56,260 nucleotides of DNA from a phage. Of the stretch, positions 1 through 56,260 are shown one piece after another. Location: the sequence record PX583170.1, one strand, 5' to 3'. How positions within the stretch are numbered: the stretch's first letter is position 1; the number at the start of each line of letters is the position of its first letter. A model generated the notes under the pieces. The model was not told the origin of the DNA. It did no database searches and was given only the letters and a program-made list of their open reading frames with translations. A program made the position numbers and the translations under genes.

Positions 1-135
1 CGGACTTAAAATACGGTCCCTACCCCAACTTTTTCCTACAGCCTATCGGCTTAATGATAACACCAAGTTAGGCGCTTCGCTTATGAGTCAAGGTCAAAGG
101 CAATCAGAGCACGCTGTTGTAACGAGCTAGTCTTA

Positions 136-157
136 CCATTAGTTGGTTGTGATTATG
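136..157 (+). promoter_or_regulatory. Promoter-motif copy P1 (candidate phage-RNAP promoter) upstream of the RNAP gene
   Basis: ccATTAGTTGGttgtgattatg; shares the CATTAGTTG core with 13 other sites. Confidence 0.4.
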
Positions 158-214
158 AATAGGCTACGCAAGTCTAATCCGTTTCAGTTAAATCATAATC
201 AATTGGAGACTATC

Positions 215-2329
215 ATGACTAATGAAGAATATCGTGCACTGGCTGCTGATGGCGCTCGCTTAAAAGAAGAAGGCCACGGTTGGAAAGACGTGCTTGATAC
301 GATGGACCGTTGCAACCAAATGGTTGATGAAATCACTACTGCTACACAATCCGAAACTAAAACCGAAACTAACTTGGAGACTCGCAAAATGACAACTATC
401 TCAACTCAAACTATCAAATCCGTTGTCCCTGCTATCACGGCTCTGGTATACCGTGCTAAAGAGAAACAGAACTACATGCAGCCTCAGACCTGTGCTATTG
501 CTGCTCTTGCAATCTTCAAGATGATGACCTCATTCACTCGTGATGATGTTGTCCCAGCCATTGCAATGGTTGAGCTGGCTTCTGCTTCTATTGCTGATGC
601 CAACCGTTATAACAACGATTTGAAAGCAATGCACTATGTTGACCCAGCTATCAACCTCATTGGTTTGGCTAAGCACTTTGGCTTCATTACCATGAACGAA
701 GACAAGTCATTCCAACAAACTGATACATGGGTTGAACTGGTTACAACCAAAGACACAGCAGTGCCATTCACTGAGCGTGTTACATCTGAATCTCGTCGCA
801 AGCCTTTCGTTAAAGGTGGCAAAGTTAAGCCATCCAAAACTTTGAAAGCTGCAATCGAATTCCTGCAAGATACTGAGTACCATGTGGAGACTGAGATGGT
901 TCGCATCATCCAGTCCATGCTTGAGCAACGTACCTACGGTGGTTTGCAGATGCCAGAAGCAATCCAGACTGAACTTCATGTTTGGAACAATGCTGTAGCA
1001 ATGATGAATCAGGATAAGCTGTATTCTGACTACTTTGCTGATAACCGTGGTCGCCTGTATCATGTAGCATGTGCTGGCCCTAACCCACAATCCTCTGACT
1101 TTGCTCGTTGCTTGTATTCTCACAATGTTGAGAACATCGTTAAGAAGTTTAACGAAGATGGTTCTACTACCATCGCATACAACATGTTCATGGCAGAGCT
1201 GGAAGATATTTCTGGTGGTGAATGGTGCAGTGCTAAGCGTTTAACTTATGTTGCTCAGAATCCAGCTGGTTCACTTGCTCGCATGATGAACATGCCTAAA
1301 GCTGAACGTCCTTCCAAGCCATTCACTTATGTTCGTCTGGCTCTGGATTGGTTCAAGTTTGAGACTACAGGTGAGTGCGATTCTCGTGTAGGCTTTGGCT
1401 TAGATGCTAAATGTTCTGGTACTCAATATCTGGCATTCATTGCTGGTAACATGGAAATGGCTCGTGCAACAGGTCTGGTTGATTCTGAGACTAAAGCATC
1501 TGACCCATACCAGTTATCTCTTCGTGAACTGTTGAAGTTACTCGACCGTTCTTCAATGAAGCCATCTCCTGAAATCATGGATGAGTTCTTGAATCCGAAA
1601 GCTGGTCGTAAGTTTATCAAAACTCCATACATGGCTATCCAATATGGTGGTGGTAAAGCAGCATTGACTGGTTCTTCTGACTTCATTAGCTACATGACAG
1701 AAGCTCTCCAGATTCCTATGGAGAAAGCTGAGGCATTTGCTGAACTGTGTGTAGAAGCAATCCATAACGCATTGGGTGCTAAGATTAACATGTTCATCGA
1801 GAAAGCTGCTGATGCTGCATACAATCGTTGTGTTGAACTTGGCAAAGAGTACATCACATATCGCCACACTGATGGTCAGGTTGTAATGAAGCCTTGCTTC
1901 CCATCTCGTGAAATCTGTGAGGCATTCAGCATTCGTGTTGATAGTCAAACTCGTGTTATCTTTGGTCAGATTCAGGAGAACAAGCCTTGGACCATTCGTG
2001 AGTCCAATCCAACTAAAGAAGAGTTCAAGCGTACCTTCGTTGTTAACTACATCCAAGGTATTGACGCATTGGTTGCTCGTACTGTTGCAGTTAAAGCTAA
2101 AGAAGCTGGTCTTCGTGGCTTTACTTCAATTCACGATTGTTTCCGTTGCTGCTTAGCTGATGCTCCACGTATGATGGAAGTTATTCGTGCAGCATATGTT
2201 GAAATCTTCGTAACCAACAATCAATTCGAGAATCTGTCTAAGCAACTCGGTGGCATTCAGATGTATCATGAGAACATCGTAACCGAAGAGCTTCTGATGA
2301 GCGAACATGCTTACTACTTCTGTCAATGA
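215..2329 (+). CDS. T7-like single-subunit DNA-dependent RNA polymerase (ORF opens at 143; ATG at 215 has SD ggaga)
   Basis: Motif A-like FGLDAKCSGTQYLAF (T7 DGSCSGIQHF), motif B-like KFIKTPYMAIQYGGG, motif C-like TSIHDCF (T7 HDSF). Shorter than T7 RNAP. Confidence 0.85.
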   Translation: MTNEEYRALAADGARLKEEGHGWKDVLDTMDRCNQMVDEITTATQSETKTETNLETRKMTTISTQTIKSVVPAITALVYRAKEKQNYMQPQTCAIAALAIFKMMTSFTRDDVVPAIAMVELASASIADANRYNNDLKAMHYVDPAINLIGLAKHFGFITMNEDKSFQQTDTWVELVTTKDTAVPFTERVTSESRRKPFVKGGKVKPSKTLKAAIEFLQDTEYHVETEMVRIIQSMLEQRTYGGLQMPEAIQTELHVWNNAVAMMNQDKLYSDYFADNRGRLYHVACAGPNPQSSDFARCLYSHNVENIVKKFNEDGSTTIAYNMFMAELEDISGGEWCSAKRLTYVAQNPAGSLARMMNMPKAERPSKPFTYVRLALDWFKFETTGECDSRVGFGLDAKCSGTQYLAFIAGNMEMARATGLVDSETKASDPYQLSLRELLKLLDRSSMKPSPEIMDEFLNPKAGRKFIKTPYMAIQYGGGKAALTGSSDFISYMTEALQIPMEKAEAFAELCVEAIHNALGAKINMFIEKAADAAYNRCVELGKEYITYRHTDGQVVMKPCFPSREICEAFSIRVDSQTRVIFGQIQENKPWTIRESNPTKEEFKRTFVVNYIQGIDALVARTVAVKAKEAGLRGFTSIHDCFRCCLADAPRMMEVIRAAYVEIFVTNNQFENLSKQLGGIQMYHENIVTEELLMSEHAYYFCQ

Positions 2330-2370
2330 TATTAATTGGTCAAGGATGACCACAAACTTGGAGACTTATA

Positions 2371-2571
2371 ATGAACATTCAACAAATCAATCAAATCGAA
2401 AACTGTTTCAATCCTCATCATACCTGTGACATGAGCAACTTATCTCGTCCTACAGTGGAGGAGACTAAAGACTTCTTAGAATTGTTAGCAGAATATAAAC
2501 AAGAATCGCATGTACTATTGCATGCATATTTGCACAATTCTGGATACTTTGATACAGAAATACCGTTCTGA
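2371..2571 (+). CDS. Hypothetical small protein (66 aa)
   Basis: ATG with SD ggaga 8 nt upstream; followed by a terminator. Confidence 0.5.
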   Translation: MNIQQINQIENCFNPHHTCDMSNLSRPTVEETKDFLELLAEYKQESHVLLHAYLHNSGYFDTEIPF

Positions 2572-2576
2572 TATTT

Positions 2577-2603
2577 GGGAGCTTCGGCTCCCTTTTCTTG
2601 TTT
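2577..2603 (+). terminator. Rho-independent terminator
   Basis: GGGAGC-ttcg-GCTCCC perfect 6-bp stem with UUCG loop, then ttttcttgttt. Confidence 0.75.
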
Positions 2604-2623
2604 CAACTAAGTCGCATAACTCA

Positions 2624-2645
2624 GCATTAGTTGTATGTGAATCTA
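2624..2645 (+). promoter_or_regulatory. Promoter-motif copy P2
   Basis: gCATTAGTTGtATGTGAATcta, directly after the terminator and 22 nt before the next gene. Confidence 0.5.
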
Positions 2646-2666
2646 ATAAACCATTTGGAGCATATC

Positions 2667-2834
2667 ATGTTTACAGTGACCTTAGTAACCTATTATGGCA
2701 AGCAAGTTTGTGAGAAGTTTGAGACTTTGAAAGAAGCCCGTGAGTTTGCAGCTCGTGAAGAGAATATTTATGTAGACTGTGAAATCACAGATGGTGATAA
2801 GCAGTATGAAGTTGTAGCTCCTACACTCAACTGA
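2667..2834 (+). CDS. Hypothetical small protein (55 aa; ORF opens at 2631)
   Basis: ATG at 2667 preceded by tttggag SD; the earlier TTG start lies inside the promoter motif. Confidence 0.45.
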   Translation: MFTVTLVTYYGKQVCEKFETLKEAREFAAREENIYVDCEITDGDKQYEVVAPTLN

Positions 2835-2848
2835 TTCCCAATATTCGG

Positions 2849-2858
2849 ACAATATTGT
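2849..2858. promoter_or_regulatory. Perfect 10-bp palindrome ACAATATTGT (operator-like)
   Basis: Self-complementary; flanked by aatattcgg and gcatgtaatattgt. Confidence 0.35.
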
Positions 2859-2884
2859 TGCATGTAATATTGTCCCGATATTCG

Positions 2885-2906
2885 ACATTAGTTGGATATG
2901 AAGTAA
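2885..2906 (+). promoter_or_regulatory. Promoter-motif copy P3
   Basis: aCATTAGTTGGATATGAAgtaa; followed by hairpin CGGAG-aaata-CTCCG at 2913..2927; no gene for ~1 kb downstream. Confidence 0.45.
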
Positions 2907-3277
2907 AGAATACGGAGAAATACTCCGCATGACATATTGAATCATTCTAGAAACATTCAGCATGTCAGCTTTGAGTTACAGTGTTGTAATGATGTGGCAA
3001 TCATTGAACTCCCTGGGTAGGCCACCTACAGTTCCAGCAACCATGACACAGAGTAGGAATATCTATCCGAAACTTGTACTTCACCTATAGCATGTCTATT
3101 AGCTACAGTATTGTTCCTTCTCCTATTATCAAGGCCCACCCACAAGCCGGGAGATAACTTTGACAAGACTGGAACTTTTGGACATGCTTCTTTCTTTCTA
3201 CAAGAATTTGAAAGAAGAGAAGAAGTCGGACTAAGCCTCTCGTTTTCACGCAGAAGCCGCCCCGATTTTGAGCAACA

Positions 3278-3294
3278 AATATTGTGACAATATT
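3278..3294. promoter_or_regulatory. 17-bp inverted repeat AATATTGT-G-ACAATATT (operator-like)
   Basis: 8-bp arms are exact reverse complements; 51 bp beyond the repeat end at 3227. Confidence 0.4.
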
Positions 3295-3525
3295 GTCGCA
3301 GTATGGCATGTAAATATTGCTACAAATTGGCATGTTGGAATGTGGCAGAATTGTTAGAGGACTAATCACCTCGAAGATACAATCGTCTACCAATCTGGCA
3401 TGTTAATTTTGTAACAGTATTTGTGCCAATTTCGCATGTAATAGTTGTATCAGTAATGACCCAATATTCTTGCAACCCGCATGAATACTGGCTTCCAGCC
3501 AAGCGAAGGCTTTATCATCGCATGT

Positions 3526-3542
3526 AATATTGTGACAATATT
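3526..3542. promoter_or_regulatory. Second exact copy of AATATTGT-G-ACAATATT
   Basis: Identical 17-mer to 3278..3294. Confidence 0.4.
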
Positions 3543-3716
3543 GGGATAAAACCCTTTATTTAATTAGTTTTATTATGCTGTACATGGTCGGTTTTCCGTA
3601 CCTGCTTGCTCCAATCTTAATGTGCCAAATACGTTAAGTATGGGAGTAAACCTACGTGAACGTAGTGAACAATGACGCATGTTTAATTGTGACAAAATTC
3701 GTCTATTTGGCAGATG

Positions 3717-3735
3717 AATTAGTTGCAATTAAGCA
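3717..3735 (+). promoter_or_regulatory. Promoter-motif variant P4
   Basis: aATTAGTTGcAATtaagca; core retained, 3' half divergent. Confidence 0.3.
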
Positions 3736-3745
3736 TGTCCATTTA

Positions 3746-3767
3746 TCATTAGTTGCATGTGAATAAG
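3746..3767 (+). promoter_or_regulatory. Promoter-motif copy P5
   Basis: tCATTAGTTGcATGTGAATaag; ~190 nt upstream of the first gene of the unique region. Confidence 0.5.
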
Positions 3768-3955
3768 ACCAAATCTCTGTAAACTCTGCTGAAATTGTGT
3801 GACAGATTTTAGAGAGATTATGTCTCCAAGCTAATCATTGTAGTTTTTCGGCACTTGCTGTGTCACATACTCCCTACAACTTTAAGGTGGATTAAGGTAA
3901 GACAAGACCTCCACAATCGTTCTGTAGGGAGTTTTCCTTAACTTAGGAGAATAAA

Positions 3956-4174
3956 ATGACTCGTTTTAAAGATTTGGAAGATGGTGCAATCTTCTTTACG
4001 CGTGGTGGAGAACATCTGCAAAAAGTTTTGGAAGATGATGTTAATGTAAATGCTGTATTCGTTGGTGATTCTAACATTGGTGTTTTATTAAATGACAATG
4101 AGAGAACTTTTACAGAGGAGGAGTTTAAAGAAATCTCAGCCTCTGATTTAGTTCAAGAGCCAATTGAAGTTTAA
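3956..4174 (+). CDS. Hypothetical protein (72 aa)
   Basis: ATG with SD aggaga. Confidence 0.5.
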   Translation: MTRFKDLEDGAIFFTRGGEHLQKVLEDDVNVNAVFVGDSNIGVLLNDNERTFTEEEFKEISASDLVQEPIEV

Positions 4175-4189
4175 TACATAGGAGTAAAC

Positions 4190-4378
4190 ATGGACTTCAT
4201 CGTCTACTTTAAGTTAAATGGTGTGGAGCAAAGATTGTACTTCAATTCTTTACTTCGTTTGCAACAGTGGGCGGAGAAGTTTGTTGGGTATGACTTTGAA
4301 TACATTAACGCATGTACACCTGACGAACATGAAGAAATCGTGTTCAGTTCTTTAAATCAAATTCTGGAGGCCAAGTGA
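4190..4378 (+). CDS. Hypothetical protein (62 aa)
   Basis: ATG with SD aggag. Confidence 0.5.
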   Translation: MDFIVYFKLNGVEQRLYFNSLLRLQQWAEKFVGYDFEYINACTPDEHEEIVFSSLNQILEAK

Positions 4379-4539
4379 AGAAGCTCAAGTATATGACCAA
4401 AACTGTGTCATACATGGCAGCTTACGGTGCTTCAAAGAGACGTGCGAAGAAACTTGCAAAAGCTGCAAACCCTCGTATGCCAGCACGTAAGGTGGCTCAA
4501 ATCATCAATTCAGTATTCGACATATGGAGTATGAAATGA
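4375..4539 (+). CDS. Hypothetical small basic protein (54 aa, GTG start overlapping upstream stop)
   Basis: GTGA start/stop overlap with SD ggagg; Lys/Arg-rich; not in ORF track (<60 aa). Confidence 0.3.
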   Translation: MKKLKYMTKTVSYMAAYGASKRRAKKLAKAANPRMPARKVAQIINSVFDIWSMK

Positions 4540-4709
4540 ACGACCAGCAATTCAACACATTCATGCAGCAGATTAATCATCAAGAACTGATGGAAGCCAT
4601 CAAGGGCAAGAAGCCGGTTGAACGTCAATATCGTAAAATTGATAATTATATGCCAACAATCATTGCATGTGTTGGTGTTGCTATTGTTCTCTACTTCCTG
4701 GTGAAATAA
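4524..4709 (+). CDS. Hypothetical small membrane protein (61 aa)
   Basis: C-terminal hydrophobic stretch PTIIACVGVAIVLYFLV. Confidence 0.45.
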   Translation: MEYEMNDQQFNTFMQQINHQELMEAIKGKKPVERQYRKIDNYMPTIIACVGVAIVLYFLVK

Positions 4710-4802
4710 TGGACATTGTTAAGAAATTAGTATTCTGTATCGTAATGTTCCCTCTGGTGCTGCTCGTTGTGGGCAGCTTCTTAATCTGTTAATAGGTATC
4801 AC

Positions 4803-5096
4803 ATGTCAATTCAGAAATTCCTTGATGTAGCAAATGTTGCTAAGAATTCTATTCCAAGCAATCCCGATATTCTTACCTCAATGCGTGTTGATGTTGCACT
4901 TCTGGCTTTAGCTGGTGAGCACATCAATGCGCTTGAGAAGCAAGTTTCAGATTGCAAAAGTGAAATAACCACTTTGCGTGACCAGATTGCCAGCCAAGAA
5001 GCGGCATATTCTGACCTCATGGATGCGAAAAACCATTTACAGCAACGGCTTGCAGTTGCGCTTGAAGAAATAGACAGACTAACACTAACCAAATAA
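4803..5096 (+). CDS. Hypothetical protein (97 aa)
   Basis: ORF in the unidirectional early gene array. Confidence 0.45.
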   Translation: MSIQKFLDVANVAKNSIPSNPDILTSMRVDVALLALAGEHINALEKQVSDCKSEITTLRDQIASQEAAYSDLMDAKNHLQQRLAVALEEIDRLTLTK

Positions 5097-5111
5097 CAAT
5101 TGGGAGTTATT

Positions 5112-5375
5112 ATGGCTACTAAGACCGGAATGATGATTGTCCCAAGCCGTAATAACTCTTTAAGCGGCTTTACACCATATAAAATCTATGAAGTTATTTC
5201 TGGCACTGGTGAAGCAAACCTGTCAGAAGTTGCTTTGAAGTTGGGCCGTATGGTCCACTCCGAAATCTCCTGTAACGTAGTTGATGATGAAGGTAAAATC
5301 CGTTTTGTAACAATGGATTTCTTTCGTGAATTTAACCTCAAATCTGAGATAGGTGTTTTATATCATGAAATTTAA
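5112..5375 (+). CDS. Hypothetical protein (87 aa; ORF opens at TTG 5100)
   Basis: ATG at 5112 with SD gggag. Confidence 0.45.
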   Translation: MATKTGMMIVPSRNNSLSGFTPYKIYEVISGTGEANLSEVALKLGRMVHSEISCNVVDDEGKIRFVTMDFFREFNLKSEIGVLYHEI

Positions 5376-5592
5376 ATGTGTTGCTTCAACCAAAGATTAT
5401 GTTCCAGTTGGCTTCATCGTTGAAGGTGAAGCTATCTCACCTTTGGAATTTAAAGTGACTAAATCTGCTGAGAATGTTTCTCCAGCATTTCGTAAAGGTG
5501 CTGTAGTGCCTATGAATGGTGCATTCTGGACATGGCAGCGTGACCATGAAGCAGAATTTGCAGATATTTGTGAACAAGGTTTATTGCAATGA
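5365..5592 (+). CDS. Hypothetical protein, paralog of next gene
   Basis: Shares KFKCV-ST, VG-IEGE-I and WTW with the 5589..5819 product. Confidence 0.45.
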   Translation: MKFKCVASTKDYVPVGFIVEGEAISPLEFKVTKSAENVSPAFRKGAVVPMNGAFWTWQRDHEAEFADICEQGLLQ

Positions 5593-5819
5593 CAAAGTTT
5601 AAATGTGTGAAATCAACCTCTTCATCTGAGCACTCTCCGAAAGTTGGAGATGTGATTGAGGGAGAACTTATCCAAGTACACGGAGGTCGTGGATTCCGCC
5701 ACAGAGTGCTTATTTCTAAAGATAGTGACCGAAAAATGCCAGACGGTAAGCCATACTTTTCACTTGGTGAAACAGTTCCCTTAGAAGGTAGTGTTTGGAC
5801 TTGGAAAGAGGTTAAATAA
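5589..5819 (+). CDS. Hypothetical protein, paralog of previous gene
   Basis: MTKFKCVKST...VGDVIEGELI...WTW. Confidence 0.45.
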   Translation: MTKFKCVKSTSSSEHSPKVGDVIEGELIQVHGGRGFRHRVLISKDSDRKMPDGKPYFSLGETVPLEGSVWTWKEVK

Positions 5820-5882
5820 TTTCCTCAACCACTTTTGTAATGAGAGTGGTTGCTGAATATTATTAATCAACTTGGAGCATTT

Positions 5883-6173
5883 ATGAAACAACGTACTCGT
5901 TTACAGCGTGACCCCGCCACAGGCCGCTTGTTACCAGCATATTTGAAAGTTGGTGACTTAGTTTACACTCGTGACTTTGCTTTTGACATTTGCCCAAGCA
6001 AAGCATATAAAGTTCTTGCCACCAGCTTGTCTGGACCTAAAGTAATATTTGGTTCACTTGAGCCAATTCAGCTGACCGGAACCCAATTCGTCATTAAGGA
6101 TGAATCTGGCTGTAACCGAATCTTTAGCCTTGAAGGTGGCCTATCCAAATGGGAGAAGATTAAGCGTGGGTAA
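5883..6173 (+). CDS. Hypothetical protein (ORF opens at 5850)
   Basis: ATG at 5883 with SD ttggag; upstream 8-bp-stem hairpin at 5826..5852. Confidence 0.45.
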   Translation: MKQRTRLQRDPATGRLLPAYLKVGDLVYTRDFAFDICPSKAYKVLATSLSGPKVIFGSLEPIQLTGTQFVIKDESGCNRIFSLEGGLSKWEKIKRG

Positions 6174-6186
6174 GAACTACATAGAA

Positions 6187-6399
6187 ATGTTTAAAAGACT
6201 CGATATCAATGGACAAGAGTTCTTGTTAAACGATGCAAGACAAGATGTGGAGCTGTCTGATAAATATAGCTCCTCGTATCAGAGAACCATTGTAAAATGG
6301 ACGTTCTCTTACATATCCTACAATCTTCCAGGAGAAACGCTTGTGATTAGTGGTTCTGGAGATTCAGTTTTGGCAGCTTTGGAGAAACTAAAGCAATGA
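6187..6399 (+). CDS. Hypothetical protein (ORF opens at 6100)
   Basis: First ATG after the upstream gene stop. Confidence 0.35.
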   Translation: MFKRLDINGQEFLLNDARQDVELSDKYSSSYQRTIVKWTFSYISYNLPGETLVISGSGDSVLAALEKLKQ

Positions 6400-6683
6400 A
6401 CAAGAATTCAATCTTACGTTATGTTGGTAAAACAAACTACAACTTTACCAACGGTAAGAAATACAAAATCGTCGCAGGTCGTGGTGACGGGGTTCCTCGC
6501 AACAACGGTACACTCGGTGCGTATATTCAATCTCCTTTGGGTTTTGTCGTTAATGACGATAACCGCAATTTATGTTATCGTACATTCTCCGATAATTGGG
6601 AACTTGTGAAAGATTCTGGCGAAGTCAGTTGGTATAAACCTGAATCAAACATGGACCCAATTCCAATTTCAAAGATGATGTAA
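6396..6683 (+). CDS. Hypothetical protein (95 aa)
   Basis: ATGA start/stop overlap with previous gene. Confidence 0.45.
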   Translation: MNKNSILRYVGKTNYNFTNGKKYKIVAGRGDGVPRNNGTLGAYIQSPLGFVVNDDNRNLCYRTFSDNWELVKDSGEVSWYKPESNMDPIPISKMM

Positions 6684-6723
6684 ATTAACAAGGAGCATTC
6701 ATTGAGTGTTCCTGATTAATCTA

Positions 6724-6745
6724 ACATTAGTTGAATGTGAATAAC
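6724..6745 (+). promoter_or_regulatory. Promoter-motif copy P6
   Basis: aCATTAGTTGaATGTGAATaac, 18 nt before the next gene. Confidence 0.5.
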
Positions 6746-6762
6746 AACTTTTGGAGGTATTT

Positions 6763-7284
6763 ATGTTTTACACTGGTGTGGGAAGTCGTGAAACTCCCGG
6801 GCATATTTGCGAACTGCTGACTAAAGTGGCTTCCAAACTGGCCAGACTTGGTTGGGTAGTTCGTACGGGAGGTGCTCAAGGTGCTGACGAAGCATTCCTG
6901 GCTGGCTGCAACGGAAGGACAGAGAACTTTATACCTTGGAATGGTTTTGGAAGTTATGGTGGCGTAGTGCCGGACCTGAATCGAAATTGGGAATACCTGC
7001 AAAGTGTTGAAAACGTAAACCCGCTAATTCACAAGAAAGAGACAAGAAACCTCGACAAATACAGAGGATTTTGGAAACTACAGGCACGAAATGTTAGTCA
7101 GGTACTTGGGCTTAACTTGGACACTCCATCCAAGTTCTGTATCTTGTACGCTCCGACAACATCAACTGGTGTGAGCGGTGGCACCAACACTGCGTACCAG
7201 GTTGCAATGCAGTCTGGAATACCTTGTTTTAACTTATTCGACCCTGCTATAGTGGCAAGGTTTGAGAAATTTATATCTGAGTGA
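6763..7284 (+). CDS. DprA/LOG-like (SLOG superfamily) Rossmann-fold protein, tentative
   Basis: YTGVGSRETP ... VVRTGGAQGADEAF resembles the DprA Rossmann core as recalled; SD ggagg. Confidence 0.3.
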   Translation: MFYTGVGSRETPGHICELLTKVASKLARLGWVVRTGGAQGADEAFLAGCNGRTENFIPWNGFGSYGGVVPDLNRNWEYLQSVENVNPLIHKKETRNLDKYRGFWKLQARNVSQVLGLNLDTPSKFCILYAPTTSTGVSGGTNTAYQVAMQSGIPCFNLFDPAIVARFEKFISE

Positions 7285-7319
7285 TTATCAGGGTGCATTT
7301 ACGAGTGTACCCGAATAAT

Positions 7320-7340
7320 CCAATTAGTTGGATAAGAGGG
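7320..7340 (+). promoter_or_regulatory. Promoter-motif variant P7
   Basis: ccAATTAGTTGGATaagaggg. Confidence 0.35.
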
Positions 7341-7409
7341 ACAAAGCTATTCCGTGGTTAGCAATGTCGCTGAAACTTAAACTGTAATTAACTTAAGAGA
7401 ATCTTAATC

Positions 7410-7787
7410 ATGGCACAATATTCAGATGTAAACACTGGCATCATCGGCCCAAATGGCTTCAAGAAAGACCCAAAACATCCTGACGTTCGTGGACGTATTA
7501 ACGTTGACGGAATCTGGTATTGGGTATCTGGCTGGAACAAGCAAGCAAATGGTAATGAATTTACCTCGCTGGCACTCACCATCATGACTCAAGAACAGGT
7601 CGATGAAATGATGCGTAAGCGTGAGGAGAAAGCTAAAGCCAAAGCTCAACCTCAAGCTGCCGCTCAACAGCAACAGCAACGTCAACAGCCAACCCAGCAG
7701 CAGCAAACTCAGGCACAACAGCCTCAGAGTAATTCTGCATACAATCCGAACGAGCCGAAAGACTTCGACGACGACATTCCGTTCTAA
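7410..7787 (+). CDS. Small protein ending in the bacterial SSB tail DFDDDIPF (SSB-tail mimic or minimal SSB)
   Basis: ~70-aa N-terminal domain, Gln-rich linker, C-terminus KDFDDDIPF; the E. coli SSB tip is DFDDDIPF. Confidence 0.55.
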   Translation: MAQYSDVNTGIIGPNGFKKDPKHPDVRGRINVDGIWYWVSGWNKQANGNEFTSLALTIMTQEQVDEMMRKREEKAKAKAQPQAAAQQQQQRQQPTQQQQTQAQQPQSNSAYNPNEPKDFDDDIPF

Positions 7788-7908
7788 TGGAGATGCCCTA
7801 TGAAAATCTTATGTTTTATAGGGCTACATAATTGGGAAATTTCACACGAAAACGATTATGTAACCATTTGGGTTTGCAAACACTGTGCAGCAATGCGTGA
7901 GGAATATC

Positions 7909-8811
7909 ATGGCAAATAATGTTGTTGAAATACCAGCCAATTTAGTTAAAACTGGCGACATTGTATTTCACAAAGACAGAGAATATTTAATTGTACACAT
8001 CAACAGATTGAGTGATGTAGTTCAATTGCAGCACTCTGGTGGATTCTTTAACTTTGAATTGGGCCGATTAGTCAAAATAGTGGAGCGTCCTGAGGCGAAC
8101 TTTTTTGCAAAACTTGTCACAACACGAGCAGTGTTGGCATATCAGGTGCGTCCTGGCAACACTTTGTCTTATGGAACTAAATTATTTAAGATAAAGGAGG
8201 TCAAAGACCTTGGGGAAATGCCTGAAAATGTTGTTCGACTAGTCCATGAAACAGGCTACTTCGACTTTGCACCCAACCGGATAGTCCATGTTGTTAACAC
8301 GCCGTCACCAGCTTTAGGAACCCCAACAATCAAACCTCCAAGCCAAATAAATCCAACATTCCTTCCTTACGAGGAAGTAAAACCATTCTCAGACGAAGAG
8401 GATGTTAAAGGCGTTGATGTAGAAGTTGGCGATGTTATTTGGTACAAGGGTAATTGGGCAACTGTTACAAACGTGTATAAACATCCAAACTCTCCGTACA
8501 ATAAAGTCAATATTGACTACGATGGCGTAAAAGGTTTGCAAGTGCGCCTGACGTTAACCGGAACTTATTCGAGAAAGGTAAAAGCAGTAATGGAAACATT
8601 AAATATTCAAAATGCAATCGAAGCACAACGTATTCTTCTGCAAAAGCTGGAGCAAATGCTGGACCTACAGCAACTTGCACCAACAGAAGATGGCAAGATT
8701 GCAATCGGCAACTGCAACATTCGCGTGGACAAGGCATCAATCACTAAAGCCGCACGCGATGAAATGAAAGTTGCCGCAAGCAAATCCGCAGAGCTTATCA
8801 AGAAACTGTAA
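7909..8811 (+). CDS. Hypothetical protein (300 aa; ORF opens at 7885)
   Basis: ATG at 7909 with SD gaggaa. Confidence 0.5.
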   Translation: MANNVVEIPANLVKTGDIVFHKDREYLIVHINRLSDVVQLQHSGGFFNFELGRLVKIVERPEANFFAKLVTTRAVLAYQVRPGNTLSYGTKLFKIKEVKDLGEMPENVVRLVHETGYFDFAPNRIVHVVNTPSPALGTPTIKPPSQINPTFLPYEEVKPFSDEEDVKGVDVEVGDVIWYKGNWATVTNVYKHPNSPYNKVNIDYDGVKGLQVRLTLTGTYSRKVKAVMETLNIQNAIEAQRILLQKLEQMLDLQQLAPTEDGKIAIGNCNIRVDKASITKAARDEMKVAASKSAELIKKL

Positions 8812-8999
8812 TTAACAGAGGTCATTCCACTTCGAGTGGCCTCGATTAATTATTGGAGGTTATATGTGGGACATATATCTTGAAGGTGTTGATGAACCAA
8901 TTTCAACACTTAATACACAATTTATTATAGTTGGGTGTGCAATTCTTTATAAAGGTAAGCTACACACTGTATCTAAAATAGTTCAGAGGCATTAATTCC

Positions 9000-9350
9000 G
9001 TGAAAACTTTATACATTGCACTTACAATCTTATTTGGAGTATTTGCATTCAAATCAGAAGCATCTATTCGTAACTTTCAGTGTGGCGGATATAAAATGTC
9101 CGTTGAAACAATTACAATGAGCCAGCCACTCATTGCAACAATTTCTTTGCACGAAGGTACTTGGATTGAGATTCCAGACAACGGAAACCCTAACCCAATG
9201 TCTACAGTGTTCTACAACACACAGAGCAGTAAGCTGGCTTTAGTTGGTGTTGACGCTGAGGAACGTTTAGTGCTACAGATTTATCGTGACATTGACTTCT
9301 TTCATGCCAAATTTCCACTGCTATCAACATATTGTAAGGAAGTTAAATGA
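9000..9350 (+). CDS. Hypothetical secreted/periplasmic protein (GTG start)
   Basis: N-terminal signal-like MKTLYIALTILFGVFAFKSEA. Confidence 0.4.
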   Translation: MKTLYIALTILFGVFAFKSEASIRNFQCGGYKMSVETITMSQPLIATISLHEGTWIEIPDNGNPNPMSTVFYNTQSSKLALVGVDAEERLVLQIYRDIDFFHAKFPLLSTYCKEVK

Positions 9351-9580
9351 CGTCATCTGAATTTACCATTGATGGAGTACCGTACTTACTTGAATCCAGT
9401 TGCGAATATCGTCACTGGTCAGTAATTCGCGACCGAGTAGTTAAATTCTTGGAGCGAGTAGGGAAAGATGCAGCTATTCTGACTACAGCCACAGTAGAAG
9501 GGACAACCGAAATTAATCGGGAGCTTGTATCTTTTAAATTAACCATCAACCCAACAGGAAATCCATTCCGTGAAAGTTGA
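9347..9580 (+). CDS. Hypothetical protein (77 aa)
   Basis: ATGA overlap with previous gene. Confidence 0.45.
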   Translation: MTSSEFTIDGVPYLLESSCEYRHWSVIRDRVVKFLERVGKDAAILTTATVEGTTEINRELVSFKLTINPTGNPFRES

Positions 9581-9839
9581 AGAACTAGCTGACCACCTTG
9601 AGGCAGCAAAACAAGAGCTTGCAACTCACTCAGAACGTGTTGAAACACTGAAAGGGCAAGGTTCAACAACCGAAGAAATCCAACTATTTACAGATAATGT
9701 ATGGTTTTCAATGAATCGTGCACAGTTTATTCAGATTCAGGAAGACCGTCTTGCTGAATTGGAAAAGCGTGTTAAAACACTTGAGAACTTGCTCGTAACA
9801 TTGCAAGAAACTTTGGACCAGGAGCTGAAAAATGTCTAA
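9570..9839 (+). CDS. Hypothetical coiled-coil protein (89 aa)
   Basis: Heptad-like Leu/Glu-rich sequence. Confidence 0.4.
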   Translation: MKVEELADHLEAAKQELATHSERVETLKGQGSTTEEIQLFTDNVWFSMNRAQFIQIQEDRLAELEKRVKTLENLLVTLQETLDQELKNV

Positions 9840-10230
9840 TGTTAAGCTGGGCCAACGTTCTCTTGACCGGCTCAAGGGCGTAAATCCATCTCTTGTAGCA
9901 GTTTTCAAACGTGCATGTGAAACAATGCCTTTTGATGTAACTGTTTTGGAGGGTTTACGCTCTTATGAACGTCAACAAGAGCTTTTAAAGCAGGGTGCAA
10001 CCAAAGTTTCTGTTAGCCGACACATGTCAGGCAACGCTTTGGACATTGCACCATACCCAATTGACTGGAATGACCTCGAACGATTCCAAATTGTAGCTGA
10101 ACACATGTTCAAAGCCGCAGAAGAGCTTGGAGTTGTTATTCGTTGGGGCGGAACATGGGAACGAACCTTCACTAAGCCAGTGAAATGGGCCAAGTTCCTC
10201 GACGCACCTCACTTCGAACTTCCAGCATAA
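9832..10230 (+). CDS. Peptidase M15 (VanY / L-Ala-D-Glu endopeptidase-like) peptidoglycan hydrolase
   Basis: SRHMSGNALD (H-x6-D zinc motif), RWGG, C-terminal APHFELP. Confidence 0.7.
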   Translation: MSNVKLGQRSLDRLKGVNPSLVAVFKRACETMPFDVTVLEGLRSYERQQELLKQGATKVSVSRHMSGNALDIAPYPIDWNDLERFQIVAEHMFKAAEELGVVIRWGGTWERTFTKPVKWAKFLDAPHFELPA

Positions 10231-10250
10231 CTTCATCAATGGAGCATCCG

Positions 10251-10529
10251 ATGAATTACGAAGATATTCCAAGAGAGTTGAATGCACTAGAGTCAAGAAC
10301 CATCCGTGCAGAGAATATTCTCCACCAGCACCTATCAATTAACGTAGGTGATGAAAAGAAGATGCAGTACACTATGGAACTTGACGATGTAGTCTACACT
10401 GTCAGTTACAACGAGAAGGCTGCGATTCTCAGTGCGCTTATCAAAGGTGGGAATGAGCGAATCAATCAACTAAAAATTCTGGACACAGAATTGAGAGGCA
10501 CTTGGGAGAAACTAAATGCAAAACGATAA
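10251..10529 (+). CDS. Hypothetical protein (ORF opens at 10185)
   Basis: ATG at 10251 with SD ggag. Confidence 0.4.
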   Translation: MNYEDIPRELNALESRTIRAENILHQHLSINVGDEKKMQYTMELDDVVYTVSYNEKAAILSALIKGGNERINQLKILDTELRGTWEKLNAKR

Positions 10530-11076
10530 CATTACTCAAGCAGTAGAACAGCTTAAGTCCTGGCGTAAAGATGAAACCTTATTGGTTCGTTTCTACACAG
10601 ACACATATACAGGTGAAAACAGCTCTAAATTTGTAGATGCGTGGATTGATGGACTGTCTTGGCGCCACTATGATTTCGACATGCGGGAGTATTTGCATGA
10701 AGAATACGGCATTGAGTATCCAGAATCCGGTACATATGACGTAATTGAATCAAACGAAGAAGATGTTACCGAAGTTTGTTTTGTCAATGGTCTGTTCAGC
10801 ATTCGTAAGTATGATAAGTTCAATGAGCTGCTTGTTGATACCGATTTGGATGTAATTCTTGCAGCATTACGTAGTGGTGATATTGATATTTTCACTGTGG
10901 ATGACTTGAACGATATGGTCATTGCTCGGTGCGACTCAATTGTAGACTACTTTAAAAATTATGATGGCATAGAAGTTCCAGACCATCTTCGTCCATATAT
11001 CGATTGGGATGCAGTTGCGAGAGATTACGGAAGTGACTACACTTTCTCCGAAGGGATACTATTCTCAAATGCGTGA
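10516..11076 (+). CDS. Highly acidic hypothetical protein (186 aa)
   Basis: Asp/Glu/Tyr-rich throughout; strongly net-negative by eye. Confidence 0.5.
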   Translation: MQNDNITQAVEQLKSWRKDETLLVRFYTDTYTGENSSKFVDAWIDGLSWRHYDFDMREYLHEEYGIEYPESGTYDVIESNEEDVTEVCFVNGLFSIRKYDKFNELLVDTDLDVILAALRSGDIDIFTVDDLNDMVIARCDSIVDYFKNYDGIEVPDHLRPYIDWDAVARDYGSDYTFSEGILFSNA

Positions 11077-11308
11077 TTTAAATATCGCTGAACTTGAGGC
11101 TGGATTGATTGTTCACCACCAGCCTCGAAACACTTTCTATCGTATTCTTGGTCCTACAAAGATTAAAACTCACTGCGGAAGTTGGGTGGATGGGTTTGCT
11201 TACCAAGAAGTGAAGAAGTACGGGGACCATACTTTCTTAAGTATTGATTCTTCTACTATCTACACACGACCGAAAGAGCTATTTGACTCAGACTGGAAAA
11301 CACTATAG
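11069..11308 (+). CDS. Hypothetical protein (ORF opens at 11009)
   Basis: ATG at 11069 overlaps upstream stop (ATGCGTGA). Confidence 0.4.
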   Translation: MRDLNIAELEAGLIVHHQPRNTFYRILGPTKIKTHCGSWVDGFAYQEVKKYGDHTFLSIDSSTIYTRPKELFDSDWKTL

Positions 11309-11377
11309 TTCCAGGCGGGTTTCTTCGAAGTGCCAAGCGGGTTTTGTGCTCGCATTGGCCTTCGGCTTTAGTCTGAA

Positions 11378-11399
11378 ACATTAGTGGGATTTGATTCGG
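11378..11399 (+). promoter_or_regulatory. Promoter-motif variant P8
   Basis: aCATTAGTgGGATttgattcgg. Confidence 0.35.
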
Positions 11400-11517
11400 A
11401 CCACTTAGGGAAGAAAGGCATTATACACTTATCGCCAAATGGGTGTCAAGCACTTTCTTCATTTATTTAATTTATTCTTATTATTCTTTTTGTTTGGAAT
11501 ATTGGAATAATTCTGAA

Positions 11518-11539
11518 ACATTAGTTGGAATTGAATTAG
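11518..11539 (+). promoter_or_regulatory. Promoter-motif copy P9
   Basis: aCATTAGTTGGAATTGAATtag, with prefix ttctgaaa shared with P8 and P12. Confidence 0.45.
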
Positions 11540-11654
11540 TGTAATTCTGTCTGTACTCTTTTCCATTAGCAATTGTAGAGGAAGTCCACTGCAATAAGCG
11601 CAGCCTCAAACAACCAAGTCTGGACAACTTGGGAAGAGAGTGCAGCACAAAATT

Positions 11655-11676
11655 ACATTAGTTGGAATTGAAGAAA
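11655..11676 (+). promoter_or_regulatory. Promoter-motif copy P10
   Basis: aCATTAGTTGGAATTGAAgaaa. Confidence 0.45.
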
Positions 11677-12309
11677 CAACATCAGATAATAACTTTGTAA
11701 CTCGGTAGACCGTTGCGGCCGCATCGTGCGAGAATGTTCGACTCATTCTACAAAGTTATTTTCGATGGAATGTTTCCATCATATACATTTATCTTTTAAC
11801 ATAGGCCAAAGGGCCGGAATACTTATTCGCAGAAAAGCTATTCACTTGTTATAGGCGATGTATTGGGATGAATTGGAACTAAATAAGCAAGCTGTTAGGG
11901 CTGAATAATTAGAGGGTTATGCCTCATGCTTATGTTAGTCATTCGAAAATAGGTTTGTGCCACAAGCCGCTGGTGCTCTGAGGAAGTCGGACAAACAGGG
12001 CTTAGAGTGGCATAATCCGCACAAAACCGCGCCACCAGCTATGCCAAAGCAGGTGGTTTGGGTGAATGTATTGGGAAGGGTTGCAAAGCCTCTGTGACAC
12101 GCCTGAGCCGCAAGGCGACGACACTCATGTGATTAGCGTATCGCACCCTAACGGGAGTAACCCTTCGCCAATGCAGTTATCCAGAATTGACACAAACGGC
12201 AGGCAGTGGCCCGATTTTCGGCCCTCCTGCGCTGCCCTGTGGCCTGTTTCACGGGCTAAAAGATGAGAAGAGAAGTCACAAACACTGAATCGAAAATTGG
12301 AGAGTTCCT

Positions 12310-12621
12310 ATGATTCGCAAGCATTCTGCTAAAGTTTTGACGTTGAGAAATGTAGTCAGGGGGGACCATGAGGTTTCCCTACACTATGTACTAATTGGTG
12401 GTCGTTGGTATTACAATGGCTCCTCATATATGGCCTTTATATCCTCCTCTGATAAGGACGGATTTTGGACCGATAAGGGTATCAAAGGTGTGTTAGAAGA
12501 TAGCTTCCCACTCACGTTAAAGGAAGTAAAAGACGTCTTCTACCACGGCCCAAACAAGTCCATGCAAATCGCAACTCGCGAGTGGACAACTAATCAAGAA
12601 GTTTACGGAGTCCCATTTTGA
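12310..12621 (+). CDS. Hypothetical protein (103 aa)
   Basis: ATG with SD ttggagag. Confidence 0.5.
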   Translation: MIRKHSAKVLTLRNVVRGDHEVSLHYVLIGGRWYYNGSSYMAFISSSDKDGFWTDKGIKGVLEDSFPLTLKEVKDVFYHGPNKSMQIATREWTTNQEVYGVPF

Positions 12622-12908
12622 ACTTACAAGATAAATCCAAAGAAGAGCTGATTGAGATTATCCAGAAAGAGCACGAACTCGCTGGAATCACAATTAACTT
12701 TGAACTCCAGGCAATGCAAGCTGTTGCTTTGGGTCATGGTCTAATGGCTACACTCATTCATGCCAAGAATGTGTTAGGCGTTGACAACGAAAAATACCAA
12801 ATTCTGGAGAAAGCTGCGCAAGAGCGGATTTCGCAGTGCTTGGTGACATTAGTTGATTTGGGAATCGACGCAGAAACTGCGAACAAACGTATCCTACAAG
12901 GCCACTAA
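12618..12908 (+). CDS. Hypothetical protein (TTG start overlapping upstream stop)
   Basis: TTGA start/stop overlap. Confidence 0.4.
   Translation: MNLQDKSKEELIEIIQKEHELAGITINFELQAMQAVALGHGLMATLIHAKNVLGVDNEKYQILEKAAQERISQCLVTLVDLGIDAETANKRILQGH
12846..12867 (+). promoter_or_regulatory. Promoter-motif copy P11 (inside the 3' end of the preceding gene)
   Basis: aCATTAGTTGatttgggaatcg, 43 nt before the next start. Confidence 0.35.
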
Positions 12909-12909
12909 A

Positions 12910-13584
12910 ATGTCTTATCATGATGATGACAAAGAGATTGCACTATCAACGTGTAAGCAATGGCTCAATGATAATGATGCCGTCTATCTTGCCAAGGAAG
13001 ATGTTATCATTATGTGGGTCCATTTTAATCCAGAATCGAAGCGCGGTGAGTGGCAACGCTACAAGATGAAAGAGGCTTGTCGCATAATTAAAGCCACACG
13101 CGCTGGCTTCTCTGCTATGAAGTACATTAAGCCAGAGATGCTGATGCTTGCTGCACAGGAAGAAGAACGTGCGTATAAGCAAGCTGTTAAATCTCGTTCA
13201 ACTGTTCCCCCAGAGTTCTTTAATTTGGAGCGCGCTGGACACTTCAACAATTTAGAAATGTTGACACTGTGCCTGTTGCAAGAATTAGTTGGAAGAGGAC
13301 AAAACATTGAAGCTGTTTGTCTTGGAGAACTCATGAAAGAGTTGTTCTCGGCAAAGGGCTTTGCTGTGCCAAATCGAACTTTACGCTGGAAATTGTTGCG
13401 AGCAGTCGCGCAAGAAGCTGGTGTAGTTGTTCGTGACAGAACAAACCGACTCACTGTAACTGGAGTTGGGCGTTTTGTAGCAATCCAGATTGAGGGTTAT
13501 GACGAATCAATCATCACTGAACTCACTGTCGCTGAGACAAAGGATTTAGTAAATAAAACACTAGAACGATTCAATAGATATTGA
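12910..13584 (+). CDS. Hypothetical protein (224 aa; ORF opens at 12853)
   Basis: ATG at 12910, 2 nt after upstream stop. Confidence 0.5.
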   Translation: MSYHDDDKEIALSTCKQWLNDNDAVYLAKEDVIIMWVHFNPESKRGEWQRYKMKEACRIIKATRAGFSAMKYIKPEMLMLAAQEEERAYKQAVKSRSTVPPEFFNLERAGHFNNLEMLTLCLLQELVGRGQNIEAVCLGELMKELFSAKGFAVPNRTLRWKLLRAVAQEAGVVVRDRTNRLTVTGVGRFVAIQIEGYDESIITELTVAETKDLVNKTLERFNRY

Positions 13585-13613
13585 GTCGTTTGACGAATCA
13601 GAGCAGTTCTGAA

Positions 13614-13635
13614 ACATTAGTTGGATGTGGAAAGA
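13614..13635 (+). promoter_or_regulatory. Promoter-motif copy P12
   Basis: aCATTAGTTGGATGTGgAAaga. Confidence 0.5.
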
Positions 13636-13707
13636 GAAAGGCTCTTTAATTTTATCTAAGTCACGTCACCGTGGCGTGCAAAACTATTCAATATAAGGTA
13701 TATACAA

Positions 13708-14046
13708 ATGGCTAAGATTGTAACCGTAACTCAGTACGAAGCTAACGATGGTTCCCTGTTCCTGACCGAAGCAGAGTGTAATGCACATGACTTCAAACTG
13801 GAAAACGGTGCTAAAATTGAGAAAGCTGCCGAAGCGTACCTGAATACCGTTGGTGCTATCGACCGTTCTCGCTCCATGCAGAAGAACACCATCGAGCAGT
13901 TCCTGGCATTCTACCTGCCGTGGGTTGAAGCTGGCGAGCCAGAAGTTGAGCGTACTAAGTTCGATACTCCGAAAGAAGCTAAAGTTGCTGACGCAAGTGT
14001 TGCCGAAGCTGCCGAAGCTGCTGTTGAAGAAGCTCCGGTATTCTAA
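13708..14046 (+). CDS. Hypothetical acidic protein with host-like codon usage (112 aa)
   Basis: SD aaggta; CTG/CGT/GAA/CCG-rich; acidic C-terminus ending EEAPVF. Confidence 0.55.
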   Translation: MAKIVTVTQYEANDGSLFLTEAECNAHDFKLENGAKIEKAAEAYLNTVGAIDRSRSMQKNTIEQFLAFYLPWVEAGEPEVERTKFDTPKEAKVADASVAEAAEAAVEEAPVF

Positions 14047-14413
14047 GTTGCCGATGGCAAACTTGAGAGACTAAGCTAAATCGATCTGGCATGCACTGGA
14101 AGATCGTCCGGTGCTGCCTTGAACCCGCTCTGAAAGGAAGAGTGGGCTTCAATGAGCATTCTTGTGATTAGAGTTGGGAGGAAGGCCGATGCCCAAGCTC
14201 ATGGCCCAGACGAGAGTGTTCATTGAAGTTATTTCAATTTGTGCATAATTCAAACACCAGTGCATGAGCCTTCGACGGAAGGCAATGTTGGGAAATTTGT
14301 TGTGTACAAATTGAAGTAGTTTTCTGAGTCTTACGACGGGCCTAAACTGCCTGGAGTTATTGCGACTGTTTTATTCATTTAAAATAAATGCAAATGATTC
14401 TGAAATGCGAGTT

Positions 14414-14711
14414 GCGGCTTAATTAAATTTAAGTCCTCTCCGTGGTCTTCCAATCCCACGTAACCAAATTTGGCGCATTGTGGCTTCGAGATGTGATTAA
14501 TAAATCGGAGCAATAATTAATTTGTATTCTGCGATGCAATGCAGGCTTAAGTCCTCCAGTGCGCGTGGGGATGTGACAGAGTACAAACTTAATTATTAAT
14601 TTGTATTCTGGTGTTGTTCGCCAAGATTGGTGCACTCATGATTGGTAGTGTTGGGGAGCGCGGAGCCTAAAATATTATGTGGCATCTCCTACCAGAGTAC
14701 AAACTTAATTA
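14414..14711. repeat. Degenerate tandem copies of a ~70-120 bp non-coding element
   Basis: Exact repeats: ttaagtcctc (14429, 14547), attaatttgtattctg (14516, 14595), cagagtacaaacttaatta (14577, 14693). Confidence 0.6.
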
Positions 14712-15147
14712 TGCAGTTGGATATTTCTAGAGGACGGACGAGCACACTGGAATGTCTTCAATTGGTTTAGTGTGAGAAGCTATGCCAATTTGAAACGTAA
14801 CTCCTTGAGGAAGTGCTCCTCTGGATTTCCCTCCACACAGGAATCTCAAGCCTGTGGCAGTGACTTCGAAGCTGCACTGCGTAACCTAATTCACCCTAAA
14901 GTGAGTTGCCCTGAGCATGGAAATAAACTGCTCAAACCAATGATGCCCACAAAGGTGGGATAAGTTAGGTTGCCTGTTGGTACTTGGGTTCAACACCTGC
15001 TTGCACTCGCAAAGTAGTGCCTCGTACCTGAGATGAAGTGAGTCGGGACCATCAATCCCACGTTATGTCAAAACACAGTAGGCGGCTCACAGATTCTACA
15101 AGCCTCGCAGTTCGGGAAAACCTGCGTTATCAAAACCCACCCAATTT

Positions 15148-15240
15148 GGACGAGTAGCTCAGAAGGTCTGCTCCAGAGCTTAGTCAGGTAGAGCAATCTG
15201 TTCGACAGATGTGTCGTTGGTTCGAATCCAACCTCGTCCA
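15148..15240 (+). tRNA. tRNA-like gene, unusually long (93 nt); anticodon tentatively CAG (Leu)
   Basis: Perfect 7-bp acceptor stem GGACGAG/CTCGTCC, canonical T-arm GTTGG-TTCGAAT-CCAAC, discriminator A; loop GTCAGGT at 15183..15189; the D-arm could not be folded by eye. Confidence 0.5.
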
Positions 15241-15269
15241 CCCACTTTCAACAATAACATGGAGTCCTC

Positions 15270-15410
15270 ATGGACATTGATGCACTAGACAATTTGGACT
15301 TCGGTGCTGCCGAAGAAGCCATTGAAGAACTAAAGAAAAAGCAGGACGAAGAAGCAATCGTTCCTGGTGCTGGCGATAATGACTGCTCAAGCGGTGCGTG
15401 TGCCATCTAA
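15270..15410 (+). CDS. Hypothetical small acidic peptide (46 aa)
   Basis: ATG with SD ggag; ends GAGDNDCSSGACAI; below the ORF-track cutoff. Confidence 0.3.
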   Translation: MDIDALDNLDFGAAEEAIEELKKKQDEEAIVPGAGDNDCSSGACAI

Positions 15411-15418
15411 GGTGATTT

Positions 15419-15655
15419 ATGCAACAGCTTAAATCAGTAATTCTTGGCGTCCTGACTGCATTTGGCATTCTTATTGCAGTGTTCCTCAAAGGCAAAAGCT
15501 CAGGCAAAGCCGAGGAGCGTCAGGAAGCCACAGAGAAGCAACTAGATTCATTAAAAGAATCTATCGAGATTAAATCGCATGTTCAGAAAGAAGTGTCTAG
15601 CAGTTCTGATAGCAATGTCGATAGTGAGTTGCTCTCAAAGTGGGTTCGTAAGTGA
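15419..15655 (+). CDS. Hypothetical small membrane protein (78 aa)
   Basis: N-terminal hydrophobic segment VILGVLTAFGILIAVFL. Confidence 0.4.
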   Translation: MQQLKSVILGVLTAFGILIAVFLKGKSSGKAEERQEATEKQLDSLKESIEIKSHVQKEVSSSSDSNVDSELLSKWVRK

Positions 15656-16625
15656 TTACTGCTTGATTGCACAACCAATTTATTTGGATGTTGCAGAAGT
15701 AAAAATCTTATCACGCGAAACCAAAACACAGATTTTAGTCCACAATGAAACGTGGGCACAAAAGTGTTCGAAACTTACCCGACAGTGAGTTGAACAAAAT
15801 GCTCGCCATCGCATGAACAACATTTGGCAGTCCGGTACGGGACTTTAAACACACGTATATCATAGTCGAGGGAGTGCGCGACTTTAAATAACGAGACTCT
15901 AGCCACTTGTGGTATGGCAGGTGTAACTCCTGCAATTGCTCTGGGCATAACAATTAAAATTGCTGCCTCGTATTGAACGCGAGAAAGTTCAGGTAGTCAC
16001 TTCCTAGAACAGTGGCCGGGAACATACCTAGACAAAAGTGCTTGAGAACGTTAGCTCTGTCTTGCCAGCATTAATGGCACGTTGGCCGCGTAAAGGCCAC
16101 AGCGTCTGGCCAACGTATCGGCCACCAAATTCAATGGGCTAGTGCAAATGTCAGTCACTAGAAGATGTGTTGCAAAACGTCTTCCACGATGTGCAAAGTG
16201 TCAGTCACGTGCCCGCCAATTTCCTCCAACAGTTATGCCTCTGTTCAAAAGGCTCAAGAGAGCGTCTGGCATACCGTAGCGATACGGCTTAGTTGCGCTG
16301 ATTGTGTTGTGCAGAAAGAAAGTTCAGGCTTTCGTTTGGGTTACTCCTCATCCCGAAGTTAGCTGGATTCAAAATCCAGACTATGTTCCTATACACATGA
16401 AATATGCAAGTCGAGGGTTCTTAATGTTCAAACATGATGCGAGCATTAAGCGGGTTTATACTTTTCCCCGATGGTCCCCATAAACAAGGCTGATTCACTT
16501 GGGCGGTTCGAATCAAATTTAATAAGTGTCTTGGCCGCAGTGGAAACATCATTTAAGCCAATGTATTGTAATGTTCGTAATAGTCCACGTCAGGACACTT
16601 ACTTAAATTTTAACTGGAGAGAAAC

Positions 16626-16856
16626 ATGAAAACTGCTGAAATTGCCGAAGAGATTTATAAGGCCGTAATAGCCAGCCAAATCACAAGTGAAGTCCTGCAC
16701 ATGGATATTGAAGAAGTTCGCAATGCCTTTGGTGGTTTTGCAATCTTGTCAATAGAAGCTGCGGAAGCACTGACAAACACGTACAATCAACGCGAATATG
16801 AAAAGCGTTCTGTACTAAATGCGTCGATGAAAGAAATTCAGGCGTCATTAAAATAA
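16626..16856 (+). CDS. Hypothetical protein (76 aa)
   Basis: ATG with SD ctggagag. Confidence 0.45.
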   Translation: MKTAEIAEEIYKAVIASQITSEVLHMDIEEVRNAFGGFAILSIEAAEALTNTYNQREYEKRSVLNASMKEIQASLK

Positions 16857-16912
16857 TACCATTATCATGGTGCGGAGCTAATTAATCTCCCACCATATGA
16901 ACCGGAGAGCAA

Positions 16913-17563
16913 ATGATTACTGCAACACTCGTTGACCACATGGGCAGCGACCTCACAACTGTTAATGCTGCACGAGTTTCTTATGGTGCAGAGTCGCATG
17001 AAATATCTTTACGTGACGAGAAGCTGATTGAGTTTCTTGCAAAGCATAAGCACATTACGCCGTTTCGCCACGCTCAGGTAACATTGCGCTGCAAAGCCCC
17101 AATCTTCATTGCACGTCAGCTTGGCAAACATCAAACGGGCTTTAGTTGGAATGAAGTTAGCCGTCGCTACAAAGATGGTGAAGCAATCTCGATTGAATGC
17201 TTTGTACCAGATGTTGTATTCGGTCGTCCTGAGAAGTTGATGACTCAGACTGCACAACCGTTGCCACAAGATTTTGCTGACGATATTCATTATCGCATGG
17301 AAAGCCATAACAAGGCTTGCATCGCAGAGTATGAAACGTTAATTGGTTTGGGGATTGCCCCAGAGCAAGCTCGCATGGTTCTTCCACAATCCATGATGAC
17401 TACATGGATTTGGACTGGCTCACTTTATGGCTGGGCATCTATGTATAATCAACGTTCCTCCGAACACGCGCAATATGAAGTTCGCTTGTTTGCGGAAGAA
17501 GTGAATAAAATCATGTCAGAACTGTTCCCAATTTGTTGGAAGGCTCTGACCAACCAGGAATAA
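16913..17563 (+). CDS. thyX: ThyX-like flavin-dependent thymidylate synthase with a variant signature motif
   Basis: ARQLGKHQTGFSWNEVSRRY matches the ThyX pattern (RHR-x7-S ... S-x-RY) except that RHR is KHQ; SD ggaga; 10-bp hairpin at 16867..16896 upstream. Confidence 0.65.
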   Translation: MITATLVDHMGSDLTTVNAARVSYGAESHEISLRDEKLIEFLAKHKHITPFRHAQVTLRCKAPIFIARQLGKHQTGFSWNEVSRRYKDGEAISIECFVPDVVFGRPEKLMTQTAQPLPQDFADDIHYRMESHNKACIAEYETLIGLGIAPEQARMVLPQSMMTTWIWTGSLYGWASMYNQRSSEHAQYEVRLFAEEVNKIMSELFPICWKALTNQE

Positions 17564-17567
17564 ATAA

Positions 17568-19331
17568 ATGAACGTCAAGCAATGTGTGGCTAAGATTAAG
17601 CACGATGTACCAGACTGTAAATCCACATCTGGCAAGTCCTTACAGGTTTGGTTGAATGTCGATGAAGCTGGTAATAAGAACTTCTCTGGTTACTGCTTTG
17701 CGTGTGGCGTTCTAGTACCAAATCCTTATGGCAATAATCCGGAGAACATTCCAGAGATTAAAGTCAAGACTCCAGAAGAAATTCAGGAAGAAGTTGATGA
17801 AATCACTGCTTGTCCTCCGTTTGATTTAACCCATCGCAGTATTGAGCCAGAATTCTGGAAAGCTGCTGGTGTTCGACTTCTGTATTCAGAGTATGATGGA
17901 AAGACTCCAAATGCTTTGGCACATGGCTATACCAAAAATGGTAAACTTGTTCGTTGGAAGATTAAACTTCTGAACAAGAAAGTTATGTGGTCGGTTGGCG
18001 ACACCCAGGGTAACGACCCTTACAACTGGATGGCTGCAAAAGCAATTGGCGGTAAGACACTGTTCATCACAGAAGGTGAAGAAGACTGCATCGCATTGCG
18101 TCAAATCCTCAAAACTATGAACCGTGGTGGTGCATATGAAGATTTGGATTTTGCTGTAATTAGTTTGAGTGATGGAAGTGATTCCGTACACAAATGTTTG
18201 TCACCAGTTGCAGAAGAAATTAAGCAACGTTGGGAGCAGGTTGTTATCGTATTTGATGATGATGAACCTGGACGTAAAGCTGCAAAAGAAGCGTGCCGAT
18301 TGTTGCCTGGTGCAATGATTGCAACACTTCCAGCTAACGATGCCAACGATTGTTTGAAGCGTGGCTTGCTAAAAGCTACTCAGTCTGCTGTTGTATTTCG
18401 TGCTGCTCGTCCTCTTCCTACAGCACTTGTCAACAAAGAACTTCTTATGGAGGAACTTGATGACGAGGTTGAACAAGGCGTGGACTATCCTTGGCCCAAG
18501 TTAACCGACTTAATGTTTGGTCAGCGTCGAGCCGAAGTTATTACAATCGGTGGTGCAGAAGGTGGTGGTAAAACTACGCTGTCCCGTCAGATTGTGCATC
18601 ACAACATTACCAAGCATGATTGGGGAGTGTTTACTGCATACATGGAGGAAACTCCTATAGAGACATTGCGCCGAATGGCTGGCCTCAATGACAACTTGCC
18701 ATATTGGGAACCTGCGTTTACTCGTGAAGACCCTCGATATGATGAAGCTAAGTTCCGTCAAACTGCTGCGAAGATGCTTCGTAACATGGAGATTTGGGAC
18801 CGCAAGCAAGCTGGAGAAGACCCTTATGAAACCTGGGATGGGTTAAAGACGATTCTTCGTCAGATTGGACCAGACATTGATATGTTTGTCCTTGATAACT
18901 TAACCTACTTATCGGAAGGGATTTCTGCCTCAGAGAAGAACGACTTCTTAGGTAAGCTGTATGCAGATATTACTAAGCTGGCAGACCAATACCAGTTCCA
19001 TGTGAATATCTTGTCGCACCTTAACCCTGTGGCAAAAGGTCAACGACCTCATGAGGATGGTGGCCGTATTAAGAAGTCAGACTTTACTGGCTCCCGTGCT
19101 GCTGCTAAATATTCTCATGGTATGTTCGGCTTTGAGCGTAATAGCCAGGCAGTTGACCCAAACTGCTCTATTATTCGTTCCATTAAGGCTCGTAAGAGTG
19201 GTAAAACAGAAGGCTTCAAGACGTATTATGACACCGAATCTGGTCGAATTATTCAACGTTCTTGGGACGACTCGCTGTTCGAAACTAAAGAGATTGTTCA
19301 GCTTACTAAGAAGAACGGTCCACATCAATAA
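17568..19331 (+). CDS. Bifunctional primase-helicase (T7 gp4-like)
   Basis: Cys pair CFACG, TOPRIM-like FITEGEEDC and VFDDDEPGRKAA, Walker A GGAEGGGKTT, Walker B MFVLDN. Confidence 0.85.
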   Translation: MNVKQCVAKIKHDVPDCKSTSGKSLQVWLNVDEAGNKNFSGYCFACGVLVPNPYGNNPENIPEIKVKTPEEIQEEVDEITACPPFDLTHRSIEPEFWKAAGVRLLYSEYDGKTPNALAHGYTKNGKLVRWKIKLLNKKVMWSVGDTQGNDPYNWMAAKAIGGKTLFITEGEEDCIALRQILKTMNRGGAYEDLDFAVISLSDGSDSVHKCLSPVAEEIKQRWEQVVIVFDDDEPGRKAAKEACRLLPGAMIATLPANDANDCLKRGLLKATQSAVVFRAARPLPTALVNKELLMEELDDEVEQGVDYPWPKLTDLMFGQRRAEVITIGGAEGGGKTTLSRQIVHHNITKHDWGVFTAYMEETPIETLRRMAGLNDNLPYWEPAFTREDPRYDEAKFRQTAAKMLRNMEIWDRKQAGEDPYETWDGLKTILRQIGPDIDMFVLDNLTYLSEGISASEKNDFLGKLYADITKLADQYQFHVNILSHLNPVAKGQRPHEDGGRIKKSDFTGSRAAAKYSHGMFGFERNSQAVDPNCSIIRSIKARKSGKTEGFKTYYDTESGRIIQRSWDDSLFETKEIVQLTKKNGPHQ

Positions 19332-19396
19332 CAGAGCTGCTACGCTGCATGGTTCGCCCACCAGCGTAGCCCTCACCAATCCATTGGAGCCATACT

Positions 19397-21331
19397 GTGT
19401 TGTATCCTTGGGAAAATATGTATGCCAGTGACATTGAAACAACTGGTCTGTTGGAGCAAATGCGCAAGCAAGCTGCACCACGTCTTCACAACATCGGATA
19501 TATTGATGTTCTAACTCGTGAAGAAACTGTAATAGAGTGGACCGACAGAAAATCTATCCAGGCATTTCTGGACACAGGCCCAACATTAATCATGCACAAC
19601 GGCGCAACCTTTGACTTTGAAGCACTGAGGTTCCTTGGTTACGACGTTTCAAAATGTACCTTAATTGATACTTTGTTTATCAGTTGGTATCTGCAACCTC
19701 GTCGTGTTAAGCACGGCTTAGAAGGTTACGGCGAAGAGTTTGGCGTGCCAAAACCAGTCATTGAAGATTGGGAAAATCAAACTCAAGAAGAATACAACCA
19801 TCGTGTGATGGAAGACTGCAAGATTCAGTTGAAGCTGTGGGAACAGCAATACATTCAACTCTTGAAGATTTATAAATCTCCTAGCGAAGTTAAGCGCTTC
19901 GTTGAATACCTGATGACAAAAGCTCGTCAACAAGTTATTCAACAACGTACTCGCTGGAAGCTGAACATTGAGAAGGCATTGGCGTTTAAGGCCAAGCTGG
20001 AACCAATGATTAAAGAGAAGACGGACGCATTGGAAGCATCAATGCCGCGTGTTCCGGAATATGTTATCAAAACCCGTCCAGCTAAATGCCACAAGATGAA
20101 CGGGCAACTGTCTGCCACTGGGATTAAGTGGAAGGCTATTTGTGATGCAAACGGTTTGGATTGGAAAGACCCAGACCTGGCTATCAAAGTTCTTAAAGGT
20201 TATAAGAAGCCTAATGCTGGTTCCCATGTTCAAATTAAGGATTGGTTGTTCAGCTTAGGCTGGGAACCAGAAACCTTTAAGTTTGACCGCAACAAGGAAA
20301 CGGGTGAAACTCGCCAGATTCCTCAAATCACTGTGAAGGATGAAGATGGCAATCCTGAAATATGTCCGAGCTTGCATAAGCTGGCGGAAAGAAACCCCGA
20401 CTCTGGTATTCAACATCTTATTGGGATGGGCGTGTATAAACACCGTCTGTCTGTTGTTAATGGCTTCCTTCGCGACGTCGATGAAGATGGGTTCCTTACT
20501 GCACGATGCGGTGGCCTTACCAATACTTTACGCCTTAAACATCGCGAACTTGTTAACCTCCCTTCTATTCGTGTATTTGGCGGTGAAGAACTGCGTTCAA
20601 TGTTGGAAGCGTGGCGCGAAGACTACGAACAGTTAGGTTCTGACTTGTGTTCTTTGGAAGACCGCTGTAAGCACCACTTCCAATGGATGTATGACCCTGA
20701 ATACGTTAAGAAGCAGTTGGCACCAGACTATGATGCTCACCTTGCAATTGGCGTAATTGGTGGATTTATTACTGAACAGGAATCTCAGGACCACAAGGAC
20801 GGAATTAAGAAGTGTAAACAACGTCCAATGTTTAAGACCACAAACTATGCTTGTCAGTATGGTGCTGGTGTACCAACTGTAGCCCGTTCTGCTGGCTGTG
20901 ACCAGACCACTGCTGCACGACTGCATAAAGCATATTGGGACTTGAACTGGTCTATTAAAGAGATTGCTGCAAACACCAAAGTTATCACAGTTGATGGTCA
21001 GATGTGGCAACAGAATCCAGTAAACAAATTCTGGTATTCGTTGCGTACAGAGAAAGACCGCTTCTCCACATTGTGTCAGGGTACTGGTGCATATGTGTTT
21101 GATGTTTGGTGTAACAACATCATTGCAATTTGTAACGAACGTTGGGGCTGTGACCCGCTTCTGTCTGGACAATTCCACGATGAATTGATTCTCCAAGTTA
21201 AGAAAGGTTTCCGTGATTTATGGACGGACTTGCTTAATGAAGCAATGGACCGAACCAACAAAGAACTTAAACTTAACCGTGATTGTGCATGTGATGTACA
21301 GTTCGGTGATAACTACGCAGAGATTCACTAA
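19397..21331 (+). CDS. Family A DNA polymerase with 3'-5' exonuclease domain
   Basis: Exo I DIETTGL; motif B-like RPMFKTTNYACQYGAG; motif C-like QFHDELIL. Confidence 0.85.
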   Translation: MLYPWENMYASDIETTGLLEQMRKQAAPRLHNIGYIDVLTREETVIEWTDRKSIQAFLDTGPTLIMHNGATFDFEALRFLGYDVSKCTLIDTLFISWYLQPRRVKHGLEGYGEEFGVPKPVIEDWENQTQEEYNHRVMEDCKIQLKLWEQQYIQLLKIYKSPSEVKRFVEYLMTKARQQVIQQRTRWKLNIEKALAFKAKLEPMIKEKTDALEASMPRVPEYVIKTRPAKCHKMNGQLSATGIKWKAICDANGLDWKDPDLAIKVLKGYKKPNAGSHVQIKDWLFSLGWEPETFKFDRNKETGETRQIPQITVKDEDGNPEICPSLHKLAERNPDSGIQHLIGMGVYKHRLSVVNGFLRDVDEDGFLTARCGGLTNTLRLKHRELVNLPSIRVFGGEELRSMLEAWREDYEQLGSDLCSLEDRCKHHFQWMYDPEYVKKQLAPDYDAHLAIGVIGGFITEQESQDHKDGIKKCKQRPMFKTTNYACQYGAGVPTVARSAGCDQTTAARLHKAYWDLNWSIKEIAANTKVITVDGQMWQQNPVNKFWYSLRTEKDRFSTLCQGTGAYVFDVWCNNIIAICNERWGCDPLLSGQFHDELILQVKKGFRDLWTDLLNEAMDRTNKELKLNRDCACDVQFGDNYAEIH

Positions 21332-21603
21332 TGAAAATTGTATATTCTATTTACGATATGCAGGAGTTAGAGCACCATATGTTTGCTACTGATTCCGAAG
21401 TTCTCGCAAAGGACGCTGTAATGGCGTTTCTTGAAAAGATTAAGGGCAACGTATTCGCTTCGTCCGACCCACAGTCTCAAGCACTTAATGACGAAACATT
21501 TAAAAACATCCAAACTTTAATCTCGGCAACGACTTCGATTGAAGAGCTGTCCGAAGTATTAGTTGGATATGACTTCCAGCTTGCAATGTTGCAAGTTGAT
21601 TAA
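21331..21603 (+). CDS. Hypothetical protein (90 aa)
   Basis: TAATG overlap with the polymerase stop. Confidence 0.45.
   Translation: MKIVYSIYDMQELEHHMFATDSEVLAKDAVMAFLEKIKGNVFASSDPQSQALNDETFKNIQTLISATTSIEELSEVLVGYDFQLAMLQVD
21556..21577 (+). promoter_or_regulatory. Promoter-motif copy P13 (inside the 3' end of the preceding gene)
   Basis: gtATTAGTTGGATATGActtcc, 58 nt before the next start. Confidence 0.4.
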
Positions 21604-21634
21604 CTCCCAAAACTGAAATTTAAAGGTACTCAAA

Positions 21635-22501
21635 ATGGCATTTGCTGCTCCTACACTGGCCTCGAACAAGACTCCTTCTGCTGCACCATTACTGGAAGCG
21701 GGTGGTTATCCTGCTCGTGTTTGCCGTATTATCGACCTTGGCTTACAGCCTGGTTCTGCTAAATATCCTACTCCGTCCCTGAAACTTCTGGTGACTTTCG
21801 AACTGCTCGACGAGTACATGAAAGAAGTTGACAGTGAAGGTAAAATGGTCATGGTTCAAGACCCAGACGAAGATGACGGCATCATGATGGCGAAGAATCT
21901 TGAAGACAAGCCGCGTTGGTTTGACTTTGAGTTTACCTATAATGCTGACGGCTTCATGGGTGAGAACTCCCACATCTACAAATTCGCTAAAGCGATTGAT
22001 GCACTGGAAGTTAAACCTAACCTGGAACAAGGTATTCAGGGCCATCCTGCCAAGAACCTGCCGGATTGGTTGGGCGAACCTCTGATTGTTGGCATTGTTC
22101 AGTATACCAAGCAGTCAGGTAAGAACGCTGGCCAGGTTGCGAACAAAGTTGCTACCTTCTCTCCGATGAAATCTAAAGAGAAGAAAGAAGCTAAAGCCCT
22201 GGTTAACCCGACTGTCTTCTTTGACATGTCTGAGCCGGACTTAGAAGTATTCAACAAACTGCCAGGTGGCGAATCTCCGTATGCAATCAAGAACCGTATT
22301 ACTTCCGGTGTTGATTTCTACAAGACTAAGCTGTCTGCACTGTTAGGCGGTAAACCTGCTGATGAAGGCGCTGTACCAAATCAGGCTTCTGATGAAGAGG
22401 TTGATGCAGCCATGAAAGCTGAACTGGAAGCACAGGCTGCTGCAAAAGCACAGCGTGAAGCGGAAGGTGGCGCTGCTGGCGGCACAGGTATGCCGTTCTA
22501 A
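21635..22501 (+). CDS. Putative ssDNA-binding / annealing protein (tentative)
   Basis: Position between polymerase and exonuclease; Ala/Glu-rich C-terminal region ending GMPF. Confidence 0.35.
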   Translation: MAFAAPTLASNKTPSAAPLLEAGGYPARVCRIIDLGLQPGSAKYPTPSLKLLVTFELLDEYMKEVDSEGKMVMVQDPDEDDGIMMAKNLEDKPRWFDFEFTYNADGFMGENSHIYKFAKAIDALEVKPNLEQGIQGHPAKNLPDWLGEPLIVGIVQYTKQSGKNAGQVANKVATFSPMKSKEKKEAKALVNPTVFFDMSEPDLEVFNKLPGGESPYAIKNRITSGVDFYKTKLSALLGGKPADEGAVPNQASDEEVDAAMKAELEAQAAAKAQREAEGGAAGGTGMPF

Positions 22502-22509
22502 TTGTAAAT

Positions 22510-23571
22510 ATGGCTCCTTCGGGAGCCTTTAATTTGGAGCTTACCAAAGTGAGTAAGAAACGAGTATTGTTGCTGGTTGACGGCGACATGGTTGCATTCA
22601 GTCACTGTGCTGCTGAGGAATACGGCAAAGATTCAGAAGATATTAACTTTGCTAAGATTCAAATGTCAATGGATTCCAAGATGGAATTCCTTGCGAAACG
22701 TGTAGGAGCTACAGAAGTAGTCACCTGCATTTCGCCATCCAAAACATTCCGTAACGTTCTTGCCGAGAATTACAAAGGCAATCGTGATGACGTATGGCGA
22801 CCAGAAAACTTGAAGAATGCGAAAGCACATCTCATGGTTGCCTGGAATGGCGTATGGATGAAAGGTCTGGAAGCAGATGACCTCCTTGCTGTATTCGCAC
22901 GTCATGAATACGAAATGACAATGGGTAAACGTAATGAGATTAAGAGCCTCAGGCGCATTGGTCCTTGCACATATGATGAAGTCTGGATTGCGTCGCTGGA
23001 CAAAGACTTGCGACAAATCGGGCAGAATGGTGGTGCTGGTCCAGTAATTAAACATTACCAATGGGAACGAGAAACCCAGGGTATCGGTGAGAAGGTTGTA
23101 ACTCCGCAGGACTACGGCGAACTCAAACTAATCATCAAGGACAATGGCAAGTCGAAGAAGAAAGAAGTTAAAGGCAATGGCCCTAAATTCTTCTTGCATC
23201 AATTGCTTATTGGCGACTCAACGGATAACGTTATGGGTTGCGGAGTTCTTGAAGAAAGAATTTACAAAACTGGTGCCAAAGCCGGAGAAACCTATTTCCG
23301 TCGTGATGGCATTGGTGCAGTTGCTTCATTCGAAATGCTGGATGGTACAACATCCTATGCAGAAGGTTTGAAGAAAGTTATTGGTGCATATATTGTGCGC
23401 TTCGGAGATGGTTGGGAACAAGAGCTACTCAAAGTAGGTCGCCTTGTTTACATGCACCATCAAATTGAAAAGGGTAATTGTGTTCGCTTGTGGCATTACA
23501 AGAACATTAACGAATACTTTGACCTTAAAGAGAATCGTATCCTCACTCAAGAAGAGTACCTCCAGAAATAA
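22510..23571 (+). CDS. 5'-3' exonuclease / flap endonuclease
   Basis: N-terminal VLLLVDGDMVAF; synteny with T7 gene 6. Confidence 0.6.
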   Translation: MAPSGAFNLELTKVSKKRVLLLVDGDMVAFSHCAAEEYGKDSEDINFAKIQMSMDSKMEFLAKRVGATEVVTCISPSKTFRNVLAENYKGNRDDVWRPENLKNAKAHLMVAWNGVWMKGLEADDLLAVFARHEYEMTMGKRNEIKSLRRIGPCTYDEVWIASLDKDLRQIGQNGGAGPVIKHYQWERETQGIGEKVVTPQDYGELKLIIKDNGKSKKKEVKGNGPKFFLHQLLIGDSTDNVMGCGVLEERIYKTGAKAGETYFRRDGIGAVASFEMLDGTTSYAEGLKKVIGAYIVRFGDGWEQELLKVGRLVYMHHQIEKGNCVRLWHYKNINEYFDLKENRILTQEEYLQK

Positions 23572-23582
23572 TTGGAGTTGGA

Positions 23583-24107
23583 ATGGCTTACGGTTATTGT
23601 GGAACGGAAGCCAAGTTTGTATCTTGGCTCCAATCTGCTATTCGAAGTGTTTGGTCTAAACACCCAAGCAAACTCGCGCTGATACAATCTCGACGCATTG
23701 CATTGAAGGTCGGTGACTCAAAGAAACCAATCTTCCACATTCAATGCTACCATTGCAAGAAGTTGTATAAGCTCAAAGAGATTGAAGTAAACCACAAAGT
23801 TCAGGTTGGTGGCCTTCTTAAGTTGGAAGACCTGCACCGCTTTGTGGACAATCTTCTACTGGTTCAGCCAGAAGATTTGGAATTGCTGTGTAAAGATTGT
23901 CACGGCATTATTACATACATGGAACGATATGGTGTATCACGACGTGATGCAGTCATTGAGAAGAAGTGTATTGCATTTGCCAAATTGTCTGACGAAGAGC
24001 AAATTGCCAAGTGCAATCTTGCTAAAATAGAGCCAGTTCCTAAAACCAAAATCGGACGTAAGAATGCTGTCCGAGAATACCTGAGAAAGAATCTTAATGT
24101 CTATTAA
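23583..24107 (+). CDS. HNH-type or endonuclease VII-like nuclease (tentative)
   Basis: Cys pairs CYHCKK and CKDCHG flanking NHKV. Confidence 0.4.
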   Translation: MAYGYCGTEAKFVSWLQSAIRSVWSKHPSKLALIQSRRIALKVGDSKKPIFHIQCYHCKKLYKLKEIEVNHKVQVGGLLKLEDLHRFVDNLLLVQPEDLELLCKDCHGIITYMERYGVSRRDAVIEKKCIAFAKLSDEEQIAKCNLAKIEPVPKTKIGRKNAVREYLRKNLNVY

Positions 24108-24852
24108 GCTCCTCGCTGATGGTACAAGATATACAAAGGCTCACGCACATGATTGGGAAGACCCAAACTGTCTTATTCGTGGTCGATGCGAATTGTACAT
24201 CAAAATTGACGGCATACGAGCGATTCGTAATGCTTCTGGTGAGGTATGGAGCCGCAACTCTAAACCTCTCCCTCACTGCGACCATCTCAAATTTAAAGAT
24301 GCAGAAATCTTTCGCGGTTCCTGGAACGAGACTTCATCTATCCTTGGGCGTATCGACCCTCCGACCGTACCGTTATCGCAAGAAAACGTTTACGAGCTGA
24401 GTGATGGTGCTGTTGACCCACGCTTGTACATCGGCTGGTGCAAAGACCCAAGCAATGAAAACCTTAAGGCATTGATGGATAAATATCTGGCGCTTGGTCA
24501 TGAAGGTATCATTGTCCGTGATGCAAAAGGTAAATGGTGGAAGATTGTACCATATAAATATGCCGATGTGAAGATTACTGGTATGAAAGAAGGTACTGGT
24601 GCTCTTAAAGGTATGTGTGGTTCTATCTCCTCAAACTACGGCAGTGCTGGTTCAATGGTGAAAGATTGTCTGGCAGACCACGGTATTCCAGAATCTAACA
24701 CATTGATTCGTAAGTGGTTGTGGGAACATCGCCACGAGCTAATTGGTTCGATTATGCAAGTTCGATATCGTGAGAAGACAGAAGCTGGTAAGTTCCGGTT
24801 CCCGTCACTCGTTCGTTTACGTGCAGACAAAAGTGAGGAAAGTTTTGATTAA
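24097..24852 (+). CDS. ATP-dependent DNA ligase (small)
   Basis: Adenylation motif I KIDGIR; motif IV-like EGIIVRD; downstream KGKWWK. Confidence 0.7.
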   Translation: MSIKLLADGTRYTKAHAHDWEDPNCLIRGRCELYIKIDGIRAIRNASGEVWSRNSKPLPHCDHLKFKDAEIFRGSWNETSSILGRIDPPTVPLSQENVYELSDGAVDPRLYIGWCKDPSNENLKALMDKYLALGHEGIIVRDAKGKWWKIVPYKYADVKITGMKEGTGALKGMCGSISSNYGSAGSMVKDCLADHGIPESNTLIRKWLWEHRHELIGSIMQVRYREKTEAGKFRFPSLVRLRADKSEESFD

Positions 24853-25471
24853 GCGATTAGCTGTTATTCTTAATGGACCTCCTGGCTGCGGTAAAGACAC
24901 CATTGCAAATAAGATTGTTGCTGCCGAGGAACCTTACTTTCTAGGTAAGCGCAAATTCATTAAACACCAGTTTAAGGATGCACTGTATGAGCATACTGCC
25001 AAACACTTTCAAGTTGATGTGGACAAGTTTATTCACTACGCTTCGGACCGTGACCTCAAAGACTCTATCTCCCTTGCAGGTCTTGGTGGCAGAACACCTC
25101 GTCAGGCTCTTATTCACGTTAGCGAAGACGTGTATAAACCTCGCCACGGACAAGACTACTTCGGTAAGGTTGAAGCTGCTCGTGTTGAGGAACTCGCGGG
25201 GCGTATGGGTGGCATTATTAATGTCATTTATCCCGATGGCGGTTTTGGTGATGAAGTCGTTGCCATTGAGTCTGCTTATGATTTTGTCCTCATTGTGCGT
25301 TTGCATCGTGATGGTTTTGATTTCACGGGCGATTCTCGCAGATACATCAACCTCCCAGACACACCTACCCGCGTAACAGTGGACGAACATTTAGTTGATG
25401 GTAAAGTGGGTGATTCTGTATTCAAAGTGTTCAACTGGATTGAACGCGTAACTTATCAAGTAGAGAAATAA
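24845..25471 (+). CDS. P-loop (deoxy)nucleoside monophosphate kinase (TTG start; GTG 24833 alternative; ORF opens at 24743)
   Basis: Walker A NGPPGCGKDT, resembling T4 dNMP kinase as recalled. Confidence 0.5.
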   Translation: MIKRLAVILNGPPGCGKDTIANKIVAAEEPYFLGKRKFIKHQFKDALYEHTAKHFQVDVDKFIHYASDRDLKDSISLAGLGGRTPRQALIHVSEDVYKPRHGQDYFGKVEAARVEELAGRMGGIINVIYPDGGFGDEVVAIESAYDFVLIVRLHRDGFDFTGDSRRYINLPDTPTRVTVDEHLVDGKVGDSVFKVFNWIERVTYQVEK

Positions 25472-25473
25472 TC

Positions 25474-25995
25474 ATGTCTTGTATTACCCAAGTTGTTGCA
25501 GTTAAACGAGTGCATCCTAATGCGAAATTACCTGTGTACGCTACTGCTGGTGCTGCTGCTGCTGATGTTTGCACTATCTCCGATAGCACTGTTGTTATCA
25601 ATCCCGGCTGCTCTGCTGTTTTCGATACTGGCCTCCAATTCGAGATTCCAGTTGGATACGAACTCAAAGTATATAGCCGCTCTGGTCATGGCTTTAAGTC
25701 TGGTATTCGCCTGGCAAACTGCACAGGAATTCTGGACTCCGATTATCGTGGCAATCTTATGGTTAAGTTGCACAACGACTCGGACACAGCCTTTGTGGTT
25801 CAACCAGGTGAACGTATTTGTCAAGTGCAAGTTAGTAAAGCTACTCAACACCATTTCGTTGAAGTTGACCGCTTGAATGCAACTGGTCGTGGCGAAGGTG
25901 GCTTTGGCTCAACTGGTCGTGTGGAACTTGGTCAGCATGAAAGACCACATATTCCAGAAGGCTTGACAGTCCACAATCACAGCATTGCCAAGTAA
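25474..25995 (+). CDS. dut: dUTPase
   Basis: Motifs SRSGHGFKSG and GILDSDYRGNLMV. Confidence 0.85.
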   Translation: MSCITQVVAVKRVHPNAKLPVYATAGAAAADVCTISDSTVVINPGCSAVFDTGLQFEIPVGYELKVYSRSGHGFKSGIRLANCTGILDSDYRGNLMVKLHNDSDTAFVVQPGERICQVQVSKATQHHFVEVDRLNATGRGEGGFGSTGRVELGQHERPHIPEGLTVHNHSIAK

Positions 25996-26034
25996 TATTC
26001 GACATTCTCAGTAACCAATTGGAACCTATCTGAA

Positions 26035-26364
26035 ATGAAACTGTCCTCACCTGTTGTAGTAAATAACCGCAAAGTTAAATTTGCATACCTCAAGTCTAAT
26101 GTCACCTCCACCGGTGGCGGGACTTATCTCACCCGTGCACTTGCAGTTCGCAACGAAACAGGTGCGGATGTTATCGTTTTCATGCTCCCTCGTGGTGAAA
26201 ACACAATCAAGAACGTCGAACGTATCAAGCGTGGGCGCGAAGATTTAATGTCGGCTGTTAAGCCGCTGATACTGCCATTTAAGATTGTGGTGGTTGTTGG
26301 TTCTACCCAAGCATATCTGGAAGATTTCTATAAAGATATGGCCTGGAGCGATATTAAATATTAA
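26035..26364 (+). CDS. Hypothetical protein (109 aa); possible small terminase subunit by position
   Basis: Immediately upstream of the terminase large subunit; no motif recognised. Confidence 0.4.
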   Translation: MKLSSPVVVNNRKVKFAYLKSNVTSTGGGTYLTRALAVRNETGADVIVFMLPRGENTIKNVERIKRGREDLMSAVKPLILPFKIVVVVGSTQAYLEDFYKDMAWSDIKY

Positions 26365-26380
26365 GCGACACGCGTAACTA

Positions 26381-26410
26381 AGGAGGCTATCTGGCCTCCT
26401 ATCTTATTCG
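26381..26410 (+). terminator. Possible terminator / attenuator hairpin
   Basis: AGGAGGC-tatctg-GCCTCCT 7-bp stem then atcttattc; weak U-tract. Confidence 0.35.
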
Positions 26411-26419
26411 GAGTCGCTT

Positions 26420-26605
26420 ATGCGCACAATACAATGTCCTAACTGCCACTATGAAATTGCAGAAGATGATTTCATAACGCAGCAATGTCCTATCTGTGAT
26501 TCATATATGCCACTAAACCGCCTGTATTTAAAGGCCGATTCTGGTTTAGGCAGCATCATTCGCATCAATCCCGTGCAAACTCAGCCATTAGTGGATTGTG
26601 ATTAA
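26420..26605 (+). CDS. Small zinc-ribbon protein (61 aa)
   Basis: CPNC-x17-CPIC. Confidence 0.45.
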   Translation: MRTIQCPNCHYEIAEDDFITQQCPICDSYMPLNRLYLKADSGLGSIIRINPVQTQPLVDCD

Positions 26606-28643
26606 AAACAAAGAGAACGAATCAATGTCAAAGACTGATGACCTCGGACCGGAGTTTAATGATACAGTAGCCTCGTATCTTGCCAAGCACTACGGTGACG
26701 TATTAAAAGTCTCAAGAGAAAGATTCTGTATTCTATCTTTGCCATTGCTCCGTCGATATATTTCAGAAAATACTGCAATAGTTGACAGCTATGAAGAACA
26801 AATTCAAGCAGAGTTAGAAGGCCAGGGTCTTGAAAACGATGCTGTATTGCGTTCCGTTTTCAGAGCACAACTTGAGCGTCTTCGCTCTGGCGACAAGAAA
26901 GACTCGACTGCCTATGCAGATGAGTTGAAGAAAGGTATTCAAGCAGGTGTTACTGACCGTGTTGCAGGTTCCACATTAGAGGAGCCAAACTCGGAGCATG
27001 ATAACACCGAGGAACTTGTAGACAAGATTCTGCATGACCCACACAATGTGGACCCAACTGTAATCCCTGCCAAGGTTGCAGAGCGTGTTCGCAAAATCTT
27101 GATGAAAAGTTTCGAAGCCTTTGGTAAATGGCAGTTCCATATTCAGATGGGATTTCCATTTCAAGCACAAGACTTTCACGATGTAATATTCAGTGTTGGT
27201 CAAAAGGTTGTTGATGGTGAGATTGACCGCTTAATAGTGACCATTCCTCCACGACACTCTAAGACTCAGCTCATGAGTATTGCATTGCCCTTGTATTCAT
27301 TTTGCCACAATGAATCAAGCCATAACATTATCACCTCGTATGCAGAAGACGTTGTTCTTGAATCGAGTGGCTACATCCGTGCTGTAATGATGGACCCACT
27401 ATTCCAACGCATATTCCCTAAGGTGAGAATCGACCCTAACAAACGTTCTCTTGAACGCTGGGGTACAACCAAAGCTGGAGTTATGCACGCAGTACCTACT
27501 GGTGGTAAGCTAACTGGTAAAGGTGCTGGACTTCTTGTTGCAAAATACTCCGGCTGTTTCGTGGTGGATGACGTTATCAAACCAAAAGATGCCTACTCTG
27601 ACACAGTTCGAGCAGAAATCAACGACAGATTTGATAACACCTTTATGTCCCGTCTTGCCAACGATGGTTGCATAACTGATTCGTACGGAAACCAAATCAA
27701 GTGTGCCCGTACACCAATGGTTATTATCATGCAGCGAGTCCATGACCAGGATTTAGTTGGTTACATACTCCGTGGCGGCTCTTCCGACAAATACCATTAT
27801 CTCAATATCCCAGCGATTATTGAGAAAGGAGTTGGAAGTGCTGAATGGTATGATAAGTTAATCAAGAAGCAGAACTACACTCATGCTATTCCCATTCTGT
27901 ATAATTTGAACAGGAAGGAAGAGAAGTCTGCATTATGGCCTTCACGTAAGAGTTTAGAATCTCTGGAGGCAATGAAAGAGTCTAACCCATACACGTACAA
28001 TTCACAGTATGCTGGCGACCCATCTGCACAAGGCCACGGCCTTATCAAAGAAGATTGGTGGCAAGAGTATGAACCAGACGTTTTCGACAGAAGTCGCATA
28101 GTCAGAAGTTTTATTACAGCGGATACGGCATCAACTGCCAAATCTTATTCTGATTATTCGGTCCTTAAGCATTGGGGCGTGACTAAAGAGCGTGATGTTT
28201 ATTGCTTAGATATTATGCTCGGTAAGTTTGAAACTCCAGAACTCAAGACTGCTATCATCGACTTCTGGAACAAATGCAACAAGTTGGATTTGAAGTGTGT
28301 AGGTTGTATTCCTCGTGCACTGTACATGGAAGACAAGTCTGCTGGACAATTCTTGAACCAACAATTTATTAGAGATGGGAGTGTCCGAGTTTTACCGCTG
28401 CCTCGTGACGGCATTAATGGTAATGACAAGGTAACTCGATTCCTTAACGCAATCCCATATTTCTCGCAAAAGAGAATATTCTTCCCCGCTGGTCATGAAC
28501 ACATTGACCATGTTAGACGTGAAATACTTGGATTCACTTCTTTGGGTAGTGGTACTGGACACGACGATTGCGTCGATAACGTTTCAGATATGGTTGCAAT
28601 CGAATTCTCTGGCCCAAGTGCCAACTACTCCGCATGGATGTAA
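26598..28643 (+). CDS. Terminase large subunit
   Basis: Deviant Walker A PPRHSKT (compare T4 gp17 SRQLGKT), Walker B CFVVDDV, C-terminal Asp motifs ITADTAS and HDDCVDNVSDM. Confidence 0.65.
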   Translation: MIKNKENESMSKTDDLGPEFNDTVASYLAKHYGDVLKVSRERFCILSLPLLRRYISENTAIVDSYEEQIQAELEGQGLENDAVLRSVFRAQLERLRSGDKKDSTAYADELKKGIQAGVTDRVAGSTLEEPNSEHDNTEELVDKILHDPHNVDPTVIPAKVAERVRKILMKSFEAFGKWQFHIQMGFPFQAQDFHDVIFSVGQKVVDGEIDRLIVTIPPRHSKTQLMSIALPLYSFCHNESSHNIITSYAEDVVLESSGYIRAVMMDPLFQRIFPKVRIDPNKRSLERWGTTKAGVMHAVPTGGKLTGKGAGLLVAKYSGCFVVDDVIKPKDAYSDTVRAEINDRFDNTFMSRLANDGCITDSYGNQIKCARTPMVIIMQRVHDQDLVGYILRGGSSDKYHYLNIPAIIEKGVGSAEWYDKLIKKQNYTHAIPILYNLNRKEEKSALWPSRKSLESLEAMKESNPYTYNSQYAGDPSAQGHGLIKEDWWQEYEPDVFDRSRIVRSFITADTASTAKSYSDYSVLKHWGVTKERDVYCLDIMLGKFETPELKTAIIDFWNKCNKLDLKCVGCIPRALYMEDKSAGQFLNQQFIRDGSVRVLPLPRDGINGNDKVTRFLNAIPYFSQKRIFFPAGHEHIDHVRREILGFTSLGSGTGHDDCVDNVSDMVAIEFSGPSANYSAWM

Positions 28644-28857
28644 ATATGGCGGTTATCACTCGATTAGATGCCCGCTCACGCAAGAACAATTCCTTCCAGA
28701 TTCAAGATTTGGAAGGAAACATTTTGTGCGTGGTTGAGGCAGTTTCTACCACAGAGAGCGACTGTGTTAAGTTAAAGCACGAGTCAAATCTGCGACTCCA
28801 CACCTCCGACAGCATTCAAATTGTTAAGGGTAATGGAACTGTTCTAAGGAAGAAATA

Positions 28858-30466
28858 ATGACTTCCAAGAAGAAAAACAATCTCTCTGTTAAAGTTGCAG
28901 ATGGGTTAGAAAACCTTGTAACGGGGTTGGGCGGTCAGGCAGATAAGTCCACTTTTAACCAGTGGACTTTCTCAAACAAGAACGCGAACTATCGCGAACT
29001 TATGAACCGCTTCCGTGAGGACTGGGTTGCACAGAAAGTGTGTACCGTCATTCCTCAAGATATGACGCGTAAGTGGCGGCATATTGATACCGAAGAAGGA
29101 CGCAAAGCGGATAAGAAACTTCGTATTCGTAAGCTGTTCCGTGAGGCGTATCAATGGGCCAGGTTGTATGGTACTTCGTTTGTTCTGCTCGACCGCGAAC
29201 TTATGAACCGCTTCCGTGAGGACTGGGTTGCACAGAAAGTGTGTACCGTCATTCCTCAAGATATGACGCGTAAGTGGCGGCATATTGATACCGAAGAAGG
29301 ACGCAAAGCGGATAAGAAACTTCGTATTCGTAAGCTGTTCCGTGACTCAAGATATGACGCGTAAGTGGCGGCATATTGATACCGAAGAAGGACGCAAAGC
29401 GGATAAGAAACTTCGTATTCGTAAGCTGTTCCGTGAGGCGTATCAATGGGCCAGGTTGTATGGTACTTCGTTTGTTCTGCTCGACCTAAAAGGTACGGGC
29501 AAACTTGATACACCATTGCGACTGGATAACTTGAAGACTGGATGTATTAAATCCATGAGAGTTATTGACCGCTCACGCTTATTTGCCGCAGGGACTATGG
29601 TTCTGGACCCTTTGAGTCCTCACTATGGTTTGCCAGAGTATTACACTTTGGCTGGGTATCCCGGCTATATCCACTACACTCGTTTCCTTCGGTTCGAGGG
29701 TACTGAACTGCCGCTGTTCGAATTCCAACGCAACATGTGGTATTCTGATTCGGTACTTATTCCACTGCTGAAAACGATTGACCAATTCTACACAACTGCC
29801 GCTGCTGCTGCCAGCCTTGCCCAAGAAGCCACTATTGATGTGGTAACTGTTGAAGGCTTACAATCTCTGCTTACATCACCGGAAGGTGAAGCTGCTGTGA
29901 TGAAGCGCTTCAAACTCATGAAGCTGGCAAAGAGTATTTATAACGTCTTAATTCTCGACAATACGGAGAAGTATGACACCAAGTCAATTGCACTATCTGG
30001 TGTGAAAGATTTGATTTGGGAATACTTGAAGATAGTTGCTGCCGCAGTTGGTATTCCGGCTACACGTTTCCTTTCTGCATCTCCAGACGGTATGAATGCT
30101 ACGGGCGAATCTGACCTCGTAAACTATATCGACTTGTTGACTGGCTTGCAGACTTCTGTGTTCGACCCTCGTTTAGATGTGGTAGACAAGATTGTCCAGG
30201 CGCACTTTGGCATTGAAGAATATAACTACGAATGGTTAGATATCTTCCCTGAATCCAATGTTGAGAAAGCGAAGCGAGCTAAAGATTTGGCATTTGCTGT
30301 TGACCTGCTGGTTAACAACGGTACTATTACTACCGAAGTTGCAAACGAAGTCATGTTCCATTCGGGCGTGTTCGGAACTTGTGACCTTGGCAAACCAAAT
30401 CCTAATCCTCCTAACATCCAAAAGGGTAACGCAAGTGAAGCAAAACCAAAACCTGGTTCAGCTTAA
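28858..30466 (+). pseudogene. Putative portal gene split into two ORFs (28858..29364 and 29285..30466) by a scrambled tandem duplication
   Basis: Removing 29194..29485 (292 bp) gives one continuous 438-codon ORF; portal call is by position after TerL only. Confidence 0.5.
28993..29485. repeat. Scrambled tandem duplication: full 201-bp unit, then two partial copies
   Basis: Unit 28993..29193; copy 29194..29345 matches unit bases 1-152; copy 29346..29485 matches unit bases 62-201. Confidence 0.9.
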
Positions 30467-30479
30467 CGACGAAGATACC

Positions 30480-31499
30480 GTGAATGAAGTAGTTTTGTTG
30501 AACGACAAGGCTACTTTAACGACCCGTCGTTTACGTGACTCTGGCGAAATGATTGCAGAATGCACCATCGCCCGTACCGGCATCATGCTGTACAAGGCGA
30601 AAGAACTTGGTGAAATTGCAAAACATCTAGACCCAGAATCTATTTGCCGTGTTCGTACCAAGCCGGAAGTATTATTTGACGAAGCAACCATCGAAGGCTG
30701 TCGTTCAATTCCGGTTACTATCGGCCATCCGAAAAATGATGTTAACATCAAGAACAACAAAGAACTCCAGAAAGGGTTCATCGAAGGGCGTCCAGTTGCA
30801 GACGGTTCTTTCTTGGCTGCATCAATCGTTTTGAATGACGAGCAAGCTATTCGATTAGTTGATTCTGGTGTTGACCAAATCTCCTTGGGCCATAATGCTG
30901 AACTGGCTGTATCAGAAGATGATGAAGCTGACTTCGATAAAGTTCGCATTATCCCCAACCATGCTGCAATTGTTGTTCGTGGTCGTGCTCAGACTACTCG
31001 CATTGGTGACTCTGGTGAAGAGATTGCCATTGTTGATAAGGCAACCTTTGACGTTGTTGAAGCAGAGCGTGATGCAGCGCTTGACAAGATTAGTGTCCTT
31101 GAGCAGAAACTTGCTGATGCAGAAACTGCACGACTATCCGATGAAGCCATTCAGGCTGAGGTAGACAAACGTGTAGTTGCTCGTACAGCATTGCTTGTTG
31201 ATGTGGCCCGTCTTGGCGACGAGTTCTCCAACCTAGATTTCTCCGGCAAGACCGATGCAGAAATTAAGTTGGCTGTAGTTAATAAATTGCATGACAAGGA
31301 TTTCAGCGATAAGAGCGAAGACTATATCTCCGCCCGTTTCGATGCAGCTCTTGAAGATTGCGATTCCATTACTTTGGGAGATGCCCTGAATCAGTCTATG
31401 CAATTTTCTGCTAAGAAAGATTCAGAAGCTCGTAAACCTAAAGTTTCTATTTCCGAAGAAGCTAACAAACGTCGTTTAGAACGCTTCAACTCTTTATAA
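30480..31499 (+). CDS. Putative prohead scaffold and/or protease (GTG 30480; ATG 30549 alternative; ORF opens at 30258)
   Basis: Position between portal and capsid genes; coiled-coil-like DAALDKISVLEQKLADAETARL. Confidence 0.4.
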   Translation: MNEVVLLNDKATLTTRRLRDSGEMIAECTIARTGIMLYKAKELGEIAKHLDPESICRVRTKPEVLFDEATIEGCRSIPVTIGHPKNDVNIKNNKELQKGFIEGRPVADGSFLAASIVLNDEQAIRLVDSGVDQISLGHNAELAVSEDDEADFDKVRIIPNHAAIVVRGRAQTTRIGDSGEEIAIVDKATFDVVEAERDAALDKISVLEQKLADAETARLSDEAIQAEVDKRVVARTALLVDVARLGDEFSNLDFSGKTDAEIKLAVVNKLHDKDFSDKSEDYISARFDAALEDCDSITLGDALNQSMQFSAKKDSEARKPKVSISEEANKRRLERFNSL

Positions 31500-31508
31500 G
31501 GTAAGACA

Positions 31509-31982
31509 ATGCCAAAGCAAGATTGGTCTATTAATACTGGTGAAGCATATGCAGGTGAACAATATGGCCTGGCTACCACCAACTCTCAGCGCCTGACTTA
31601 CGTTGCCGAAGAAGAAATGGCAAACTTTGGTCTGGCTGTTGTTCAAGGCACGGCCTCTAATCAGGTTAAACCTGGTATTGAAGCTGATGGCACTGTTCTG
31701 GGCATTACTATGCGCCAGCTTAACATCGAATCTGCCACCCGCCCTGGTGACGGCACTGTTGCTATTAAAGTTGGCTGGCCTCTGGGCGTTATGCTGTCTG
31801 GCCCAATCATGGTCAAACTGGTAACTGCAATCACTGATAAAGACATTGGCGTATCTGCCACTGGTCAATTTGGTGGCGTTGGTGCTGGTTATACTAAAGC
31901 AACCAACCTGACTGCCCTGCGTTATCCGGCTTCCGCTGGTGATGTTGTCCCGGTCATGATTAACGTAGTCCCAAAGCCGTAA
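31509..31982 (+). CDS. Head-region structural protein (157 aa) carrying a slippery site at its 3' end
   Basis: SD aaggtaa; ends MINVVPKP*. Confidence 0.55.
   Translation: MPKQDWSINTGEAYAGEQYGLATTNSQRLTYVAEEEMANFGLAVVQGTASNQVKPGIEADGTVLGITMRQLNIESATRPGDGTVAIKVGWPLGVMLSGPIMVKLVTAITDKDIGVSATGQFGGVGAGYTKATNLTALRYPASAGDVVPVMINVVPKP
31970..31976 (+). other. Candidate -1 ribosomal frameshift heptamer C_CCA_AAG
   Basis: X_XXY_YYZ in the zero frame; the -1 frame is open from 31964 to 32557. Confidence 0.5.
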
Positions 31983-32557
31983 CGCCACCTCCAGCTCCTA
32001 CAGTATCTGCTGTTGCAGGGGCTGTAACTGCGGACGCATCTGCCTCTGATGCAACTGTAACTGTAGACAAACTGTTTAAGTTTGAGAACTCTGCGGCAAC
32101 AGATTATAACTTCGCTGTTACACCTCCCGTGACTGGTGTTTCTGTGGCGGCAAACGGCACTGTGACTGTACTCAGTGCAACGACTACAGCCACTTCTGCG
32201 ACAATCAAGGCAACAAATAAAACAGAGTCTGGCGTAACTGCATCCAAACAGATTACGATTAAGCCTAAGCCTCCTGCACCTACGGTGTCTGCTGTAGATG
32301 GAGTTGTAACGGCTGATGCGTCTTCTACTGATGCCACTGTAACTGTGGACAAACTGTTTAAGTTTGGTAACTCTACAGCAACAGACTACACCTACGCTAT
32401 TACGCCTCCTGTGACTGGCGTTTCTGTGGCTGCAAATGGTACTGTAACCGTCTTAAATGAGACAACTACCGATACCTCTGCCACGGCTAAGGCAACAAAC
32501 AAAACAACCTCCAGCGTGACTGCAACTAAAGAGATTGCTATTACGCCGAAGTCTTAA
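31976..32557 (+). CDS. Two tandem Ig-like (Big_2-like) domains in the -1 frame, reachable only by frameshifting
   Basis: No ATG/GTG/TTG between 31964 and 32128 in this frame; repeat unit PPAPTVSAV...VTGVSVAANGTVTVL...KATNKT occurs twice. Confidence 0.5.
   Translation, partial: AVTPPPAPTVSAVAGAVTADASASDATVTVDKLFKFENSAATDYNFAVTPPVTGVSVAANGTVTVLSATTTATSATIKATNKTESGVTASKQITIKPKPPAPTVSAVDGVVTADASSTDATVTVDKLFKFGNSTATDYTYAITPPVTGVSVAANGTVTVLNETTTDTSATAKATNKTTSSVTATKEIAITPKS
31988..32554. repeat. Diverged tandem duplication, 2 x 282 bp, encoding the two Ig-like domains
   Basis: Protein repeats start at 31988 and 32270; ~80% nt identity by eye. Confidence 0.7.
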
Positions 32558-32612
32558 GTTGTGATGGCGCAATTAATAGTTGCGCCTCACCAAACAAAAC
32601 GGATTAATTTAC

Positions 32613-33620
32613 ATGCCTAAGATGATTAAACTGGCGGACGGTTCTGAATTCGAACTGAACGACGCTATCACCCGTATTCAGGATTCTGGCACTGTTGTCC
32701 TGAATGACGACGATGCAGTATTCTTTCAACGCCAGCTTGAGTACATTGAAGCTCAAACTTACGACACTCTGTATCCAGAACTGGAAGCTCGTGCTGCTTT
32801 CGGTGTGGACACTACTGGTGGTGCTGGCGTAAACACTCTGACCTACCGTTCTTACAACCATGTTGGTAAAGCTCAGGTAATTAACGCCCGTGCAACCGAC
32901 CTGCCGAAGTCCAGCATTTCTGGTAAAGAATACAGTATCCCTGTTAAATCTGTTGGTACTGCATTCGACTACGATATTGATGAAGTGGCATCCGCTGCTG
33001 TTACTGGCCTCCCGCTGGAAACTCGTAAAGCAAATGCTGCTATTCGTGGTTACGAACAGTATGTTAACTCTGCTGCATGGTACGGCGATAAAGCTAACGG
33101 CTTTGTTGGCTTCTTCGAAAACCCAGACATTACTAAAGCAACTGTTGCTGCTGGTGCTGGTGGTTCTACCAAGTGGGCCGAGAAGACTCCGACCGAAGTT
33201 ATTGCTGACCTGACCACTGCTGTGTCTGCAATGTATGCCTCCACTCTGAAAATCATGCGCCCGGACGAAATCTGGATGCCTGTTGAGCATGAGCAGTACA
33301 TCTTCAACACTGCACGTTCTGAGCAGTCTGATAAGACGATTGGTCAATTCTTCATTGACAACAACCAGTTCATCAACTCCCGCGATAAAATCAAGGGTCT
33401 GAACGCAATCAAAGGTCACGGCGATGCTGGCTCTGATTGCTTCGTTGTTGTTTGCCGCAATGCAATGGGCAACCGCACTTTCCGTCTGCGTGAACCTCTG
33501 CCGCTGACCTGGCAACCAGTACAACTTCATGGTCTGGTTTATGAAGTTCCTGGCCGTGGTCGTTTCGCTGGCTTCCAAGCGATGTATCCGGCAGCAATCT
33601 CCATCAACTCCGGCATCTGA
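32613..33620 (+). CDS. Putative major capsid protein (ORF opens at TTG 32580)
   Basis: Position downstream of terminase, portal and scaffold; ~340 aa; head-completion-size genes follow. Confidence 0.5.
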   Translation: MPKMIKLADGSEFELNDAITRIQDSGTVVLNDDDAVFFQRQLEYIEAQTYDTLYPELEARAAFGVDTTGGAGVNTLTYRSYNHVGKAQVINARATDLPKSSISGKEYSIPVKSVGTAFDYDIDEVASAAVTGLPLETRKANAAIRGYEQYVNSAAWYGDKANGFVGFFENPDITKATVAAGAGGSTKWAEKTPTEVIADLTTAVSAMYASTLKIMRPDEIWMPVEHEQYIFNTARSEQSDKTIGQFFIDNNQFINSRDKIKGLNAIKGHGDAGSDCFVVVCRNAMGNRTFRLREPLPLTWQPVQLHGLVYEVPGRGRFAGFQAMYPAAISINSGI

Positions 33621-33666
33621 TAAATAGGGCGGGACTGTTCTCGCCCATAACTTAAGAGAAATAGTA

Positions 33667-34107
33667 ATGCAGATTAAGAACAACGAATCACGCAACCTTC
33701 AATTCTTCTTCTACAAGAAGGGAAAGTCTGGCAAAGCCGAACTGGACTTTGTTCACATTCCTGGTGGCGCAACTGTAGAAATCGACGATGAAATCTACAA
33801 ATCTCTTACGGCATCTCTGACGGAAGTTGAAGAACTGCGCGAAGAAGTGGTTCCGCTTGATGACGAGAATATCGGTGCTTCTGTTAAGACCGGTAAAGAA
33901 GCTCTTGTCATTAAAGAGTATTACAGCACTGGCAAAACTCGCAAAGTCAACCTGGTTAAAGAAGCAATCAAAGCTGGTTCTCTTACCATTGTTGAACGTG
34001 TGAAAGTTGGTATGCCTGACATTGATGCTATTCTGACTAAGAATGGTATTGATATTAAGGGTATGCCGGAAGACGTTAAACTGGCACTCTACGATAAGTT
34101 GGCGTAA
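33667..34107 (+). CDS. Hypothetical virion-associated protein (146 aa)
   Basis: Position in head/neck module. Confidence 0.4.
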   Translation: MQIKNNESRNLQFFFYKKGKSGKAELDFVHIPGGATVEIDDEIYKSLTASLTEVEELREEVVPLDDENIGASVKTGKEALVIKEYYSTGKTRKVNLVKEAIKAGSLTIVERVKVGMPDIDAILTKNGIDIKGMPEDVKLALYDKLA

Positions 34108-34497
34108 ATGATAACACTGACCGATTTGGTTAAACGTTATCCGGCAATGGCTGACATGACCCCAGAGCGTTTTGATATTCTAGTTGAAGATGCGAAACTC
34201 ATTATGGGGACAATCGAATCGCGTTGGTGTGGGTTTTATGACCCAGCTATGGCATCACTAATAGCGCATTGGTCTGCAACAATTGATGACCTAATGCCTG
34301 GTGATGCCGCAATGCCAGCTATGCCTGTTAGTCGTACCGATGTGGACGATGTTCAGGTAGAGTTTAGCGACCGAATCATCTCAACAATTCCATATGTTGA
34401 AGCTGATTTCATGTCTACTGTGTACGGTCAACGTTACTTGCAATGGCGGCGAATGGCATTTGCTGGGCCGAGGGTTAGCCCTGGGTCGCAGTTTTGA
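34108..34497 (+). CDS. Putative head-tail connector / completion protein
   Basis: TAAATG junction; position. Confidence 0.4.
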   Translation: MITLTDLVKRYPAMADMTPERFDILVEDAKLIMGTIESRWCGFYDPAMASLIAHWSATIDDLMPGDAAMPAMPVSRTDVDDVQVEFSDRIISTIPYVEADFMSTVYGQRYLQWRRMAFAGPRVSPGSQF

Positions 34498-34856
34498 TTA
34501 ACCAGCGTCGAGCATTTAACCGCTACACAACCACTCGTATGTATCTTGAGGTATATCAAGAAGGTTACTACGATGACAAAAATAATTGGGTTGGTGATTC
34601 ATATGCTCCAAAGAAACCCATCCGATGTACTCCCATACCTTATGGTGACAGGGATTCTGGCGTAAGCGGCCAATCGCTTAAGGCTACAGAAGTCGGAGAG
34701 CGCCAACCTGCATTCATGCAAGTACATTCCCGAACTGAAATGCCGATGAAGTCTATCCTTACTATCTACGGCCTTCGTTATAAAGTTATTTCTGTTTCTG
34801 ACTACAAGGCAGCTGGGTTCTTTGAAGTCATTGCTGCTAAGGAGTTAGAGAAATGA
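34494..34856 (+). CDS. Putative head-tail joining protein
   Basis: Overlapping start/stop; position. Confidence 0.4.
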   Translation: MINQRRAFNRYTTTRMYLEVYQEGYYDDKNNWVGDSYAPKKPIRCTPIPYGDRDSGVSGQSLKATEVGERQPAFMQVHSRTEMPMKSILTIYGLRYKVISVSDYKAAGFFEVIAAKELEK

Positions 34857-35365
34857 TTTACGATGAAGATATTCAGGCGATGAAGGATATTGTGGACGTC
34901 TGCGTTGGCGTCCCGCGCTTCTCCTATGAGATGCAAGTAAACGCACCTCGACCATCTGAAAACTATGCCGCAATAAAGTGCGTGTCGTCAGTTAATCCGG
35001 GCTTTGACGAAACTCGAATCGAAGTCCGAAATGGTGAGGAAGTATTTGTTACGAGAGGGATTCGAATCTTAACCTTCTATATTCTCTTCTCACGTCGTGG
35101 GAGTGAGTATGTTAAGTTTGACAACTCCTTCTTCCGTCCAGATGTTCAGGCTATGCTTAAGAGCAAAGGCTTTGCAACACTTGACAAAAATCCACTGAAT
35201 CTTGCCTCGTTAACTCTTGAGACAAATTGGGAATTCCGAGAAGGAATCCAAATTAAATTCAATGTTCTTCGTGAAGACGTAATGAATATTGGAACAATGT
35301 CTGACGCCAGTGTTGGCGGCAAATTCTATGATGGTGGTGAACCCATCTTAATTAAGGGAATCTAA
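34853..35365 (+). CDS. Putative tail completion / neck protein
   Basis: ATGA overlap; position. Confidence 0.4.
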   Translation: MIYDEDIQAMKDIVDVCVGVPRFSYEMQVNAPRPSENYAAIKCVSSVNPGFDETRIEVRNGEEVFVTRGIRILTFYILFSRRGSEYVKFDNSFFRPDVQAMLKSKGFATLDKNPLNLASLTLETNWEFREGIQIKFNVLREDVMNIGTMSDASVGGKFYDGGEPILIKGI

Positions 35366-36814
35366 ATGGCAATTCCAATTTCCGATATCATCCAGGTCAA
35401 CATCGCGGTATCCCCTAACGCTGTTGCCGTGGAAGGTTTTGGTCCGCTACTGTTCTTGAGCAAGCAGTTTGTTCCAGCACCAGGTGAACGTGTTCCTGTT
35501 CGCCAGTATTCCAGCATGGCTGCTGTTTCTGCCGATTTCCCATCTGGTGAAATCTACCAAGCTGCTTTGGCATGGTACTCTCAGAAACCGACTCCGAAGT
35601 ATTTCCTCGTGGGTGCTATCACTCATGAAGATGTTACTCCGGCAACTCCAGGCACTGTTACTGCATCTGCTGCTGCAACTCTGGGAACTATCACTGCGCT
35701 TACTAACGGTGTGCTGTCTATTAACGTTGATGGTGTAGACTATTCTACGGCCCCAATCAACTTCTCTTCGGCCTCTGACTTTGATGCTGCTGCCTCTATG
35801 GCAAACGCTGCACTGGTTGCTGCGGGTATTCCCGTAACCATGACTCATAGCGAAGGCACCTTTAAAGTTGTGACCGAGTCTAAAGGCTCTAACTCCATTA
35901 TCGGTGATGTATACGGCTCTGCTGCTCCAGCATTCGAACTTGATGCAGATTCAAGTCCGGTATATGTGCATGGCACTGATGAAGTATCTGTAGGAACAGA
36001 CCTGAACGCAATCTTGAACTCGACGTTCAACTTCTTCTTCGTTGCAATCGACCGCAAATATCGTGGCAGTGCTGCTGGCAATGTTCAAATGACTGTTGCC
36101 AAGTGGGCAGAAGCAAACGAGAAAGTGTTTGGCTGGGCTGACAGTGATAAACAGATTCTGGTTGCTGGTGCTGAATCTAGCTTCAAGCGGGCTAAAGAGC
36201 AGAATCTACAGCGCACCCTGCTGGTGTATGATGCTTCCGACAATGGCGACGAATATCCAGAGATTTCTATCCTGGGTCGTGCATCTACTGTTAACTTCAA
36301 CGTTGCAAACTCCTCGCTCGTTCTGGCGTTTAAGCAAGGTCCAGCTATCAAGACTGCTGACTTGTCCCCGAACCAGCTTGCTGCACTTGAGCGTGTTAAC
36401 GGTAACGCATTCATCAACGTTGGTGGGAACACTATGTTCTACAACGGCAAGATGGCTGACGGTACTTGGTTCGATACCGTGCAGGGTGTTTCTTGGCTAA
36501 CCTCCAAGATTCGTGCTAACGTGTTCAACCTGTTCTACACTTCCACTACCAAGATTCCTTGGACGGACACTGGTGTTGCACTGGTGAACCAGCAAGTAAC
36601 CCTGGCTCTGGAACTGGCAGTGACCAATGGTCTGATTGCTCCAGGTTACGACAATGAAGGCAACTTCTATCCTGATGGTTACAAAGTCTTGTCTACTGAC
36701 TTGGCTCTGATGCAATCTCAGAAAGGTGCTCGTATCTGGGAAGGCACTTCCTTCATTGCAATTGGCTCTGGCGCATTACAGGGTGCAGTTATCTCTGGCA
36801 ACTTCGTTCAGTAA
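35366..36814 (+). CDS. Putative tail sheath (or major tail) protein
   Basis: 482 aa directly upstream of a ~150-aa tube-size gene, a chaperone and the tape measure gene. Confidence 0.45.
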   Translation: MAIPISDIIQVNIAVSPNAVAVEGFGPLLFLSKQFVPAPGERVPVRQYSSMAAVSADFPSGEIYQAALAWYSQKPTPKYFLVGAITHEDVTPATPGTVTASAAATLGTITALTNGVLSINVDGVDYSTAPINFSSASDFDAAASMANAALVAAGIPVTMTHSEGTFKVVTESKGSNSIIGDVYGSAAPAFELDADSSPVYVHGTDEVSVGTDLNAILNSTFNFFFVAIDRKYRGSAAGNVQMTVAKWAEANEKVFGWADSDKQILVAGAESSFKRAKEQNLQRTLLVYDASDNGDEYPEISILGRASTVNFNVANSSLVLAFKQGPAIKTADLSPNQLAALERVNGNAFINVGGNTMFYNGKMADGTWFDTVQGVSWLTSKIRANVFNLFYTSTTKIPWTDTGVALVNQQVTLALELAVTNGLIAPGYDNEGNFYPDGYKVLSTDLALMQSQKGARIWEGTSFIAIGSGALQGAVISGNFVQ

Positions 36815-36824
36815 GGTGCGATAA

Positions 36825-37280
36825 GTGAAACAATATTCTTTCTATAATACCGACCTCATTATCGACGGTGCTCGTGTAGATGGTTTTACCTCTGGTAATT
36901 CCATCATCACTGCTCGTCGTAACGCACCTCAACACCTACCTGTTATTGACGCGTATGGTAAGTTGGCTGTAGCTACTACGGCTGACTTGTCTGGTACTAT
37001 TACTTTCCCGCTTCTGCAAACCGCAGACTGGAACGAAATCTTGTACAGCCGTGCTCAGTTAACTCAGGCAACTGGCCTGTCTGGCAACAAATCTCTGTGG
37101 CAACCGCTCCAGATTCAGATTGTTGACAAGATGGGTGATGTGCTGGTCAATGGTGTAAACGGCGCTATCTTGCAGCAACCTGCAATTCAGCGTGGTGTGT
37201 CCTTCACGTCTAACGTGTGGTCTATCTTTGTAGAGCGCCTCCAGATTAAGACTGGTTCTTATCCGGAGATTGGCGTTTAA
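36825..37280 (+). CDS. Putative tail tube protein (GTG start)
   Basis: 151 aa between sheath-size gene and chaperone. Confidence 0.4.
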   Translation: MKQYSFYNTDLIIDGARVDGFTSGNSIITARRNAPQHLPVIDAYGKLAVATTADLSGTITFPLLQTADWNEILYSRAQLTQATGLSGNKSLWQPLQIQIVDKMGDVLVNGVNGAILQQPAIQRGVSFTSNVWSIFVERLQIKTGSYPEIGV

Positions 37281-37291
37281 TTGGAGTAAGT

Positions 37292-37750
37292 ATGGCTTGT
37301 GAATTGCTTCAACGTGAATTCACAAACTCCAAAGGCGAAACAGTGTTAGTCGTTGTTCGACAATTGTCGGCTTCGGCTGCACTGTCTCTTCACGCGGAGT
37401 TGGTAAGCAAGTTAGGCTCACGAGTATTTCCATTCATCGAAGGTAAATATAACTTCGCTGATATTATATACTTGATGCAGCAAGTAGAGCATACCGTATT
37501 CACAGAATTGTTTAAGCGTGTTATCAGCATGCACTCGTCCATAGATGGACAAGAAATCAAACCTGCATTATATGATATGCAGTTCAATGGCGAATTGATG
37601 TTGTCTTGCCATGTCTTTGCTTTCGTGCTCGAAGCAAACTTCCTTGATTTTTTCAAGCAAGGGCTCGAAATCAACGAACAGAGACGATTGGAGGCGGAGG
37701 AAGCATCCAAGCTGGCAGAGCAGAAGAATTCGAGTCCGGAGACAGTTTAG
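37292..37750 (+). CDS. Putative tail assembly chaperone
   Basis: 152 aa immediately upstream of the tape measure gene; acidic C-terminus. Confidence 0.4.
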   Translation: MACELLQREFTNSKGETVLVVVRQLSASAALSLHAELVSKLGSRVFPFIEGKYNFADIIYLMQQVEHTVFTELFKRVISMHSSIDGQEIKPALYDMQFNGELMLSCHVFAFVLEANFLDFFKQGLEINEQRRLEAEEASKLAEQKNSSPETV

Positions 37751-37909
37751 TATCCCTGTTCCCCGACATAAAATATTTTCTGCATCGTCCTATAATCGAA
37801 GACAGTTCTCTCTGCAAGCTACATGAGTTGCAAGATGGAACCTATTCGATTATGGACTTATTGCTATTCCACGACATTCTCGATTTGCGTAAGAAACTCG
37901 AACCAGTAG

Positions 37910-40900
37910 ATGAAGACAATGGCTAATCAAAAAGATTTAATGAAGTTGAGCGTTAATGAGTTAATTGCATTAGGCTCTCAAAGCGGTCTGACTTTCCATG
38001 CTGGTATGAAGAAGTCGCACATGGTTCAACAACTTAGTGCGAGCGCTGCTTCGGGATGGCTGGATACAAATGCAGAATTAATGGGCGGGTCGTTCGAAGA
38101 TGACAGTTTAATTACTGAATCTTTGGGTGACTCTTCCATGATTTCAGACGCTGCCCACATTGCACAAGTGCTTTCAAGTGCTGGCTACACAGAAGCATTT
38201 CATGCAGCAATGAATGGCCCATCACACCATGTAGAAGCTGTTCACGCATACATGGAAAGGCTTGGCGTTAGCACAGATGATGTGTGGATGCACATGCCGA
38301 AGCCAAATCCGAACTTACCGCAAGGTAACTTCAACATGCTTAATGCCTATATGCGAGATACCTTGCAAGGGCATCAAGATATTATGCCGGAAATCCCAGG
38401 TCATTATGCTGGCGATATTATGGCAGAATACTCCACCAACCGTGGAAACATTGCTGACTCATATAACTACATGGCTCACATGTATGTTGACCGTGAGCAA
38501 TACAGCAATCATGAACAATACGCAAGAGACATTAGTCGAGTTGCCAAACGTCTGGAACGAGAGTTACCCTCAGCCTTTAAGGAAGTTGGGTATACATCCG
38601 CATCTAATGTAGGAAATAAATCGGCCCCACATATTTCTTACATGGATGCACTCCCTCAGATTGGTTCTCCTTCAATTGTTTCTGGCATTGCACATCCTCG
38701 TGCACCTCTTAACGCATCTGGACTACCACTTGGCTCTTATGGTTCTGGCATAAATCCAGAATACTCCCTCACTGCATCATTAACTGGTGGCACTGGTTGG
38801 AGTGAACCAAGCAAGGCTTTGTATTCTTCTATTAGTGAAGCTGTTAAATCTGCTGCCAAAGTTTATTCTGGCTCCAAAGGGATGCTGAATACTCGTCACG
38901 AAGTATCTGACCGTGACATGATTATGGATAGTGCAACACGCTACACGGATTTGGAAGAAGCCAGAAGCGGATACGAAAACCTTCGTTCTGAACTTGCAGA
39001 TGAGCCAGCTTATTCTGCATCAAGTGTTCGAGCCATCCTCGAAAACACTTATGATAAAATGGATGCCGAACCTGTTCGCATTCCAAAGATGAAGGGAGCT
39101 TCACAGCGAGTCGATAAAGATTCACTGTCAACATCTACAGATTTTACAGCACAACTTGGAGAGGCCACCAATTGGAACTCTGCAAGAATGCGTCGCGAGG
39201 AACTTGCGATTGCAAACATGGATAGTGCTGGATTCCGTGATGTATCAGACTATGGCACAGGACGTTCCAAGTCCCCCGTCCGATTCCACGACTTAGAACA
39301 GGGCAGCCAAGAGTGGCTAGACTTCCGTAAAAATTATGACATAACTGGCTCAACTGTTGGGACCTTTTTAGGAAACAACCCATACACCCGACCTTGGGCC
39401 GGTATGATTGATAAGATTGGCCTATCTCGTAGTAAAGAGCACAGCGATTTCACCAAGAAGATGTTCGCTGATGGTCACAGGACGGAAGAAGAAGCACGCG
39501 CTCGTGTTAGTAAGGAATTTGGATTTGATATCAAACAAACTGGCGCTATAACAAATGACAACTATCCCGCCTTCATGTATTCTCCTGATGGTCTTATTGG
39601 GGATGATGCCATTTGGGAGCACAAGAATCCGCAAAGGGCTGGTAAGTTTGCTGACCTTCTTAAAGGCGACCATCCAGACTACATGGACCAAATTCAATTT
39701 GGTATGCACGTTTCTGGCCGTTCTCGTGCTTTGTTCTCACAAACCATCAACGACGAAACACGTTCACAATGGATTGAGAAGGACGAAGGATGGTACGAGA
39801 GAAACCGAAATCGCCTTGATTCTGTGCTTGGCCGTCTTGATGCTGGGCGAGAGTTTGTTAGAAACAATGCTGGATTAGGGCGAGAAGAGCTGATTGCTGG
39901 TGCAAGAAGTGCAATGACTGGTGATGGAATCTGGAAAGATATTCGTCAAAAGTCTACTCGTGGCTATTCTGCTGTTGCTGGTACCCCAGAAGACCCGTTT
40001 ATTGGTTCGCGTTCTTCGTACAATCCAGAAGCATCCTACTCTGACTACAAGCCAAACTTTGTAATGCACGAGCAAAACTTTCCGGCAACCACTGGAAATG
40101 GTGACACCGGAAATGACTCGATGGCATTGTCTGTTAAGAAAGGTATCCTTGCTGCTCAGGAAGAAAACAGGCAGAAAGGTATCGGTGCAGATGCAGACTT
40201 TGACGGCAAAGCTGATTCAATGGGCTGGAACCGTGAGAGATTTGACGCTGCCAATGGCGGTGGATATTCTGGCGGTGGCGGTGGTCGTGGCGGCAACTTC
40301 ACAAGTGGTGGCAACTACTATGATGACTACGGTCGCATGGGTGGTTCACTAGCTGCTGGTATTGCTGGTGGCAGTATTGGTTCAGCAACCAACGGAGTTA
40401 TGCAAGCATTGATGGCAACTCCTGCGGGACGTATGGCTGCCGTAGGCATTGGTGCTATTCAGATTGGCAATGAAGCTGCTGAATACATGAATGACTTTAT
40501 CGGCAACTCGCTTGATGCTGGTGTGATAAATCCTAATGAATATTCTTCTATGTCGCAAGGCTTGGAGATGTTAGGACTCAATTCACAACAAGCGGCACGT
40601 CTGAATCAAACCACACATAGTGCCTACAACACCCTGCTTAACGGCGACCCCAGCGCCGCTGTGAACATCGTTCGCGGCAGTAGGGGATTGCTCACCATAG
40701 GTGATATTCGTGCGACAGGCGGCGACCCTGTGGCCCTGGCTCGCATCATGCAGGAAAGGGGCAAGGAGCGTGGCTGGAGTCAGGCCCGTATCGCAGGTGC
40801 TGCCGAAATGGCTGGCCTGAATGGGATGGCGCGAGCCTATGACCGCACGGAATACAGCCATGAGCAAGCTGGTTCGGTGGTAGAAGCGGGTAGAAACTCC

Positions 40901-41635
40901 GACTTTGCCGAAGGTATGGCCCAATCGGAAATGTTGCAGGGAAGCCGCGCACGGATGCTGCCAAGCTACAACGTGCCACAAAGTGTCTTATCTAATGGTG
41001 CTTCTGTATTTGAGGCTGGCAGTGATGCACTTGACGGTGTACGCACTGGACTGAATAAGACGCGAGAATTTGCTGGAAATGTTTACGACTTTATCGCTCA
41101 AGAGGAATCTGGCGGTCGTGAATATAATAAAGATGGTTCTCGTGTAACAAGTCGCACTGGTGCTCGTGGGATAATGCAGATTCTCCCTTCGACTGCCCGT
41201 GACCCAGGATTTGGAATCAGGCCGTCTGATGGAACTCCAGAAGATGATGCACGAGTTGGTCGTGAATACTATGACGCAATGTACAAGCGTTATGGCGACC
41301 ACGAAAAGGCAATGGCTGCTTACACCGATGGTCCTGGCACTGTTGACAAAGCTGTCGATAAGAATGGATTGGATTGGCTAACTGCTGTTCCTGTACAAGC
41401 ACAGAATCGCGTCAAAGCATTCCGTGAATGGTCCAAGTCTTCTCAATCTTTGGAAGAAGGTGCTACAGGGTTTACTCGTAATGGAATGTCATACGGTCAA
41501 ACCCAAACTGTTGTTAATGTTAAGATTGATGCTAAGGTCAACAACCAAACTGCTTCTGCTACAGTTGCAATTCCTGGTGGTCAGACTGTGACTCAACAAA
41601 TGAACATGAACAACGGTGCGCAACAAAGAAGGTAA
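37910..41635 (+). CDS. Tail tape measure / internal tail protein with C-terminal lytic transglycosylase (SLT) domain
   Basis: 1,241 aa; Gly-rich segment GGGYSGGGGGRGGNF; SLT-like QEESGGREYNKDGSRVTSRTGARGIMQILPSTA. Confidence 0.65.
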   Translation: MKTMANQKDLMKLSVNELIALGSQSGLTFHAGMKKSHMVQQLSASAASGWLDTNAELMGGSFEDDSLITESLGDSSMISDAAHIAQVLSSAGYTEAFHAAMNGPSHHVEAVHAYMERLGVSTDDVWMHMPKPNPNLPQGNFNMLNAYMRDTLQGHQDIMPEIPGHYAGDIMAEYSTNRGNIADSYNYMAHMYVDREQYSNHEQYARDISRVAKRLERELPSAFKEVGYTSASNVGNKSAPHISYMDALPQIGSPSIVSGIAHPRAPLNASGLPLGSYGSGINPEYSLTASLTGGTGWSEPSKALYSSISEAVKSAAKVYSGSKGMLNTRHEVSDRDMIMDSATRYTDLEEARSGYENLRSELADEPAYSASSVRAILENTYDKMDAEPVRIPKMKGASQRVDKDSLSTSTDFTAQLGEATNWNSARMRREELAIANMDSAGFRDVSDYGTGRSKSPVRFHDLEQGSQEWLDFRKNYDITGSTVGTFLGNNPYTRPWAGMIDKIGLSRSKEHSDFTKKMFADGHRTEEEARARVSKEFGFDIKQTGAITNDNYPAFMYSPDGLIGDDAIWEHKNPQRAGKFADLLKGDHPDYMDQIQFGMHVSGRSRALFSQTINDETRSQWIEKDEGWYERNRNRLDSVLGRLDAGREFVRNNAGLGREELIAGARSAMTGDGIWKDIRQKSTRGYSAVAGTPEDPFIGSRSSYNPEASYSDYKPNFVMHEQNFPATTGNGDTGNDSMALSVKKGILAAQEENRQKGIGADADFDGKADSMGWNRERFDAANGGGYSGGGGGRGGNFTSGGNYYDDYGRMGGSLAAGIAGGSIGSATNGVMQALMATPAGRMAAVGIGAIQIGNEAAEYMNDFIGNSLDAGVINPNEYSSMSQGLEMLGLNSQQAARLNQTTHSAYNTLLNGDPSAAVNIVRGSRGLLTIGDIRATGGDPVALARIMQERGKERGWSQARIAGAAEMAGLNGMARAYDRTEYSHEQAGSVVEAGRNSDFAEGMAQSEMLQGSRARMLPSYNVPQSVLSNGASVFEAGSDALDGVRTGLNKTREFAGNVYDFIAQEESGGREYNKDGSRVTSRTGARGIMQILPSTARDPGFGIRPSDGTPEDDARVGREYYDAMYKRYGDHEKAMAAYTDGPGTVDKAVDKNGLDWLTAVPVQAQNRVKAFREWSKSSQSLEEGATGFTRNGMSYGQTQTVVNVKIDAKVNNQTASATVAIPGGQTVTQQMNMNNGAQQRR

Positions 41636-41641
41636 GGAGTT

Positions 41642-41667
41642 GGGGAGAAATCCCCAGCTTTCCTTTT
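41642..41667 (+). terminator. Rho-independent terminator after the tape measure gene
   Basis: GGGGA-gaaa-TCCCC stem with GAAA loop, then agctttcctttt. Confidence 0.6.
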
Positions 41668-41689
41668 ACATTAGTTGAATATGTATTAA
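41668..41689 (+). promoter_or_regulatory. Promoter-motif copy P14
   Basis: aCATTAGTTGaATATGTAttaa, 20 nt before the next gene. Confidence 0.5.
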
Positions 41690-41708
41690 TTTCAATAGGT
41701 ATATTGCA

Positions 41709-42818
41709 ATGCCGTGGCTACGCAGAGTTGAGGTAATAGTTTCACGTAAAGAAGACCCAAGCATTCGAACAGTATTTAAATCACATCGTATTGATTTTGA
41801 AGTCCGTTCCACTGTTGGGTGGCCCGCCGATACAGCAAACATAACTCTGTTTAACTTGTCATTAGAAGAAGTTAAGTTCCTCCAGGACAAGACCTACGGA
41901 GATATGTATATTGAAATTCGTGCAGGGTATGCAGAAGATGAACGTTCGGACTCTAGTGGTGGGACTTCTAGTGGCGGCGTTAAGAAGTTTGGTCAAAAGG
42001 CAGAACAGAGCGACCGCGTAACAGTGTCTACATCACTACCAACCATCTTCTCCGGAATTATTACAAACGCAGTTGGCTACAGAAAGCCTCCTGAACATGT
42101 AACACAATTGTTTTGCATTTCCAAGGCTTATGGTGCATCCACTGATTTCAAACAGTTGACTGCAATCAAGCCTGGAACCAAGCTCATTGATGCAATGCGC
42201 TCAATGTGTTCTGACTATGGATTCAATACCATCTCCACATTTGGTGTTGAAGATTCAATCCTTGAAACAGTGATGCCTCGTGGGCGTGTGTTTCATGACA
42301 CATTCTTAAACGAATTCCGTAACATGCTTGGCGAGTATAACTTGCTATACACTGTTACAACTGGTGAAGTTCAAATCTTCCCAGACACCTTTGGTGATAA
42401 AGATGCAGTAAACAGAATGTCCAAAGACAGAGAGCCAGTTAAGCTGGATGCCAACTCAGTCATTGGAAACCCTGTTGCTGGAATCTGCACCTACACTTTA
42501 AACACATTCCTAAACCCATCTTTCCAACCAGGGATGATTCTTGATGTATCTCCTTTGCTTGGAGATGAGCTACTTGCCAATGGTGTTACCTCTGTTTCAG
42601 GGGAAGGTATTGTACTTAATACAGACCAGTCCGTATTCCGGTGGGCTGTTGAAGACAAATACTTTATCATGGAAGTTGTGCATAAAGGTTCGACTCACAC
42701 AACCACTTATCAAACATCAATCACTGCAATCCTGGGTGGCAATACAATGATGGGTGGTAAGGAAGCTGCGTGGCAGGAAATGTATGCTAACAGTGGAATG
42801 GCAATGGAGTCATTTTAA
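41709..42818 (+). CDS. Putative baseplate / distal tail protein (369 aa)
   Basis: Position after tape measure. Confidence 0.4.
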   Translation: MPWLRRVEVIVSRKEDPSIRTVFKSHRIDFEVRSTVGWPADTANITLFNLSLEEVKFLQDKTYGDMYIEIRAGYAEDERSDSSGGTSSGGVKKFGQKAEQSDRVTVSTSLPTIFSGIITNAVGYRKPPEHVTQLFCISKAYGASTDFKQLTAIKPGTKLIDAMRSMCSDYGFNTISTFGVEDSILETVMPRGRVFHDTFLNEFRNMLGEYNLLYTVTTGEVQIFPDTFGDKDAVNRMSKDREPVKLDANSVIGNPVAGICTYTLNTFLNPSFQPGMILDVSPLLGDELLANGVTSVSGEGIVLNTDQSVFRWAVEDKYFIMEVVHKGSTHTTTYQTSITAILGGNTMMGGKEAAWQEMYANSGMAMESF

Positions 42819-43705
42819 TGTCTATCTTTGATACCGACCTCATTGGTGGTGTGTCCTCTGGTTTGAAGAATTTCAGCTACGGGCATCATCCATCTATTGT
42901 TATGTGGTCCAATGGACCTGCAACACAGAAGGAAGAGGAGTCGGGGCTATTTGGTGGGTTTGCGAAATCTCTTGAGAGCTTGCCTGTTGTTGGTGAGTCT
43001 GCCACCGAAAGTTTTAACTCCTTTAAATTCGATGCTATGGTTAGTGAAGAACATGCATCTGAAACAACTGTAACCAAGTTCCCTGTTAGTTCTGGGTTCC
43101 TGGTTAGCGACCATGTTATTAATCAGAACAGGGTACTTAAGTTAACCGCTGTTGCTGTCAACATGCAGAACTCCTCTATGTGGACTGCATCTGTGCAAGG
43201 TTTGTCTGTTGCTTCTGGTGCAATCTTCAACAGTCCAGTTATCCCAATTCTTGGTGGGATTGCTGGGGGCGTTGCTTCTGCATTTGAGACAAGCAACCGA
43301 ATCCAGTCTACTTACGATTTGTTTAACAGCTTCCGTGTTACGGGGCAGAAGTTATACATCTCCACCATTCTGGGACCTTATTTGAATTGTGTAGTAACCT
43401 CAATCAAAACCAAACATGATAAGATGACTTCTGCAATGTTGTCTGTTGAAATCTTGTTTGAAGAGTTGCAAACGGTAGGGGAAGATGTTCTTGCCAGCGA
43501 GGCTCGCAAGGCAATGGAATCAATGTCTGACTACTCTGAATTTGCAAAGGTTGCGCAGAGTTTAGGAATGGGTGTTCTTGGAGGTGTTCCACTCCCGGGA
43601 CTTGGTGCTCTTGGCACTCCTCCAACCAAACAGTTATCCAACTTGAAAGGTAAGTTGAGCAAACTCGCTTCTCCACTTTCTTCTATCAAGGGACGTATTC
43701 TATGA
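42818..43705 (+). CDS. Putative baseplate / tail protein (295 aa)
   Basis: TAATG junction; position. Confidence 0.4.
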   Translation: MSIFDTDLIGGVSSGLKNFSYGHHPSIVMWSNGPATQKEEESGLFGGFAKSLESLPVVGESATESFNSFKFDAMVSEEHASETTVTKFPVSSGFLVSDHVINQNRVLKLTAVAVNMQNSSMWTASVQGLSVASGAIFNSPVIPILGGIAGGVASAFETSNRIQSTYDLFNSFRVTGQKLYISTILGPYLNCVVTSIKTKHDKMTSAMLSVEILFEELQTVGEDVLASEARKAMESMSDYSEFAKVAQSLGMGVLGGVPLPGLGALGTPPTKQLSNLKGKLSKLASPLSSIKGRIL

Positions 43706-44064
43706 TTGAGCAGGAACATCAAGCTCTTAAGCAAATTGCTGACCTTCTGCCACCTGGATATGTGAAAAGTGTTCCTTACAACATAAGGAAGGATGTGTCG
43801 TTTGAGTTTAATGGTGTAACAGTTAAAATGTCTGCACTCTACTTGAACGAACCTCTAAACTGCTACATGTTTGACTTAGCTTGGGGAGCCACGAATAAGA
43901 TATTCGGAATCCCTATTCGATGCGGTATTGATATTCTTAAGCAATACAAGACCCCGCTCCCAAACATGTATGCAGCTAACACAGTATTCCCTGGTGAAGA
44001 AGTAACAAGCTACCGACAACTCTACCTATTCATTATTGACGAGAGTGTACTTGAACGTGGCTAG
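43702..44064 (+). CDS. Hypothetical tail-module protein (120 aa)
   Basis: Overlapping start; position. Confidence 0.4.
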   Translation: MIEQEHQALKQIADLLPPGYVKSVPYNIRKDVSFEFNGVTVKMSALYLNEPLNCYMFDLAWGATNKIFGIPIRCGIDILKQYKTPLPNMYAANTVFPGEEVTSYRQLYLFIIDESVLERG

Positions 44065-44851
44065 TCATAACAATAACCAAAATGCTCCTGATATTAACAC
44101 AAGTTATCCAGGACACATCTACAACTTCGATGCAGCAACGCAGACTTGTGAAGTCCAGCTTGCAATCGAAAACTTGTTCGTGGGTTATGCCGAAGCCTAC
44201 ACCTTGCAGCCAAAACAAAGGTTGCAGGGTGTTCCTGTTCAATTTATTCAGGGTGGCGGCTGGAGTTTAACTCATCCGGTTCCAGATGGCACTCCATGCT
44301 ATGTCCATTTCTCCCAGCGAGGGATAGACCATTGGTTGTCAGAGAATAAAAGTAGTGCTGGCTTAATAAACGGGCGACCTGCCCCAGAGTTCAGCCAACT
44401 GTTCTCACACAATGCTGCCGTATGTACCATTGGGACTCAGCCTTTGACTAAAGTTATTCCAGGATTTAATGGTGGAGTAACAGAACTGCGAAACGCAGAC
44501 AGGAGCCAAAGACTAACATTGCATGGTGATGGTTTAATTGAAATCATTACTGGTGCTGCGAAGATTCAAATCACAAAAGATTCGGAGATTCTCGTTGAAG
44601 TTACGTCGCAAGCTACAGTTAAAGCGCCGCAGATTACATTGGATGGCGATACGACCGTTACAAAATCCCTAACAGTGATGGGCGGTATGGCTGTATCTGG
44701 GACCAAAGATGGCTCTACTGCAACGTTCACTGGTAACTTTAAGATGGATGGTAACATGGTTCAAACTGGTTCCCTCACTCTTAATGGTATTAAGGTTGAT
44801 GGTCACACTCACACTAACCCAGAAGGCGGCGATGTTGGGCCGATGAAATAA
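44036..44851 (+). CDS. Putative baseplate spike (gpV-like)
   Basis: C-terminal LNGIKVDGHTHTNPEGG, an HxH motif like those at phage spike tips. Confidence 0.45.
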   Translation: MTRVYLNVASHNNNQNAPDINTSYPGHIYNFDAATQTCEVQLAIENLFVGYAEAYTLQPKQRLQGVPVQFIQGGGWSLTHPVPDGTPCYVHFSQRGIDHWLSENKSSAGLINGRPAPEFSQLFSHNAAVCTIGTQPLTKVIPGFNGGVTELRNADRSQRLTLHGDGLIEIITGAAKIQITKDSEILVEVTSQATVKAPQITLDGDTTVTKSLTVMGGMAVSGTKDGSTATFTGNFKMDGNMVQTGSLTLNGIKVDGHTHTNPEGGDVGPMK

Positions 44852-45222
44852 TGGCTGGAAATTTAGCTCTTGATTCAAACCACGACATTATTATTGGTCG
44901 TGGAACAACTCGTATTTCAGGTGCTGCTCAAGTCGCTCAATTAGTTAAGTGCAGATTGCTGACAATCTTCGGAGAATGGAAGCTCGACAATTCGTTGGGC
45001 TTACCGTGGTTCGAAGCAATCTTCACAAAGCAAGTACGTCCCTCGGATATTGAGGCAGCAATAGCCAACATCATCCGTGGAACTGCTGGTGTCCAGCAAC
45101 TAATATCTATAGATATTGATGCAGACTATCGAGCCAGAAAACTTGGAATCTCCTTTACTGCATTGTCTGACTATGGCGACATTACGGAATTCTTAACATG
45201 GCAACAATCAAATACGGCGTAA
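44851..45222 (+). CDS. Putative baseplate wedge protein (gpW/gp25-like)
   Basis: 123 aa; position between spike-like and J-like genes. Confidence 0.35.
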   Translation: MAGNLALDSNHDIIIGRGTTRISGAAQVAQLVKCRLLTIFGEWKLDNSLGLPWFEAIFTKQVRPSDIEAAIANIIRGTAGVQQLISIDIDADYRARKLGISFTALSDYGDITEFLTWQQSNTA

Positions 45223-46355
45223 CAGAGAACGGCTTTGTTCGTAAGCCTGTGGCCGACGTTGTATCAAGCCTTAATAACAAATTTATTGCCGCATTTGGTT
45301 CCAACTTTGATATAAGTCCGGAATCTCCCGATGGACAATACATTGGAATTATGGCAGACGAAATAGCTTCGTGCTGGGAACAGGCCGAACAAGTATTCAA
45401 CGCATTCCGTCCAGGCGCTGTGTCTGGTGTTGGGTTGGATAACGTTTGTGAGCTAACAAACACTGTTCGATATGTCAACAAGCCTTCACAAGCAACTGTT
45501 CTGTGCAAGGGCGATACAGGGACTATTGTTCCTGCTGGTTCTGTTGTAACTGATGGAACAATGCGCTTCGTGCTGGACACAGACGTAACACTACCAGGTG
45601 ACGTAACTGTTATCGCAGAAGAGCCAGGTGAGTATTATATCGCACCTAACACCATCAACAAAATTGTAACTCCTGTTGCTGGTTGGGCTTCTGTTAACAA
45701 TGAAACGGCTGGTGAGACAGGTATTAACTATGAACCAGACCCACAACTTCGAGCACGTCGAGAAAAGACTACGGCAGTCAGTAGCACAGCCACAGTCGAA
45801 GCCATCTATGCTTCACTCGCTGACCTCGATATTGATTACATTCGTGTTCGTGATAATGATACCGGCTCTCCTATTGGCAATCAGCCTTCGGGCACTGTAT
45901 TTGTTGTAGTTGATGGCGGCACCAATAACGATATTGCCCGTCGAATCTACAATGCCAAAACTGGTGGCGTTCCTACGCATGGCGATATCACAATCACTGT
46001 GGCAGACTCAAAAGGTTATCCGCACGATATTCATTTCAGCCGACCAACTTACACAGACATCTATGTCAAAGGTACGTTCCGTCGACGTGCAAATGCCAAC
46101 TTGAGTTCTAACGATGCTATTCGTCAACTGACCGAAGCAACTGTTAACTATCTCAACTCCCTACAACCAGGGCAGAGTGTGGTATGGTCTAACATGTTTG
46201 CTCCTATCATGGCTGCAACACAGTCGCTTGAAATTGATTCCCTGTTTATTGGTATTGCTCCAAACCCAACTGGAACAGCAACCATTGATTTGGATATCGA
46301 TAAGCGTGCTCGTGGCGTTGCTGCCAATATAACCTACACTGATGTAACGGTATAA
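45198..46355 (+). CDS. Putative baseplate J-like protein
   Basis: 385 aa; position. Confidence 0.4.
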   Translation: MATIKYGVTENGFVRKPVADVVSSLNNKFIAAFGSNFDISPESPDGQYIGIMADEIASCWEQAEQVFNAFRPGAVSGVGLDNVCELTNTVRYVNKPSQATVLCKGDTGTIVPAGSVVTDGTMRFVLDTDVTLPGDVTVIAEEPGEYYIAPNTINKIVTPVAGWASVNNETAGETGINYEPDPQLRARREKTTAVSSTATVEAIYASLADLDIDYIRVRDNDTGSPIGNQPSGTVFVVVDGGTNNDIARRIYNAKTGGVPTHGDITITVADSKGYPHDIHFSRPTYTDIYVKGTFRRRANANLSSNDAIRQLTEATVNYLNSLQPGQSVVWSNMFAPIMAATQSLEIDSLFIGIAPNPTGTATIDLDIDKRARGVAANITYTDVTV

Positions 46356-46356
46356 C

Positions 46357-46998
46357 ATGGCTGGTAAACATGGCTTAGACATGCTGCTTTCGCAGTATGC
46401 ACTTTCACCAAACCTTCGCAAGTATATCTCCATTTTCTTGGAAGAGTTTGCAGAAGTTAAACAAGCCATGACCGACTCAATTAAGTACAGATACTTGGCA
46501 GACTCATTCGGCATCATGGTTGATGACCTTGCATATATTGTGGGGGCTTCTCGTGTAATTCATGGTGCCGCAGCACTTGGGTACTTTGGTTTCTATGCCA
46601 ACCCAGGTGCATTCTCTGCTGGTGATGATAATGACCCAAATGTCGGTGGTATTCTGAAATCAGATTACGACAGGGACTCTGGCGACTTTGTTCGAACAGA
46701 TGCACAGTTGAAGGCTGCAATACGTGCCCGAATCATTAAGATAACTGGCAACTGCACTATCGAACAAATCATCACGTACATTGAGTTGGTCGTGGGAAGA
46801 GAGCTAAAACTTCAAATCGTCGAAGGATTTCAGACAATGGACTATGTTGTTCATGAAATGTTGTCTGTACCTGAGAAAGTTCTTATGGCGCACATGCTTC
46901 CAAACTTTAAACCTGTTGGTGTTAAGATTACCCTCAGAGATGCTGGAGGCAATATCGCCTTGGTTTATGGTTCCAAAGATTATCCTCCGGAGAAATAA
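46357..46998 (+). CDS. Putative baseplate / tail fiber-associated protein (gpI-like)
   Basis: 213 aa; position. Confidence 0.35.
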   Translation: MAGKHGLDMLLSQYALSPNLRKYISIFLEEFAEVKQAMTDSIKYRYLADSFGIMVDDLAYIVGASRVIHGAAALGYFGFYANPGAFSAGDDNDPNVGGILKSDYDRDSGDFVRTDAQLKAAIRARIIKITGNCTIEQIITYIELVVGRELKLQIVEGFQTMDYVVHEMLSVPEKVLMAHMLPNFKPVGVKITLRDAGGNIALVYGSKDYPPEK

Positions 46999-48146
46999 TG
47001 ACTCAACGTCTTAAGTTTAATTTTCCCTGGGCGCAAGATGGTGAAGTTAAAGACCCGGACTTGGACACCACTGCGCCAAGTTTTATCGCAGACAGGTATG
47101 CCAACTTAGGTTGGGAGGTTGAAAAGCCACCTAACGAGTGGCAAAACTTTTTATCTCAAATTAGCGATTTAAAGATTATATCCCTCCTGTTTAGCGGTAT
47201 TGCTGAGTTTGATTCAAGTGTAACTTATCAGGTTGGCGCAGTATCCTCACTTGATGGGGTTGTTCGTGTGTACACTCCCAAAGGCTGGGAAGATGTATTG
47301 GACCTCAAAAAGGTTGATTACCTTAACGATGTAAGTAACTTGAAGTCTATTTATGATGGGCACATGGCTGCAACCAACCCACATAAAGAGACTGTAGACA
47401 CCATCACAGACAAAACTTACAACAAGTTCGCTATAGATAGTGCCTTTGGAAGTGAAAAAGACCCAAGAACTATTGCGTACCACAAGCTGCAAACTGGCCG
47501 TGTACACCAAGAAACTCCGCAACAGCTTGGGACACTTCCAACATCTGGCGGCAAGTTTTCCGGTCCTGTATCATTGTTGGCTGGGATGAAGTTTGGAACA
47601 AACGTCACAATTCGAATGAGCCCAGGAAATGGGAGAATCGAGATGCGTGCAGGTAATAGGATTTTATCCATTGATGCACTTGGCAATGTTCTGTGGAGCA
47701 TAGTTGGTGGTGAAGAGTACCCGGTGATGACGGAACTGAACTACTCAGAATTTCAGATTCGTTGGGGAAACAGGTTCGCACTGCCACAACCGTATCTCGA
47801 CATGAACCTTAAAACATCTATCAATGATGCCATGTCAACTCGCGGTTGGACTATAAACACATCAGATACTCCAGTGTTTCATCCCAAAGGTGGTATTAAG
47901 GTTGATGATAACACAATAACCTTTGGAGGTTTTGATGTTACATGCCCAACATCAATCATTATGTACGGAAGAGATGCTGCCGGAAATCTTATTACCGCAA
48001 GGTCTATAAAGGCTCCATCTGCCGGATATACCTCAATGGCGACCTTGTTGACAAACATGGGATTCACTTCTGCCGTTTGGGTTGAAAGAATTACTTGTTA
48101 CCCAACTCTTACCGCATATCAACAATCAATGTTAGTGAGGCCATAA
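46998..48146 (+). CDS. Putative tail fiber / baseplate protein
   Basis: TAATG junctions on both sides. Confidence 0.4.
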   Translation: MTQRLKFNFPWAQDGEVKDPDLDTTAPSFIADRYANLGWEVEKPPNEWQNFLSQISDLKIISLLFSGIAEFDSSVTYQVGAVSSLDGVVRVYTPKGWEDVLDLKKVDYLNDVSNLKSIYDGHMAATNPHKETVDTITDKTYNKFAIDSAFGSEKDPRTIAYHKLQTGRVHQETPQQLGTLPTSGGKFSGPVSLLAGMKFGTNVTIRMSPGNGRIEMRAGNRILSIDALGNVLWSIVGGEEYPVMTELNYSEFQIRWGNRFALPQPYLDMNLKTSINDAMSTRGWTINTSDTPVFHPKGGIKVDDNTITFGGFDVTCPTSIIMYGRDAAGNLITARSIKAPSAGYTSMATLLTNMGFTSAVWVERITCYPTLTAYQQSMLVRP

Positions 48147-49540
48147 TGGCAATTCGTCCTAAACTGAACCGAGTCTGGACCTCAAACAACTCTGTCGCAA
48201 GACGTGACCCAGGAGATGAAAAATATCTCAAGGGTTGGGTTGCGGAGATTCCGACCTATCAGGTTCTTAACTACCTGCAATATAAGATTGACACCACAAT
48301 GCTTGCACAAGCAGAACGTGGAATCTTTGAGTGGGGCAGTGATGTAAGTTATGGCGTTGGTAGTTTGGCTTGGGACGAAACAAACAAAACTATTTATGTT
48401 TGTACTGTCGCCAGCCCTAACAAAACACTACGCCCAAGTGCAAACTCTGCACAGTGGAGTCCTAGCTCCATCCAAGTTTCTCGTGCGAATTACGACTCAA
48501 TTGTTGCAGCAATAAATGCACACATTGCAGACGTAACCACAAACCCGCACAAAGTAACTGCTGCACAAATTGGTGCATACAACAAGTCCGAACTGGATAA
48601 TATTGTTGCCAACTACCGTGCAATGGTTCAAGCACACGTAACGGATTACAACAACCCGCACAAACTTACTGCAACTCAGGTTGGTGCTGTTCCTGCAGCT
48701 GGTGGCGCATATACTGGTGAAGTTACTTTCACAGCTGTGTATCTGAATGATTCCAAGACTGCCCAGATTGTTAACGACGGTGGTCTATATATTCGCAATG
48801 GTAGCTACTATCTTGGAATCAATGGAACTACAGGCAATGCAGAAACTGGCACTGCCTCAAGTAAGTCTAATATTGTTACGGAACTAGGCTTCCCAGATGT
48901 GAAGGCAGCGCAAGAGCCAAGATATGCTGTTGAACTTCCGGCATATGAAATGCCGCTTATTAAGTCTGTAAACATTCTTCGTGGCGCTGGGATTTTCAAC
49001 ACGTTTGCAACAGAACCTGCTTACAACGAGGCTCTTGGTGGGGCACTGGCTTTTGTATCTCCGGATGCTGGTTCTTCGGGAATAAACTGGTACAACGATG
49101 CGCAGTTGTCGAATGGTTCCATGTACACGATATGTGCAGACTATACGAAGATTGCTCAAGACGGTGCGGATGGTAGCTGGCAATTTGGCTTTGGCATGGA
49201 AACCTTGAAGGTTCTTGTATGTTTTGACGGTGGCGTCCTTCTGCGATATCGAAACCCGTCAGGGGTCCTTGTAAACACTTCCAAGGTTATCAGTCCTGCT
49301 GTCGCAACTGTTGGGAAATGGTCCAGAATTTGCGTAACAGTGTCAGACAGCACTGCAAGAATATTTGTTGACGGTGTTATTGTAGCCCGACACAGTATTC
49401 CAGGCATAGATTCCAACAACCGTCGGCCAACACTATCGACGTGGACCAAATCTTCTGCCGTTACAAGGGCAGAGTTTGCTGCACGGTCTTTTCGTATTTG
49501 GGACAGTGCGCTGTCAAATGAACAAGTTTCAACTTTATAG
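48146..49540 (+). CDS. Putative tail fiber protein (ORF opens at 48095)
   Basis: ATG 48146 overlaps upstream stop with SD gtgagg; repeated NPHK(V/L)TA(A/T)Q(I/V)GA segments. Confidence 0.45.
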   Translation: MAIRPKLNRVWTSNNSVARRDPGDEKYLKGWVAEIPTYQVLNYLQYKIDTTMLAQAERGIFEWGSDVSYGVGSLAWDETNKTIYVCTVASPNKTLRPSANSAQWSPSSIQVSRANYDSIVAAINAHIADVTTNPHKVTAAQIGAYNKSELDNIVANYRAMVQAHVTDYNNPHKLTATQVGAVPAAGGAYTGEVTFTAVYLNDSKTAQIVNDGGLYIRNGSYYLGINGTTGNAETGTASSKSNIVTELGFPDVKAAQEPRYAVELPAYEMPLIKSVNILRGAGIFNTFATEPAYNEALGGALAFVSPDAGSSGINWYNDAQLSNGSMYTICADYTKIAQDGADGSWQFGFGMETLKVLVCFDGGVLLRYRNPSGVLVNTSKVISPAVATVGKWSRICVTVSDSTARIFVDGVIVARHSIPGIDSNNRRPTLSTWTKSSAVTRAEFAARSFRIWDSALSNEQVSTL

Positions 49541-49548
49541 GATTCAAA

Positions 49549-50574
49549 ATGGCTAAAGGTTACTCTTTAGATGCCCTCGTTCTAGAACGTTGGTCCAGAT
49601 ATGCAACTCCGATTGGCATTCGTACAGACATAAATAAGTTAGATGGTGTTGATAATGCAGGCATCTATATGGTGTCTTCAAACAGTGCCGCAGGAACTAT
49701 TAATGGTCTGCCAGTTAAGATGGCTGGAGTTTTAGAGGTCCTTCCCTGGACAGCTACAGGACAGAGTATTCAAAGGTATACTGTATATAATACCTCAGAG
49801 GAATACTCAAGAACTGAAACTGGTGAACCAGGCCTGTGGACGGATTGGCGTAAGAAAATAGATGTAAGGAACGTTTTCGATGCCATTTACCCAATCGGCA
49901 TTGTTCTCCAGTTTGACAACGCCACCAACCCGAACAACATGTTCACCGGTACTGTGTGGGAACAAATTGTAGATGGTCGTTCTTCCCGTGCTGCAACTGG
50001 CCCAGAGGCAGGCACAACTGCTGGTCAGATTGGTTCAGTAGGTGGGTCTGATACCGCCACAATTGCTGTAGCCAACCTACCAGGCCACACGCACGGAATG
50101 CAAAACCACACCCACGGTATTGCAGCCCACTCGCACACAATGGCCCACACTCACACCATTAACCACGACCACGGTGCGGTAACATCAAGTTCATCTGGCA
50201 ACCATGCGCACAGTGTAAGTGGAAGTACGTCATCTGCTGGGGACCACACGCACTCAATAGGTGGGGCCGTCTCTGTTGCTGCTGGCGGTGGTGCCACCAT
50301 TAACCAAAACCAAAGTGGTGTAAACACTCGCTCTGCTGGTGCTCACACACACTCAATAAGTGGGTCTACCAACTCTACTGGCGCTCATGCACACACTGTG
50401 GACCTTCCAAACTTCACAGGTACAAGTGGTGGCTCTAGTGCGGGTAGCACTGGCGGCACGGCACTGACCACTGGTGGCCCTAGTAACAATGAAACGACCT
50501 CAACTGGCAGCGGGACCGCACTGAATGTGTGTAACTCTGTACACTACTATGCCTTCTGGAAACGGACGGCTTAA
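49549..50574 (+). CDS. Tail fiber / receptor-binding protein with His-x-His repeat tip
   Basis: GHTHGMQNHTHGIAAHSHTMAHTHTINHDHG...GNHAHSVSG...GDHTHSIGG...GAHTHSISG...GAHAHTV. Confidence 0.5.
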   Translation: MAKGYSLDALVLERWSRYATPIGIRTDINKLDGVDNAGIYMVSSNSAAGTINGLPVKMAGVLEVLPWTATGQSIQRYTVYNTSEEYSRTETGEPGLWTDWRKKIDVRNVFDAIYPIGIVLQFDNATNPNNMFTGTVWEQIVDGRSSRAATGPEAGTTAGQIGSVGGSDTATIAVANLPGHTHGMQNHTHGIAAHSHTMAHTHTINHDHGAVTSSSSGNHAHSVSGSTSSAGDHTHSIGGAVSVAAGGGATINQNQSGVNTRSAGAHTHSISGSTNSTGAHAHTVDLPNFTGTSGGSSAGSTGGTALTTGGPSNNETTSTGSGTALNVCNSVHYYAFWKRTA

Positions 50575-50581
50575 GGAAATC

Positions 50582-50923
50582 ATGGAACGCTTATCCATTC
50601 AGATGTTTGTGGACCTAATGCACCAATATGGCGTATGGCATGGATTATTGGCTGGCCTAACGGCTTTAATCCGTGGGGCATATGAAAGCGAAGGCTTAAG
50701 CAAGGCGCTGCTGGATGCGGCGCTGTGCAGCTTAATCGGACTGTTTGCCTTTCATGTCGCTGGTACATTTGAAACCTTCACAACTAATGTCACTATGCAG
50801 TTAGTTCTGGCTATCGTGATTGGTGTCATCGGTGCAAACCTCATTATCACAACTGTCAGGGAAAGTTTCTCTGGCGCAATCAAACAACTTAATCCTTTGA
50901 CGTGGTTCAAGAAGGCACGATGA
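50582..50923 (+). CDS. Putative holin (ORF opens at 50525)
   Basis: ATG with SD taaggaaa; three hydrophobic segments; directly upstream of endolysin. Confidence 0.5.
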   Translation: MERLSIQMFVDLMHQYGVWHGLLAGLTALIRGAYESEGLSKALLDAALCSLIGLFAFHVAGTFETFTTNVTMQLVLAIVIGVIGANLIITTVRESFSGAIKQLNPLTWFKKAR

Positions 50924-50940
50924 AATGATAAGGAACCCGA

Positions 50941-51495
50941 ATGCTATCATTCAAAGTCCTTGCAGTTCTGGCAGCTTTAGTTCACATCAACGCCCCAGCT
51001 TCGGTTGGGGCAGTGAATTCTGCTATTACAGATTTTGCAAGTCATTCTTATTTAAATGGAAGTCTGAAACTATCTTCTTCACAACGCAAAGAGCTAGAAT
51101 GCTACACTAAAGTTATCTGGTATGAAGCTCGCGGAGAAGACAAACATGGAAAGATTCTGGTAGCTAATGTCGTCCGTAATAGAACAGAGTTCGGGAAGCC
51201 ATTCGCTAACACCGTTTGTGATGTTGTCTATCAACGCAATCAATTTGCATGGACACGAGAAGCAAAGAAGAAGAATGCCCAATGGAAGCATGTAGCAAAG
51301 ATTAATTATGCCACAGAACAACAACAAGTTCTGGACACTATTAATGTTGCAATCTCTTTTGTATTATTTAATCAACCCTCTGTCACCAAAGCAACCCACT
51401 TTTGTACAGCATCGGAGAAGTGCAACTTCAAGAATGTTAAAGGTTTGGGACGTTATGGTGGTCATAAATTCTATGAGTATCTAGGAAATCTGTAA
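50941..51495 (+). CDS. Endolysin, SleB-like cell-wall hydrolase with N-terminal signal or SAR segment
   Basis: [24 protein letters not shown]; core [28 protein letters not shown]. Confidence 0.6.
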
Positions 51496-52595
51496 TGGCT
51501 TACACTACCTTTTCACAAACCAAGAATAACCAACTACTGGAGCCAATGTTCTTTGGTCAGAACGTTAACGTTGCTCGATATGACCAACAGAAGTACAGCA
51601 TCTTCGAGAAGTTAATCGAGAAGCAGTTATCTTTCTTTTGGCGACCTGAGGAGGTTGATGTTAGCCAGGACCGAATTGACTATGCTGGTCTGCCTGAATG
51701 CGAGAAGCACATCTTTACCAGCAATTTACGATACCAAATCCTGCTTGATTCCATTCAGGGACGTGGACCAACCACAGTTTTGCTGCCAATTGTGAGCATT
51801 CCTGAGCTGGAAACTTGGATTGAAACTTGGTCATTCTCAGAGACAATTCACTCCCGTTCTTACACACATATTATTCGTAATATTGTTACAGACCCGAGTG
51901 TCATTTTCGACGAAATTGTGGAGAATGAGCACATTAAAATGCGTGCAATCGGCATCTCCCAATATTATGACGAGCTTCAACATCTAACTTCCATGTGGCA
52001 TCTGCATGAAGATAAAGTTTCTCTTCGTGAGCTTAAGAAGAAGCTGTATTTATGCCTCATGTCCATCAATGCACTGGAAGCAATCCGCTTTTACGTCAGT
52101 TTTGCTTGCTCATTTGCCTTCGCTGAACGCAAGTTAATGGAAGGAAATGCCAAGATTATTCGGCTAATTGCTCGTGATGAAGCACTTCATTTGACAGGAA
52201 CTCAACACATGCTGAACCTTCTTGCAAGCGGTGTTGATGACCCAGAAATGGCAGAAATTGCTAAAGAATGTCGTGAAGAATGCCAGAAATTGTTCGAAGA
52301 TGTGGCCCAACAAGAGAAAGATTGGGCCGATTATTTGTTCAAAGATGGCTCAATGATTGGCTTAAACAAGCAAATTCTGTGCGGATATGTGGAATATATC
52401 ACGAATATTCGTATGCAAGCAGTTGGATTGGATGCTCCATTCAAAGGTGCTACTAACCCGATTCCTTGGATTAACGCATGGTTGAATTCGGATGCTGTAC
52501 AAGTTGCTCCACAAGAAACGGAGATTAGTTCGTACCTTGTCGGGCAGATTGACTCCGAAGTGGACACCAATGCCCTGGGCGGATTTGAGCTGTAA
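51495..52595 (+). CDS. nrdB: Class Ia ribonucleotide reductase beta subunit (NrdB); no NrdA in the window
   Basis: Near-collinear with E. coli NrdB as recalled ([11 protein letters not shown]...[11 protein letters not shown]...[16 protein letters not shown]...[17 protein letters not shown]...GQIDSEVDT). Confidence 0.85.
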
Positions 52596-52617
52596 CGATT
52601 ATATGTGAGAAGAGATT

Positions 52618-52642
52618 CGATGCGTTAGCGTCGTTTCTCTTT
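52618..52642 (+). terminator. Rho-independent terminator after nrdB
   Basis: CGATGCG-ttag-CGTCG stem (6 bp, one G-U) then tttctcttt. Confidence 0.55.
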
Positions 52643-52683
52643 GAACTAGAATAAAACAAGTAAATTAAATATTTATTTATTCC

Positions 52684-52701
52684 CAATATTGCTACAATAT
52701 T
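52684..52701. promoter_or_regulatory. Near-palindromic CAATATTG-ct-ACAATATT element related to the leader palindromes
   Basis: Lies in an AT-rich tract with poly-T runs and three ACGAGACT(C)-like repeats at 52907..52970. Confidence 0.35.
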
Positions 52702-53168
52702 AAGAGTAATATTAGGAATGCGTAAAGTTCAAAACCAAATGGTACATGGTCGGTCAACTGTACCTCCTTCGGAGAAGGTACCTGGATAGAAATTCGTTCA
52801 TGGTCGGTCAGCTGTATCTAGCCGAAATTTGTTCGAACAGTTGTCTGACTATGAAATAAATTTTTTTTTATAATTTTTTTTTTATTTTTAAATATTGCTA
52901 CAGAATTAATGAGACTAGAATTCGTAACAAAGCTACGAGACTCGAATTGTTTCAATATTAACGAGACTCAATCTGTGACAATATTATAATTTTTATTTTT
53001 GGGCCAGCGGGGAGGGGAAGCCCAACGTCCTATCGGACTTAAAATACGGTCCCTACCCCAACTTTTTCCTACAGCCTATCGGCTTAATGATAACACCAAG
53101 TTAGGCGCTTCGCTTATGAGTCAAGGTCAAAGGCAATCAGAGCACGCTGTTGTAACGAGCTAGTCTTA

Positions 53169-53190
53169 CCATTAGTTGGTTGTGATTATG
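53169..53190 (+). promoter_or_regulatory. Promoter-motif copy P1 (right repeat copy)
   Basis: Identical to 136..157. Confidence 0.4.
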
Positions 53191-53247
53191 AATAGGCTAC
53201 GCAAGTCTAATCCGTTTCAGTTAAATCATAATCAATTGGAGACTATC

Positions 53248-55362
53248 ATGACTAATGAAGAATATCGTGCACTGGCTGCTGATGGCGCTCGCTTAAAAGA
53301 AGAAGGCCACGGTTGGAAAGACGTGCTTGATACGATGGACCGTTGCAACCAAATGGTTGATGAAATCACTACTGCTACACAATCCGAAACTAAAACCGAA
53401 ACTAACTTGGAGACTCGCAAAATGACAACTATCTCAACTCAAACTATCAAATCCGTTGTCCCTGCTATCACGGCTCTGGTATACCGTGCTAAAGAGAAAC
53501 AGAACTACATGCAGCCTCAGACCTGTGCTATTGCTGCTCTTGCAATCTTCAAGATGATGACCTCATTCACTCGTGATGATGTTGTCCCAGCCATTGCAAT
53601 GGTTGAGCTGGCTTCTGCTTCTATTGCTGATGCCAACCGTTATAACAACGATTTGAAAGCAATGCACTATGTTGACCCAGCTATCAACCTCATTGGTTTG
53701 GCTAAGCACTTTGGCTTCATTACCATGAACGAAGACAAGTCATTCCAACAAACTGATACATGGGTTGAACTGGTTACAACCAAAGACACAGCAGTGCCAT
53801 TCACTGAGCGTGTTACATCTGAATCTCGTCGCAAGCCTTTCGTTAAAGGTGGCAAAGTTAAGCCATCCAAAACTTTGAAAGCTGCAATCGAATTCCTGCA
53901 AGATACTGAGTACCATGTGGAGACTGAGATGGTTCGCATCATCCAGTCCATGCTTGAGCAACGTACCTACGGTGGTTTGCAGATGCCAGAAGCAATCCAG
54001 ACTGAACTTCATGTTTGGAACAATGCTGTAGCAATGATGAATCAGGATAAGCTGTATTCTGACTACTTTGCTGATAACCGTGGTCGCCTGTATCATGTAG
54101 CATGTGCTGGCCCTAACCCACAATCCTCTGACTTTGCTCGTTGCTTGTATTCTCACAATGTTGAGAACATCGTTAAGAAGTTTAACGAAGATGGTTCTAC
54201 TACCATCGCATACAACATGTTCATGGCAGAGCTGGAAGATATTTCTGGTGGTGAATGGTGCAGTGCTAAGCGTTTAACTTATGTTGCTCAGAATCCAGCT
54301 GGTTCACTTGCTCGCATGATGAACATGCCTAAAGCTGAACGTCCTTCCAAGCCATTCACTTATGTTCGTCTGGCTCTGGATTGGTTCAAGTTTGAGACTA
54401 CAGGTGAGTGCGATTCTCGTGTAGGCTTTGGCTTAGATGCTAAATGTTCTGGTACTCAATATCTGGCATTCATTGCTGGTAACATGGAAATGGCTCGTGC
54501 AACAGGTCTGGTTGATTCTGAGACTAAAGCATCTGACCCATACCAGTTATCTCTTCGTGAACTGTTGAAGTTACTCGACCGTTCTTCAATGAAGCCATCT
54601 CCTGAAATCATGGATGAGTTCTTGAATCCGAAAGCTGGTCGTAAGTTTATCAAAACTCCATACATGGCTATCCAATATGGTGGTGGTAAAGCAGCATTGA
54701 CTGGTTCTTCTGACTTCATTAGCTACATGACAGAAGCTCTCCAGATTCCTATGGAGAAAGCTGAGGCATTTGCTGAACTGTGTGTAGAAGCAATCCATAA
54801 CGCATTGGGTGCTAAGATTAACATGTTCATCGAGAAAGCTGCTGATGCTGCATACAATCGTTGTGTTGAACTTGGCAAAGAGTACATCACATATCGCCAC
54901 ACTGATGGTCAGGTTGTAATGAAGCCTTGCTTCCCATCTCGTGAAATCTGTGAGGCATTCAGCATTCGTGTTGATAGTCAAACTCGTGTTATCTTTGGTC
55001 AGATTCAGGAGAACAAGCCTTGGACCATTCGTGAGTCCAATCCAACTAAAGAAGAGTTCAAGCGTACCTTCGTTGTTAACTACATCCAAGGTATTGACGC
55101 ATTGGTTGCTCGTACTGTTGCAGTTAAAGCTAAAGAAGCTGGTCTTCGTGGCTTTACTTCAATTCACGATTGTTTCCGTTGCTGCTTAGCTGATGCTCCA
55201 CGTATGATGGAAGTTATTCGTGCAGCATATGTTGAAATCTTCGTAACCAACAATCAATTCGAGAATCTGTCTAAGCAACTCGGTGGCATTCAGATGTATC
55301 ATGAGAACATCGTAACCGAAGAGCTTCTGATGAGCGAACATGCTTACTACTTCTGTCAATGA
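53248..55362 (+). CDS. T7-like single-subunit RNA polymerase, second copy
   Basis: Protein identical to 215..2329. Confidence 0.85.
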   Translation: MTNEEYRALAADGARLKEEGHGWKDVLDTMDRCNQMVDEITTATQSETKTETNLETRKMTTISTQTIKSVVPAITALVYRAKEKQNYMQPQTCAIAALAIFKMMTSFTRDDVVPAIAMVELASASIADANRYNNDLKAMHYVDPAINLIGLAKHFGFITMNEDKSFQQTDTWVELVTTKDTAVPFTERVTSESRRKPFVKGGKVKPSKTLKAAIEFLQDTEYHVETEMVRIIQSMLEQRTYGGLQMPEAIQTELHVWNNAVAMMNQDKLYSDYFADNRGRLYHVACAGPNPQSSDFARCLYSHNVENIVKKFNEDGSTTIAYNMFMAELEDISGGEWCSAKRLTYVAQNPAGSLARMMNMPKAERPSKPFTYVRLALDWFKFETTGECDSRVGFGLDAKCSGTQYLAFIAGNMEMARATGLVDSETKASDPYQLSLRELLKLLDRSSMKPSPEIMDEFLNPKAGRKFIKTPYMAIQYGGGKAALTGSSDFISYMTEALQIPMEKAEAFAELCVEAIHNALGAKINMFIEKAADAAYNRCVELGKEYITYRHTDGQVVMKPCFPSREICEAFSIRVDSQTRVIFGQIQENKPWTIRESNPTKEEFKRTFVVNYIQGIDALVARTVAVKAKEAGLRGFTSIHDCFRCCLADAPRMMEVIRAAYVEIFVTNNQFENLSKQLGGIQMYHENIVTEELLMSEHAYYFCQ

Positions 55363-55403
55363 TATTAATTGGTCAAGGATGACCACAAACTTGGAGACTT
55401 ATA

Positions 55404-55604
55404 ATGAACATTCAACAAATCAATCAAATCGAAAACTGTTTCAATCCTCATCATACCTGTGACATGAGCAACTTATCTCGTCCTACAGTGGAGGAGACTA
55501 AAGACTTCTTAGAATTGTTAGCAGAATATAAACAAGAATCGCATGTACTATTGCATGCATATTTGCACAATTCTGGATACTTTGATACAGAAATACCGTT
55601 CTGA
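55404..55604 (+). CDS. Hypothetical small protein, second copy
   Basis: Identical to 2371..2571. Confidence 0.5.
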   Translation: MNIQQINQIENCFNPHHTCDMSNLSRPTVEETKDFLELLAEYKQESHVLLHAYLHNSGYFDTEIPF

Positions 55605-55609
55605 TATTT

Positions 55610-55636
55610 GGGAGCTTCGGCTCCCTTTTCTTGTTT
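55610..55636 (+). terminator. Rho-independent terminator, second copy
   Basis: Identical to 2577..2603. Confidence 0.75.
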
Positions 55637-55656
55637 CAACTAAGTCGCATAACTCA

Positions 55657-55678
55657 GCATTAGTTGTATGTGAATCTA
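55657..55678 (+). promoter_or_regulatory. Promoter-motif copy P2 (right repeat copy)
   Basis: Identical to 2624..2645. Confidence 0.5.
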
Positions 55679-55699
55679 ATAAACCATTTGGAGCATATC

Positions 55700-55867
55700 A
55701 TGTTTACAGTGACCTTAGTAACCTATTATGGCAAGCAAGTTTGTGAGAAGTTTGAGACTTTGAAAGAAGCCCGTGAGTTTGCAGCTCGTGAAGAGAATAT
55801 TTATGTAGACTGTGAAATCACAGATGGTGATAAGCAGTATGAAGTTGTAGCTCCTACACTCAACTGA
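55700..55867 (+). CDS. Hypothetical small protein, second copy
   Basis: Identical to 2667..2834. Confidence 0.45.
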   Translation: MFTVTLVTYYGKQVCEKFETLKEAREFAAREENIYVDCEITDGDKQYEVVAPTLN

Positions 55868-55917
55868 TTCCCAATATTCGGACAATATTGTTGCATGTAA
55901 TATTGTCCCGATATTCG

Positions 55918-55939
55918 ACATTAGTTGGATATGAAGTAA
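55918..55939 (+). promoter_or_regulatory. Promoter-motif copy P3 (right repeat copy)
   Basis: Identical to 2885..2906. Confidence 0.45.
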
Positions 55940-56260
55940 AGAATACGGAGAAATACTCCGCATGACATATTGAATCATTCTAGAAACATTCAGCATGTCA
56001 GCTTTGAGTTACAGTGTTGTAATGATGTGGCAATCATTGAACTCCCTGGGTAGGCCACCTACAGTTCCAGCAACCATGACACAGAGTAGGAATATCTATC
56101 CGAAACTTGTACTTCACCTATAGCATGTCTATTAGCTACAGTATTGTTCCTTCTCCTATTATCAAGGCCCACCCACAAGCCGGGAGATAACTTTGACAAG
56201 ACTGGAACTTTTGGACATGCTTCTTTCTTTCTACAAGAATTTGAAAGAAGAGAAGAAGTC

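What the first reader, a model, noticed from the sequence alone, without database searches (positions are those of the whole stretch)
7410..7787. Small early protein ends in the bacterial SSB tail DFDDDIPF
The 125-aa product has a ~70-aa N-terminal domain, a Gln-rich linker and the C-terminus ...NPNEPKDFDDDIPF. As I recall it, the last eight residues are the same as the E. coli SSB C-terminal tip, which docks many genome-maintenance proteins. The N-terminal domain looks too short for a full SSB OB-fold. The protein could recruit host SSB partners to phage DNA, or compete with host SSB for them. It sits just downstream of promoter copy P7.
Basis: partly seen in the sequence, partly recalled or inferred. 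Interest (0 to 1): 0.65.

Follow-up and report, generated by a model that had tools for sequence, protein, structure and literature searches.

The report
Non-OB phage SSB with host tail
This small phage protein carries the exact docking tip of the E. coli single-stranded-DNA-binding protein, but on a different predicted fold, and it belongs to a large family labelled "SSB" only because of that tip.

Summary
Window 7410..7787 (+) encodes a 125-aa protein ending NEPKDFDDDIPF, and its last 8 residues are identical to E. coli SSB.

The window is a Carltongylesvirus (Chaseviridae, phiEcoM-GJ1/ST32/flopper type). Orthologues are already annotated "ssDNA-binding protein". That label traces back to Vibrio phage VpV262 ORF24, whose note reads "similar to SSB C-terminus".

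What is new here:
- With a deep alignment, AlphaFold models residues 9-77 confidently (pLDDT 94) as four antiparallel strands plus a helix. This is not an OB-fold.
- The family is large (about 1,900 clusters) and has no Pfam model.
- 17 of 148 relatives carry the domain in tandem, and 89 of 148 end in an IPF-type tip.
- The gene sits beside DNA polymerase, Erf, YqaJ-type exonucleases or DprA-like genes.

Best reading (0.6): a dimeric non-OB phage SSB whose host-identical tip docks SSB-partner proteins. ssDNA binding and partner binding are untested.

The parts
7323..7339 (+). Phage-type promoter-like motif ATTAGTTGGATAAGAGG, 70 nt upstream of the start codon
   Evidence: Exact match here, with 3 further copies at up to 3 mismatches against 0.14 expected by chance. 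Co-linear with the annotated 'putative phage promoter 3' of phiEcoM-GJ1. Function is inferred, not shown.
7395..7401 (+). Weak Shine-Dalgarno-like AAGAGAA, 8 nt before the ATG
   Evidence: Read directly from the sequence. The ST32 paper lists the same AAGAGAAtcttaatcATG for its orthologue ORF19 (PMC6266442).
7410..7787 (+). CDS of the 125-aa SSB-like protein (14.3 kDa, pI 5.8), including the stop codon
   Evidence: PHROG 7364 'single strand DNA binding protein' E 8.7e-43. Orthologues: flopper gp10, phiEcoM-GJ1 gp15, ST32 ORF19.
7410..7643 (+). N-terminal folded domain (aa 1-78, ordered from about 9 to 77, pI 9.05). Four antiparallel strands (9-14, 26-32, 35-46, 49-58) followed by a helix (61-77); PC4/Pur-alpha/Whirly-like topology.
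7644..7748 (+). Gln/Ala/Pro-rich disordered linker (aa 79-113, 17 Q of 35)
   Evidence: pLDDT 38-54; composition. Length and sequence vary among homologues. Aligns weakly with the E. coli SSB disordered linker.
7749..7784 (+). Acidic C-terminal tip NEPKDFDDDIPF (aa 114-125). The last 8 residues are identical to the E. coli SSB-Ct.
   Evidence: alignment to 1eqq. F-D-x-x-I-P-F is invariant in Chaseviridae homologues.
6751..7284 (+). Neighbouring gene immediately upstream: DprA-like recombination-mediator protein (177 aa). Listed as context, not as part of the protein.
   Evidence: PHROG 768 E 8.9e-50. Weak Pfam DNA_processg_A hit, E 0.0013. Annotated in flopper as gp11. No gene annotated at this position in phiEcoM-GJ1.
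8818..8843 (+). Terminator-like hairpin after the next two ORFs (7800..7919 and 7885..8811). Possible end of the transcription unit that starts at 7323; tentative.
   Evidence: Consensus scan only: 10-bp stem with 5 GC pairs.

Best explanation
The gene encodes the phage's own single-stranded-DNA-binding protein, of a non-OB type. A basic N-terminal domain of about 70 residues (four-stranded antiparallel sheet plus a helix, the PC4/Pur-alpha/Whirly-like topology) probably pairs into a dimer. It would bind ssDNA on the exposed sheet face that carries the conserved W38, S40, W42, K44, F51 and S53. A disordered Gln-rich linker presents an acidic tip identical to the host SSB C-terminus. That tip docks proteins that recognise the SSB-Ct: host genome-maintenance proteins and/or the phage's own T7-like polymerase, primase-helicase and DprA-like mediator.

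Shown here: the sequence, the tip identity, conservation of the architecture, the predicted fold, and the genomic associations.

Inferred: dimerisation, ssDNA binding, and which partners are docked.
For: (1) The tip is identical to E. coli SSB over 8 residues. It is conserved across the family: invariant F-D-x-x-I-P-F in 19 Chaseviridae proteins, and 89 of 148 distant representatives end in an IPF-type tip.

(3) It is not an OB-fold: no Pfam SSB hit, and hhalign gives 0.2% against the E. coli SSB OB domain, 0.3% against T7 gp2.5 and 0.1% against CspA.

(4) 17 of 148 relatives carry two tandem copies of the beta unit, including the Vibrio phage VP5 'SSB'. This fits a unit that works as a pair, as PC4-like domains do (PMC7549692).

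(5) Strand alternation together with conservation puts W38, S40, W42, K44, F51 and S53 on one face and the hydrophobic V39, L54 and L56 on the other. This is an inference.

(6) Context points to ssDNA transactions:
- Beside DNA polymerase I/DpoZ in VP5, SH-Ab 15497 and PMBT28, and near PolA in VpV262.
- After Erf in Microcystis phage Mae-JY35.
- Beside YqaJ or phrog_5715 exonucleases, ERF or the GPA replication initiator in 6 of 10 bacterial loci examined.
- After a DprA-like gene in this window.

(7) The phage has its own polymerase, primase-helicase, ligase and exonuclease but no other annotated SSB. tblastn with E. coli SSB finds only the tail.

(8) Co-expressing the PMBT28 family member together with the phage helicase and DpoZ raised dZ incorporation into plasmids in E. 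coli (PMC12944874; bioRxiv 10.1101/2025.10.22.683976).

(9) There are precedents for SSB tails recruiting phage proteins: the last six residues of HK620 SSB are needed for Sak4 (PMC5928155), and the terminal Phe of T7 gp2.5 is needed for the polymerase interaction.
Against: No member of the family has been shown to bind ssDNA, and the PMBT28 experiment never tested the SSB alone.

The sequence-profile link to PC4 is not specific. Human PC4 scores 74% (0 of 400 shuffles reach that score), but Stx2B, which has a different fold, scores 92% through the same short V-D-G-x-E-Y-W motif. The true PC4 homologue MoSub1 scores 0.1%, and a 4-sequence PC4 alignment only 30%.

The helix is poorly conserved outside the Chaseviridae branch, and the tandem relatives have no helix between repeats. 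The family core may therefore be a bare four-stranded unit whose assembly differs from PC4.

The only Pfam signal is a sub-threshold similarity to DUF736, a family of unknown function, seen in 15 of 114 relatives.
Confidence: 0.6

Rival explanations
1. SSB-tail decoy. The protein does not coat ssDNA. It floods the cell with SSB-Ct tips that titrate host SSB-interacting proteins (for example ExoI, RecJ, RecQ, PriA, Ung, Pol III chi), shutting down host replication restart or protecting phage DNA ends.
For: The tip is identical to the host's. The protein is small and lies in the region of small, mostly unannotated ORFs upstream of the replication genes, behind a phage promoter-like motif. A second small ORF in the same phage (2371..2571) also ends in F-D-x-x-I-P-F, which would suit a tip-presenting strategy.
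Against: The N-terminal domain is strongly conserved, with an aromatic and basic surface, and its fold class is typical of ssDNA binders. The family is linked to polymerases and recombination modules in very different phages and prophages. A decoy would not need a conserved, dimerising, basic domain. No other phage SSB was found to serve the phage's own replisome.
Confidence: 0.12
2. Adaptor protein. The N-terminal domain binds a phage protein (polymerase, helicase or DprA-like mediator) rather than DNA, and the tip tethers that protein to host SSB-partner proteins or competes with host SSB on them.
Against: The neighbouring gene differs widely between family members (PolA, Erf, YqaJ, GPA, DprA-like), which argues against one conserved protein partner. 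ssDNA is the common denominator.
Confidence: 0.1
3. ssDNA-binding transcription cofactor for the phage RNA polymerase, analogous to PC4 in eukaryotes, Drc of LUZ7 or the late-transcription role of N4 SSB, rather than a replication SSB.
For: PC4-like topology. The phage uses a T7-like single-subunit RNAP with its own promoters. The papers listed include phage ssDNA-binding proteins that act as RNAP cofactors (PMC7145618).
Against: Family members occur in phages and prophages without a phage RNAP and lie in replication or recombination modules. The bacterial-type SSB tip is the hallmark of genome-maintenance docking.
Confidence: 0.08
4. It is a conventional but highly diverged OB-fold SSB that AlphaFold mis-models. 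For example, two four-stranded units could close into an OB-like barrel on dimerisation.
For: HMM and hhalign pick up a short motif shared with the OB-fold Shiga toxin B subunit. Tandem relatives lack the helix. Kazlauskas et al. 2016 argue that other atypical phage SSBs (N4/DUF669) are diverged OB-folds (PMC4889955).
Confidence: 0.05

Closest known systems
E. coli-type bacterial SSB (Pfam PF00436 OB domain + disordered linker + SSB-Ct tip MDFDDDIPF)
   Same: Three-part architecture: DNA-binding domain, low-complexity Q/P/A linker and acidic tip. The last 8 residues are identical and N-E-P precedes them. The presumed role is to coat ssDNA and act as a docking hub.
   Different: The DNA-binding module is not an OB-fold: no PF00436 hit, hhalign 0.2%, beta4-alpha model. 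The domain is about 70 aa rather than about 115 aa and is probably a dimer rather than a tetramer. There is no nucleotide similarity to host ssb.
Phage T5 PC4 homologue (PDB 4bg7; Steigemann, Schulz and Werten 2013, cited in PMC7549692), and PC4-like ssDNA binders generally (human PC4, MoSub1, BPSL1147, YdbC/DUF2128, Pur-alpha, Whirly)
T7 gp2.5-type phage SSB (DUF2815 group, including Enc34 ORF6)
   Same: It accompanies a T7-like replisome (family A polymerase plus primase-helicase). It has an acidic C-terminal tail ending in Phe, which in T7 mediates contacts with the polymerase and helicase.
   Different: gp2.5 and Enc34 ORF6 are OB-folds of about 200-230 aa (PMC5686142). hhalign gives 0.3%.
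Pfam DUF736 (PF05284), function unknown
   Same: It is the only Pfam family with recurrent similarity, though below threshold: 15 of 114 relatives, best E 2.7e-4.
   Different: The window protein itself does not hit it. All hits are below the gathering score. Full-text search found four papers that mention DUF736 (at most two mentions each); I did not open them.
PHROG 7364 / 18154 'single strand DNA binding protein' and the GenBank annotations (VpV262 p21, VP5 gp29, phiEcoM-GJ1 gp15, flopper gp10, ST32 ORF19)
   Same: The window protein is a clear member (E 8.7e-43) and an orthologue of these genes.
   Different: The name carries no experimental or structural content. The VpV262 record says only 'similar to single strand DNA binding protein C-terminus', and later records cite each other.

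Membership tests
Bacterial SSB family (PF00436) | N-terminal OB-fold ssDNA-binding domain detectable by the family model | tested here: not met
Bacterial SSB family (PF00436) | Disordered low-complexity linker followed by the acidic tip D-D-D-I-P-F at the very C-terminus | tested here: met
   Linker pLDDT below 55 and 17 Q of 35 residues. The last 8 residues are identical to E. coli SSB.
Bacterial SSB family (PF00436) | Binds ssDNA and docks partner proteins through the tip | not testable with these tools
   Needs biochemistry.
PC4-like ssDNA-binding superfamily (PC4 PF02229, DUF2128, Pur-alpha, Whirly) | Beta-beta-beta-beta-alpha repeat topology | tested here: met
   Strands 9-14, 26-32, 35-46 and 49-58, then helix 61-77, pLDDT 94.2. 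This is a prediction only. The helix is poorly conserved in distant relatives.
PC4-like ssDNA-binding superfamily (PC4 PF02229, DUF2128, Pur-alpha, Whirly) | Significant structural similarity to solved members | tested here: inconclusive
PC4-like ssDNA-binding superfamily (PC4 PF02229, DUF2128, Pur-alpha, Whirly) | Sequence or profile homology to a member family | tested here: inconclusive
   PC4-type families are not among the Pfam matches listed for the window protein or its relatives. hhalign: 74% against human PC4, 30% against a 4-sequence PC4 alignment, 0.1% against MoSub1. The unrelated Stx2B scores 92% through the same short motif.
PC4-like ssDNA-binding superfamily (PC4 PF02229, DUF2128, Pur-alpha, Whirly) | Functional unit is a pair of repeats (homodimer or tandem duplication) | tested here: inconclusive
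   17 of 148 relatives have two tandem copies, which is consistent. No multimer prediction or experiment was possible, and the tandem forms lack an inter-repeat helix.
T7 gp2.5-like SSB | OB-fold with a long capping helix; sequence similarity to gp2.5/DUF2815 | tested here: not met
   hhalign 0.3% against T7 gp2.5. No Pfam hit.
DUF736 (PF05284) | Match to the family model above the gathering score | tested here: not met
   The window protein has no hit. 15 of 114 relatives have sub-threshold hits, best E 2.7e-4.
PHROG 7364 (phage orthologous group annotated SSB) | Significant match to the group profile | tested here: met
   E 8.7e-43, residues 1-91 on profile positions 1-93.

The most novel reading that the evidence does not exclude
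This family would be a separate, widespread structural class of phage SSB, missing from the survey of viral SSB groups I read (E. coli SSB-like, gp2.5, gp32, ICP8, RPA, N4/DUF669, LEF3, I3, SIRV2 gp17; PMC4889955). It would be built on a paired four-stranded PC4/Whirly-like sheet instead of an OB barrel, and would have independently acquired the bacterial SSB linker and tip. With a tip identical to the host's, the Chaseviridae protein could plug phage ssDNA directly into the whole E. coli SSB interactome, and at the same time compete with host SSB for those partners.
Probability: 0.35. Interest if true: 0.65.

Novelty: new variant of a known kind. Interest (0 to 1): 0.45.

Why it matters
If the fold prediction and ssDNA binding hold up, there is a large, unrecognised non-OB class of SSB, represented by about 1,900 clusters at 50% identity, in phages of Proteobacteria and beyond. 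That includes the aminoadenine (Z-genome) phages.

It would be a clean natural experiment. The SSB linker and tip act as a portable module that can be grafted onto an unrelated DNA-binding domain. That makes it possible to ask which SSB functions reside in the tip and which in the OB core.

Practically, this SSB annotation in phage genomes currently rests on eight residues. Knowing the real domain would allow a proper family model. It also matters for defence systems that sense phage SSBs and for recombineering or Z-DNA expression systems that co-express such proteins.

Tried and rejected
- Pfam, the PDB sequence search with the single protein, and two family profiles gave only tail matches to SSB and a chance motif match to Shiga toxin B.
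- Profile-profile comparison with PC4 looked promising: 74%, with 0 of 400 shuffles reaching the score. My controls showed it is driven by a short V/I-D-x-x-E-Y-W motif. Stx2B scores higher and MoSub1 not at all, so I do not count it as evidence of homology.
- A large protein search seeded with a PC4 alignment returned only vertebrate PC4 in the listed top 120. It did not give a diverse template alignment, so that search was poorly spent.
- tblastn of a typical family member against plasmids found no match.
- blastn of the linker and tail against all complete E. coli genomes found no match, so recent capture from host ssb is rejected.
- tblastn of E. coli SSB against the window found only the tail, so a second, canonical SSB in this phage is rejected.
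- The search for related loci with the 89-sequence alignment failed for lack of conserved stretches. It worked with a tighter 12-sequence alignment.
- Literature searches for an SSB-Ct 'mimic' and for DUF736 produced nothing useful.
- P0035, a 1158-aa protein with 21 matches, is a translated repeat and a spurious hit.
- Covariation of the tip with host taxon is suggestive (LPF in Bacteroidetes bins, EPF/PPF in some Actinomycetota-like sequences). It rests on MAG bin labels, so I do not rely on it.

Full report
**Observation.**

Window 7410..7787 (+) is an ATG-initiated ORF of 125 codons ending ...NPNEPKDFDDDIPF*. A phmmer search of PDB sequences aligns residues 79-125 with E. coli SSB (1eqq/4mz9) residues 130-178. 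The last eight residues are identical, and the preceding N-E-P is shared if one residue is gapped. The ordered N-terminal part spans about residues 9-77. The linker has 17 Gln in 35 residues. A phage-type promoter-like motif lies at 7323-7339, at the position where phiEcoM-GJ1 annotates 'putative phage promoter 3'. I could not verify 'early' or the numbering 'P7'.

**Where the window comes from.**

The region is 85-93% identical at the nucleotide level to Carltongylesvirus phages (Chaseviridae: flopper, Ecp_YSF, ST32, phiEcoM-GJ1, Yersinia PYps phages). The first 3,227 bases of the window are identical to the last 3,227, so the unit length is 53,033 bp. These phages encode a T7-like RNA polymerase, a family A DNA polymerase, a primase-helicase, a ligase and a 5'-3' exonuclease. 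This protein is their only annotated SSB. tblastn with E. coli SSB finds nothing in the window except the tail.

**What is already on record.**

- Orthologues are annotated 'ssDNA-binding protein' (flopper gp10, phiEcoM-GJ1 gp15, ST32 ORF19), and the protein matches PHROG 7364 (E 8.7e-43).
- The label propagated through a chain of records. phiEcoM-GJ1 cites YP_024987, the SSB of Vibrio phage VP5; VP5 cites VpV262 p21; and the VpV262 record says only 'similar to single strand DNA binding protein C-terminus'.
- I found no biochemical study of any member. The nearest is the co-expression of the Salmonella phage PMBT28 member together with that phage's helicase and DpoZ, which raised 2-aminoadenine incorporation into plasmids. 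The SSB was never tested on its own.
- The 2016 global survey of replication proteins of dsDNA viruses does not list this family among its SSB groups.

**The family.**

- A word-indexed search found 34 close homologues, all 115-134 aa. They share the same three parts and an invariant F-D-x-x-I-P-F.
- An exhaustive profile search with the N-terminal domain found 1,883 cluster representatives at E up to 1e-3.
- These are small proteins with the signature YDNTNxG..F.N..K....HPD..G..NV.G..YW.SGW.K....G..F.SL, a variable low-complexity linker and an acidic tip. 89 of 148 end in [ILVMA]-P-[FWY].
- Seventeen of 148 have two tandem copies of the beta unit, including the VP5 protein.
- No Pfam family matches the window protein. 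The only recurrent signal among relatives is a sub-threshold similarity to DUF736, in 15 of 114.

**Fold.**

With the shallow alignment, AF2 gave a moderate model (core pLDDT 78-90). With 114 diverse sequences, the 78-residue domain was modelled at pLDDT 94.2 and pTM 0.77. It has four antiparallel strands (9-14, 26-32, 35-46, 49-58) followed by a helix (61-77). This is not an OB barrel.

I tried to add sequence evidence. The family profile gives 0.1-0.3% hhalign probability against E. coli SSB, T7 gp2.5 and CspA and 74% against the human PC4 core, a score that none of 400 shuffles reach. However, Stx2B scores 92% through the same short motif, MoSub1 scores 0.1% and a four-sequence PC4 alignment scores 30%.

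I therefore call the domain 'PC4-like in topology'. I do not claim homology.

From strand alternation and conservation, one sheet face carries W38, S40, W42, K44, F51 and S53, and the other carries V39, L54 and L56. An exposed aromatic and basic face is what an ssDNA-binding sheet would look like, but this is an inference.

**Context.**

- The family gene lies next to DNA polymerase I/DpoZ in the Z-genome phages VP5, SH-Ab 15497 and PMBT28, and near PolA in VpV262.
- It lies directly after Erf in Microcystis phage Mae-JY35.
- In bacterial loci its neighbours are YqaJ or phrog_5715 exonucleases, ERF or a P2-type GPA initiator in 6 of 10 cases examined.
- In this window it follows a DprA-like mediator gene (PHROG 768, E 8.9e-50) that is not annotated at that place in phiEcoM-GJ1.
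- The common denominator of these neighbours is ssDNA metabolism.

**Mechanism proposed.**

I propose a dimeric, non-OB ssDNA-binding domain that coats phage ssDNA. Its flexible linker presents a tip identical to the host SSB-Ct. From established knowledge of E. coli SSB (Shereda et al. 2008, cited in PMC5686142 and PMC5928155), that tip is the docking site for many genome-maintenance proteins. Phage SSB tails can equally recruit phage proteins, as in HK620 SSB-Sak4 and T7 gp2.5-polymerase.

Which partners this protein uses is not known. Identity with the host tip makes host partners likely and makes competition with host SSB unavoidable to some degree. There is no nucleotide similarity between the linker and tail and any E. 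coli genome, so the tip is maintained by selection rather than recently captured.

**Rivals.**

The rivals are a pure tip-presenting decoy, a protein-protein adaptor, a transcription cofactor, and a mis-modelled OB-fold. Each is less consistent with the conserved aromatic domain and the varied replication and recombination neighbourhoods, but none is excluded without biochemistry.

**Verdict.**

As an annotation, the finding is already in the databases. What appears to be undescribed is that this widespread 'SSB' family is not an OB-fold protein but a small beta4(-alpha) domain carrying a bacterial-type linker and tip. I rate it a new variant of a known kind, of moderate interest, with clear and cheap decisive experiments.

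Noticed in passing
window 2371..2571 (+), repeated at 55404..55604: A second small ORF (66 aa, immediately downstream of the T7-like RNAP gene 143..2329) ends in ...SGYFDTEIPF*. That fits the F-D-x-x-I-P-F core that is invariant in the Chaseviridae SSB tails. It matches PHROG 20790 (unknown function). Homologues in N4-like Gamaleyavirus phages (G7C gp1.2, just upstream of RNAP1) end in ...ETGCPF, so only the terminal P-F is conserved there.
   Followed up: partly
window 1..3227 and 53034..56260: The two ends of the window are 100% identical over 3,227 bases, so the unit genome is 53,033 bp. This is either a long direct terminal repeat (relatives 4HA13 and Mangalitsa annotate a terminal repeat covering this region) or a wrap-around of the assembly.
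   Followed up: partly
window 6751..7284 (+): A DprA-like recombination-mediator gene (PHROG 768, E 8.9e-50) lies directly upstream of the SSB-like gene. It is present in flopper but not annotated at this position in phiEcoM-GJ1. An SSB plus mediator pair would be a small recombination module.
   Followed up: partly
L017, L026, L033, L030, L018 (SSB-like ORFs at about 4000 or as listed); proteins P0116, P0179, P0013: In several unrelated family members the IPF tip is not terminal. It is followed by a recurrent short extension (...IPFAPEFR...IPFAPEVR...IPFSAEFR...IPFAPIRGLV). The close Chaseviridae relative P0013 also continues ...IPFAPIGLQEGRRYLHCI. This is odd if a free C-terminal Phe carboxylate is needed for docking.
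   Followed up: no
L043:3893-4150, L044:3863-4150, L045:3830-4129: Proteins of about 80 aa in which a W-x-K..G..Y-x-S-G hairpin precedes the FRNDRKEKDNHPDY segment. They look like a circular permutation of the same beta unit and still carry an acidic linker and an IPF tip.
   Followed up: no
L004:4995-5471 (VP5), L005:5001-5300 (SH-Ab 15497), L006:4995-5336 (PMBT28): The family member sits between or next to DNA polymerase I (DpoZ-type) and PurZ in aminoadenine (Z-genome) phages. The VP5 version is a tandem duplication of the domain.
   Followed up: partly
relatives in alignment A4: Recurrent sub-threshold similarity of family members to Pfam DUF736, a family of unknown function. One of the four papers that mention it is a study of Mesorhizobium integrative and conjugative elements (not read). 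This may point to a wider superfamily.
   Followed up: partly
protein P0035: The top hit of the exhaustive search is an 1158-aa protein made of 21 near-identical repeats of about 52 aa containing GYWYSSW. It is a spurious repeat-driven match and not a relative.
   Followed up: yes

Follow-up and report, generated by a model that had tools for sequence, protein, structure and literature searches.

Three peptidoglycan hydrolases of an Escherichia phage of the genus Carltongylesvirus: a possible division between genome entry and two-enzyme lysis

Genes around the M15 peptidase

The window analysed here (PX583170.1) is the whole stretch of 56,260 bases, all genes of which are carried by the + strand. 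At 9832..10230 it encodes an M15C-type zinc peptidase, predicted to be an L-alanyl-D-glutamate endopeptidase, in a tight and partly overlapping run of genes located between the SSB gene and that of an ArdA-like anti-restriction protein. Upstream of the peptidase gene lie a gene for a signal-peptide protein (9000-9350), a small gene with no function assigned (9347-9580, 77 aa) and a gene for a helical or coiled-coil protein with weak prefoldin-type matches (9570-9839, 89 aa); the ends of the latter two overlap their neighbours. The downstream end of the run is formed by a 92-aa protein, again with no function assigned (10251-10529), followed by the ArdA-like gene (10516-11076; PHROG 14321 'anti-restriction protein', 1e-52) and by 11069-11308. 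We considered whether a holin or a spanin might be hidden beside the M15 gene and rejected this idea, as the flanking small proteins have neither a transmembrane segment nor a lipobox; in particular, the products of 9347-9580 and 9570-9839 lack a transmembrane segment, which rules out both as hidden holins.

The window represents the complete, linear genome of a Carltongylesvirus and belongs to the ST32/phiEcoM-GJ1 group of E. coli myophages (family Chaseviridae, subfamily Cleopatravirinae). Its DNA is 93-96% identical to that of the Escherichia phages flopper, TH53, SA91KD and ST32. Bases 1-3227 recur as an exact copy at 53034-56260, in agreement with the direct terminal repeat of roughly 3 kb reported for Chaseviridae (PMC12842549).

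A motif of 20-odd bases with the consensus CTGAAACATTAGTTGGATGTGAA is present in 13-16 copies in the window, almost always on the coding strand and between genes. It is found at matching places in ST32, 4HA13, PM1 and Fougasse, and is absent from the other subfamily. The motif is probably the promoter for the phage RNA polymerase that was proposed by the authors of the PP101 study (PMC6989608); the ICTV profile describes the promoters of Chaseviridae as not yet identified. The nearest copy upstream of the M15 gene, a candidate phage-RNA-polymerase promoter of the CATTAGTTGGAT type, is located at 7316..7338 (+ strand), upstream of the SSB gene; a stronger copy is found at 6719-6741, and the next cluster of promoter-like motifs after the M15 gene spans 11373-11672. 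Judging from the positions of these candidate copies, the M15 gene would share a transcript with the genes for SSB and the anti-restriction protein, as part of an early or middle unit comparable to T7 class II, and it is from its position that we infer its 'early' status. Scans for sigma-70 promoters and for terminators around both this locus and the late hydrolase locus described below returned counts not above those of shuffled controls.

The M15 peptidase

The M15 open reading frame (132 aa) is preceded by the ribosome-binding site AGGAGCTgaaaaATG. Its product matches Pfam Peptidase_M15_4 with 36.9 bits (cut-off 25) and PHROG 465 'endolysin' with an E-value of 1e-54. Sequence matches in the PDB are all to L-Ala-D-Glu endopeptidases (23ri, 4e-24; 8q2g, 1e-23), further ones being EndoT5 (2mxz/8p3a, 6e-19) and ChiX (5opz, 4e-18). 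The active-site residues of the EndoT5-type family are present, namely the zinc ligands of the H-x6-D motif (H64 and D71) and the C-terminal His (H127), the catalytic Asp (D124, which together with H127 forms a D-x-x-H motif inside 'DAPHFELP') and the conserved Trp (W109). These five residues are kept in the orthologues from ST32, 4HA13 and Fougasse; judging from them, the active site is intact. In the enzymes from T5 and RB49 the Trp that matches W109 is required for catalysis, and these closest characterised relatives, EndoT5 and EndoRB49, are proven endolysins (PMC10487532). The protein shares 100% identity with its counterpart in Ecp_YSF, 81% with the one in ST32 and 35% with the T5 enzyme. 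Neither a signal peptide nor a transmembrane segment is found in it and its N-terminus is not hydrophobic, which characterises it as a soluble protein. A sequence-only reading that preceded this analysis had described the gene as encoding an M15 zinc peptidase with H-x6-D and HFE motifs, next to a signal-peptide protein and a coiled-coil protein; the Pfam score and the motifs bear out the first part of this description, and the products of 9000-9350 and 9570-9839 the second.

The SleB-like enzyme, the holin and the spanins

The second hydrolase is an exported SleB-like lytic transglycosylase of 184 aa (50941..51495, + strand), 100% identical to its counterpart in SA91KD. It shows both the catalytic-domain fold and the profile match of the SleB / Hydrolase_2 family. 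Its ExRGE motif (YEARGE) is aligned with GESRGE of SleB (4f55), and none of the residues E62, R64, G65 and E66 varies among 41 homologues; we take E62, the glutamate of this motif, to be the catalytic residue. The N-terminal peptidoglycan-binding domain of full-length SleB is absent, and the catalytic domain is preceded instead by a signal sequence and a short helical segment. A Sec signal peptide is predicted, with cleavage after A-P-A at residue 20. In annotations of related phages this region is called a SAR domain, i.e. an uncleaved, weakly hydrophobic N-terminal transmembrane segment of ~20 residues. The 41 homologues have a short N-terminal hydrophobic core, 9-13 residues long and variable, after which comes a conserved small-x-small motif (A-P-A|S in the window; V-P-A|S, A-L-A|S, A-Q-A|A or A-E-A|S in others); in the homologues from BUCT696 and T5 the core is too short for a membrane span. 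On the strength of these three observations we consider the N-terminus to be probably a cleaved Sec signal peptide and not the annotated SAR domain. Four cysteines conserved among the 41 homologues fit a periplasmic location, and the structure model has no confidence in residues 1-19. A soluble transglycosylase exported in this manner should lyse the cell early unless restrained, which weighs against a model of lysis by two enzymes.

The SleB-like gene lies next to that of a class I holin of the lambda S family (50582..50923, + strand, 113 aa; Pfam Phage_holin_3_1, 33.3 bits against a cut-off of 23.8; PHROG 126), so that the earlier placement of a SleB-like hydrolase beside a holin at 50582..51495 is confirmed. 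Aligned with the lambda S sequence, the holin shows 26% identity over 73 aa (E 6e-7). Two strong hydrophobic segments were flagged in it and one weaker segment was read by eye, which makes three.

A pair of spanin genes, overlooked by the sequence-only reading, is located 5 kb downstream of the M15 gene. The i-spanin (15419..15655, + strand, 78 aa) has an N-terminal transmembrane segment and is homologous to the 4HA13 'i-spanin' and PM1_021, while the o-spanin (15579..15788, + strand, 69 aa) has the lipobox IVSC and is homologous to the 4HA13 'o-spanin' and PM1_022. The o-spanin gene overlaps the i-spanin gene in a different reading frame; transmembrane segment, lipobox and overlap together make up the complete set of features of a two-component spanin, and phiEcoM-GJ1 has been listed among the phages with such spanins (PMC6139136). 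With the spanins at 15.4-15.8 kb, the lysis genes are spread over three loci.

The tape measure protein and virion content

The third activity resides in the tape measure protein (37910..41635, + strand, 1241 aa), which contains an SLT domain at aa 1061-1152 (nt 41090-41365; Pfam SLT, 48.5 bits, cut-off 21.3) with the motifs ES, GIMQ and AYxxG, as well as a YqaJ-like domain at aa 468-604 (nt 39311-39721; Pfam YqaJ, 52.4 bits). The lytic transglycosylase domain noted there from sequence is thereby substantiated, and all three assignments (M15, SleB-like and SLT) withstand a domain search. Presence of the SLT-bearing tape measure protein in virions is known for the 4HA13 orthologue, which was found there with 64-67% sequence coverage. 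Neither the M15 nor the SleB-like orthologue of 4HA13 is among the virion proteins reported at a coverage of at least 50%.

Comparison of six Chaseviridae genera

We compared representatives of six genera by tblastn and Pfam searches, four from Cleopatravirinae and two from Nefertitivirinae. In Carltongylesvirus (the window and ST32), Sabourvirus (4HA13) and Loessnervirus (Fougasse) an M15_4 peptidase is encoded between SSB and ArdA, and a SleB-like enzyme at the end of the late operon, after the holin. Suwonvirus (PM1), the fourth genus of Cleopatravirinae, has its SleB-like gene in the same place; no M15 gene was found anywhere in the PM1 genome, and the M15 slot, downstream of the homologue of 9000-9350 and upstream of ArdA, is filled by a CHAP protein (28.7 bits against a cut-off of 26) with catalytic Cys and His present. 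Both Nefertitivirinae also carry the SleB-like gene at the end of the late operon, with the peptidase gene directly upstream of it: an M15_3 protein in Yushanvirus (Shewanella phage Spp001; 39.6 bits) and an M15_4-like protein in Pahsextavirus (Aeromonas phage BUCT696), the latter scoring 23.6 bits, under the cut-off, with H-x6-D and D-x-x-H present. Thus, an exported, glycan-cutting SleB-like enzyme is accompanied in six of six genera by a signal-less enzyme that cuts stem peptides, the family and position of which vary. The replacement of M15 by the unrelated CHAP, which has the same class of substrate, suggests that selection acts on the cleavage of peptidoglycan peptides. The six genera make up only two subfamilies and therefore stand for few independent evolutionary events.

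The same pair of enzymes is found in T5-like phages, with the adjacency to the holin swapped; both genes are present in record OR426634.1. T5p081, the SleB-like protein of T5, is encoded in the early region and has a classical signal peptide, MKAALLLVAALTFSFSSQA|S. As this signal-bearing protein is expressed early with no early lysis, export of such an enzyme would not be sufficient for lysis. The combination of an exported SleB-like enzyme with a peptide-cutter that stays in the cytoplasm is seen repeatedly in two phage families that are unrelated to each other.

The PliC-like neighbour

The signal-peptide protein encoded at 9000..9350 (+ strand) was modelled with a pLDDT of 82.8 as a signal helix followed by an 8-stranded beta-barrel of the PliC/MliC type. 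PliC and PhiA are its best fold matches, and Brucella PliC comes first in the Foldseek search, with a probability of 0.98 but an E-value of only 0.05-0.12. The family has two invariant cysteines, placed close to either end of the mature domain as they are in E. coli MliC, so that the structural features of MliC/PliC (signal peptide, 8-stranded barrel and terminal cysteines) are all found in it. The family is small, with 19 close homologues, or 38 representatives when 1.84 billion proteins are searched. No sequence homology to MliC/PliC was detected by a PDB profile search, by Pfam searches with the 19 members and 10 distant ones, or by a profile search of the 1.84 billion proteins. The hhalign comparison of this family with MliC/PliC gave a probability below 3%, and the inhibitory loop motifs SxSGAxY and YxxxTKG are absent from the family alignment. 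Since no sequence method links the families and the inhibitory motifs are missing, we call the protein PliC-like in fold only. With this reservation, the modelled structure suggests it as a candidate for a periplasmic protein that inhibits a peptidoglycan hydrolase and could possibly exclude superinfecting phages, as T4 Spackle does.

According to profile searches, the PliC-like gene and the SLT domain on the tape measure protein are both present in four of four Cleopatravirinae and in none of the two Nefertitivirinae; a SleB-like enzyme, by contrast, is encoded in all six genomes. As the PliC-like gene tracks the SLT domain, the tail-borne SLT domain is weakly favoured as the target, i.e. Spackle-like exclusion. 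The split in the PliC-like gene and the SLT domain amounts to a single difference at the level of subfamilies.

Proposed functions of the three hydrolases

The layout with three hydrolases is already known from close relatives, as it has been published for SKA49, ST32 and 4HA13. Carltongylesvirus SKA49 was reported to possess 'two distinct types of endolysins', spread over two modules of its genome, in addition to a distant spanin (PMC10282059). In the ST32 paper both ORF24 and ORF78 are named 'endolysin', and the curated record of 4HA13 lists an 'L-alanyl-D-glutamate peptidase', an 'i-spanin', an 'o-spanin', a 'holin class I' and a 'SAR endolysin'. The annotators of 4HA13 and PP101 take 'holin-SAR endolysin' as the lysis module and regard the M15 protein as a peptidase only, a view opposed to lysis by two enzymes. 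For T5-like Salmonella phages the same M15-plus-SleB question was raised and left unanswered (PMC11180984). In the searchable literature we found no experimental work on any lysis protein of Chaseviridae or on SleB-type SAR endolysins. The endolysin of Pantoea phage PA1, which we considered as a possibly relevant case, is lysozyme-like and closest to endolysins of unrelated phages, and has no bearing on this locus. The sequence-only reading had asked which enzyme is the true endolysin. This puzzle is real, and we agree that sequence alone does not single out 'the' endolysin, but it is less unusual than was implied. The observation is not new, given that the arrangement is in print for sister phages, and as stated it adds little. 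To a phage-lysis specialist it would come as no surprise; the parts worth an experiment are the conserved pairing of enzymes and the PliC-like neighbour.

We propose, with about even confidence, that the three activities represent one entry function and one two-enzyme lysis function. The proposal builds on what the sequences show, namely which domains are present, that the active-site residues are intact, which proteins carry a signal sequence and which do not, where the genes lie and what is conserved across genera. At entry, the SLT domain of the virion tape measure protein would cut peptidoglycan locally during genome delivery. Lysis would be brought about by four gene products encoded at three loci. 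The M15 peptidase, which has no export signal, would accumulate in the cytoplasm from the early or middle period, a timing that we take from gene position and the candidate promoter motif. Its early synthesis would be harmless, because the enzyme would wait in the cytoplasm like the products of T5 lys, T7 3.5 and T4 e. The SleB-like transglycosylase, encoded beside the holin, would be made last and exported by Sec, probably with cleavage of the signal peptide. Triggering of the lambda-S-type holin would then release the M15 enzyme, peptide cross-links and glycan strands would be cut together, and the spanins would complete lysis at the outer membrane. The lambda S family comprises large-hole holins, which would suit the release of a cytoplasmic enzyme. 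Both enzymes would be needed for normal lysis; what favours this is that the pairing is kept in six genera and that the same pair occurs in T5-like phages. Among the roles that had been considered for the early peptidase, it is therefore lysis that the comparative evidence favours.

Two-enzyme lysis can be elaborated into a rather doubtful scheme, in which the early operon and the late cluster together provide a controlled, multi-part degradation of the wall that combines two-key lysis with a PliC-like transglycosylase inhibitor. The exported SleB-like enzyme would be harmless on an intact cross-linked wall and become destructive once the holin-released peptidase removes the stem peptides. Such an interplay would explain why in Chaseviridae and T5-like phages an exported SleB-like enzyme always occurs with a cytoplasmic peptide-cutter. 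The PliC-like protein, in turn, could inhibit the SLT domain that related phages carry on their tails when they superinfect, or the SleB-like enzyme of the phage itself.

An unlikely alternative, although it is the view of curated annotations and of the PP101 paper (PMC6989608), is that the holin and the SleB-like enzyme form a complete endolysin system ('holin-SAR endolysin') and that the early M15 peptidase has a non-lytic role, e.g. in limited wall remodelling. In its favour, it is the SleB-like gene alone that adjoins the holin gene, where the late gene block ends; the M15 gene shares a tight run with those for the ArdA-like protein and SSB; and ChiX, a homologue of the M15 protein (E 4e-18), has a holin as its partner in a secretion process that is not lytic. 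However, the wall is out of reach of a signal-less M15 enzyme until the holin fires, and the replacement of M15 by an unrelated CHAP protein in the same slot of PM1, together with the location of the peptidase gene of the other subfamily inside the late lysis cluster, argues for a part in lysis. The signal-bearing SleB-like protein from the early region of T5, which causes no early lysis, also speaks against the self-sufficiency of such an enzyme.

The converse, in which the M15 peptidase would be the sole true endolysin, like that of T5, and the exported SleB-like enzyme would have some non-lytic periplasmic role, is improbable as well. It has to accommodate the fact that the SleB-like gene is the most conserved gene of the lysis region in the six genera, located in every case where the late operon ends and, in Cleopatravirinae, right beside the holin, and that its catalytic glutamate is invariant in 41 homologues. 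These points stand against the precedent of T5, whose endolysin is an M15 enzyme and whose early signal-bearing SleB-like gene is not considered to encode its endolysin, and against the good fit between a lambda-S-type holin and a cytoplasmic cargo.

A role of the early peptidase at entry, as an enzyme carried by the virion, or directly in superinfection exclusion is very improbable: only the unusual position of the gene beside that of a periplasmic protein points to it, whereas the gene is located away from those for structural proteins, the virion proteins of 4HA13 reported with a coverage of at least 50% include the SLT-bearing tape measure protein but not the M15 orthologue, an enzyme with no export signal has no way into the periplasm as long as the infected cell remains intact, and entry is already covered by the SLT domain. 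The suggestion of an entry role thus finds no support, while superinfection exclusion would be a better match for the PliC-like periplasmic protein encoded nearby than for the peptidase. Finally, the idea that the early wall hydrolase also binds the T7-like RNA polymerase encoded by the phage (Pfam RNA_pol) and tunes the switch to late transcription, like T7 gp3.5, is prompted by the parallel position of a wall hydrolase among early/middle genes, but we set it aside as highly unlikely, since T7 lysozyme has the amidase_2 fold and not that of M15, the peptidase gene of the other subfamily is in the late cluster, and a specific polymerase-binding surface would not be preserved upon replacement of M15 by CHAP in the PM1 slot.

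Returning to lysis by two enzymes, if both of them turned out to be necessary, the premise of 'one phage, one endolysin' would serve badly in the annotation of lysis genes, and the same caution would apply to the choice of enzymes against Gram-negative bacteria.

Comparison with known systems

The gene set and gene order of SKA49, ST32, phiEcoM-GJ1 and 4HA13 (Carltongylesvirus and Sabourvirus) are identical to those of the window, with no structural difference. In the published papers on these phages the SleB-like enzyme is called a SAR endolysin and the holin a pinholin, both without tests, whereas the present results point rather to a signal peptide that is cleaved and to a holin of the lambda S type.

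T5 resembles the window in having a signal-less M15C L-Ala-D-Glu peptidase together with a signal-bearing SleB-like hydrolase, and its endolysin gene is also located in the early region. The T5 tape measure protein, pb2, is likewise a wall-cutting (muralytic) protein. The two systems differ in that the holin gene adjoins the M15 gene in T5 but the SleB-like gene in the window, and in that the holins belong to different families. The loop that follows W109 in the M15 protein has none of the acidic residues of the calcium-binding loop of the T5 enzyme, which makes control by calcium doubtful here.

An endolysin gene far from the holin gene is normal in T4, T5 and T7. T7 gene 3.5 and T4 gene e are similar to the M15 gene in that they encode cytoplasmic wall hydrolases far from the holin, among early/middle genes, and T7, like the window, also encodes an RNA polymerase of its own, in its case a single-subunit enzyme. 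The folds are different, amidase_2 and GH24, respectively, as opposed to M15. Serratia ChiX, an M15 L-Ala-D-Glu endopeptidase, depends on the holin-like partner ChiW (PMC4259817), but ChiW/ChiX serve non-lytic secretion in a bacterium, as distinct from a virulent phage with spanins. The phage SleB-like protein differs from Bacillus SleB, which acts on the spore cortex, by a signal peptide in place of the N-terminal peptidoglycan-binding domain; as E. coli has no cortex with muramic-delta-lactam, such a cortex cannot be the substrate of the phage enzyme, unlike that of Bacillus SleB.

The PliC-like protein invites comparison with T4 Spackle. T4 Spackle is helical and not a beta-barrel. Both are small periplasmic proteins encoded in the early region by phages whose tails bear a wall-cutting domain (PMC7677548). 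If the PliC-like protein does inhibit the tail-borne transglycosylase, it would provide a second, structurally unrelated case of the exclusion strategy of T4 Spackle.

The M15 gene and its neighbour

The C-terminal third (aa 82-132; 10080-10230 of the window) of the M15 protein, the M15C-type zinc peptidase encoded at 9832-10230, varies among Carltongylesvirus lineages. The loop that follows the conserved Trp residue W109 is 6 residues longer in the ST32 homolog, and a recombination hotspot at residues 81/82 is described in the paper on the Carltongylesvirus SKA49 (PMC10282059). In the same gene run, the signal-peptide protein encoded at 9000-9350 is predicted to adopt a PliC/MliC/PhiA-like beta-barrel. 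From this likeness, which is at the level of the fold only, the product may inhibit a wall-cutting enzyme in the periplasm.

Structural genes

The tape measure protein (37910-41635, 1241 aa) contains a YqaJ-like domain of the lambda-exonuclease type (aa 468-604; window 39311-39721; 52.4 bits). In each of the six Chaseviridae genomes checked, the tape measure protein has this domain. One would not expect such a protein to carry a nuclease-type domain.

The portal gene region (28858-30466) is 292 nt longer than in ST32. A 152-nt segment within 28993-29436 has an exact second copy 201 nt downstream, as well as a partial third copy, and the portal reading frame is broken into two ORFs (168 aa and 393 aa). 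Such an arrangement suggests either an assembly artefact or a defective genome. A 282-nt tandem duplication (31988-32551, 77% identity between the copies) is located between the genes for the head protease and the major capsid protein, and it probably codes for a repeated Ig-like decoration domain.

Among related database entries, GenBank PP952070.1 ("Staphylococcus phage Pel53") shows 88% DNA identity to the coliphage group of the window and has Staphylococcus hyicus as its recorded host. This host label is probably wrong.

tRNA-like remnant and ORF-poor stretches

Three unusually long stretches of the early/middle region (11309-12309, 14047-15269 and 15789-16625) contain no convincing ORF. 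ARAGORN detected no tRNA in the window; a tRNA-like remnant at 15177-15232 scores 27.9 bits, slightly under the Rfam cut-off of 29, and relatives have an annotated tRNA-Arg at the matching position.

Terminal repeat and candidate promoters

The window begins and ends with the same 3227 bp (1-3227 and 53034-56260, an exact match), which represent the long direct terminal repeat known from Chaseviridae. Because the gene for a T7-like RNA polymerase (143-2329) lies within the repeat, it occurs twice in the window.

A conserved motif of approximately 23 nt, CTGAAACATTAGTTGGATGTGAA, occurs in the window on the coding strand only and chiefly between genes, with copies at 2619, 2880, 3741, 6719, 7316, 11373, 11513, 11650, 12841, 13609, 21551, 26580 and 41663 (all on the plus strand). 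Terminator-like hairpins directly precede some of these copies, and the ORF-poor stretch 11309-12309 includes three of the promoter-like motifs inside 300 nt. The motif is present at corresponding sites in ST32, 4HA13, PM1 and Fougasse, all members of Cleopatravirinae, and was not found in Nefertitivirinae, the other subfamily. We regard it as a candidate promoter of the phage RNA polymerase. According to the ICTV profile, the phage promoters of Chaseviridae are as yet unidentified; eight promoters of this kind were proposed in the paper on phage PP101 (PMC6989608).

Follow-up and report, generated by a model that had tools for sequence, protein, structure and literature searches.

A probable remote member of the ArdA antirestriction family, and a 112-residue core protein with no sign of DNA mimicry, in a phiEcoM-GJ1/ST32-like myophage

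The window analyzed here is the whole 56,260-nucleotide stretch of phage DNA in record PX583170.1, which, judged by its sequence, is the complete genome of a phiEcoM-GJ1/ST32-like myophage (Chaseviridae, Carltongylesvirus). A 4.4-kb query around the two genes under study matched 60 phage records at 85 to 95% identity, the best matches being the Escherichia phages vB_EcoM_SA91KD (SA91KD), Bp10, Bp7, TH53, and ST32, all Chaseviridae of the genus Carltongylesvirus (phiEcoM-GJ1 group). Positions 1-3227 are identical to 53034-56260 and form an exact direct terminal repeat of 3,227 bp, so that the window consists of one 53,033-bp genome plus its own direct terminal repeat, an arrangement described for the phiEcoM-GJ1 group (PMC8762354; PMC9699118). 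The repeat holds the entire open reading frame (ORF) of a 724-aa T7-like RNA polymerase (RNAP; 155-2329), together with a promoter-like copy at 136, and there are therefore two RNAP gene copies per genome. All genes in the window lie on the plus strand, and about 15 copies of the phage-RNAP promoter motif ACATTAGTTGGA(W)KTGAA were found. Scanning of the entire window for Rfam families and tRNAs gave no match, no sigma-70 site on the plus strand rose above chance, and a literature search retrieved no transcriptome of a Chaseviridae phage.

Two genes of this genome, encoding proteins of 186 and 112 aa, had been proposed in an earlier sequence-only reading as sources of strongly acidic DNA mimics, and both ORFs were present exactly as given there (Table 1). 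The Shine-Dalgarno-like sequence of the 186-aa gene is also the ribosome binding site listed for ST32 gp26 (PMC6266442). The gene shares a polycistronic unit with an M15 endolysin gene. Its downstream neighbor, a 79-aa gene, is probably translationally coupled to it, since the two overlap at the stop and start codons; this neighbor ends the unit, and a hairpin and three phage promoters come next. The 186-aa gene lacks a phage promoter copy of its own; going upstream, the closest promoters of the phage type lie at 6724 and 7321, and a terminator-like hairpin (8818-8843) is located between them and the gene. Very early expression is useful for antirestriction, and the position of this gene 10 kb from the genome end, in a unit with an endolysin and lacking a recognizable promoter of its own, counts against an assignment to ArdA, from whose leading-region early operons it differs in this respect.

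Table 1. Features of the two loci and their immediate surroundings (positions refer to the window)
Feature	Position	Strand	Remarks
Shine-Dalgarno-like GGGAGA	10504..10509	+	6 nt before ATG of the ArdA-like gene; read from sequence
Predicted ArdA-family antirestriction gene	10516..11076	+	186 aa, pI 4.09, net charge -26; ortholog of phiEcoM-GJ1 gp22, ST32 gp26, SA91KD_28
Putative counterpart of the ArdA "antirestriction motif," codons 154-170	10975..11025	+	VPDHLRPYIDWDAVARD; family-HMM alignment
Putative counterpart of the essential ArdA "VF motif" (I160-F161), codons 182-183	11059..11064	+	L182-F183; family-HMM alignment
79-aa gene, phrog_2652	11069..11308	+	ATG overlaps stop of the ArdA-like gene (ATGCGTGA); SA91KD annotation
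Phage-RNAP promoter copies in the ORF-free stretch 11309-12300	11378, 11518, 11655	+	
Phage-RNAP promoter copy dedicated to the 112-aa gene	13612..13631	+	AAACATTAGTTGGATGTGGA; 77 nt upstream of the gene
112-aa Chaseviridae core gene	13708..14046	+	phiEcoM-GJ1 gp29 ortholog; phrog_17419 (unknown function)
Disordered, length-variable Ala/Glu/Val/Pro-rich acidic tail of the 112-aa protein, codons 89-112	13972..14043	+	ends P-V-F; pLDDT 44-61
Two tandem stable hairpins after the 112-aa stop codon	14088..14152	+	MFE z = -3.8

The ORF-free stretch of about 1 kb downstream of the 79-aa gene also contains, on the minus strand, the sole perfect sigma-70 consensus of the window (11420-11449; TTGACA-N18-TATAAT, with TG just upstream of the -10 element). 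This site is directed antisense to the 79-aa and 186-aa genes, and its copy in SA91KD is identical. It could mark a replication origin or serve as a promoter for an antisense or small RNA.

Calculation of pI and charge distribution, one of the checks suggested beforehand, bore out the acidity of the 186-aa protein. Its 41 acidic residues (26 Asp and 15 Glu) compare with 15 basic ones (6 Lys and 9 Arg), and its charge of -0.140 per residue is the second most negative among 60 genes (z = -2.6) and the most negative among the genome's proteins of at least 100 aa. Tyrosine (13 residues) accounts for 7.0% of the protein, versus a genome mean of 3.4%. The description of the sequence as rich in Asp, Glu, and Tyr with few basic residues was thus accurate as to composition, and nearly so as to its extending throughout, with the first ~40 residues about neutral and the remainder negative. 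Among homologues sharing only 20 to 35% identity, net charge ranged from -15 to -39; as strong negative charge is kept at such low identity, the acidity looks selected rather than accidental. Strong acidity had been claimed for the 112-aa protein as well, for which it proved overstated (net charge -10; -0.089 per residue, sixth in the genome; z = -1.5; pI 4.49). Overall, the original observation was partly confirmed and its interpretation partly supported.

Direct comparison linked the 186-aa protein to ArdA only below accepted cutoffs. The Pfam ArdA model (PF07275) matched with 19.9 bits (E = 1.3e-3) over residues 131-177 only, i.e., the C-terminal 47 residues, below the Pfam gathering threshold of 27 bits. 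A phmmer search of the PDB returned no match, ArdA included, and a Foldseek search of the PDB with the predicted model was likewise empty; NCBIfam had no match for either the 186-aa or the 112-aa protein. A narrow family profile found ArdA in the PDB only at an E value of 0.18, behind noise matches to PriL, and tblastn against 72,556 plasmids gave one marginal match (E = 0.1). The protein thus showed essentially undetectable pairwise similarity to the ArdAs of plasmids and transposons. Since the direct Pfam match was subthreshold and phmmer empty, the link was tested in stages via intermediates. Among 5.8 billion proteins, 48 relatives were found, almost all at least 68% identical; one of them, P0047 (41% identity), bears a precomputed PF07275 match. 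When 1.84 billion representatives were searched exhaustively with an HMMER profile, 120 proteins scored at E < 1e-3, and of 40 diverse relatives drawn from these, 32 matched PF07275 at E < 1e-3. Several full-length relatives scored above the PF07275 threshold, among them two with 41 to 44% identity to the 186-aa protein (P0047, 36.1 bits; P0137, 32.5 bits) and P0153, which reached 41.3 bits over model positions 17-144. Finally, hhalign was used to align a profile restricted to the Chaseviridae clade (A5) with a profile of ten proteins that each score at least 27 bits on PF07275 (A4); the probability was 99.1% and the E value 1.1e-18 across 169 columns (1-182 versus 1-178, both full lengths). 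The broad family profile matched the solved ArdA structure 2w82 at E = 7.5e-5; a weak match of its N-terminal region to YqaI (2dsm, E = 0.002) counts against the assignment. Taken at the level of sequence profiles, this full-length homology justifies the label ArdA despite the failed Pfam cutoff.

The label itself is not new. PHROG phrog_14321 ("anti-restriction protein") matched the 186-aa protein end to end (E = 1e-52), and orthologs in phiEcoM-GJ1 (gp22), ST32, SA91KD, Mangalitsa, 4HA13, PM1, PP101, and others are annotated as "(putative) antirestriction protein," a designation carried by relatives since 2008. As gene family, mechanism, and annotation are already on record, the present result adds rigor rather than discovery, namely, a proper test of ArdA membership that supports the existing label. 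Other annotations suggest that the protein has nothing to do with antirestriction and that its acidity is incidental: the ortholog is called "tail fiber protein" in MLP1, PYps3T/4T/16T/23T, and FXie-2024a and "replication inhibitor protein" in Pel53. We consider such a role highly improbable, given the strength of the ArdA homology (hhalign, 99.1%) and the failure to find sequence or fold support for either designation. A structural function is further opposed by the location of the gene in the nonstructural left arm and by the absence of the protein among the 15 proteins of a 4HA13 virion preparation (PMC9699118). In a literature search, no experiments on any Chaseviridae homologue were found. 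Identity of the protein within the Chaseviridae spans 24 to 91%, indicating fast evolution, as for counter-defense genes. An ArdA-like gene is also present near the left end of Aeromonas phage T7-Ah (1489-1815), roughly the position that gene 0.3 occupies in T7.

Structure prediction, the second check proposed, pointed in the same direction. An AlphaFold2 model built on the family alignment of the 186-aa protein (pLDDT 79.8) comprises an N-terminal helix, followed by three strands and one helix, then four helices, and then three strands and three helices. This order of elements fits the published description of ArdA (PMC2731889), so the model is consistent with the elongated ArdA fold and its three domains (a beta-sheet with a helix, a four-helix bundle, and a unit of three strands and three helices). 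For residue mapping, residues 108-161 of 2w82 were placed on the family HMM by alignment, which paired V130, P131, L134, Y137, I138, D139, R145, and D146 of Tn916 ArdA with V154, P155, L158, Y161, I162, D163, R169, and D170 of the phage protein. These lie in the "antirestriction motif," which forms the dimer interface in Tn916 ArdA; according to McMahon et al., L134, Y137, I138, D139, and D146, as well as the VF motif, are essential or interface forming there (PMC2731889). Across 40 homologues, the corresponding columns contained Y161 in 32, I162 in 29, D163 in 33, and D170 in 30, and F183 of the VF motif counterpart was invariant (40/40). With the ArdAs grouped under PF07275 (Tn916 Orf18, PDB 2w82; ColIb-P9/pKM101), the phage protein thus shares length (~165 to 190 aa), a pI of ~4, a large and conserved negative charge, the three-domain order of elements, the motif L..YID......RD, and the C-terminal hydrophobic-Phe motif. 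It differs from them in an extra N-terminal helix and in a 4-residue deletion, common to its clade, at the conserved E122/E123 of Tn916 ArdA, which counts against the assignment, and, unlike the ArdAs of conjugative elements, it is encoded by a virulent myophage.

T7 Ocr, the product of gene 0.3, had been named as the archetype for such proteins. The two share a strategy, in that both are phage encoded, very acidic, and expected to act as DNA mimics against type I restriction-modification (R-M) systems. The fitting archetype, however, is ArdA: Ocr came up in none of the sequence and fold searches with the 186-aa protein, and no relationship of sequence or fold to it was seen. Ocr is all helical, 116 aa long, and encoded by the first gene to enter the cell, whereas the 186-aa gene lies far from the genome end.

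ArdA proteins form homodimers, in which surface carboxylates arrayed in a helix imitate about 42 bp of DNA, and they inhibit type I restriction (and modification) in vivo and bind HsdM2S in vitro. As a DNA-mimic family that blocks type I R-M enzymes, they are established both experimentally and structurally (PMC2731889). By analogy with the ArdAs of Tn916 and ColIb-P9, the 186-aa protein would fold into three small domains in line and would dimerize via its C-terminal domain through the conserved L158/Y161/I162/D163/D170 patch. The dimer would then display a long negative surface, a carboxylate array imitating bent B-form DNA, and by the mechanism described for the family (PMC2731889) we infer that this surface would bind HsdMS, filling the DNA-binding groove of the type I HsdM2S core (in HsdM2S or R2M2S enzymes). 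The unmodified phage genome would thereby be neither bound nor cut, which would protect it in vivo. The genome contains 3 EcoKI sites versus 8.5 ± 2.8 expected, a mild depletion, and 11 EcoBI sites versus 12.7 expected. With sites for both enzymes present, it is a potential type I substrate, and the depletion of EcoKI sites hints that protection may be incomplete.

An ArdA fold might also serve another or an additional DNA-binding target, such as BREX, type III, or some other defense or host protein, or the protein might mainly be sensed by decoy systems. The clade is very remote from characterized ArdAs, its fast evolution in the Chaseviridae is expected of an arms-race gene, and DNA mimics, which may act promiscuously, trigger sensing by both Ronin and EcoR22I (bioRxiv 10.1101/2023.04.06.535777). 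We nevertheless regard this as unlikely: the 186-aa protein retains the structural motifs by which the family is defined, nothing pointed positively to a different target, and every ArdA tested, from diverse elements, inhibits type I systems (PMC2731889; PMC3969726). The best overall explanation is probably that the 186-aa protein is a remote, phage-borne member of the ArdA family and that the 112-aa protein is a separate matter and, on present evidence, not a DNA mimic. A virulent coliphage family used in biocontrol would accordingly carry a predicted ArdA-type inhibitor of type I restriction, which bears on host range and is relevant to decoy immune systems that sense DNA mimics (PARIS, Ronin, and EcoR22I-like).

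The 112-aa gene was described correctly in most of its particulars. Its own promoter copy was found and is identical to an annotated promoter of SA91KD (locus L001, 5525-5544), and at the position equivalent to the hairpins behind its stop codon, a terminator is annotated in SA91KD (L001 6001-6040). Dedicated promoter and downstream hairpins indicate that the gene is monocistronic. The host-like codon usage was confirmed by the highest E. coli codon adaptation index (CAI) among 60 genes (0.68, versus 0.64 for the major capsid gene; Sharp-Li weights), and the tail ending EEAPVF was seen. A monocistronic and maximally codon-optimized core gene presumably yields a very abundant protein. Gene order is fixed in these phages: the ArdA gene is followed by two conserved genes of unknown function, the 112-aa gene, and then helicase-primase and DNA polymerase. 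We found the 112-aa gene in 81 phage records, always as "hypothetical," and many Carltongylesvirus genomes share the protein at 100% identity. When 5.8 billion proteins were searched with a profile, Chaseviridae orthologs alone were returned, and two "bacterial" contigs bearing the gene turned out to be Chaseviridae phage genomes.

AlphaFold2 modeled the 112-aa protein (pLDDT 75.7) as a beta-hairpin (residues 10-18) and two helices (21-48 and 52-74) followed by a low-confidence tail, a generic helical hairpin that gave no informative fold match, and the profile search of the PDB had zero matches. The head is conserved, with invariant residues including Y10, D14, G15, S16, F18, H27, R53, S54, R55, E81, and R82 and then a VERTxFDTPK segment. 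Tails in the family are 25 to 40 residues long and variable in both length and sequence (27% Ala, 27% Asp plus Glu, 13% Val, 9% Pro). Of 95 homologues, 91 have Phe as the final residue; Pro occupies -3 in 55/95, and V, L, M, or A stands at -2.

The proposal that this protein is an Ocr-like or Gam-like DNA mimic drew on features that do exist, namely, its low pI, presumed abundance, helical character, size near that of Ocr, and dedicated promoter. We judge it very unlikely. Of the 116 residues of Ocr, 34 are acidic and 6 basic (PMC4872106); the 112-aa protein has 21 and 11, an ordinary charge density. Of its net charge, the folded 88 residues carry only -6; the remaining -4 falls in the variable, disordered Ala/Glu/Val/Pro-rich linker of the tail. 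Instead of an array of acidic residues, its invariant positions feature R53, R55, R82, and K89. Known mimics are usually fast evolving, whereas the 112-aa protein shows 100% identity among phages whose DNA diverges by 5 to 10%. Homology to known DNA mimics was not detected, and neither profile nor fold comparison gave a match to Ocr, ArdA, Gam, or gp5.9. Related genomes, moreover, have a separate gene of the gp5.9 family. The 112-aa protein therefore shows no sign of DNA mimicry. In two Chaseviridae-like genomes, the gene of the T7 gp5.9 family (RecBCD inhibitor) lies shortly downstream of the 112-aa ortholog (L007 8933-9175; L008 4943-5185), and one gp5.9-bearing genome of this kind was assembled within an Enterobacter ludwigii contig; no gp5.9-family counterpart was recognized in the window. 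A role of the 112-aa protein as RecBCD inhibitor was down-weighted, as its relatives carry this separate gene. By composition, a better candidate for a DNA mimic is a 72-aa protein (3956-4174, plus strand; phrog_2183), the genome's most acidic per residue (net charge -11, -0.153 per residue, pI 4.14).

Pfam searches with the 112-aa family gave only subthreshold noise matches to YebG, Dak2, and SpoIIE. Several members matched YebG (PF07130) at E values of 0.009 to 0.08, the matches lying on the N-terminal beta-hairpin and helix, and one member is named "dsDNA-binding SOS-regulon protein" by JGI. Like YebG, the protein is small and combines an N-terminal beta-hairpin and helix, with a ...F.t..EA.AhD... 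motif, with an acidic C terminus, and the family has conserved Arg and Lys residues. It might accordingly be a YebG-like SOS-type DNA-binding protein whose acidic tail regulates nucleic acid binding by its own basic patch. This is improbable, however: the matches scored 13 to 16 bits (at best 16.4 bits, E = 0.009, model positions 3-41 only) against a cutoff of 27.5 bits over the 74-position model and covered only ~30 residues, and the window's own protein had no match to the Pfam model. Comparison with E. coli YebG by hhalign gave a probability of 1.4% (the E. coli sequence used was validated by its full-length PF07130 match, E = 4e-34). The "bacterial" contigs were, as noted, Chaseviridae genomes, and YebG itself has no known function.

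A place in the virion, as a decoration, internal, or ejected protein, is suggested by the detection of the 4HA13 ortholog (AC4HA13_0029) by LC-MS/MS at 53% coverage in CsCl-purified phage (PMC9699118 Table S2), and the CAI comparable to that of the capsid gene is in keeping with it. SSB, a nonstructural protein, was found in the same preparation, which shows that abundant nonstructural proteins are carried over, so that detection of the ortholog mainly indicates high abundance. The gene also has the early region on one side and the replication module on the other, with the structural genes 12 kb away, and a virion role appears doubtful to us. A 9.5-kDa hypothetical protein, AC4HA13_0041, was likewise among the proteins detected in purified 4HA13 phage.

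From the architecture of the tail alone, the 112-aa protein may tentatively be viewed as a protein-protein adaptor, whose acidic, Phe-terminated tip would dock into the pocket of a replication or repair partner, in the manner of the T7 gp2.5 and bacterial SSB tails, which are likewise acidic and end in Phe. For gp2.5, the function of this tail and of its final Phe has been described (PMC12339929). As in SSB and gp2.5, the tail is predicted to be disordered and acidic, with Pro or a hydrophobic residue ahead of the C-terminal Phe, and the protein is presumed to be abundant and is encoded beside the replication module. Unlike them, it has no OB fold, and its tip (P-[VLM]-F) differs from that of SSB ([IL]-P-F) or gp2.5 (D-F). 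The SSB tip, an acidic run followed by [IL]-P-F-COOH, was not found: the protein ends in E-E-A-P-V-F and the family in [E/G]-x-P-[VLMA]-F, where Pro occupies -3 instead of -2. A clamp-binding motif (QLxLF) in the tail was rejected, since the required positions hold no conserved Gln or Leu.

The phage encodes a separate SSB of 125 aa (7410-7787, plus strand), which ends KDFDDDIPF. Unlike the 112-aa protein, it carries the exact tip of E. coli SSB (...DFDDDIPF), an indication that it connects to the SSB interactome of the host. Inside the terminal repeat, a 66-aa acidic protein (2371-2571, plus strand; repeated at 55404-55604) ends DTEIPF. The N4-like phage G7C has a homologue of it, gp1.2 (L011 61-276), which is also located in a terminal repeat and ends ETGCPF, and an x-P-F C terminus is thus conserved across two phage families. 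Possibly, the 66-aa protein competes, as an immediate-early product, for the sites that bind SSB tails. A bolder and, in our estimate, quite unlikely possibility is that the 112-aa protein is a new abundant "tail-decoy" or hub protein, which would act alongside the phage SSB with its host-type tip and the immediate-early 66-aa protein ending IPF, competing with or redirecting the partners of SSB-type tails in replication, repair, or defense. Only the 112-aa core protein and this cluster of SSB-tip-like C termini offer leads with some novelty, and the 112-aa gene, apparently the most highly expressed nonstructural gene of the phage family, is the more rewarding target for experiments.

Two further observations concern the region beyond the 112-aa gene. 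A 90-aa acidic protein (pI 4.28) is encoded directly after the DNA polymerase gene (21331-21603, plus strand). The stretches 14150-15270 and 15800-16600, both located between the genes for the 112-aa protein and thymidylate synthase, contain no convincing ORF on either strand, and no Rfam family or tRNA was detected in them; they flank a spanin pair, consisting of an ORF at 15419-15655 and an embedded lipoprotein ORF at 15579-15788.

Follow-up and report, generated by a model that had tools for sequence, protein, structure and literature searches.

The region between positions 11309 and 12309 of the phage genome PX583170.1 is explained here, with moderate confidence, as a conserved non-coding region that separates the next operon from the left gene block with ArdA and that, from the third of its promoter-like motifs onwards, would encode a structured 5′ leader RNA of ~640 nt. 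These two statements jointly form the best explanation. For the RNA itself, the best reading is a highly structured leader or non-coding RNA that would be made by the phage polymerase.

The window, which is the whole stretch of 56,260 nt that was analysed, is a complete genome of the genus Carltongylesvirus (Chaseviridae, ST32/phiEcoM-GJ1-like). It encodes a T7-like RNA polymerase (143-2329), a gp4-like primase-helicase and a family A DNA polymerase. The ArdA gene is located 600 bp upstream. The same gap is found in syntenic position in Carltongylesvirus, Sabourvirus, Loessnervirus and the Aeromonas phage phiA050. Among 14 relatives, the DNA identity amounts to 94-98% for 11309-11534 and 85-97% for 11857-12309; for comparison, the ArdA gene reaches 78-91%, the gene upstream 74-96% and the gene downstream 69-79%. 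The product of the downstream gene shares 56-73% identity within the genus, and the search for related loci via this protein yielded three close relatives only. Pfam and PHROGs searches with the flanking genes gave no hint of function. In the literature, neither RNA-seq of Chaseviridae infection nor any report on the region 11309-12309 was found. The start site, the ends and the processing of the RNA are accordingly inferred.

Evidence for a conserved RNA fold

The minimum free energy of the segment 11672-12309 lies 4.7 standard deviations below that of shuffled sequences (z = -4.7), and none of 20 shuffles folds as well. RNAalifold predicts 167 base pairs, 29 of which show compensatory changes. 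In the alignment of 18 genus members, 98.8% of the cells are paired, compared with 36-45% when the partners are slid by 1-3 columns. Changes on both sides are seen in 29 pairs versus 3-5 after sliding, and none of 500 shuffles reaches the observed values; the structure was derived from and tested on one and the same alignment, and much of this covariation reflects a few cassette swaps and not many independent events. When distant members are included, 17 of the 55 pairs in domains B and C carry double changes. The E domain was assessed with the covariance model R1 and alignment A4, which includes 4HA13 and phiA050: 95.2% of the cells are paired, 12 of 25 pairs are changed on both sides, and none of 500 shuffles attains this. 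The model scores 91 bits in 4HA13 and 31 bits in phiA050 (E 2e-4), and it did not detect the E domain of Loessnervirus. The 5′ leader stem, helix H1, most of domains C and D and the anti-Shine-Dalgarno pairing are invariant within the genus, so that they neither support nor contradict the fold.

In other genera the helices are kept in spite of different sequences, and independent folds of six divergent lineages give a common D-E architecture; the homology of Loessnervirus is based on reading of the sequence and on such independent folds. The distance from GAAACAACATC to the ribosome-binding site is held at 617-638 nt in the genus despite the cassette swaps. At the level of aligned sequences, these comparisons show that the RNA helices are under selection, with near-invariant loops and junctions and with peripheral hairpins swapped as cassettes, and that the architecture is common to at least four phage lineages.

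A preliminary description of the region, made from its sequence, had suggested a promoter-proximal non-coding RNA and had pointed to the GC-rich last ~350 bp. Conservation in at least four phage lineages and extensive compensatory changes support the RNA; however, it is not confined to these 350 bp and extends over ~640 nt. The GC content is 0.32-0.36 at 11400-11700 and 0.49-0.535 at 11900-12300, the genome average being ~0.44. The rise that had been pointed out is therefore real but modest, and the segment 13800-14200 also reaches 0.51. The raised GC content reflects stacked helices and not a foreign origin. The segments GCTGGTG and CACCAGC, which had been noted as paired, are indeed complementary, but they are located at 11969-11975 and 12033-12039 rather than at 12024, and the consensus fold pairs GCUGGUG locally. 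This pairing was rejected as a general element: it is invariant, and a reading of the phiA050 sequence gives no CACCAGC-type partner downstream. It is possibly a genus-specific pseudoknot.

Domains of the predicted RNA and the tRNA-like module

The predicted RNA is modular and multi-domain. It reaches on the plus strand, as do all elements described in this section, from ~11673 to the next start codon at 12310. It is preceded by cassette b (11535..11662, inverted repeat I2), which has a closing stem formed by 11534-11550 and 11647-11663 and a pseudoknot-type tip. In the tip, GUCCA (11585-11589) is complementary to UGGAC (11621-11625), within the loop of the hairpin CCAAGU/ACUUGG; a second hairpin is CUGC/GCAG. 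According to alignment A6, both hairpins differ in phiA050, SSEM1 and PYps16N yet stay paired, and the pseudoknot arms are invariant. The cassette is absent in many relatives, and phiA050 has it at the position where the source phage carries the tRNA-like module.

This module is part of domain A (11673..11781). The 5′ leader GAAACAACAUC (11673-11683) pairs with GAUGGAAUGUUUC (11765-11777), and the pairing continues into an acceptor-like stem of 11 bp (11689-11699 with 11749-11759). Three elements make up the tip: the small loop GGUAG, an arm of 5 bp with the palindrome TGCGGCCGCA (11714-11723) in its loop, and the canonical T-arm GAAUG-UUCGACU-CAUUC (11732-11748). Alternatively, 11765-11781 could fold locally into the hairpin GAUGGAA-UGU-UUCCAUC. 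Helices 1-6 of the domain show compensatory change in 13 of 31 pairs, and at least four sequence variants of the domain occur. Domain A is followed by a variable linker (11782..11856). It contains GGCC-AAAG-GGCC (11804-11815), a hairpin that does not vary, and a hairpin region that is swapped, with three versions in the genus.

Domain B (11857..11952, helices 10-14) is a three-way junction of the form AAGCA-AGCUGUUAGGGCU-GAAUAAUU-hairpin-UGCUU with a conserved 7-nt bulge, AUUGGAA. It is the most widely conserved piece and is found in phages of Escherichia, Yersinia, Aeromonas, Erwinia and Pantoea; in Loessnervirus, as read from the sequence, it is followed by a hairpin, a U-tract and a further promoter motif. 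Domain C (11953..12021) is a long hairpin with the tip UCUGA-GGAAG-UCGGA (11977-11991). This tip covaries, being UUGGA-GAAAG-UCCAA in phiEcoM-GJ1, UUGAA-GGAAG-UUCAA in 4HA13 and GCUGA-GAAAG-UCAGC in phiA050. Domain D (12058..12184, helices 19-21) is a 27-bp irregular helix formed by 12058-12084 and 12157-12184. Its tip (12098-12140), closed by UGUGA/UCGCA, is hypervariable in sequence and constant in length, and four unrelated versions of it occur; a further hairpin, CCC-UAAC-GGG, is located at 12146-12155. Independent folds of 4HA13, phiA050 and three Loessnervirus phages agree on the long helix although their sequences differ. An HNH endonuclease open reading frame takes the place of domain D in phiEcoM-GJ1, the only lineage with such a frame. 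This phage is viable without domain D, and therefore at least this domain is dispensable. A linker with the conserved ACAAACG and the hairpins E1 (12198-12236) and E2 (12242-12256) make up the segment 12185..12256.

The tail (12257..12317) contains a conserved GUCACA and a translation-initiation hairpin. In this hairpin UGAAUCG (12286-12292) pairs with UGAUUCG (12311-12317) in codons 1-3 of the next gene, and UCC in the spacer (12306-12308) is the partner of the Shine-Dalgarno GGA (12299-12301); the predicted unpaired probability of the GGA is 0.07-0.25. In place of these outer arms, phiA050 has GCUCGU/AUGAGC and SNUABM27 has CAUUUGC/GCAAAUG. A conserved hairpin that sequesters the Shine-Dalgarno sequence and the start codon is thus predicted in these phages, SSEM1 being without it. 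Like the MS2 replicase operator and the fourU and ROSE thermometers, the hairpin pairs the Shine-Dalgarno sequence, here with UCC in its own spacer, and the first codons, and in other lineages its arms and the coding sequence have changed in concert. Unlike them, it has a low predicted stability (-6 to -9 kcal/mol) and no known binding protein. Better growth at 20-30 degrees C has been reported for the genus (PMC6266442, PMC13340011), and a link between this growth range and the hairpin is possible.

In domain A, a T-arm with a 5-bp stem and the 7-nt loop U-U-C-R-A-N-N is present at 11732-11748; G-U-U-C-R-A is invariant and the stem covaries among 18 sequences (helix 6). An anticodon loop with U33 and a purine at position 37 is not found, the loops being CGGCCGC, GGUACCA and GUGCACA, nor is a 7-bp acceptor stem with a free N-CCA end, as the stem continues and has no CCA. 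ARAGORN gave no call at default settings in the window or in 17 loci and none at thresholds of at least 90%; at 70-80% it gave odd partial calls in some variants only. The tRNA model RF00005 had no match at E ≤10 in 11200-12400. Among known systems, the module is close to tRNAs and tRNA-like modules such as the bacterial YrlA Y RNA, mascRNA-type processing signals and viral tRNA-like structures. As read from the sequences, it shares with them the T-arm of 5 bp with the UUCGAnU loop and a connector of the 5-nt variable-loop length. Also shared are a 7-nt loop on an arm of 5 bp, a D-loop-like segment that contains GG, and the coaxial arrangement of acceptor-like and T stems. Unlike in tRNA, the acceptor stem runs over more than 20 bp, neither CCA nor a free 3′ end is present, the D stem has 2-3 bp or is absent, and the "anticodon" loop lacks U33 and is a palindrome. 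The module also differs from YrlA, in which the basal stem is the anticodon stem; in the phage RNA it is the counterpart of the acceptor stem.

The apical 7-nt loop consists of a 6-nt palindrome and one further base, a purine except in 4HA13. This holds for 16 of the 18 genus members and for 4HA13. The palindrome differs between the variants of the tRNA-like arm (CGGCCG, GGUACC, GUGCAC, GGCGCC), which suggests self-association of the RNA. The loop is similar to the HIV-1 dimerisation initiation site in being a GC-rich 6-nt palindrome flanked by a purine, and the variant GUGCAC is also used by HIV-1. It differs from this site in having 7 nt instead of 9 nt and in belonging to the transcript of a DNA phage, for which dimerisation is only predicted. 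Similar palindrome switching in OLE and GOLLD supports intermolecular kissing loops, and the linker region of GOLLD sometimes carries tRNAs (bioRxiv 10.1101/2024.12.08.627333).

It is possible, though less probable than the explanation preferred here, that the RNA or pieces cut from it work in trans, as a stable, self-associating, ornate phage RNA that mimics the tRNA elbow. Located in an accessory region beside an anti-restriction gene, such an RNA could provide a scaffold, a cage or a decoy, the last for host factors that bind or cleave tRNAs, and this explanation partly overlaps the one preferred here. Its size, modularity and invariant loops and junctions are in accord with it, as are the apical loop that switches between palindromes as in OLE and GOLLD, the T-loop GUUCRA and GUAG loop that stay invariant across otherwise unrelated module variants, and the position of ArdA 600 bp upstream. 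However, there is no terminator or defined 3′ end ahead of the next gene, the genus members MLP1 and PYps23T have no palindrome, phiA050 carries a different module at the tRNA-like position, and a palindrome at a hairpin apex could be a feature of the DNA. A bolder form of this idea, which we put forward tentatively and regard as rather doubtful, is that the RNA represents a new Chaseviridae-specific class of ornate RNA of ~640 nt, with a tRNA-elbow mimic, a pseudoknot cassette and a kissing loop, which would assemble into dimers or higher-order particles in the course of infection and also serve as a structured leader. If this is true, host defence factors or factors that process tRNA or other RNA could find a decoy or a scaffold in these particles, and ornate phage RNA biology would become genetically testable in easily grown virulent E. 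coli phages.

With GOLLD, ROOL and OLE, which are large ornate RNAs from phages, prophages and bacteria, the RNA shares a length of several hundred nucleotides, many helices, invariant loops and junctions, variable peripheral stems, a phage origin, an association with tRNAs or elements resembling them, palindrome switching in an apical loop and the lack of a known protein partner or function. It differs from them in its occurrence in virulent coliphages with a T7-like polymerase, its multimerisation being predicted from a sequence signature only. Another difference is that it lacks its own 3′ boundary and continues into a coding gene, so that it would also be a 5′ leader. The models of GOLLD, ROOL, OLE and raiA gave no match at the gathering score in the window, at E ≤10 in 11200-12400 or at E ≤1 in eight relatives. 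The RNA is unrelated in sequence to GOLLD and ROOL and absent from Rfam 15; a fragment of it may be listed in a catalogue of viral structured RNAs (PMC10690425).

Upstream DNA, coding content and the question of foreign origin

The segment 11309..11373 (plus strand, repeat family D4) follows the upstream gene and contains the direct repeats CCAGGCGGGTTT and CCAAGCGGGTTT and a hairpin. It is near-invariant in 15 relatives and is annotated as a rho-independent terminator in phage SA91KD; a simple terminator scan made no call there. It is probably the end of the upstream, ArdA-containing transcription unit.

The promoter-like motif ACATTAGTTGGAATTGA occurs on the plus strand at 11378 with two mismatches and at 11518 and 11655 exactly, with spacings of 140 and 137 nt. 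These are the three promoter copies P8, P9 and P10 in an AT-rich context (GC 0.32-0.36) that had been recognised before, and they were found again here. With up to three mismatches, the window contains seven matches versus 0.26 expected; the core CATTAGTTGGA is found 17 times on the plus strand and twice on the minus strand versus 1.2 expected. Copy 1 (11378..11394, ACATTAGTGGGATTTGA) corresponds to "putative phage promoter 4" in the annotation of phiEcoM-GJ1, and copies 1 and 2 (11518..11534) match annotated putative phage promoters in phiEcoM-GJ1 and SA91KD. The structured RNA would begin directly after copy 3 (11655..11671), and the annotated 20-nt promoter of phiEcoM-GJ1 stops immediately before GAAACAACATC. 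A motif of ~20 bp with strand bias, located mostly upstream of genes in a genome that encodes its own polymerase, has the properties expected of promoters of a single-subunit, T7-like polymerase, and the motifs are putative promoters on this basis. The promoters of Chaseviridae are described as not yet identified (ICTV profile, PMC12842549).

Between copies 1 and 2, the minus strand carries a sigma-70 consensus promoter (11420..11449), with TTGACA and TATAAT (12/12) separated by 18 nt of palindromic spacer. Its hexamers are kept in 4HA13 and phiA050 with other palindromic spacers; in Loessnervirus they are just 8 nt apart. An AT-rich block with repeated TTGGAAT (11455..11512, GC 0.32) is kept in the genus and can still be recognised in 4HA13 and phiA050. 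It is a candidate DNA-unwinding or upstream element in a T7-origin-like layout. The upstream 230 bp, with the motifs, the AT-rich block and the host-type promoter, probably act at the DNA level as well.

The primary origin of T7 is laid out as phage promoters followed by an AT-rich segment. The motifs at 11378 and 11518 and the block at 11455-11512 resemble this arrangement at the sequence level, and it is conceivable, albeit unlikely, that 11309-11534 is the primary replication origin of the phage, where transcription would open or prime the DNA in the manner of T7, possibly with the RNA as a primer in a role like that of ColE1 RNA II. Tandem promoter motifs around a 58-bp AT-rich block with repeated TTGGAAT agree with an origin, as does the phage-encoded set of T7-like RNA polymerase, gp4-like primase-helicase and family A DNA polymerase. 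Further, 11309-11534 is the best-conserved DNA nearby (94-98%), and its arrangement is seen again in 4HA13 and phiA050. On the other hand, the cumulative GC skew has no inflection here, being monotonic and uninformative, no origin has been mapped in the family, and tandem promoters with AT-rich upstream DNA are also what plain strong promoters look like. An origin alone also leaves unexplained the downstream compensatory changes, which point to selection on RNA or single-strand pairing. The tandem motifs with the AT-rich block recall the T7 primary origin and class II promoter region (phi1.1A/phi1.1B), the region likewise lies ~20% from the left genome end and upstream of replication genes, and the long irregular stems in the transcript are reminiscent of the RNase III sites nearby in T7. 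Unlike in T7, the promoters are putative, the order is promoter, AT-rich block, promoter, promoter, a perfect host-type promoter is added on the opposite strand, and the motifs are followed by a structured RNA of 640 nt that has no counterpart in T7.

That the region contains no convincing gene, as had been stated, agrees with our analysis: the open reading frames that overlap 11309-12309 have at most 66 codons for amino acids, and none is kept across the genus. The frame 12066..12266 has the same limits only in the source phage and a single metagenome contig; in the remaining 16 relatives it is missing or differently bounded. It had been said to have no ribosome-binding site, which is not quite accurate, as AGGTGG is located 9 nt upstream of its ATG at 12066; the frame is still not conserved. 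No frameshifted known protein gene was found in the region, and the sole protein gene inside it is the nested HNH endonuclease frame of phiEcoM-GJ1. A decayed or frameshifted protein gene, or a small protein, is a very improbable explanation. Several relatives have annotated short frames here, a GTG frame of 40 codons (11957-12076) is equal in length in the source phage and phiA050, and AGGTGG precedes ATG 12066, but the limits of the frames vary between genomes, the 40-codon frame carries a 1-nt indel that divides the genus (alignment column 419), the conserved hairpin of 4HA13, as read from the sequence, lies in a different frame with an early stop, and the substitutions are concentrated as paired changes in helices. 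The short "hypothetical proteins" in many GenBank records at this locus are probably spurious.

The earlier suggestion of a captured foreign fragment was not borne out: a search of 5,426 E. coli genomes and 72,556 plasmids yielded no match, and all relatives have the region in the same syntenic position. BLASTN against host genomes and a comparison with Rfam had been proposed as checks and were carried out; E. coli genomes, plasmids and Rfam were all without match, the Rfam search (gathering threshold in the window, E ≤10 in 11200-12400, E ≤1 in eight relatives) giving nothing but chance matches inside the region. Exact-pattern scans with AAGCAAGCTGWTAGGGCTGA or CAGTTATCCAGAATTGACAC in viral, metagenome and genome collections returned Chaseviridae and three chance coding matches (L033, L035 and L037) and thus added little diversity. 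Hence capture of the GC-rich core from a host, plasmid or other mobile element, or a self-splicing intron with a homing endonuclease, is hardly credible, for the locally raised GC content and the HNH frame of phiEcoM-GJ1 within the structured region, as in many group I introns, are set against the lack of matches in these genomes, plasmids and collections outside Chaseviridae, the lack of an Rfam intron match at E ≤10, the absence of flanking exons, a downstream gene with its own conserved ribosome-binding site and start codon, and an endonuclease that replaces domain D in one lineage only.

Other RNA classes were considered and rejected. A group I intron is contradicted by the lack of an upstream exon frame and of an Rfam intron match, by the conserved ribosome-binding site and ATG of the downstream gene, and by an HNH frame restricted to phiEcoM-GJ1. 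The segments GAGGAAGUC and ACAGGGCUUA superficially resemble CR-I and CR-V of RNase P RNA; they fold as a local covarying hairpin with a GRAAG loop and have no Rfam match. A CsrA sponge, suggested by the apparently numerous GGA motifs, was discarded, since in both phiA050 and phiEcoM-GJ1 the GRAAG loop reads GAAAG.

Proposed mechanism and significance

We propose that transcription coming from the left would end near 11330-11373 and that the single-subunit RNA polymerase of the phage would start again at the three tandem promoter-like motifs. The transcript from the third motif would start at ~11673 and be a multi-domain, heavily base-paired RNA of ~640 nt. As the next gene's ribosome-binding site is not preceded by a terminator, the RNA would be the 5′ leader of the next operon. 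A long stem would enclose its triphosphate 5′ end and thereby stabilise the RNA. The last hairpin would occlude the Shine-Dalgarno sequence and the start codon, so that translation of the first gene would be gated by RNA structure or by a binding factor. The long irregular stems and the tRNA-elbow-like module might serve as processing or recognition signals of the RNase III or RNase P type and may release stable pieces of RNA, and the palindromic apical loop would let two RNA molecules kiss, like other large ornate phage RNAs.

GOLLD and ROOL form striking assemblies and are hosted by phages or prophages that are hard to manipulate. A comparably elaborate RNA is found here in lytic coliphages (ST32, phiEcoM-GJ1, Mangalitsa and relatives) that are grown on laboratory E. 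coli. Nature provides variants with cassette swaps at three positions, with an endonuclease gene replacing domain D and with another module at the stem tip, and effects on processing, translation control, oligomerisation and fitness are thereby directly testable. The family also gains a concrete candidate for the switch from early to middle transcription and for a replication origin, neither of which had been defined before.

Location and conservation of the ORF-poor gap

A BLASTN search with positions 11200-12400 matched 51 phage records at 84-98% identity, nearly all of them Escherichia and Yersinia phages of the Chaseviridae, Cleopatravirinae, Carltongylesvirus (ST32, JL1, SA91KD, Mangalitsa, phiEcoM-GJ1 and others). 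The window is a whole genome, since the 3,227-bp terminal repeat occurs at each end (1-3227 and 53034-56260): ORF 143-2329 recurs as 53176-55362, and the motif at 2885 is found again at 55918. As the repeat includes the T7-like RNA polymerase gene (143-2329), the window holds this gene twice; a promoter-like motif at 137-147 overlaps the TTG that opens this frame in the ORF listing. All large ORFs (at least 150 aa, not overlapping a larger ORF) are on the plus strand. The genome encodes an ArdA-like protein (10516-11076), a primase-helicase (17568-19331) and a family A DNA polymerase (19397-21331).

At about 15150-15245 lies a tRNA-like gene that has an additional insertion; it scores 27.9 bits with the Rfam tRNA model (gathering score 29) and was not called by ARAGORN; its ST32 counterpart is annotated as a 95-bp tRNA-Arg (PMC6266442). 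Two Erwinia/Pantoea Loessnervirus phages (L027 4829-5018; L026 4868-5001, near an annotated tRNA-Ser) match the tag-coding part of tmRNA models weakly (E 2e-4, under the gathering score) with the sequence GCAAACGAUAAUGAAAUGCGAGCAGCCGCUUAA, which reads A-N-D-N-E-M-R-A-A-A-stop. This element is possibly a phage tmRNA-like one.

The gap follows a 99-aa gene, whose last base is 11308, and runs up to a 103-aa gene with its start at 12310. An ORF-poor gap occupies the same place in Carltongylesvirus, Sabourvirus 4HA13, the Aeromonas phage phiA050 and Erwinia/Pantoea Loessnervirus phages. The region is conserved at least as strongly as its neighbours: nucleotide identity to 14 relatives is 94-98% at 11309-11534 and 85-97% at 11857-12309, compared to 78-91% for the ArdA gene, 74-96% for the upstream gene and 69-79% for the downstream gene, whose protein shares 56-73% identity within the genus.

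The preliminary description found no convincing gene here, and the short ORFs of the gap are indeed not conserved. It also divided the region into AT-rich and GC-richer parts, both of which are real. Two details need correction: CACCAGC, placed at 12024, is at 12033, and the ORF at 12066, said to have no ribosome-binding site, is preceded by AGGTGG 9 nt upstream. A GTG frame of exactly 40 codons crosses domain C of the RNA in the window (11957-12076) and in phiA050 (2562-2681) at a nucleotide divergence of about 27%. Within the genus a 1-nt indel disrupts this frame, as does a frame shift in 4HA13, so it is probably a side effect of the conservation of helix lengths. Over the RNA region, GenBank records of six relatives (L002, L003, L010, L012, L013 and L017) list numerous 'hypothetical protein' ORFs (31-92 aa) that disagree with one another and are most likely annotation artefacts. 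A dead gene was rejected on the synteny of the gap in four lineages and its level of conservation. The earlier proposal of a captured foreign fragment is not supported, in view of the same synteny and of searches of 5,426 E. coli genomes and 72,556 plasmids that returned no match.

Evidence for a structured RNA

Eighteen genus members were aligned from GAAACAACATC (11673, directly after the third promoter-like motif) to the next ATG. Long invariant stretches are interleaved with segments that have been replaced wholesale, with length and pairing retained. With phiEcoM-GJ1 set aside, the genus members have 617-638 nt between GAAACAACATC and the ribosome-binding site. The single-sequence fold is 4.7 sd better than shuffles. 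RNAalifold predicted 167 pairs, with standard pairs in 98.8% of 3,004 cells and changes on both sides in 29 pairs; the structure was derived from the same alignment that was used for testing, and several of these changes are inherited cassette swaps. The observed values were reached by none of 500 shuffles. Sliding the 3′ partners by 1-3 columns left 36-45% of cells paired and 3-5 pairs with double changes.

The other genera lend independent support to the predicted structure. Searching with a covariance model built on the final 135 nt recovers 4HA13 at 91 bits and phiA050 at 31 bits, and double changes occur in 12 of the 25 pairs once both are aligned. With the same two phages added, 17 of 55 pairs in domains B and C are compensatory. 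Energy folding of the last 235-275 nt, done separately for the window, 4HA13, phiA050 and three Loessnervirus phages, gave one layout despite largely dissimilar sequences: a long helix branching at its tip, an ACAAACG-containing linker and two hairpins. In each of the six, a GUCACA-containing tail and the ribosome-binding site come next. At the level of comparative sequence analysis, the element is shown to be conserved, structured, non-coding and transcript-shaped, ending at a ribosome-binding site.

Domains, cassettes and promoter-like motifs

In domain A (11673-11781), the first 11 nt are predicted to pair with 11765-11777, running on into an acceptor-like stem. The junction predicted at the tip joins a canonical T-arm to a small GGUAG loop and to a 5-bp arm capped by a 7-nt loop. 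The module occurs in at least four unrelated sequence versions with covarying stems, in which the T-loop GUUCRA and GUAG are invariant; none of the detectors used called it a tRNA gene. The 7-nt loop consists of a 6-nt palindrome, namely CGGCCG, GGUACC or GUGCAC depending on the variant and GGCGCC in 4HA13, plus one base (a purine except in 4HA13). As such a palindrome is expected in about 1 in 32 random 7-mers, four different ones at a single site point to selection for self-complementarity. In OLE and GOLLD, the same palindrome-switching argument has been made for kissing loops between RNA molecules. Behind the second motif, cassette b (11535-11662) is predicted to form another stem with a module at its tip, here of pseudoknot type. 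In phiA050, a module of this type stands where the tRNA-like one is in the window.

No piece is conserved more widely than domain B (11857-11952), a three-way junction. Domain C (11953-12021) is tipped by a GRAAG loop on a stem that covaries in four lineages. A 27-bp helix with a hypervariable tip is predicted for domain D (12058-12184), and two hairpins for domain E (12198-12256). The direct repeat ATGTATTGGGA(T/A)G.. at 11858-11878 and 12066-12086 supplies the 5′ strand of the helix at the base of domain B and again of domain D, which suggests that they arose by internal duplication. In the last 30 nt, a predicted hairpin pairs the Shine-Dalgarno GGA with the UCC of its own spacer, which accounts for the conservation of the UUCCU spacer across genera, and UGAAUCG with codons 1-3. 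The hairpin arms in phiA050 and SNUABM27 are different yet complementary.

Domain D is dispensable or replaceable, since in phiEcoM-GJ1 (L004) an HNH endonuclease ORF annotated 'SbcC' (1359-1760) takes its place. In several relatives the second motif is followed by small ORFs, among them a CxxC...CxxC protein (annotated size varies between records) and a 45-aa ORF; where a further motif copy is retained, each ORF has its own motif. The region can thus be read as an array of 'promoter plus payload' cassettes, which adjoins the anti-restriction gene. The gap is also an insertion hot spot, with insertions behind a motif copy: besides the HNH ORF, these are L002 1630-2013 and phiA050 2000-2137 (small CxxC...CxxC protein, 45-aa ORF) and another ORF in the metagenome contig L034 (oriented, about 100-495). 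The Loessnervirus phages have a hairpin with a U-tract and then a new promoter motif after domain B, and their leader is formed by D-E; B-C and D-E are therefore separable units. Segments of constant length occur in three to four mutually unrelated versions among phages that are otherwise near-identical, at 11690-11760, 12098-12140 (domain D tip) and 12205-12232. These versions are distributed mosaically, indicating frequent recombination of the RNA cassettes.

The three motif copies (11378, 11518 and 11655), first described as promoters, are real and far above chance expectation. Those at 11378 and 11518 have counterparts that the phiEcoM-GJ1 and SA91KD records label 'putative phage promoters'. 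Because the ICTV profile gives the promoters of the family as not identified (PMC12842549), they are called promoter-like motifs here. The upstream 230 bp are the best-conserved stretch. The minus strand at 11420-11449 carries a perfect sigma-70 consensus (TTGACA, 18 nt, TATAAT) directed leftward, opposite to every phage gene. Its hexamers are retained in 4HA13 and phiA050 with a different palindrome as spacer in each (counterparts at L005 about 1086-1118 and L006 about 1855-1890). Only 8 nt separate the hexamers in Loessnervirus (L026 about 1600-1625), so promoter function cannot fully explain the element. Read as plus-strand RNA, the element lies within the hairpin GAAGAAAG...CUUUCUUC. The T7 primary origin consists of promoters and an AT-rich block, a layout also seen in the upstream 230 bp. 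This stretch could plausibly act at the DNA level, as an origin or a transcription switch, which is compatible with an RNA role.

Relation to known RNAs and proposed function

The region has no match in Rfam 15, and our literature search found no paper describing it. The closest known RNAs are GOLLD and ROOL, large ornate phage RNAs that it resembles in its size, its origin in phages, its association with tRNA and its palindromic loops. However, there is no homology, and the Chaseviridae RNA would also serve as a leader. On its sequence features, we rate it as a putative new class of large structured phage RNA. We propose that the phage polymerase would produce a transcript whose 5′ end is shielded in a helix and which would be processed at the long stems or the tRNA-like elbow. 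Its palindromic loop may mediate RNA-RNA association, and RNA structure would gate translation of the first downstream gene.
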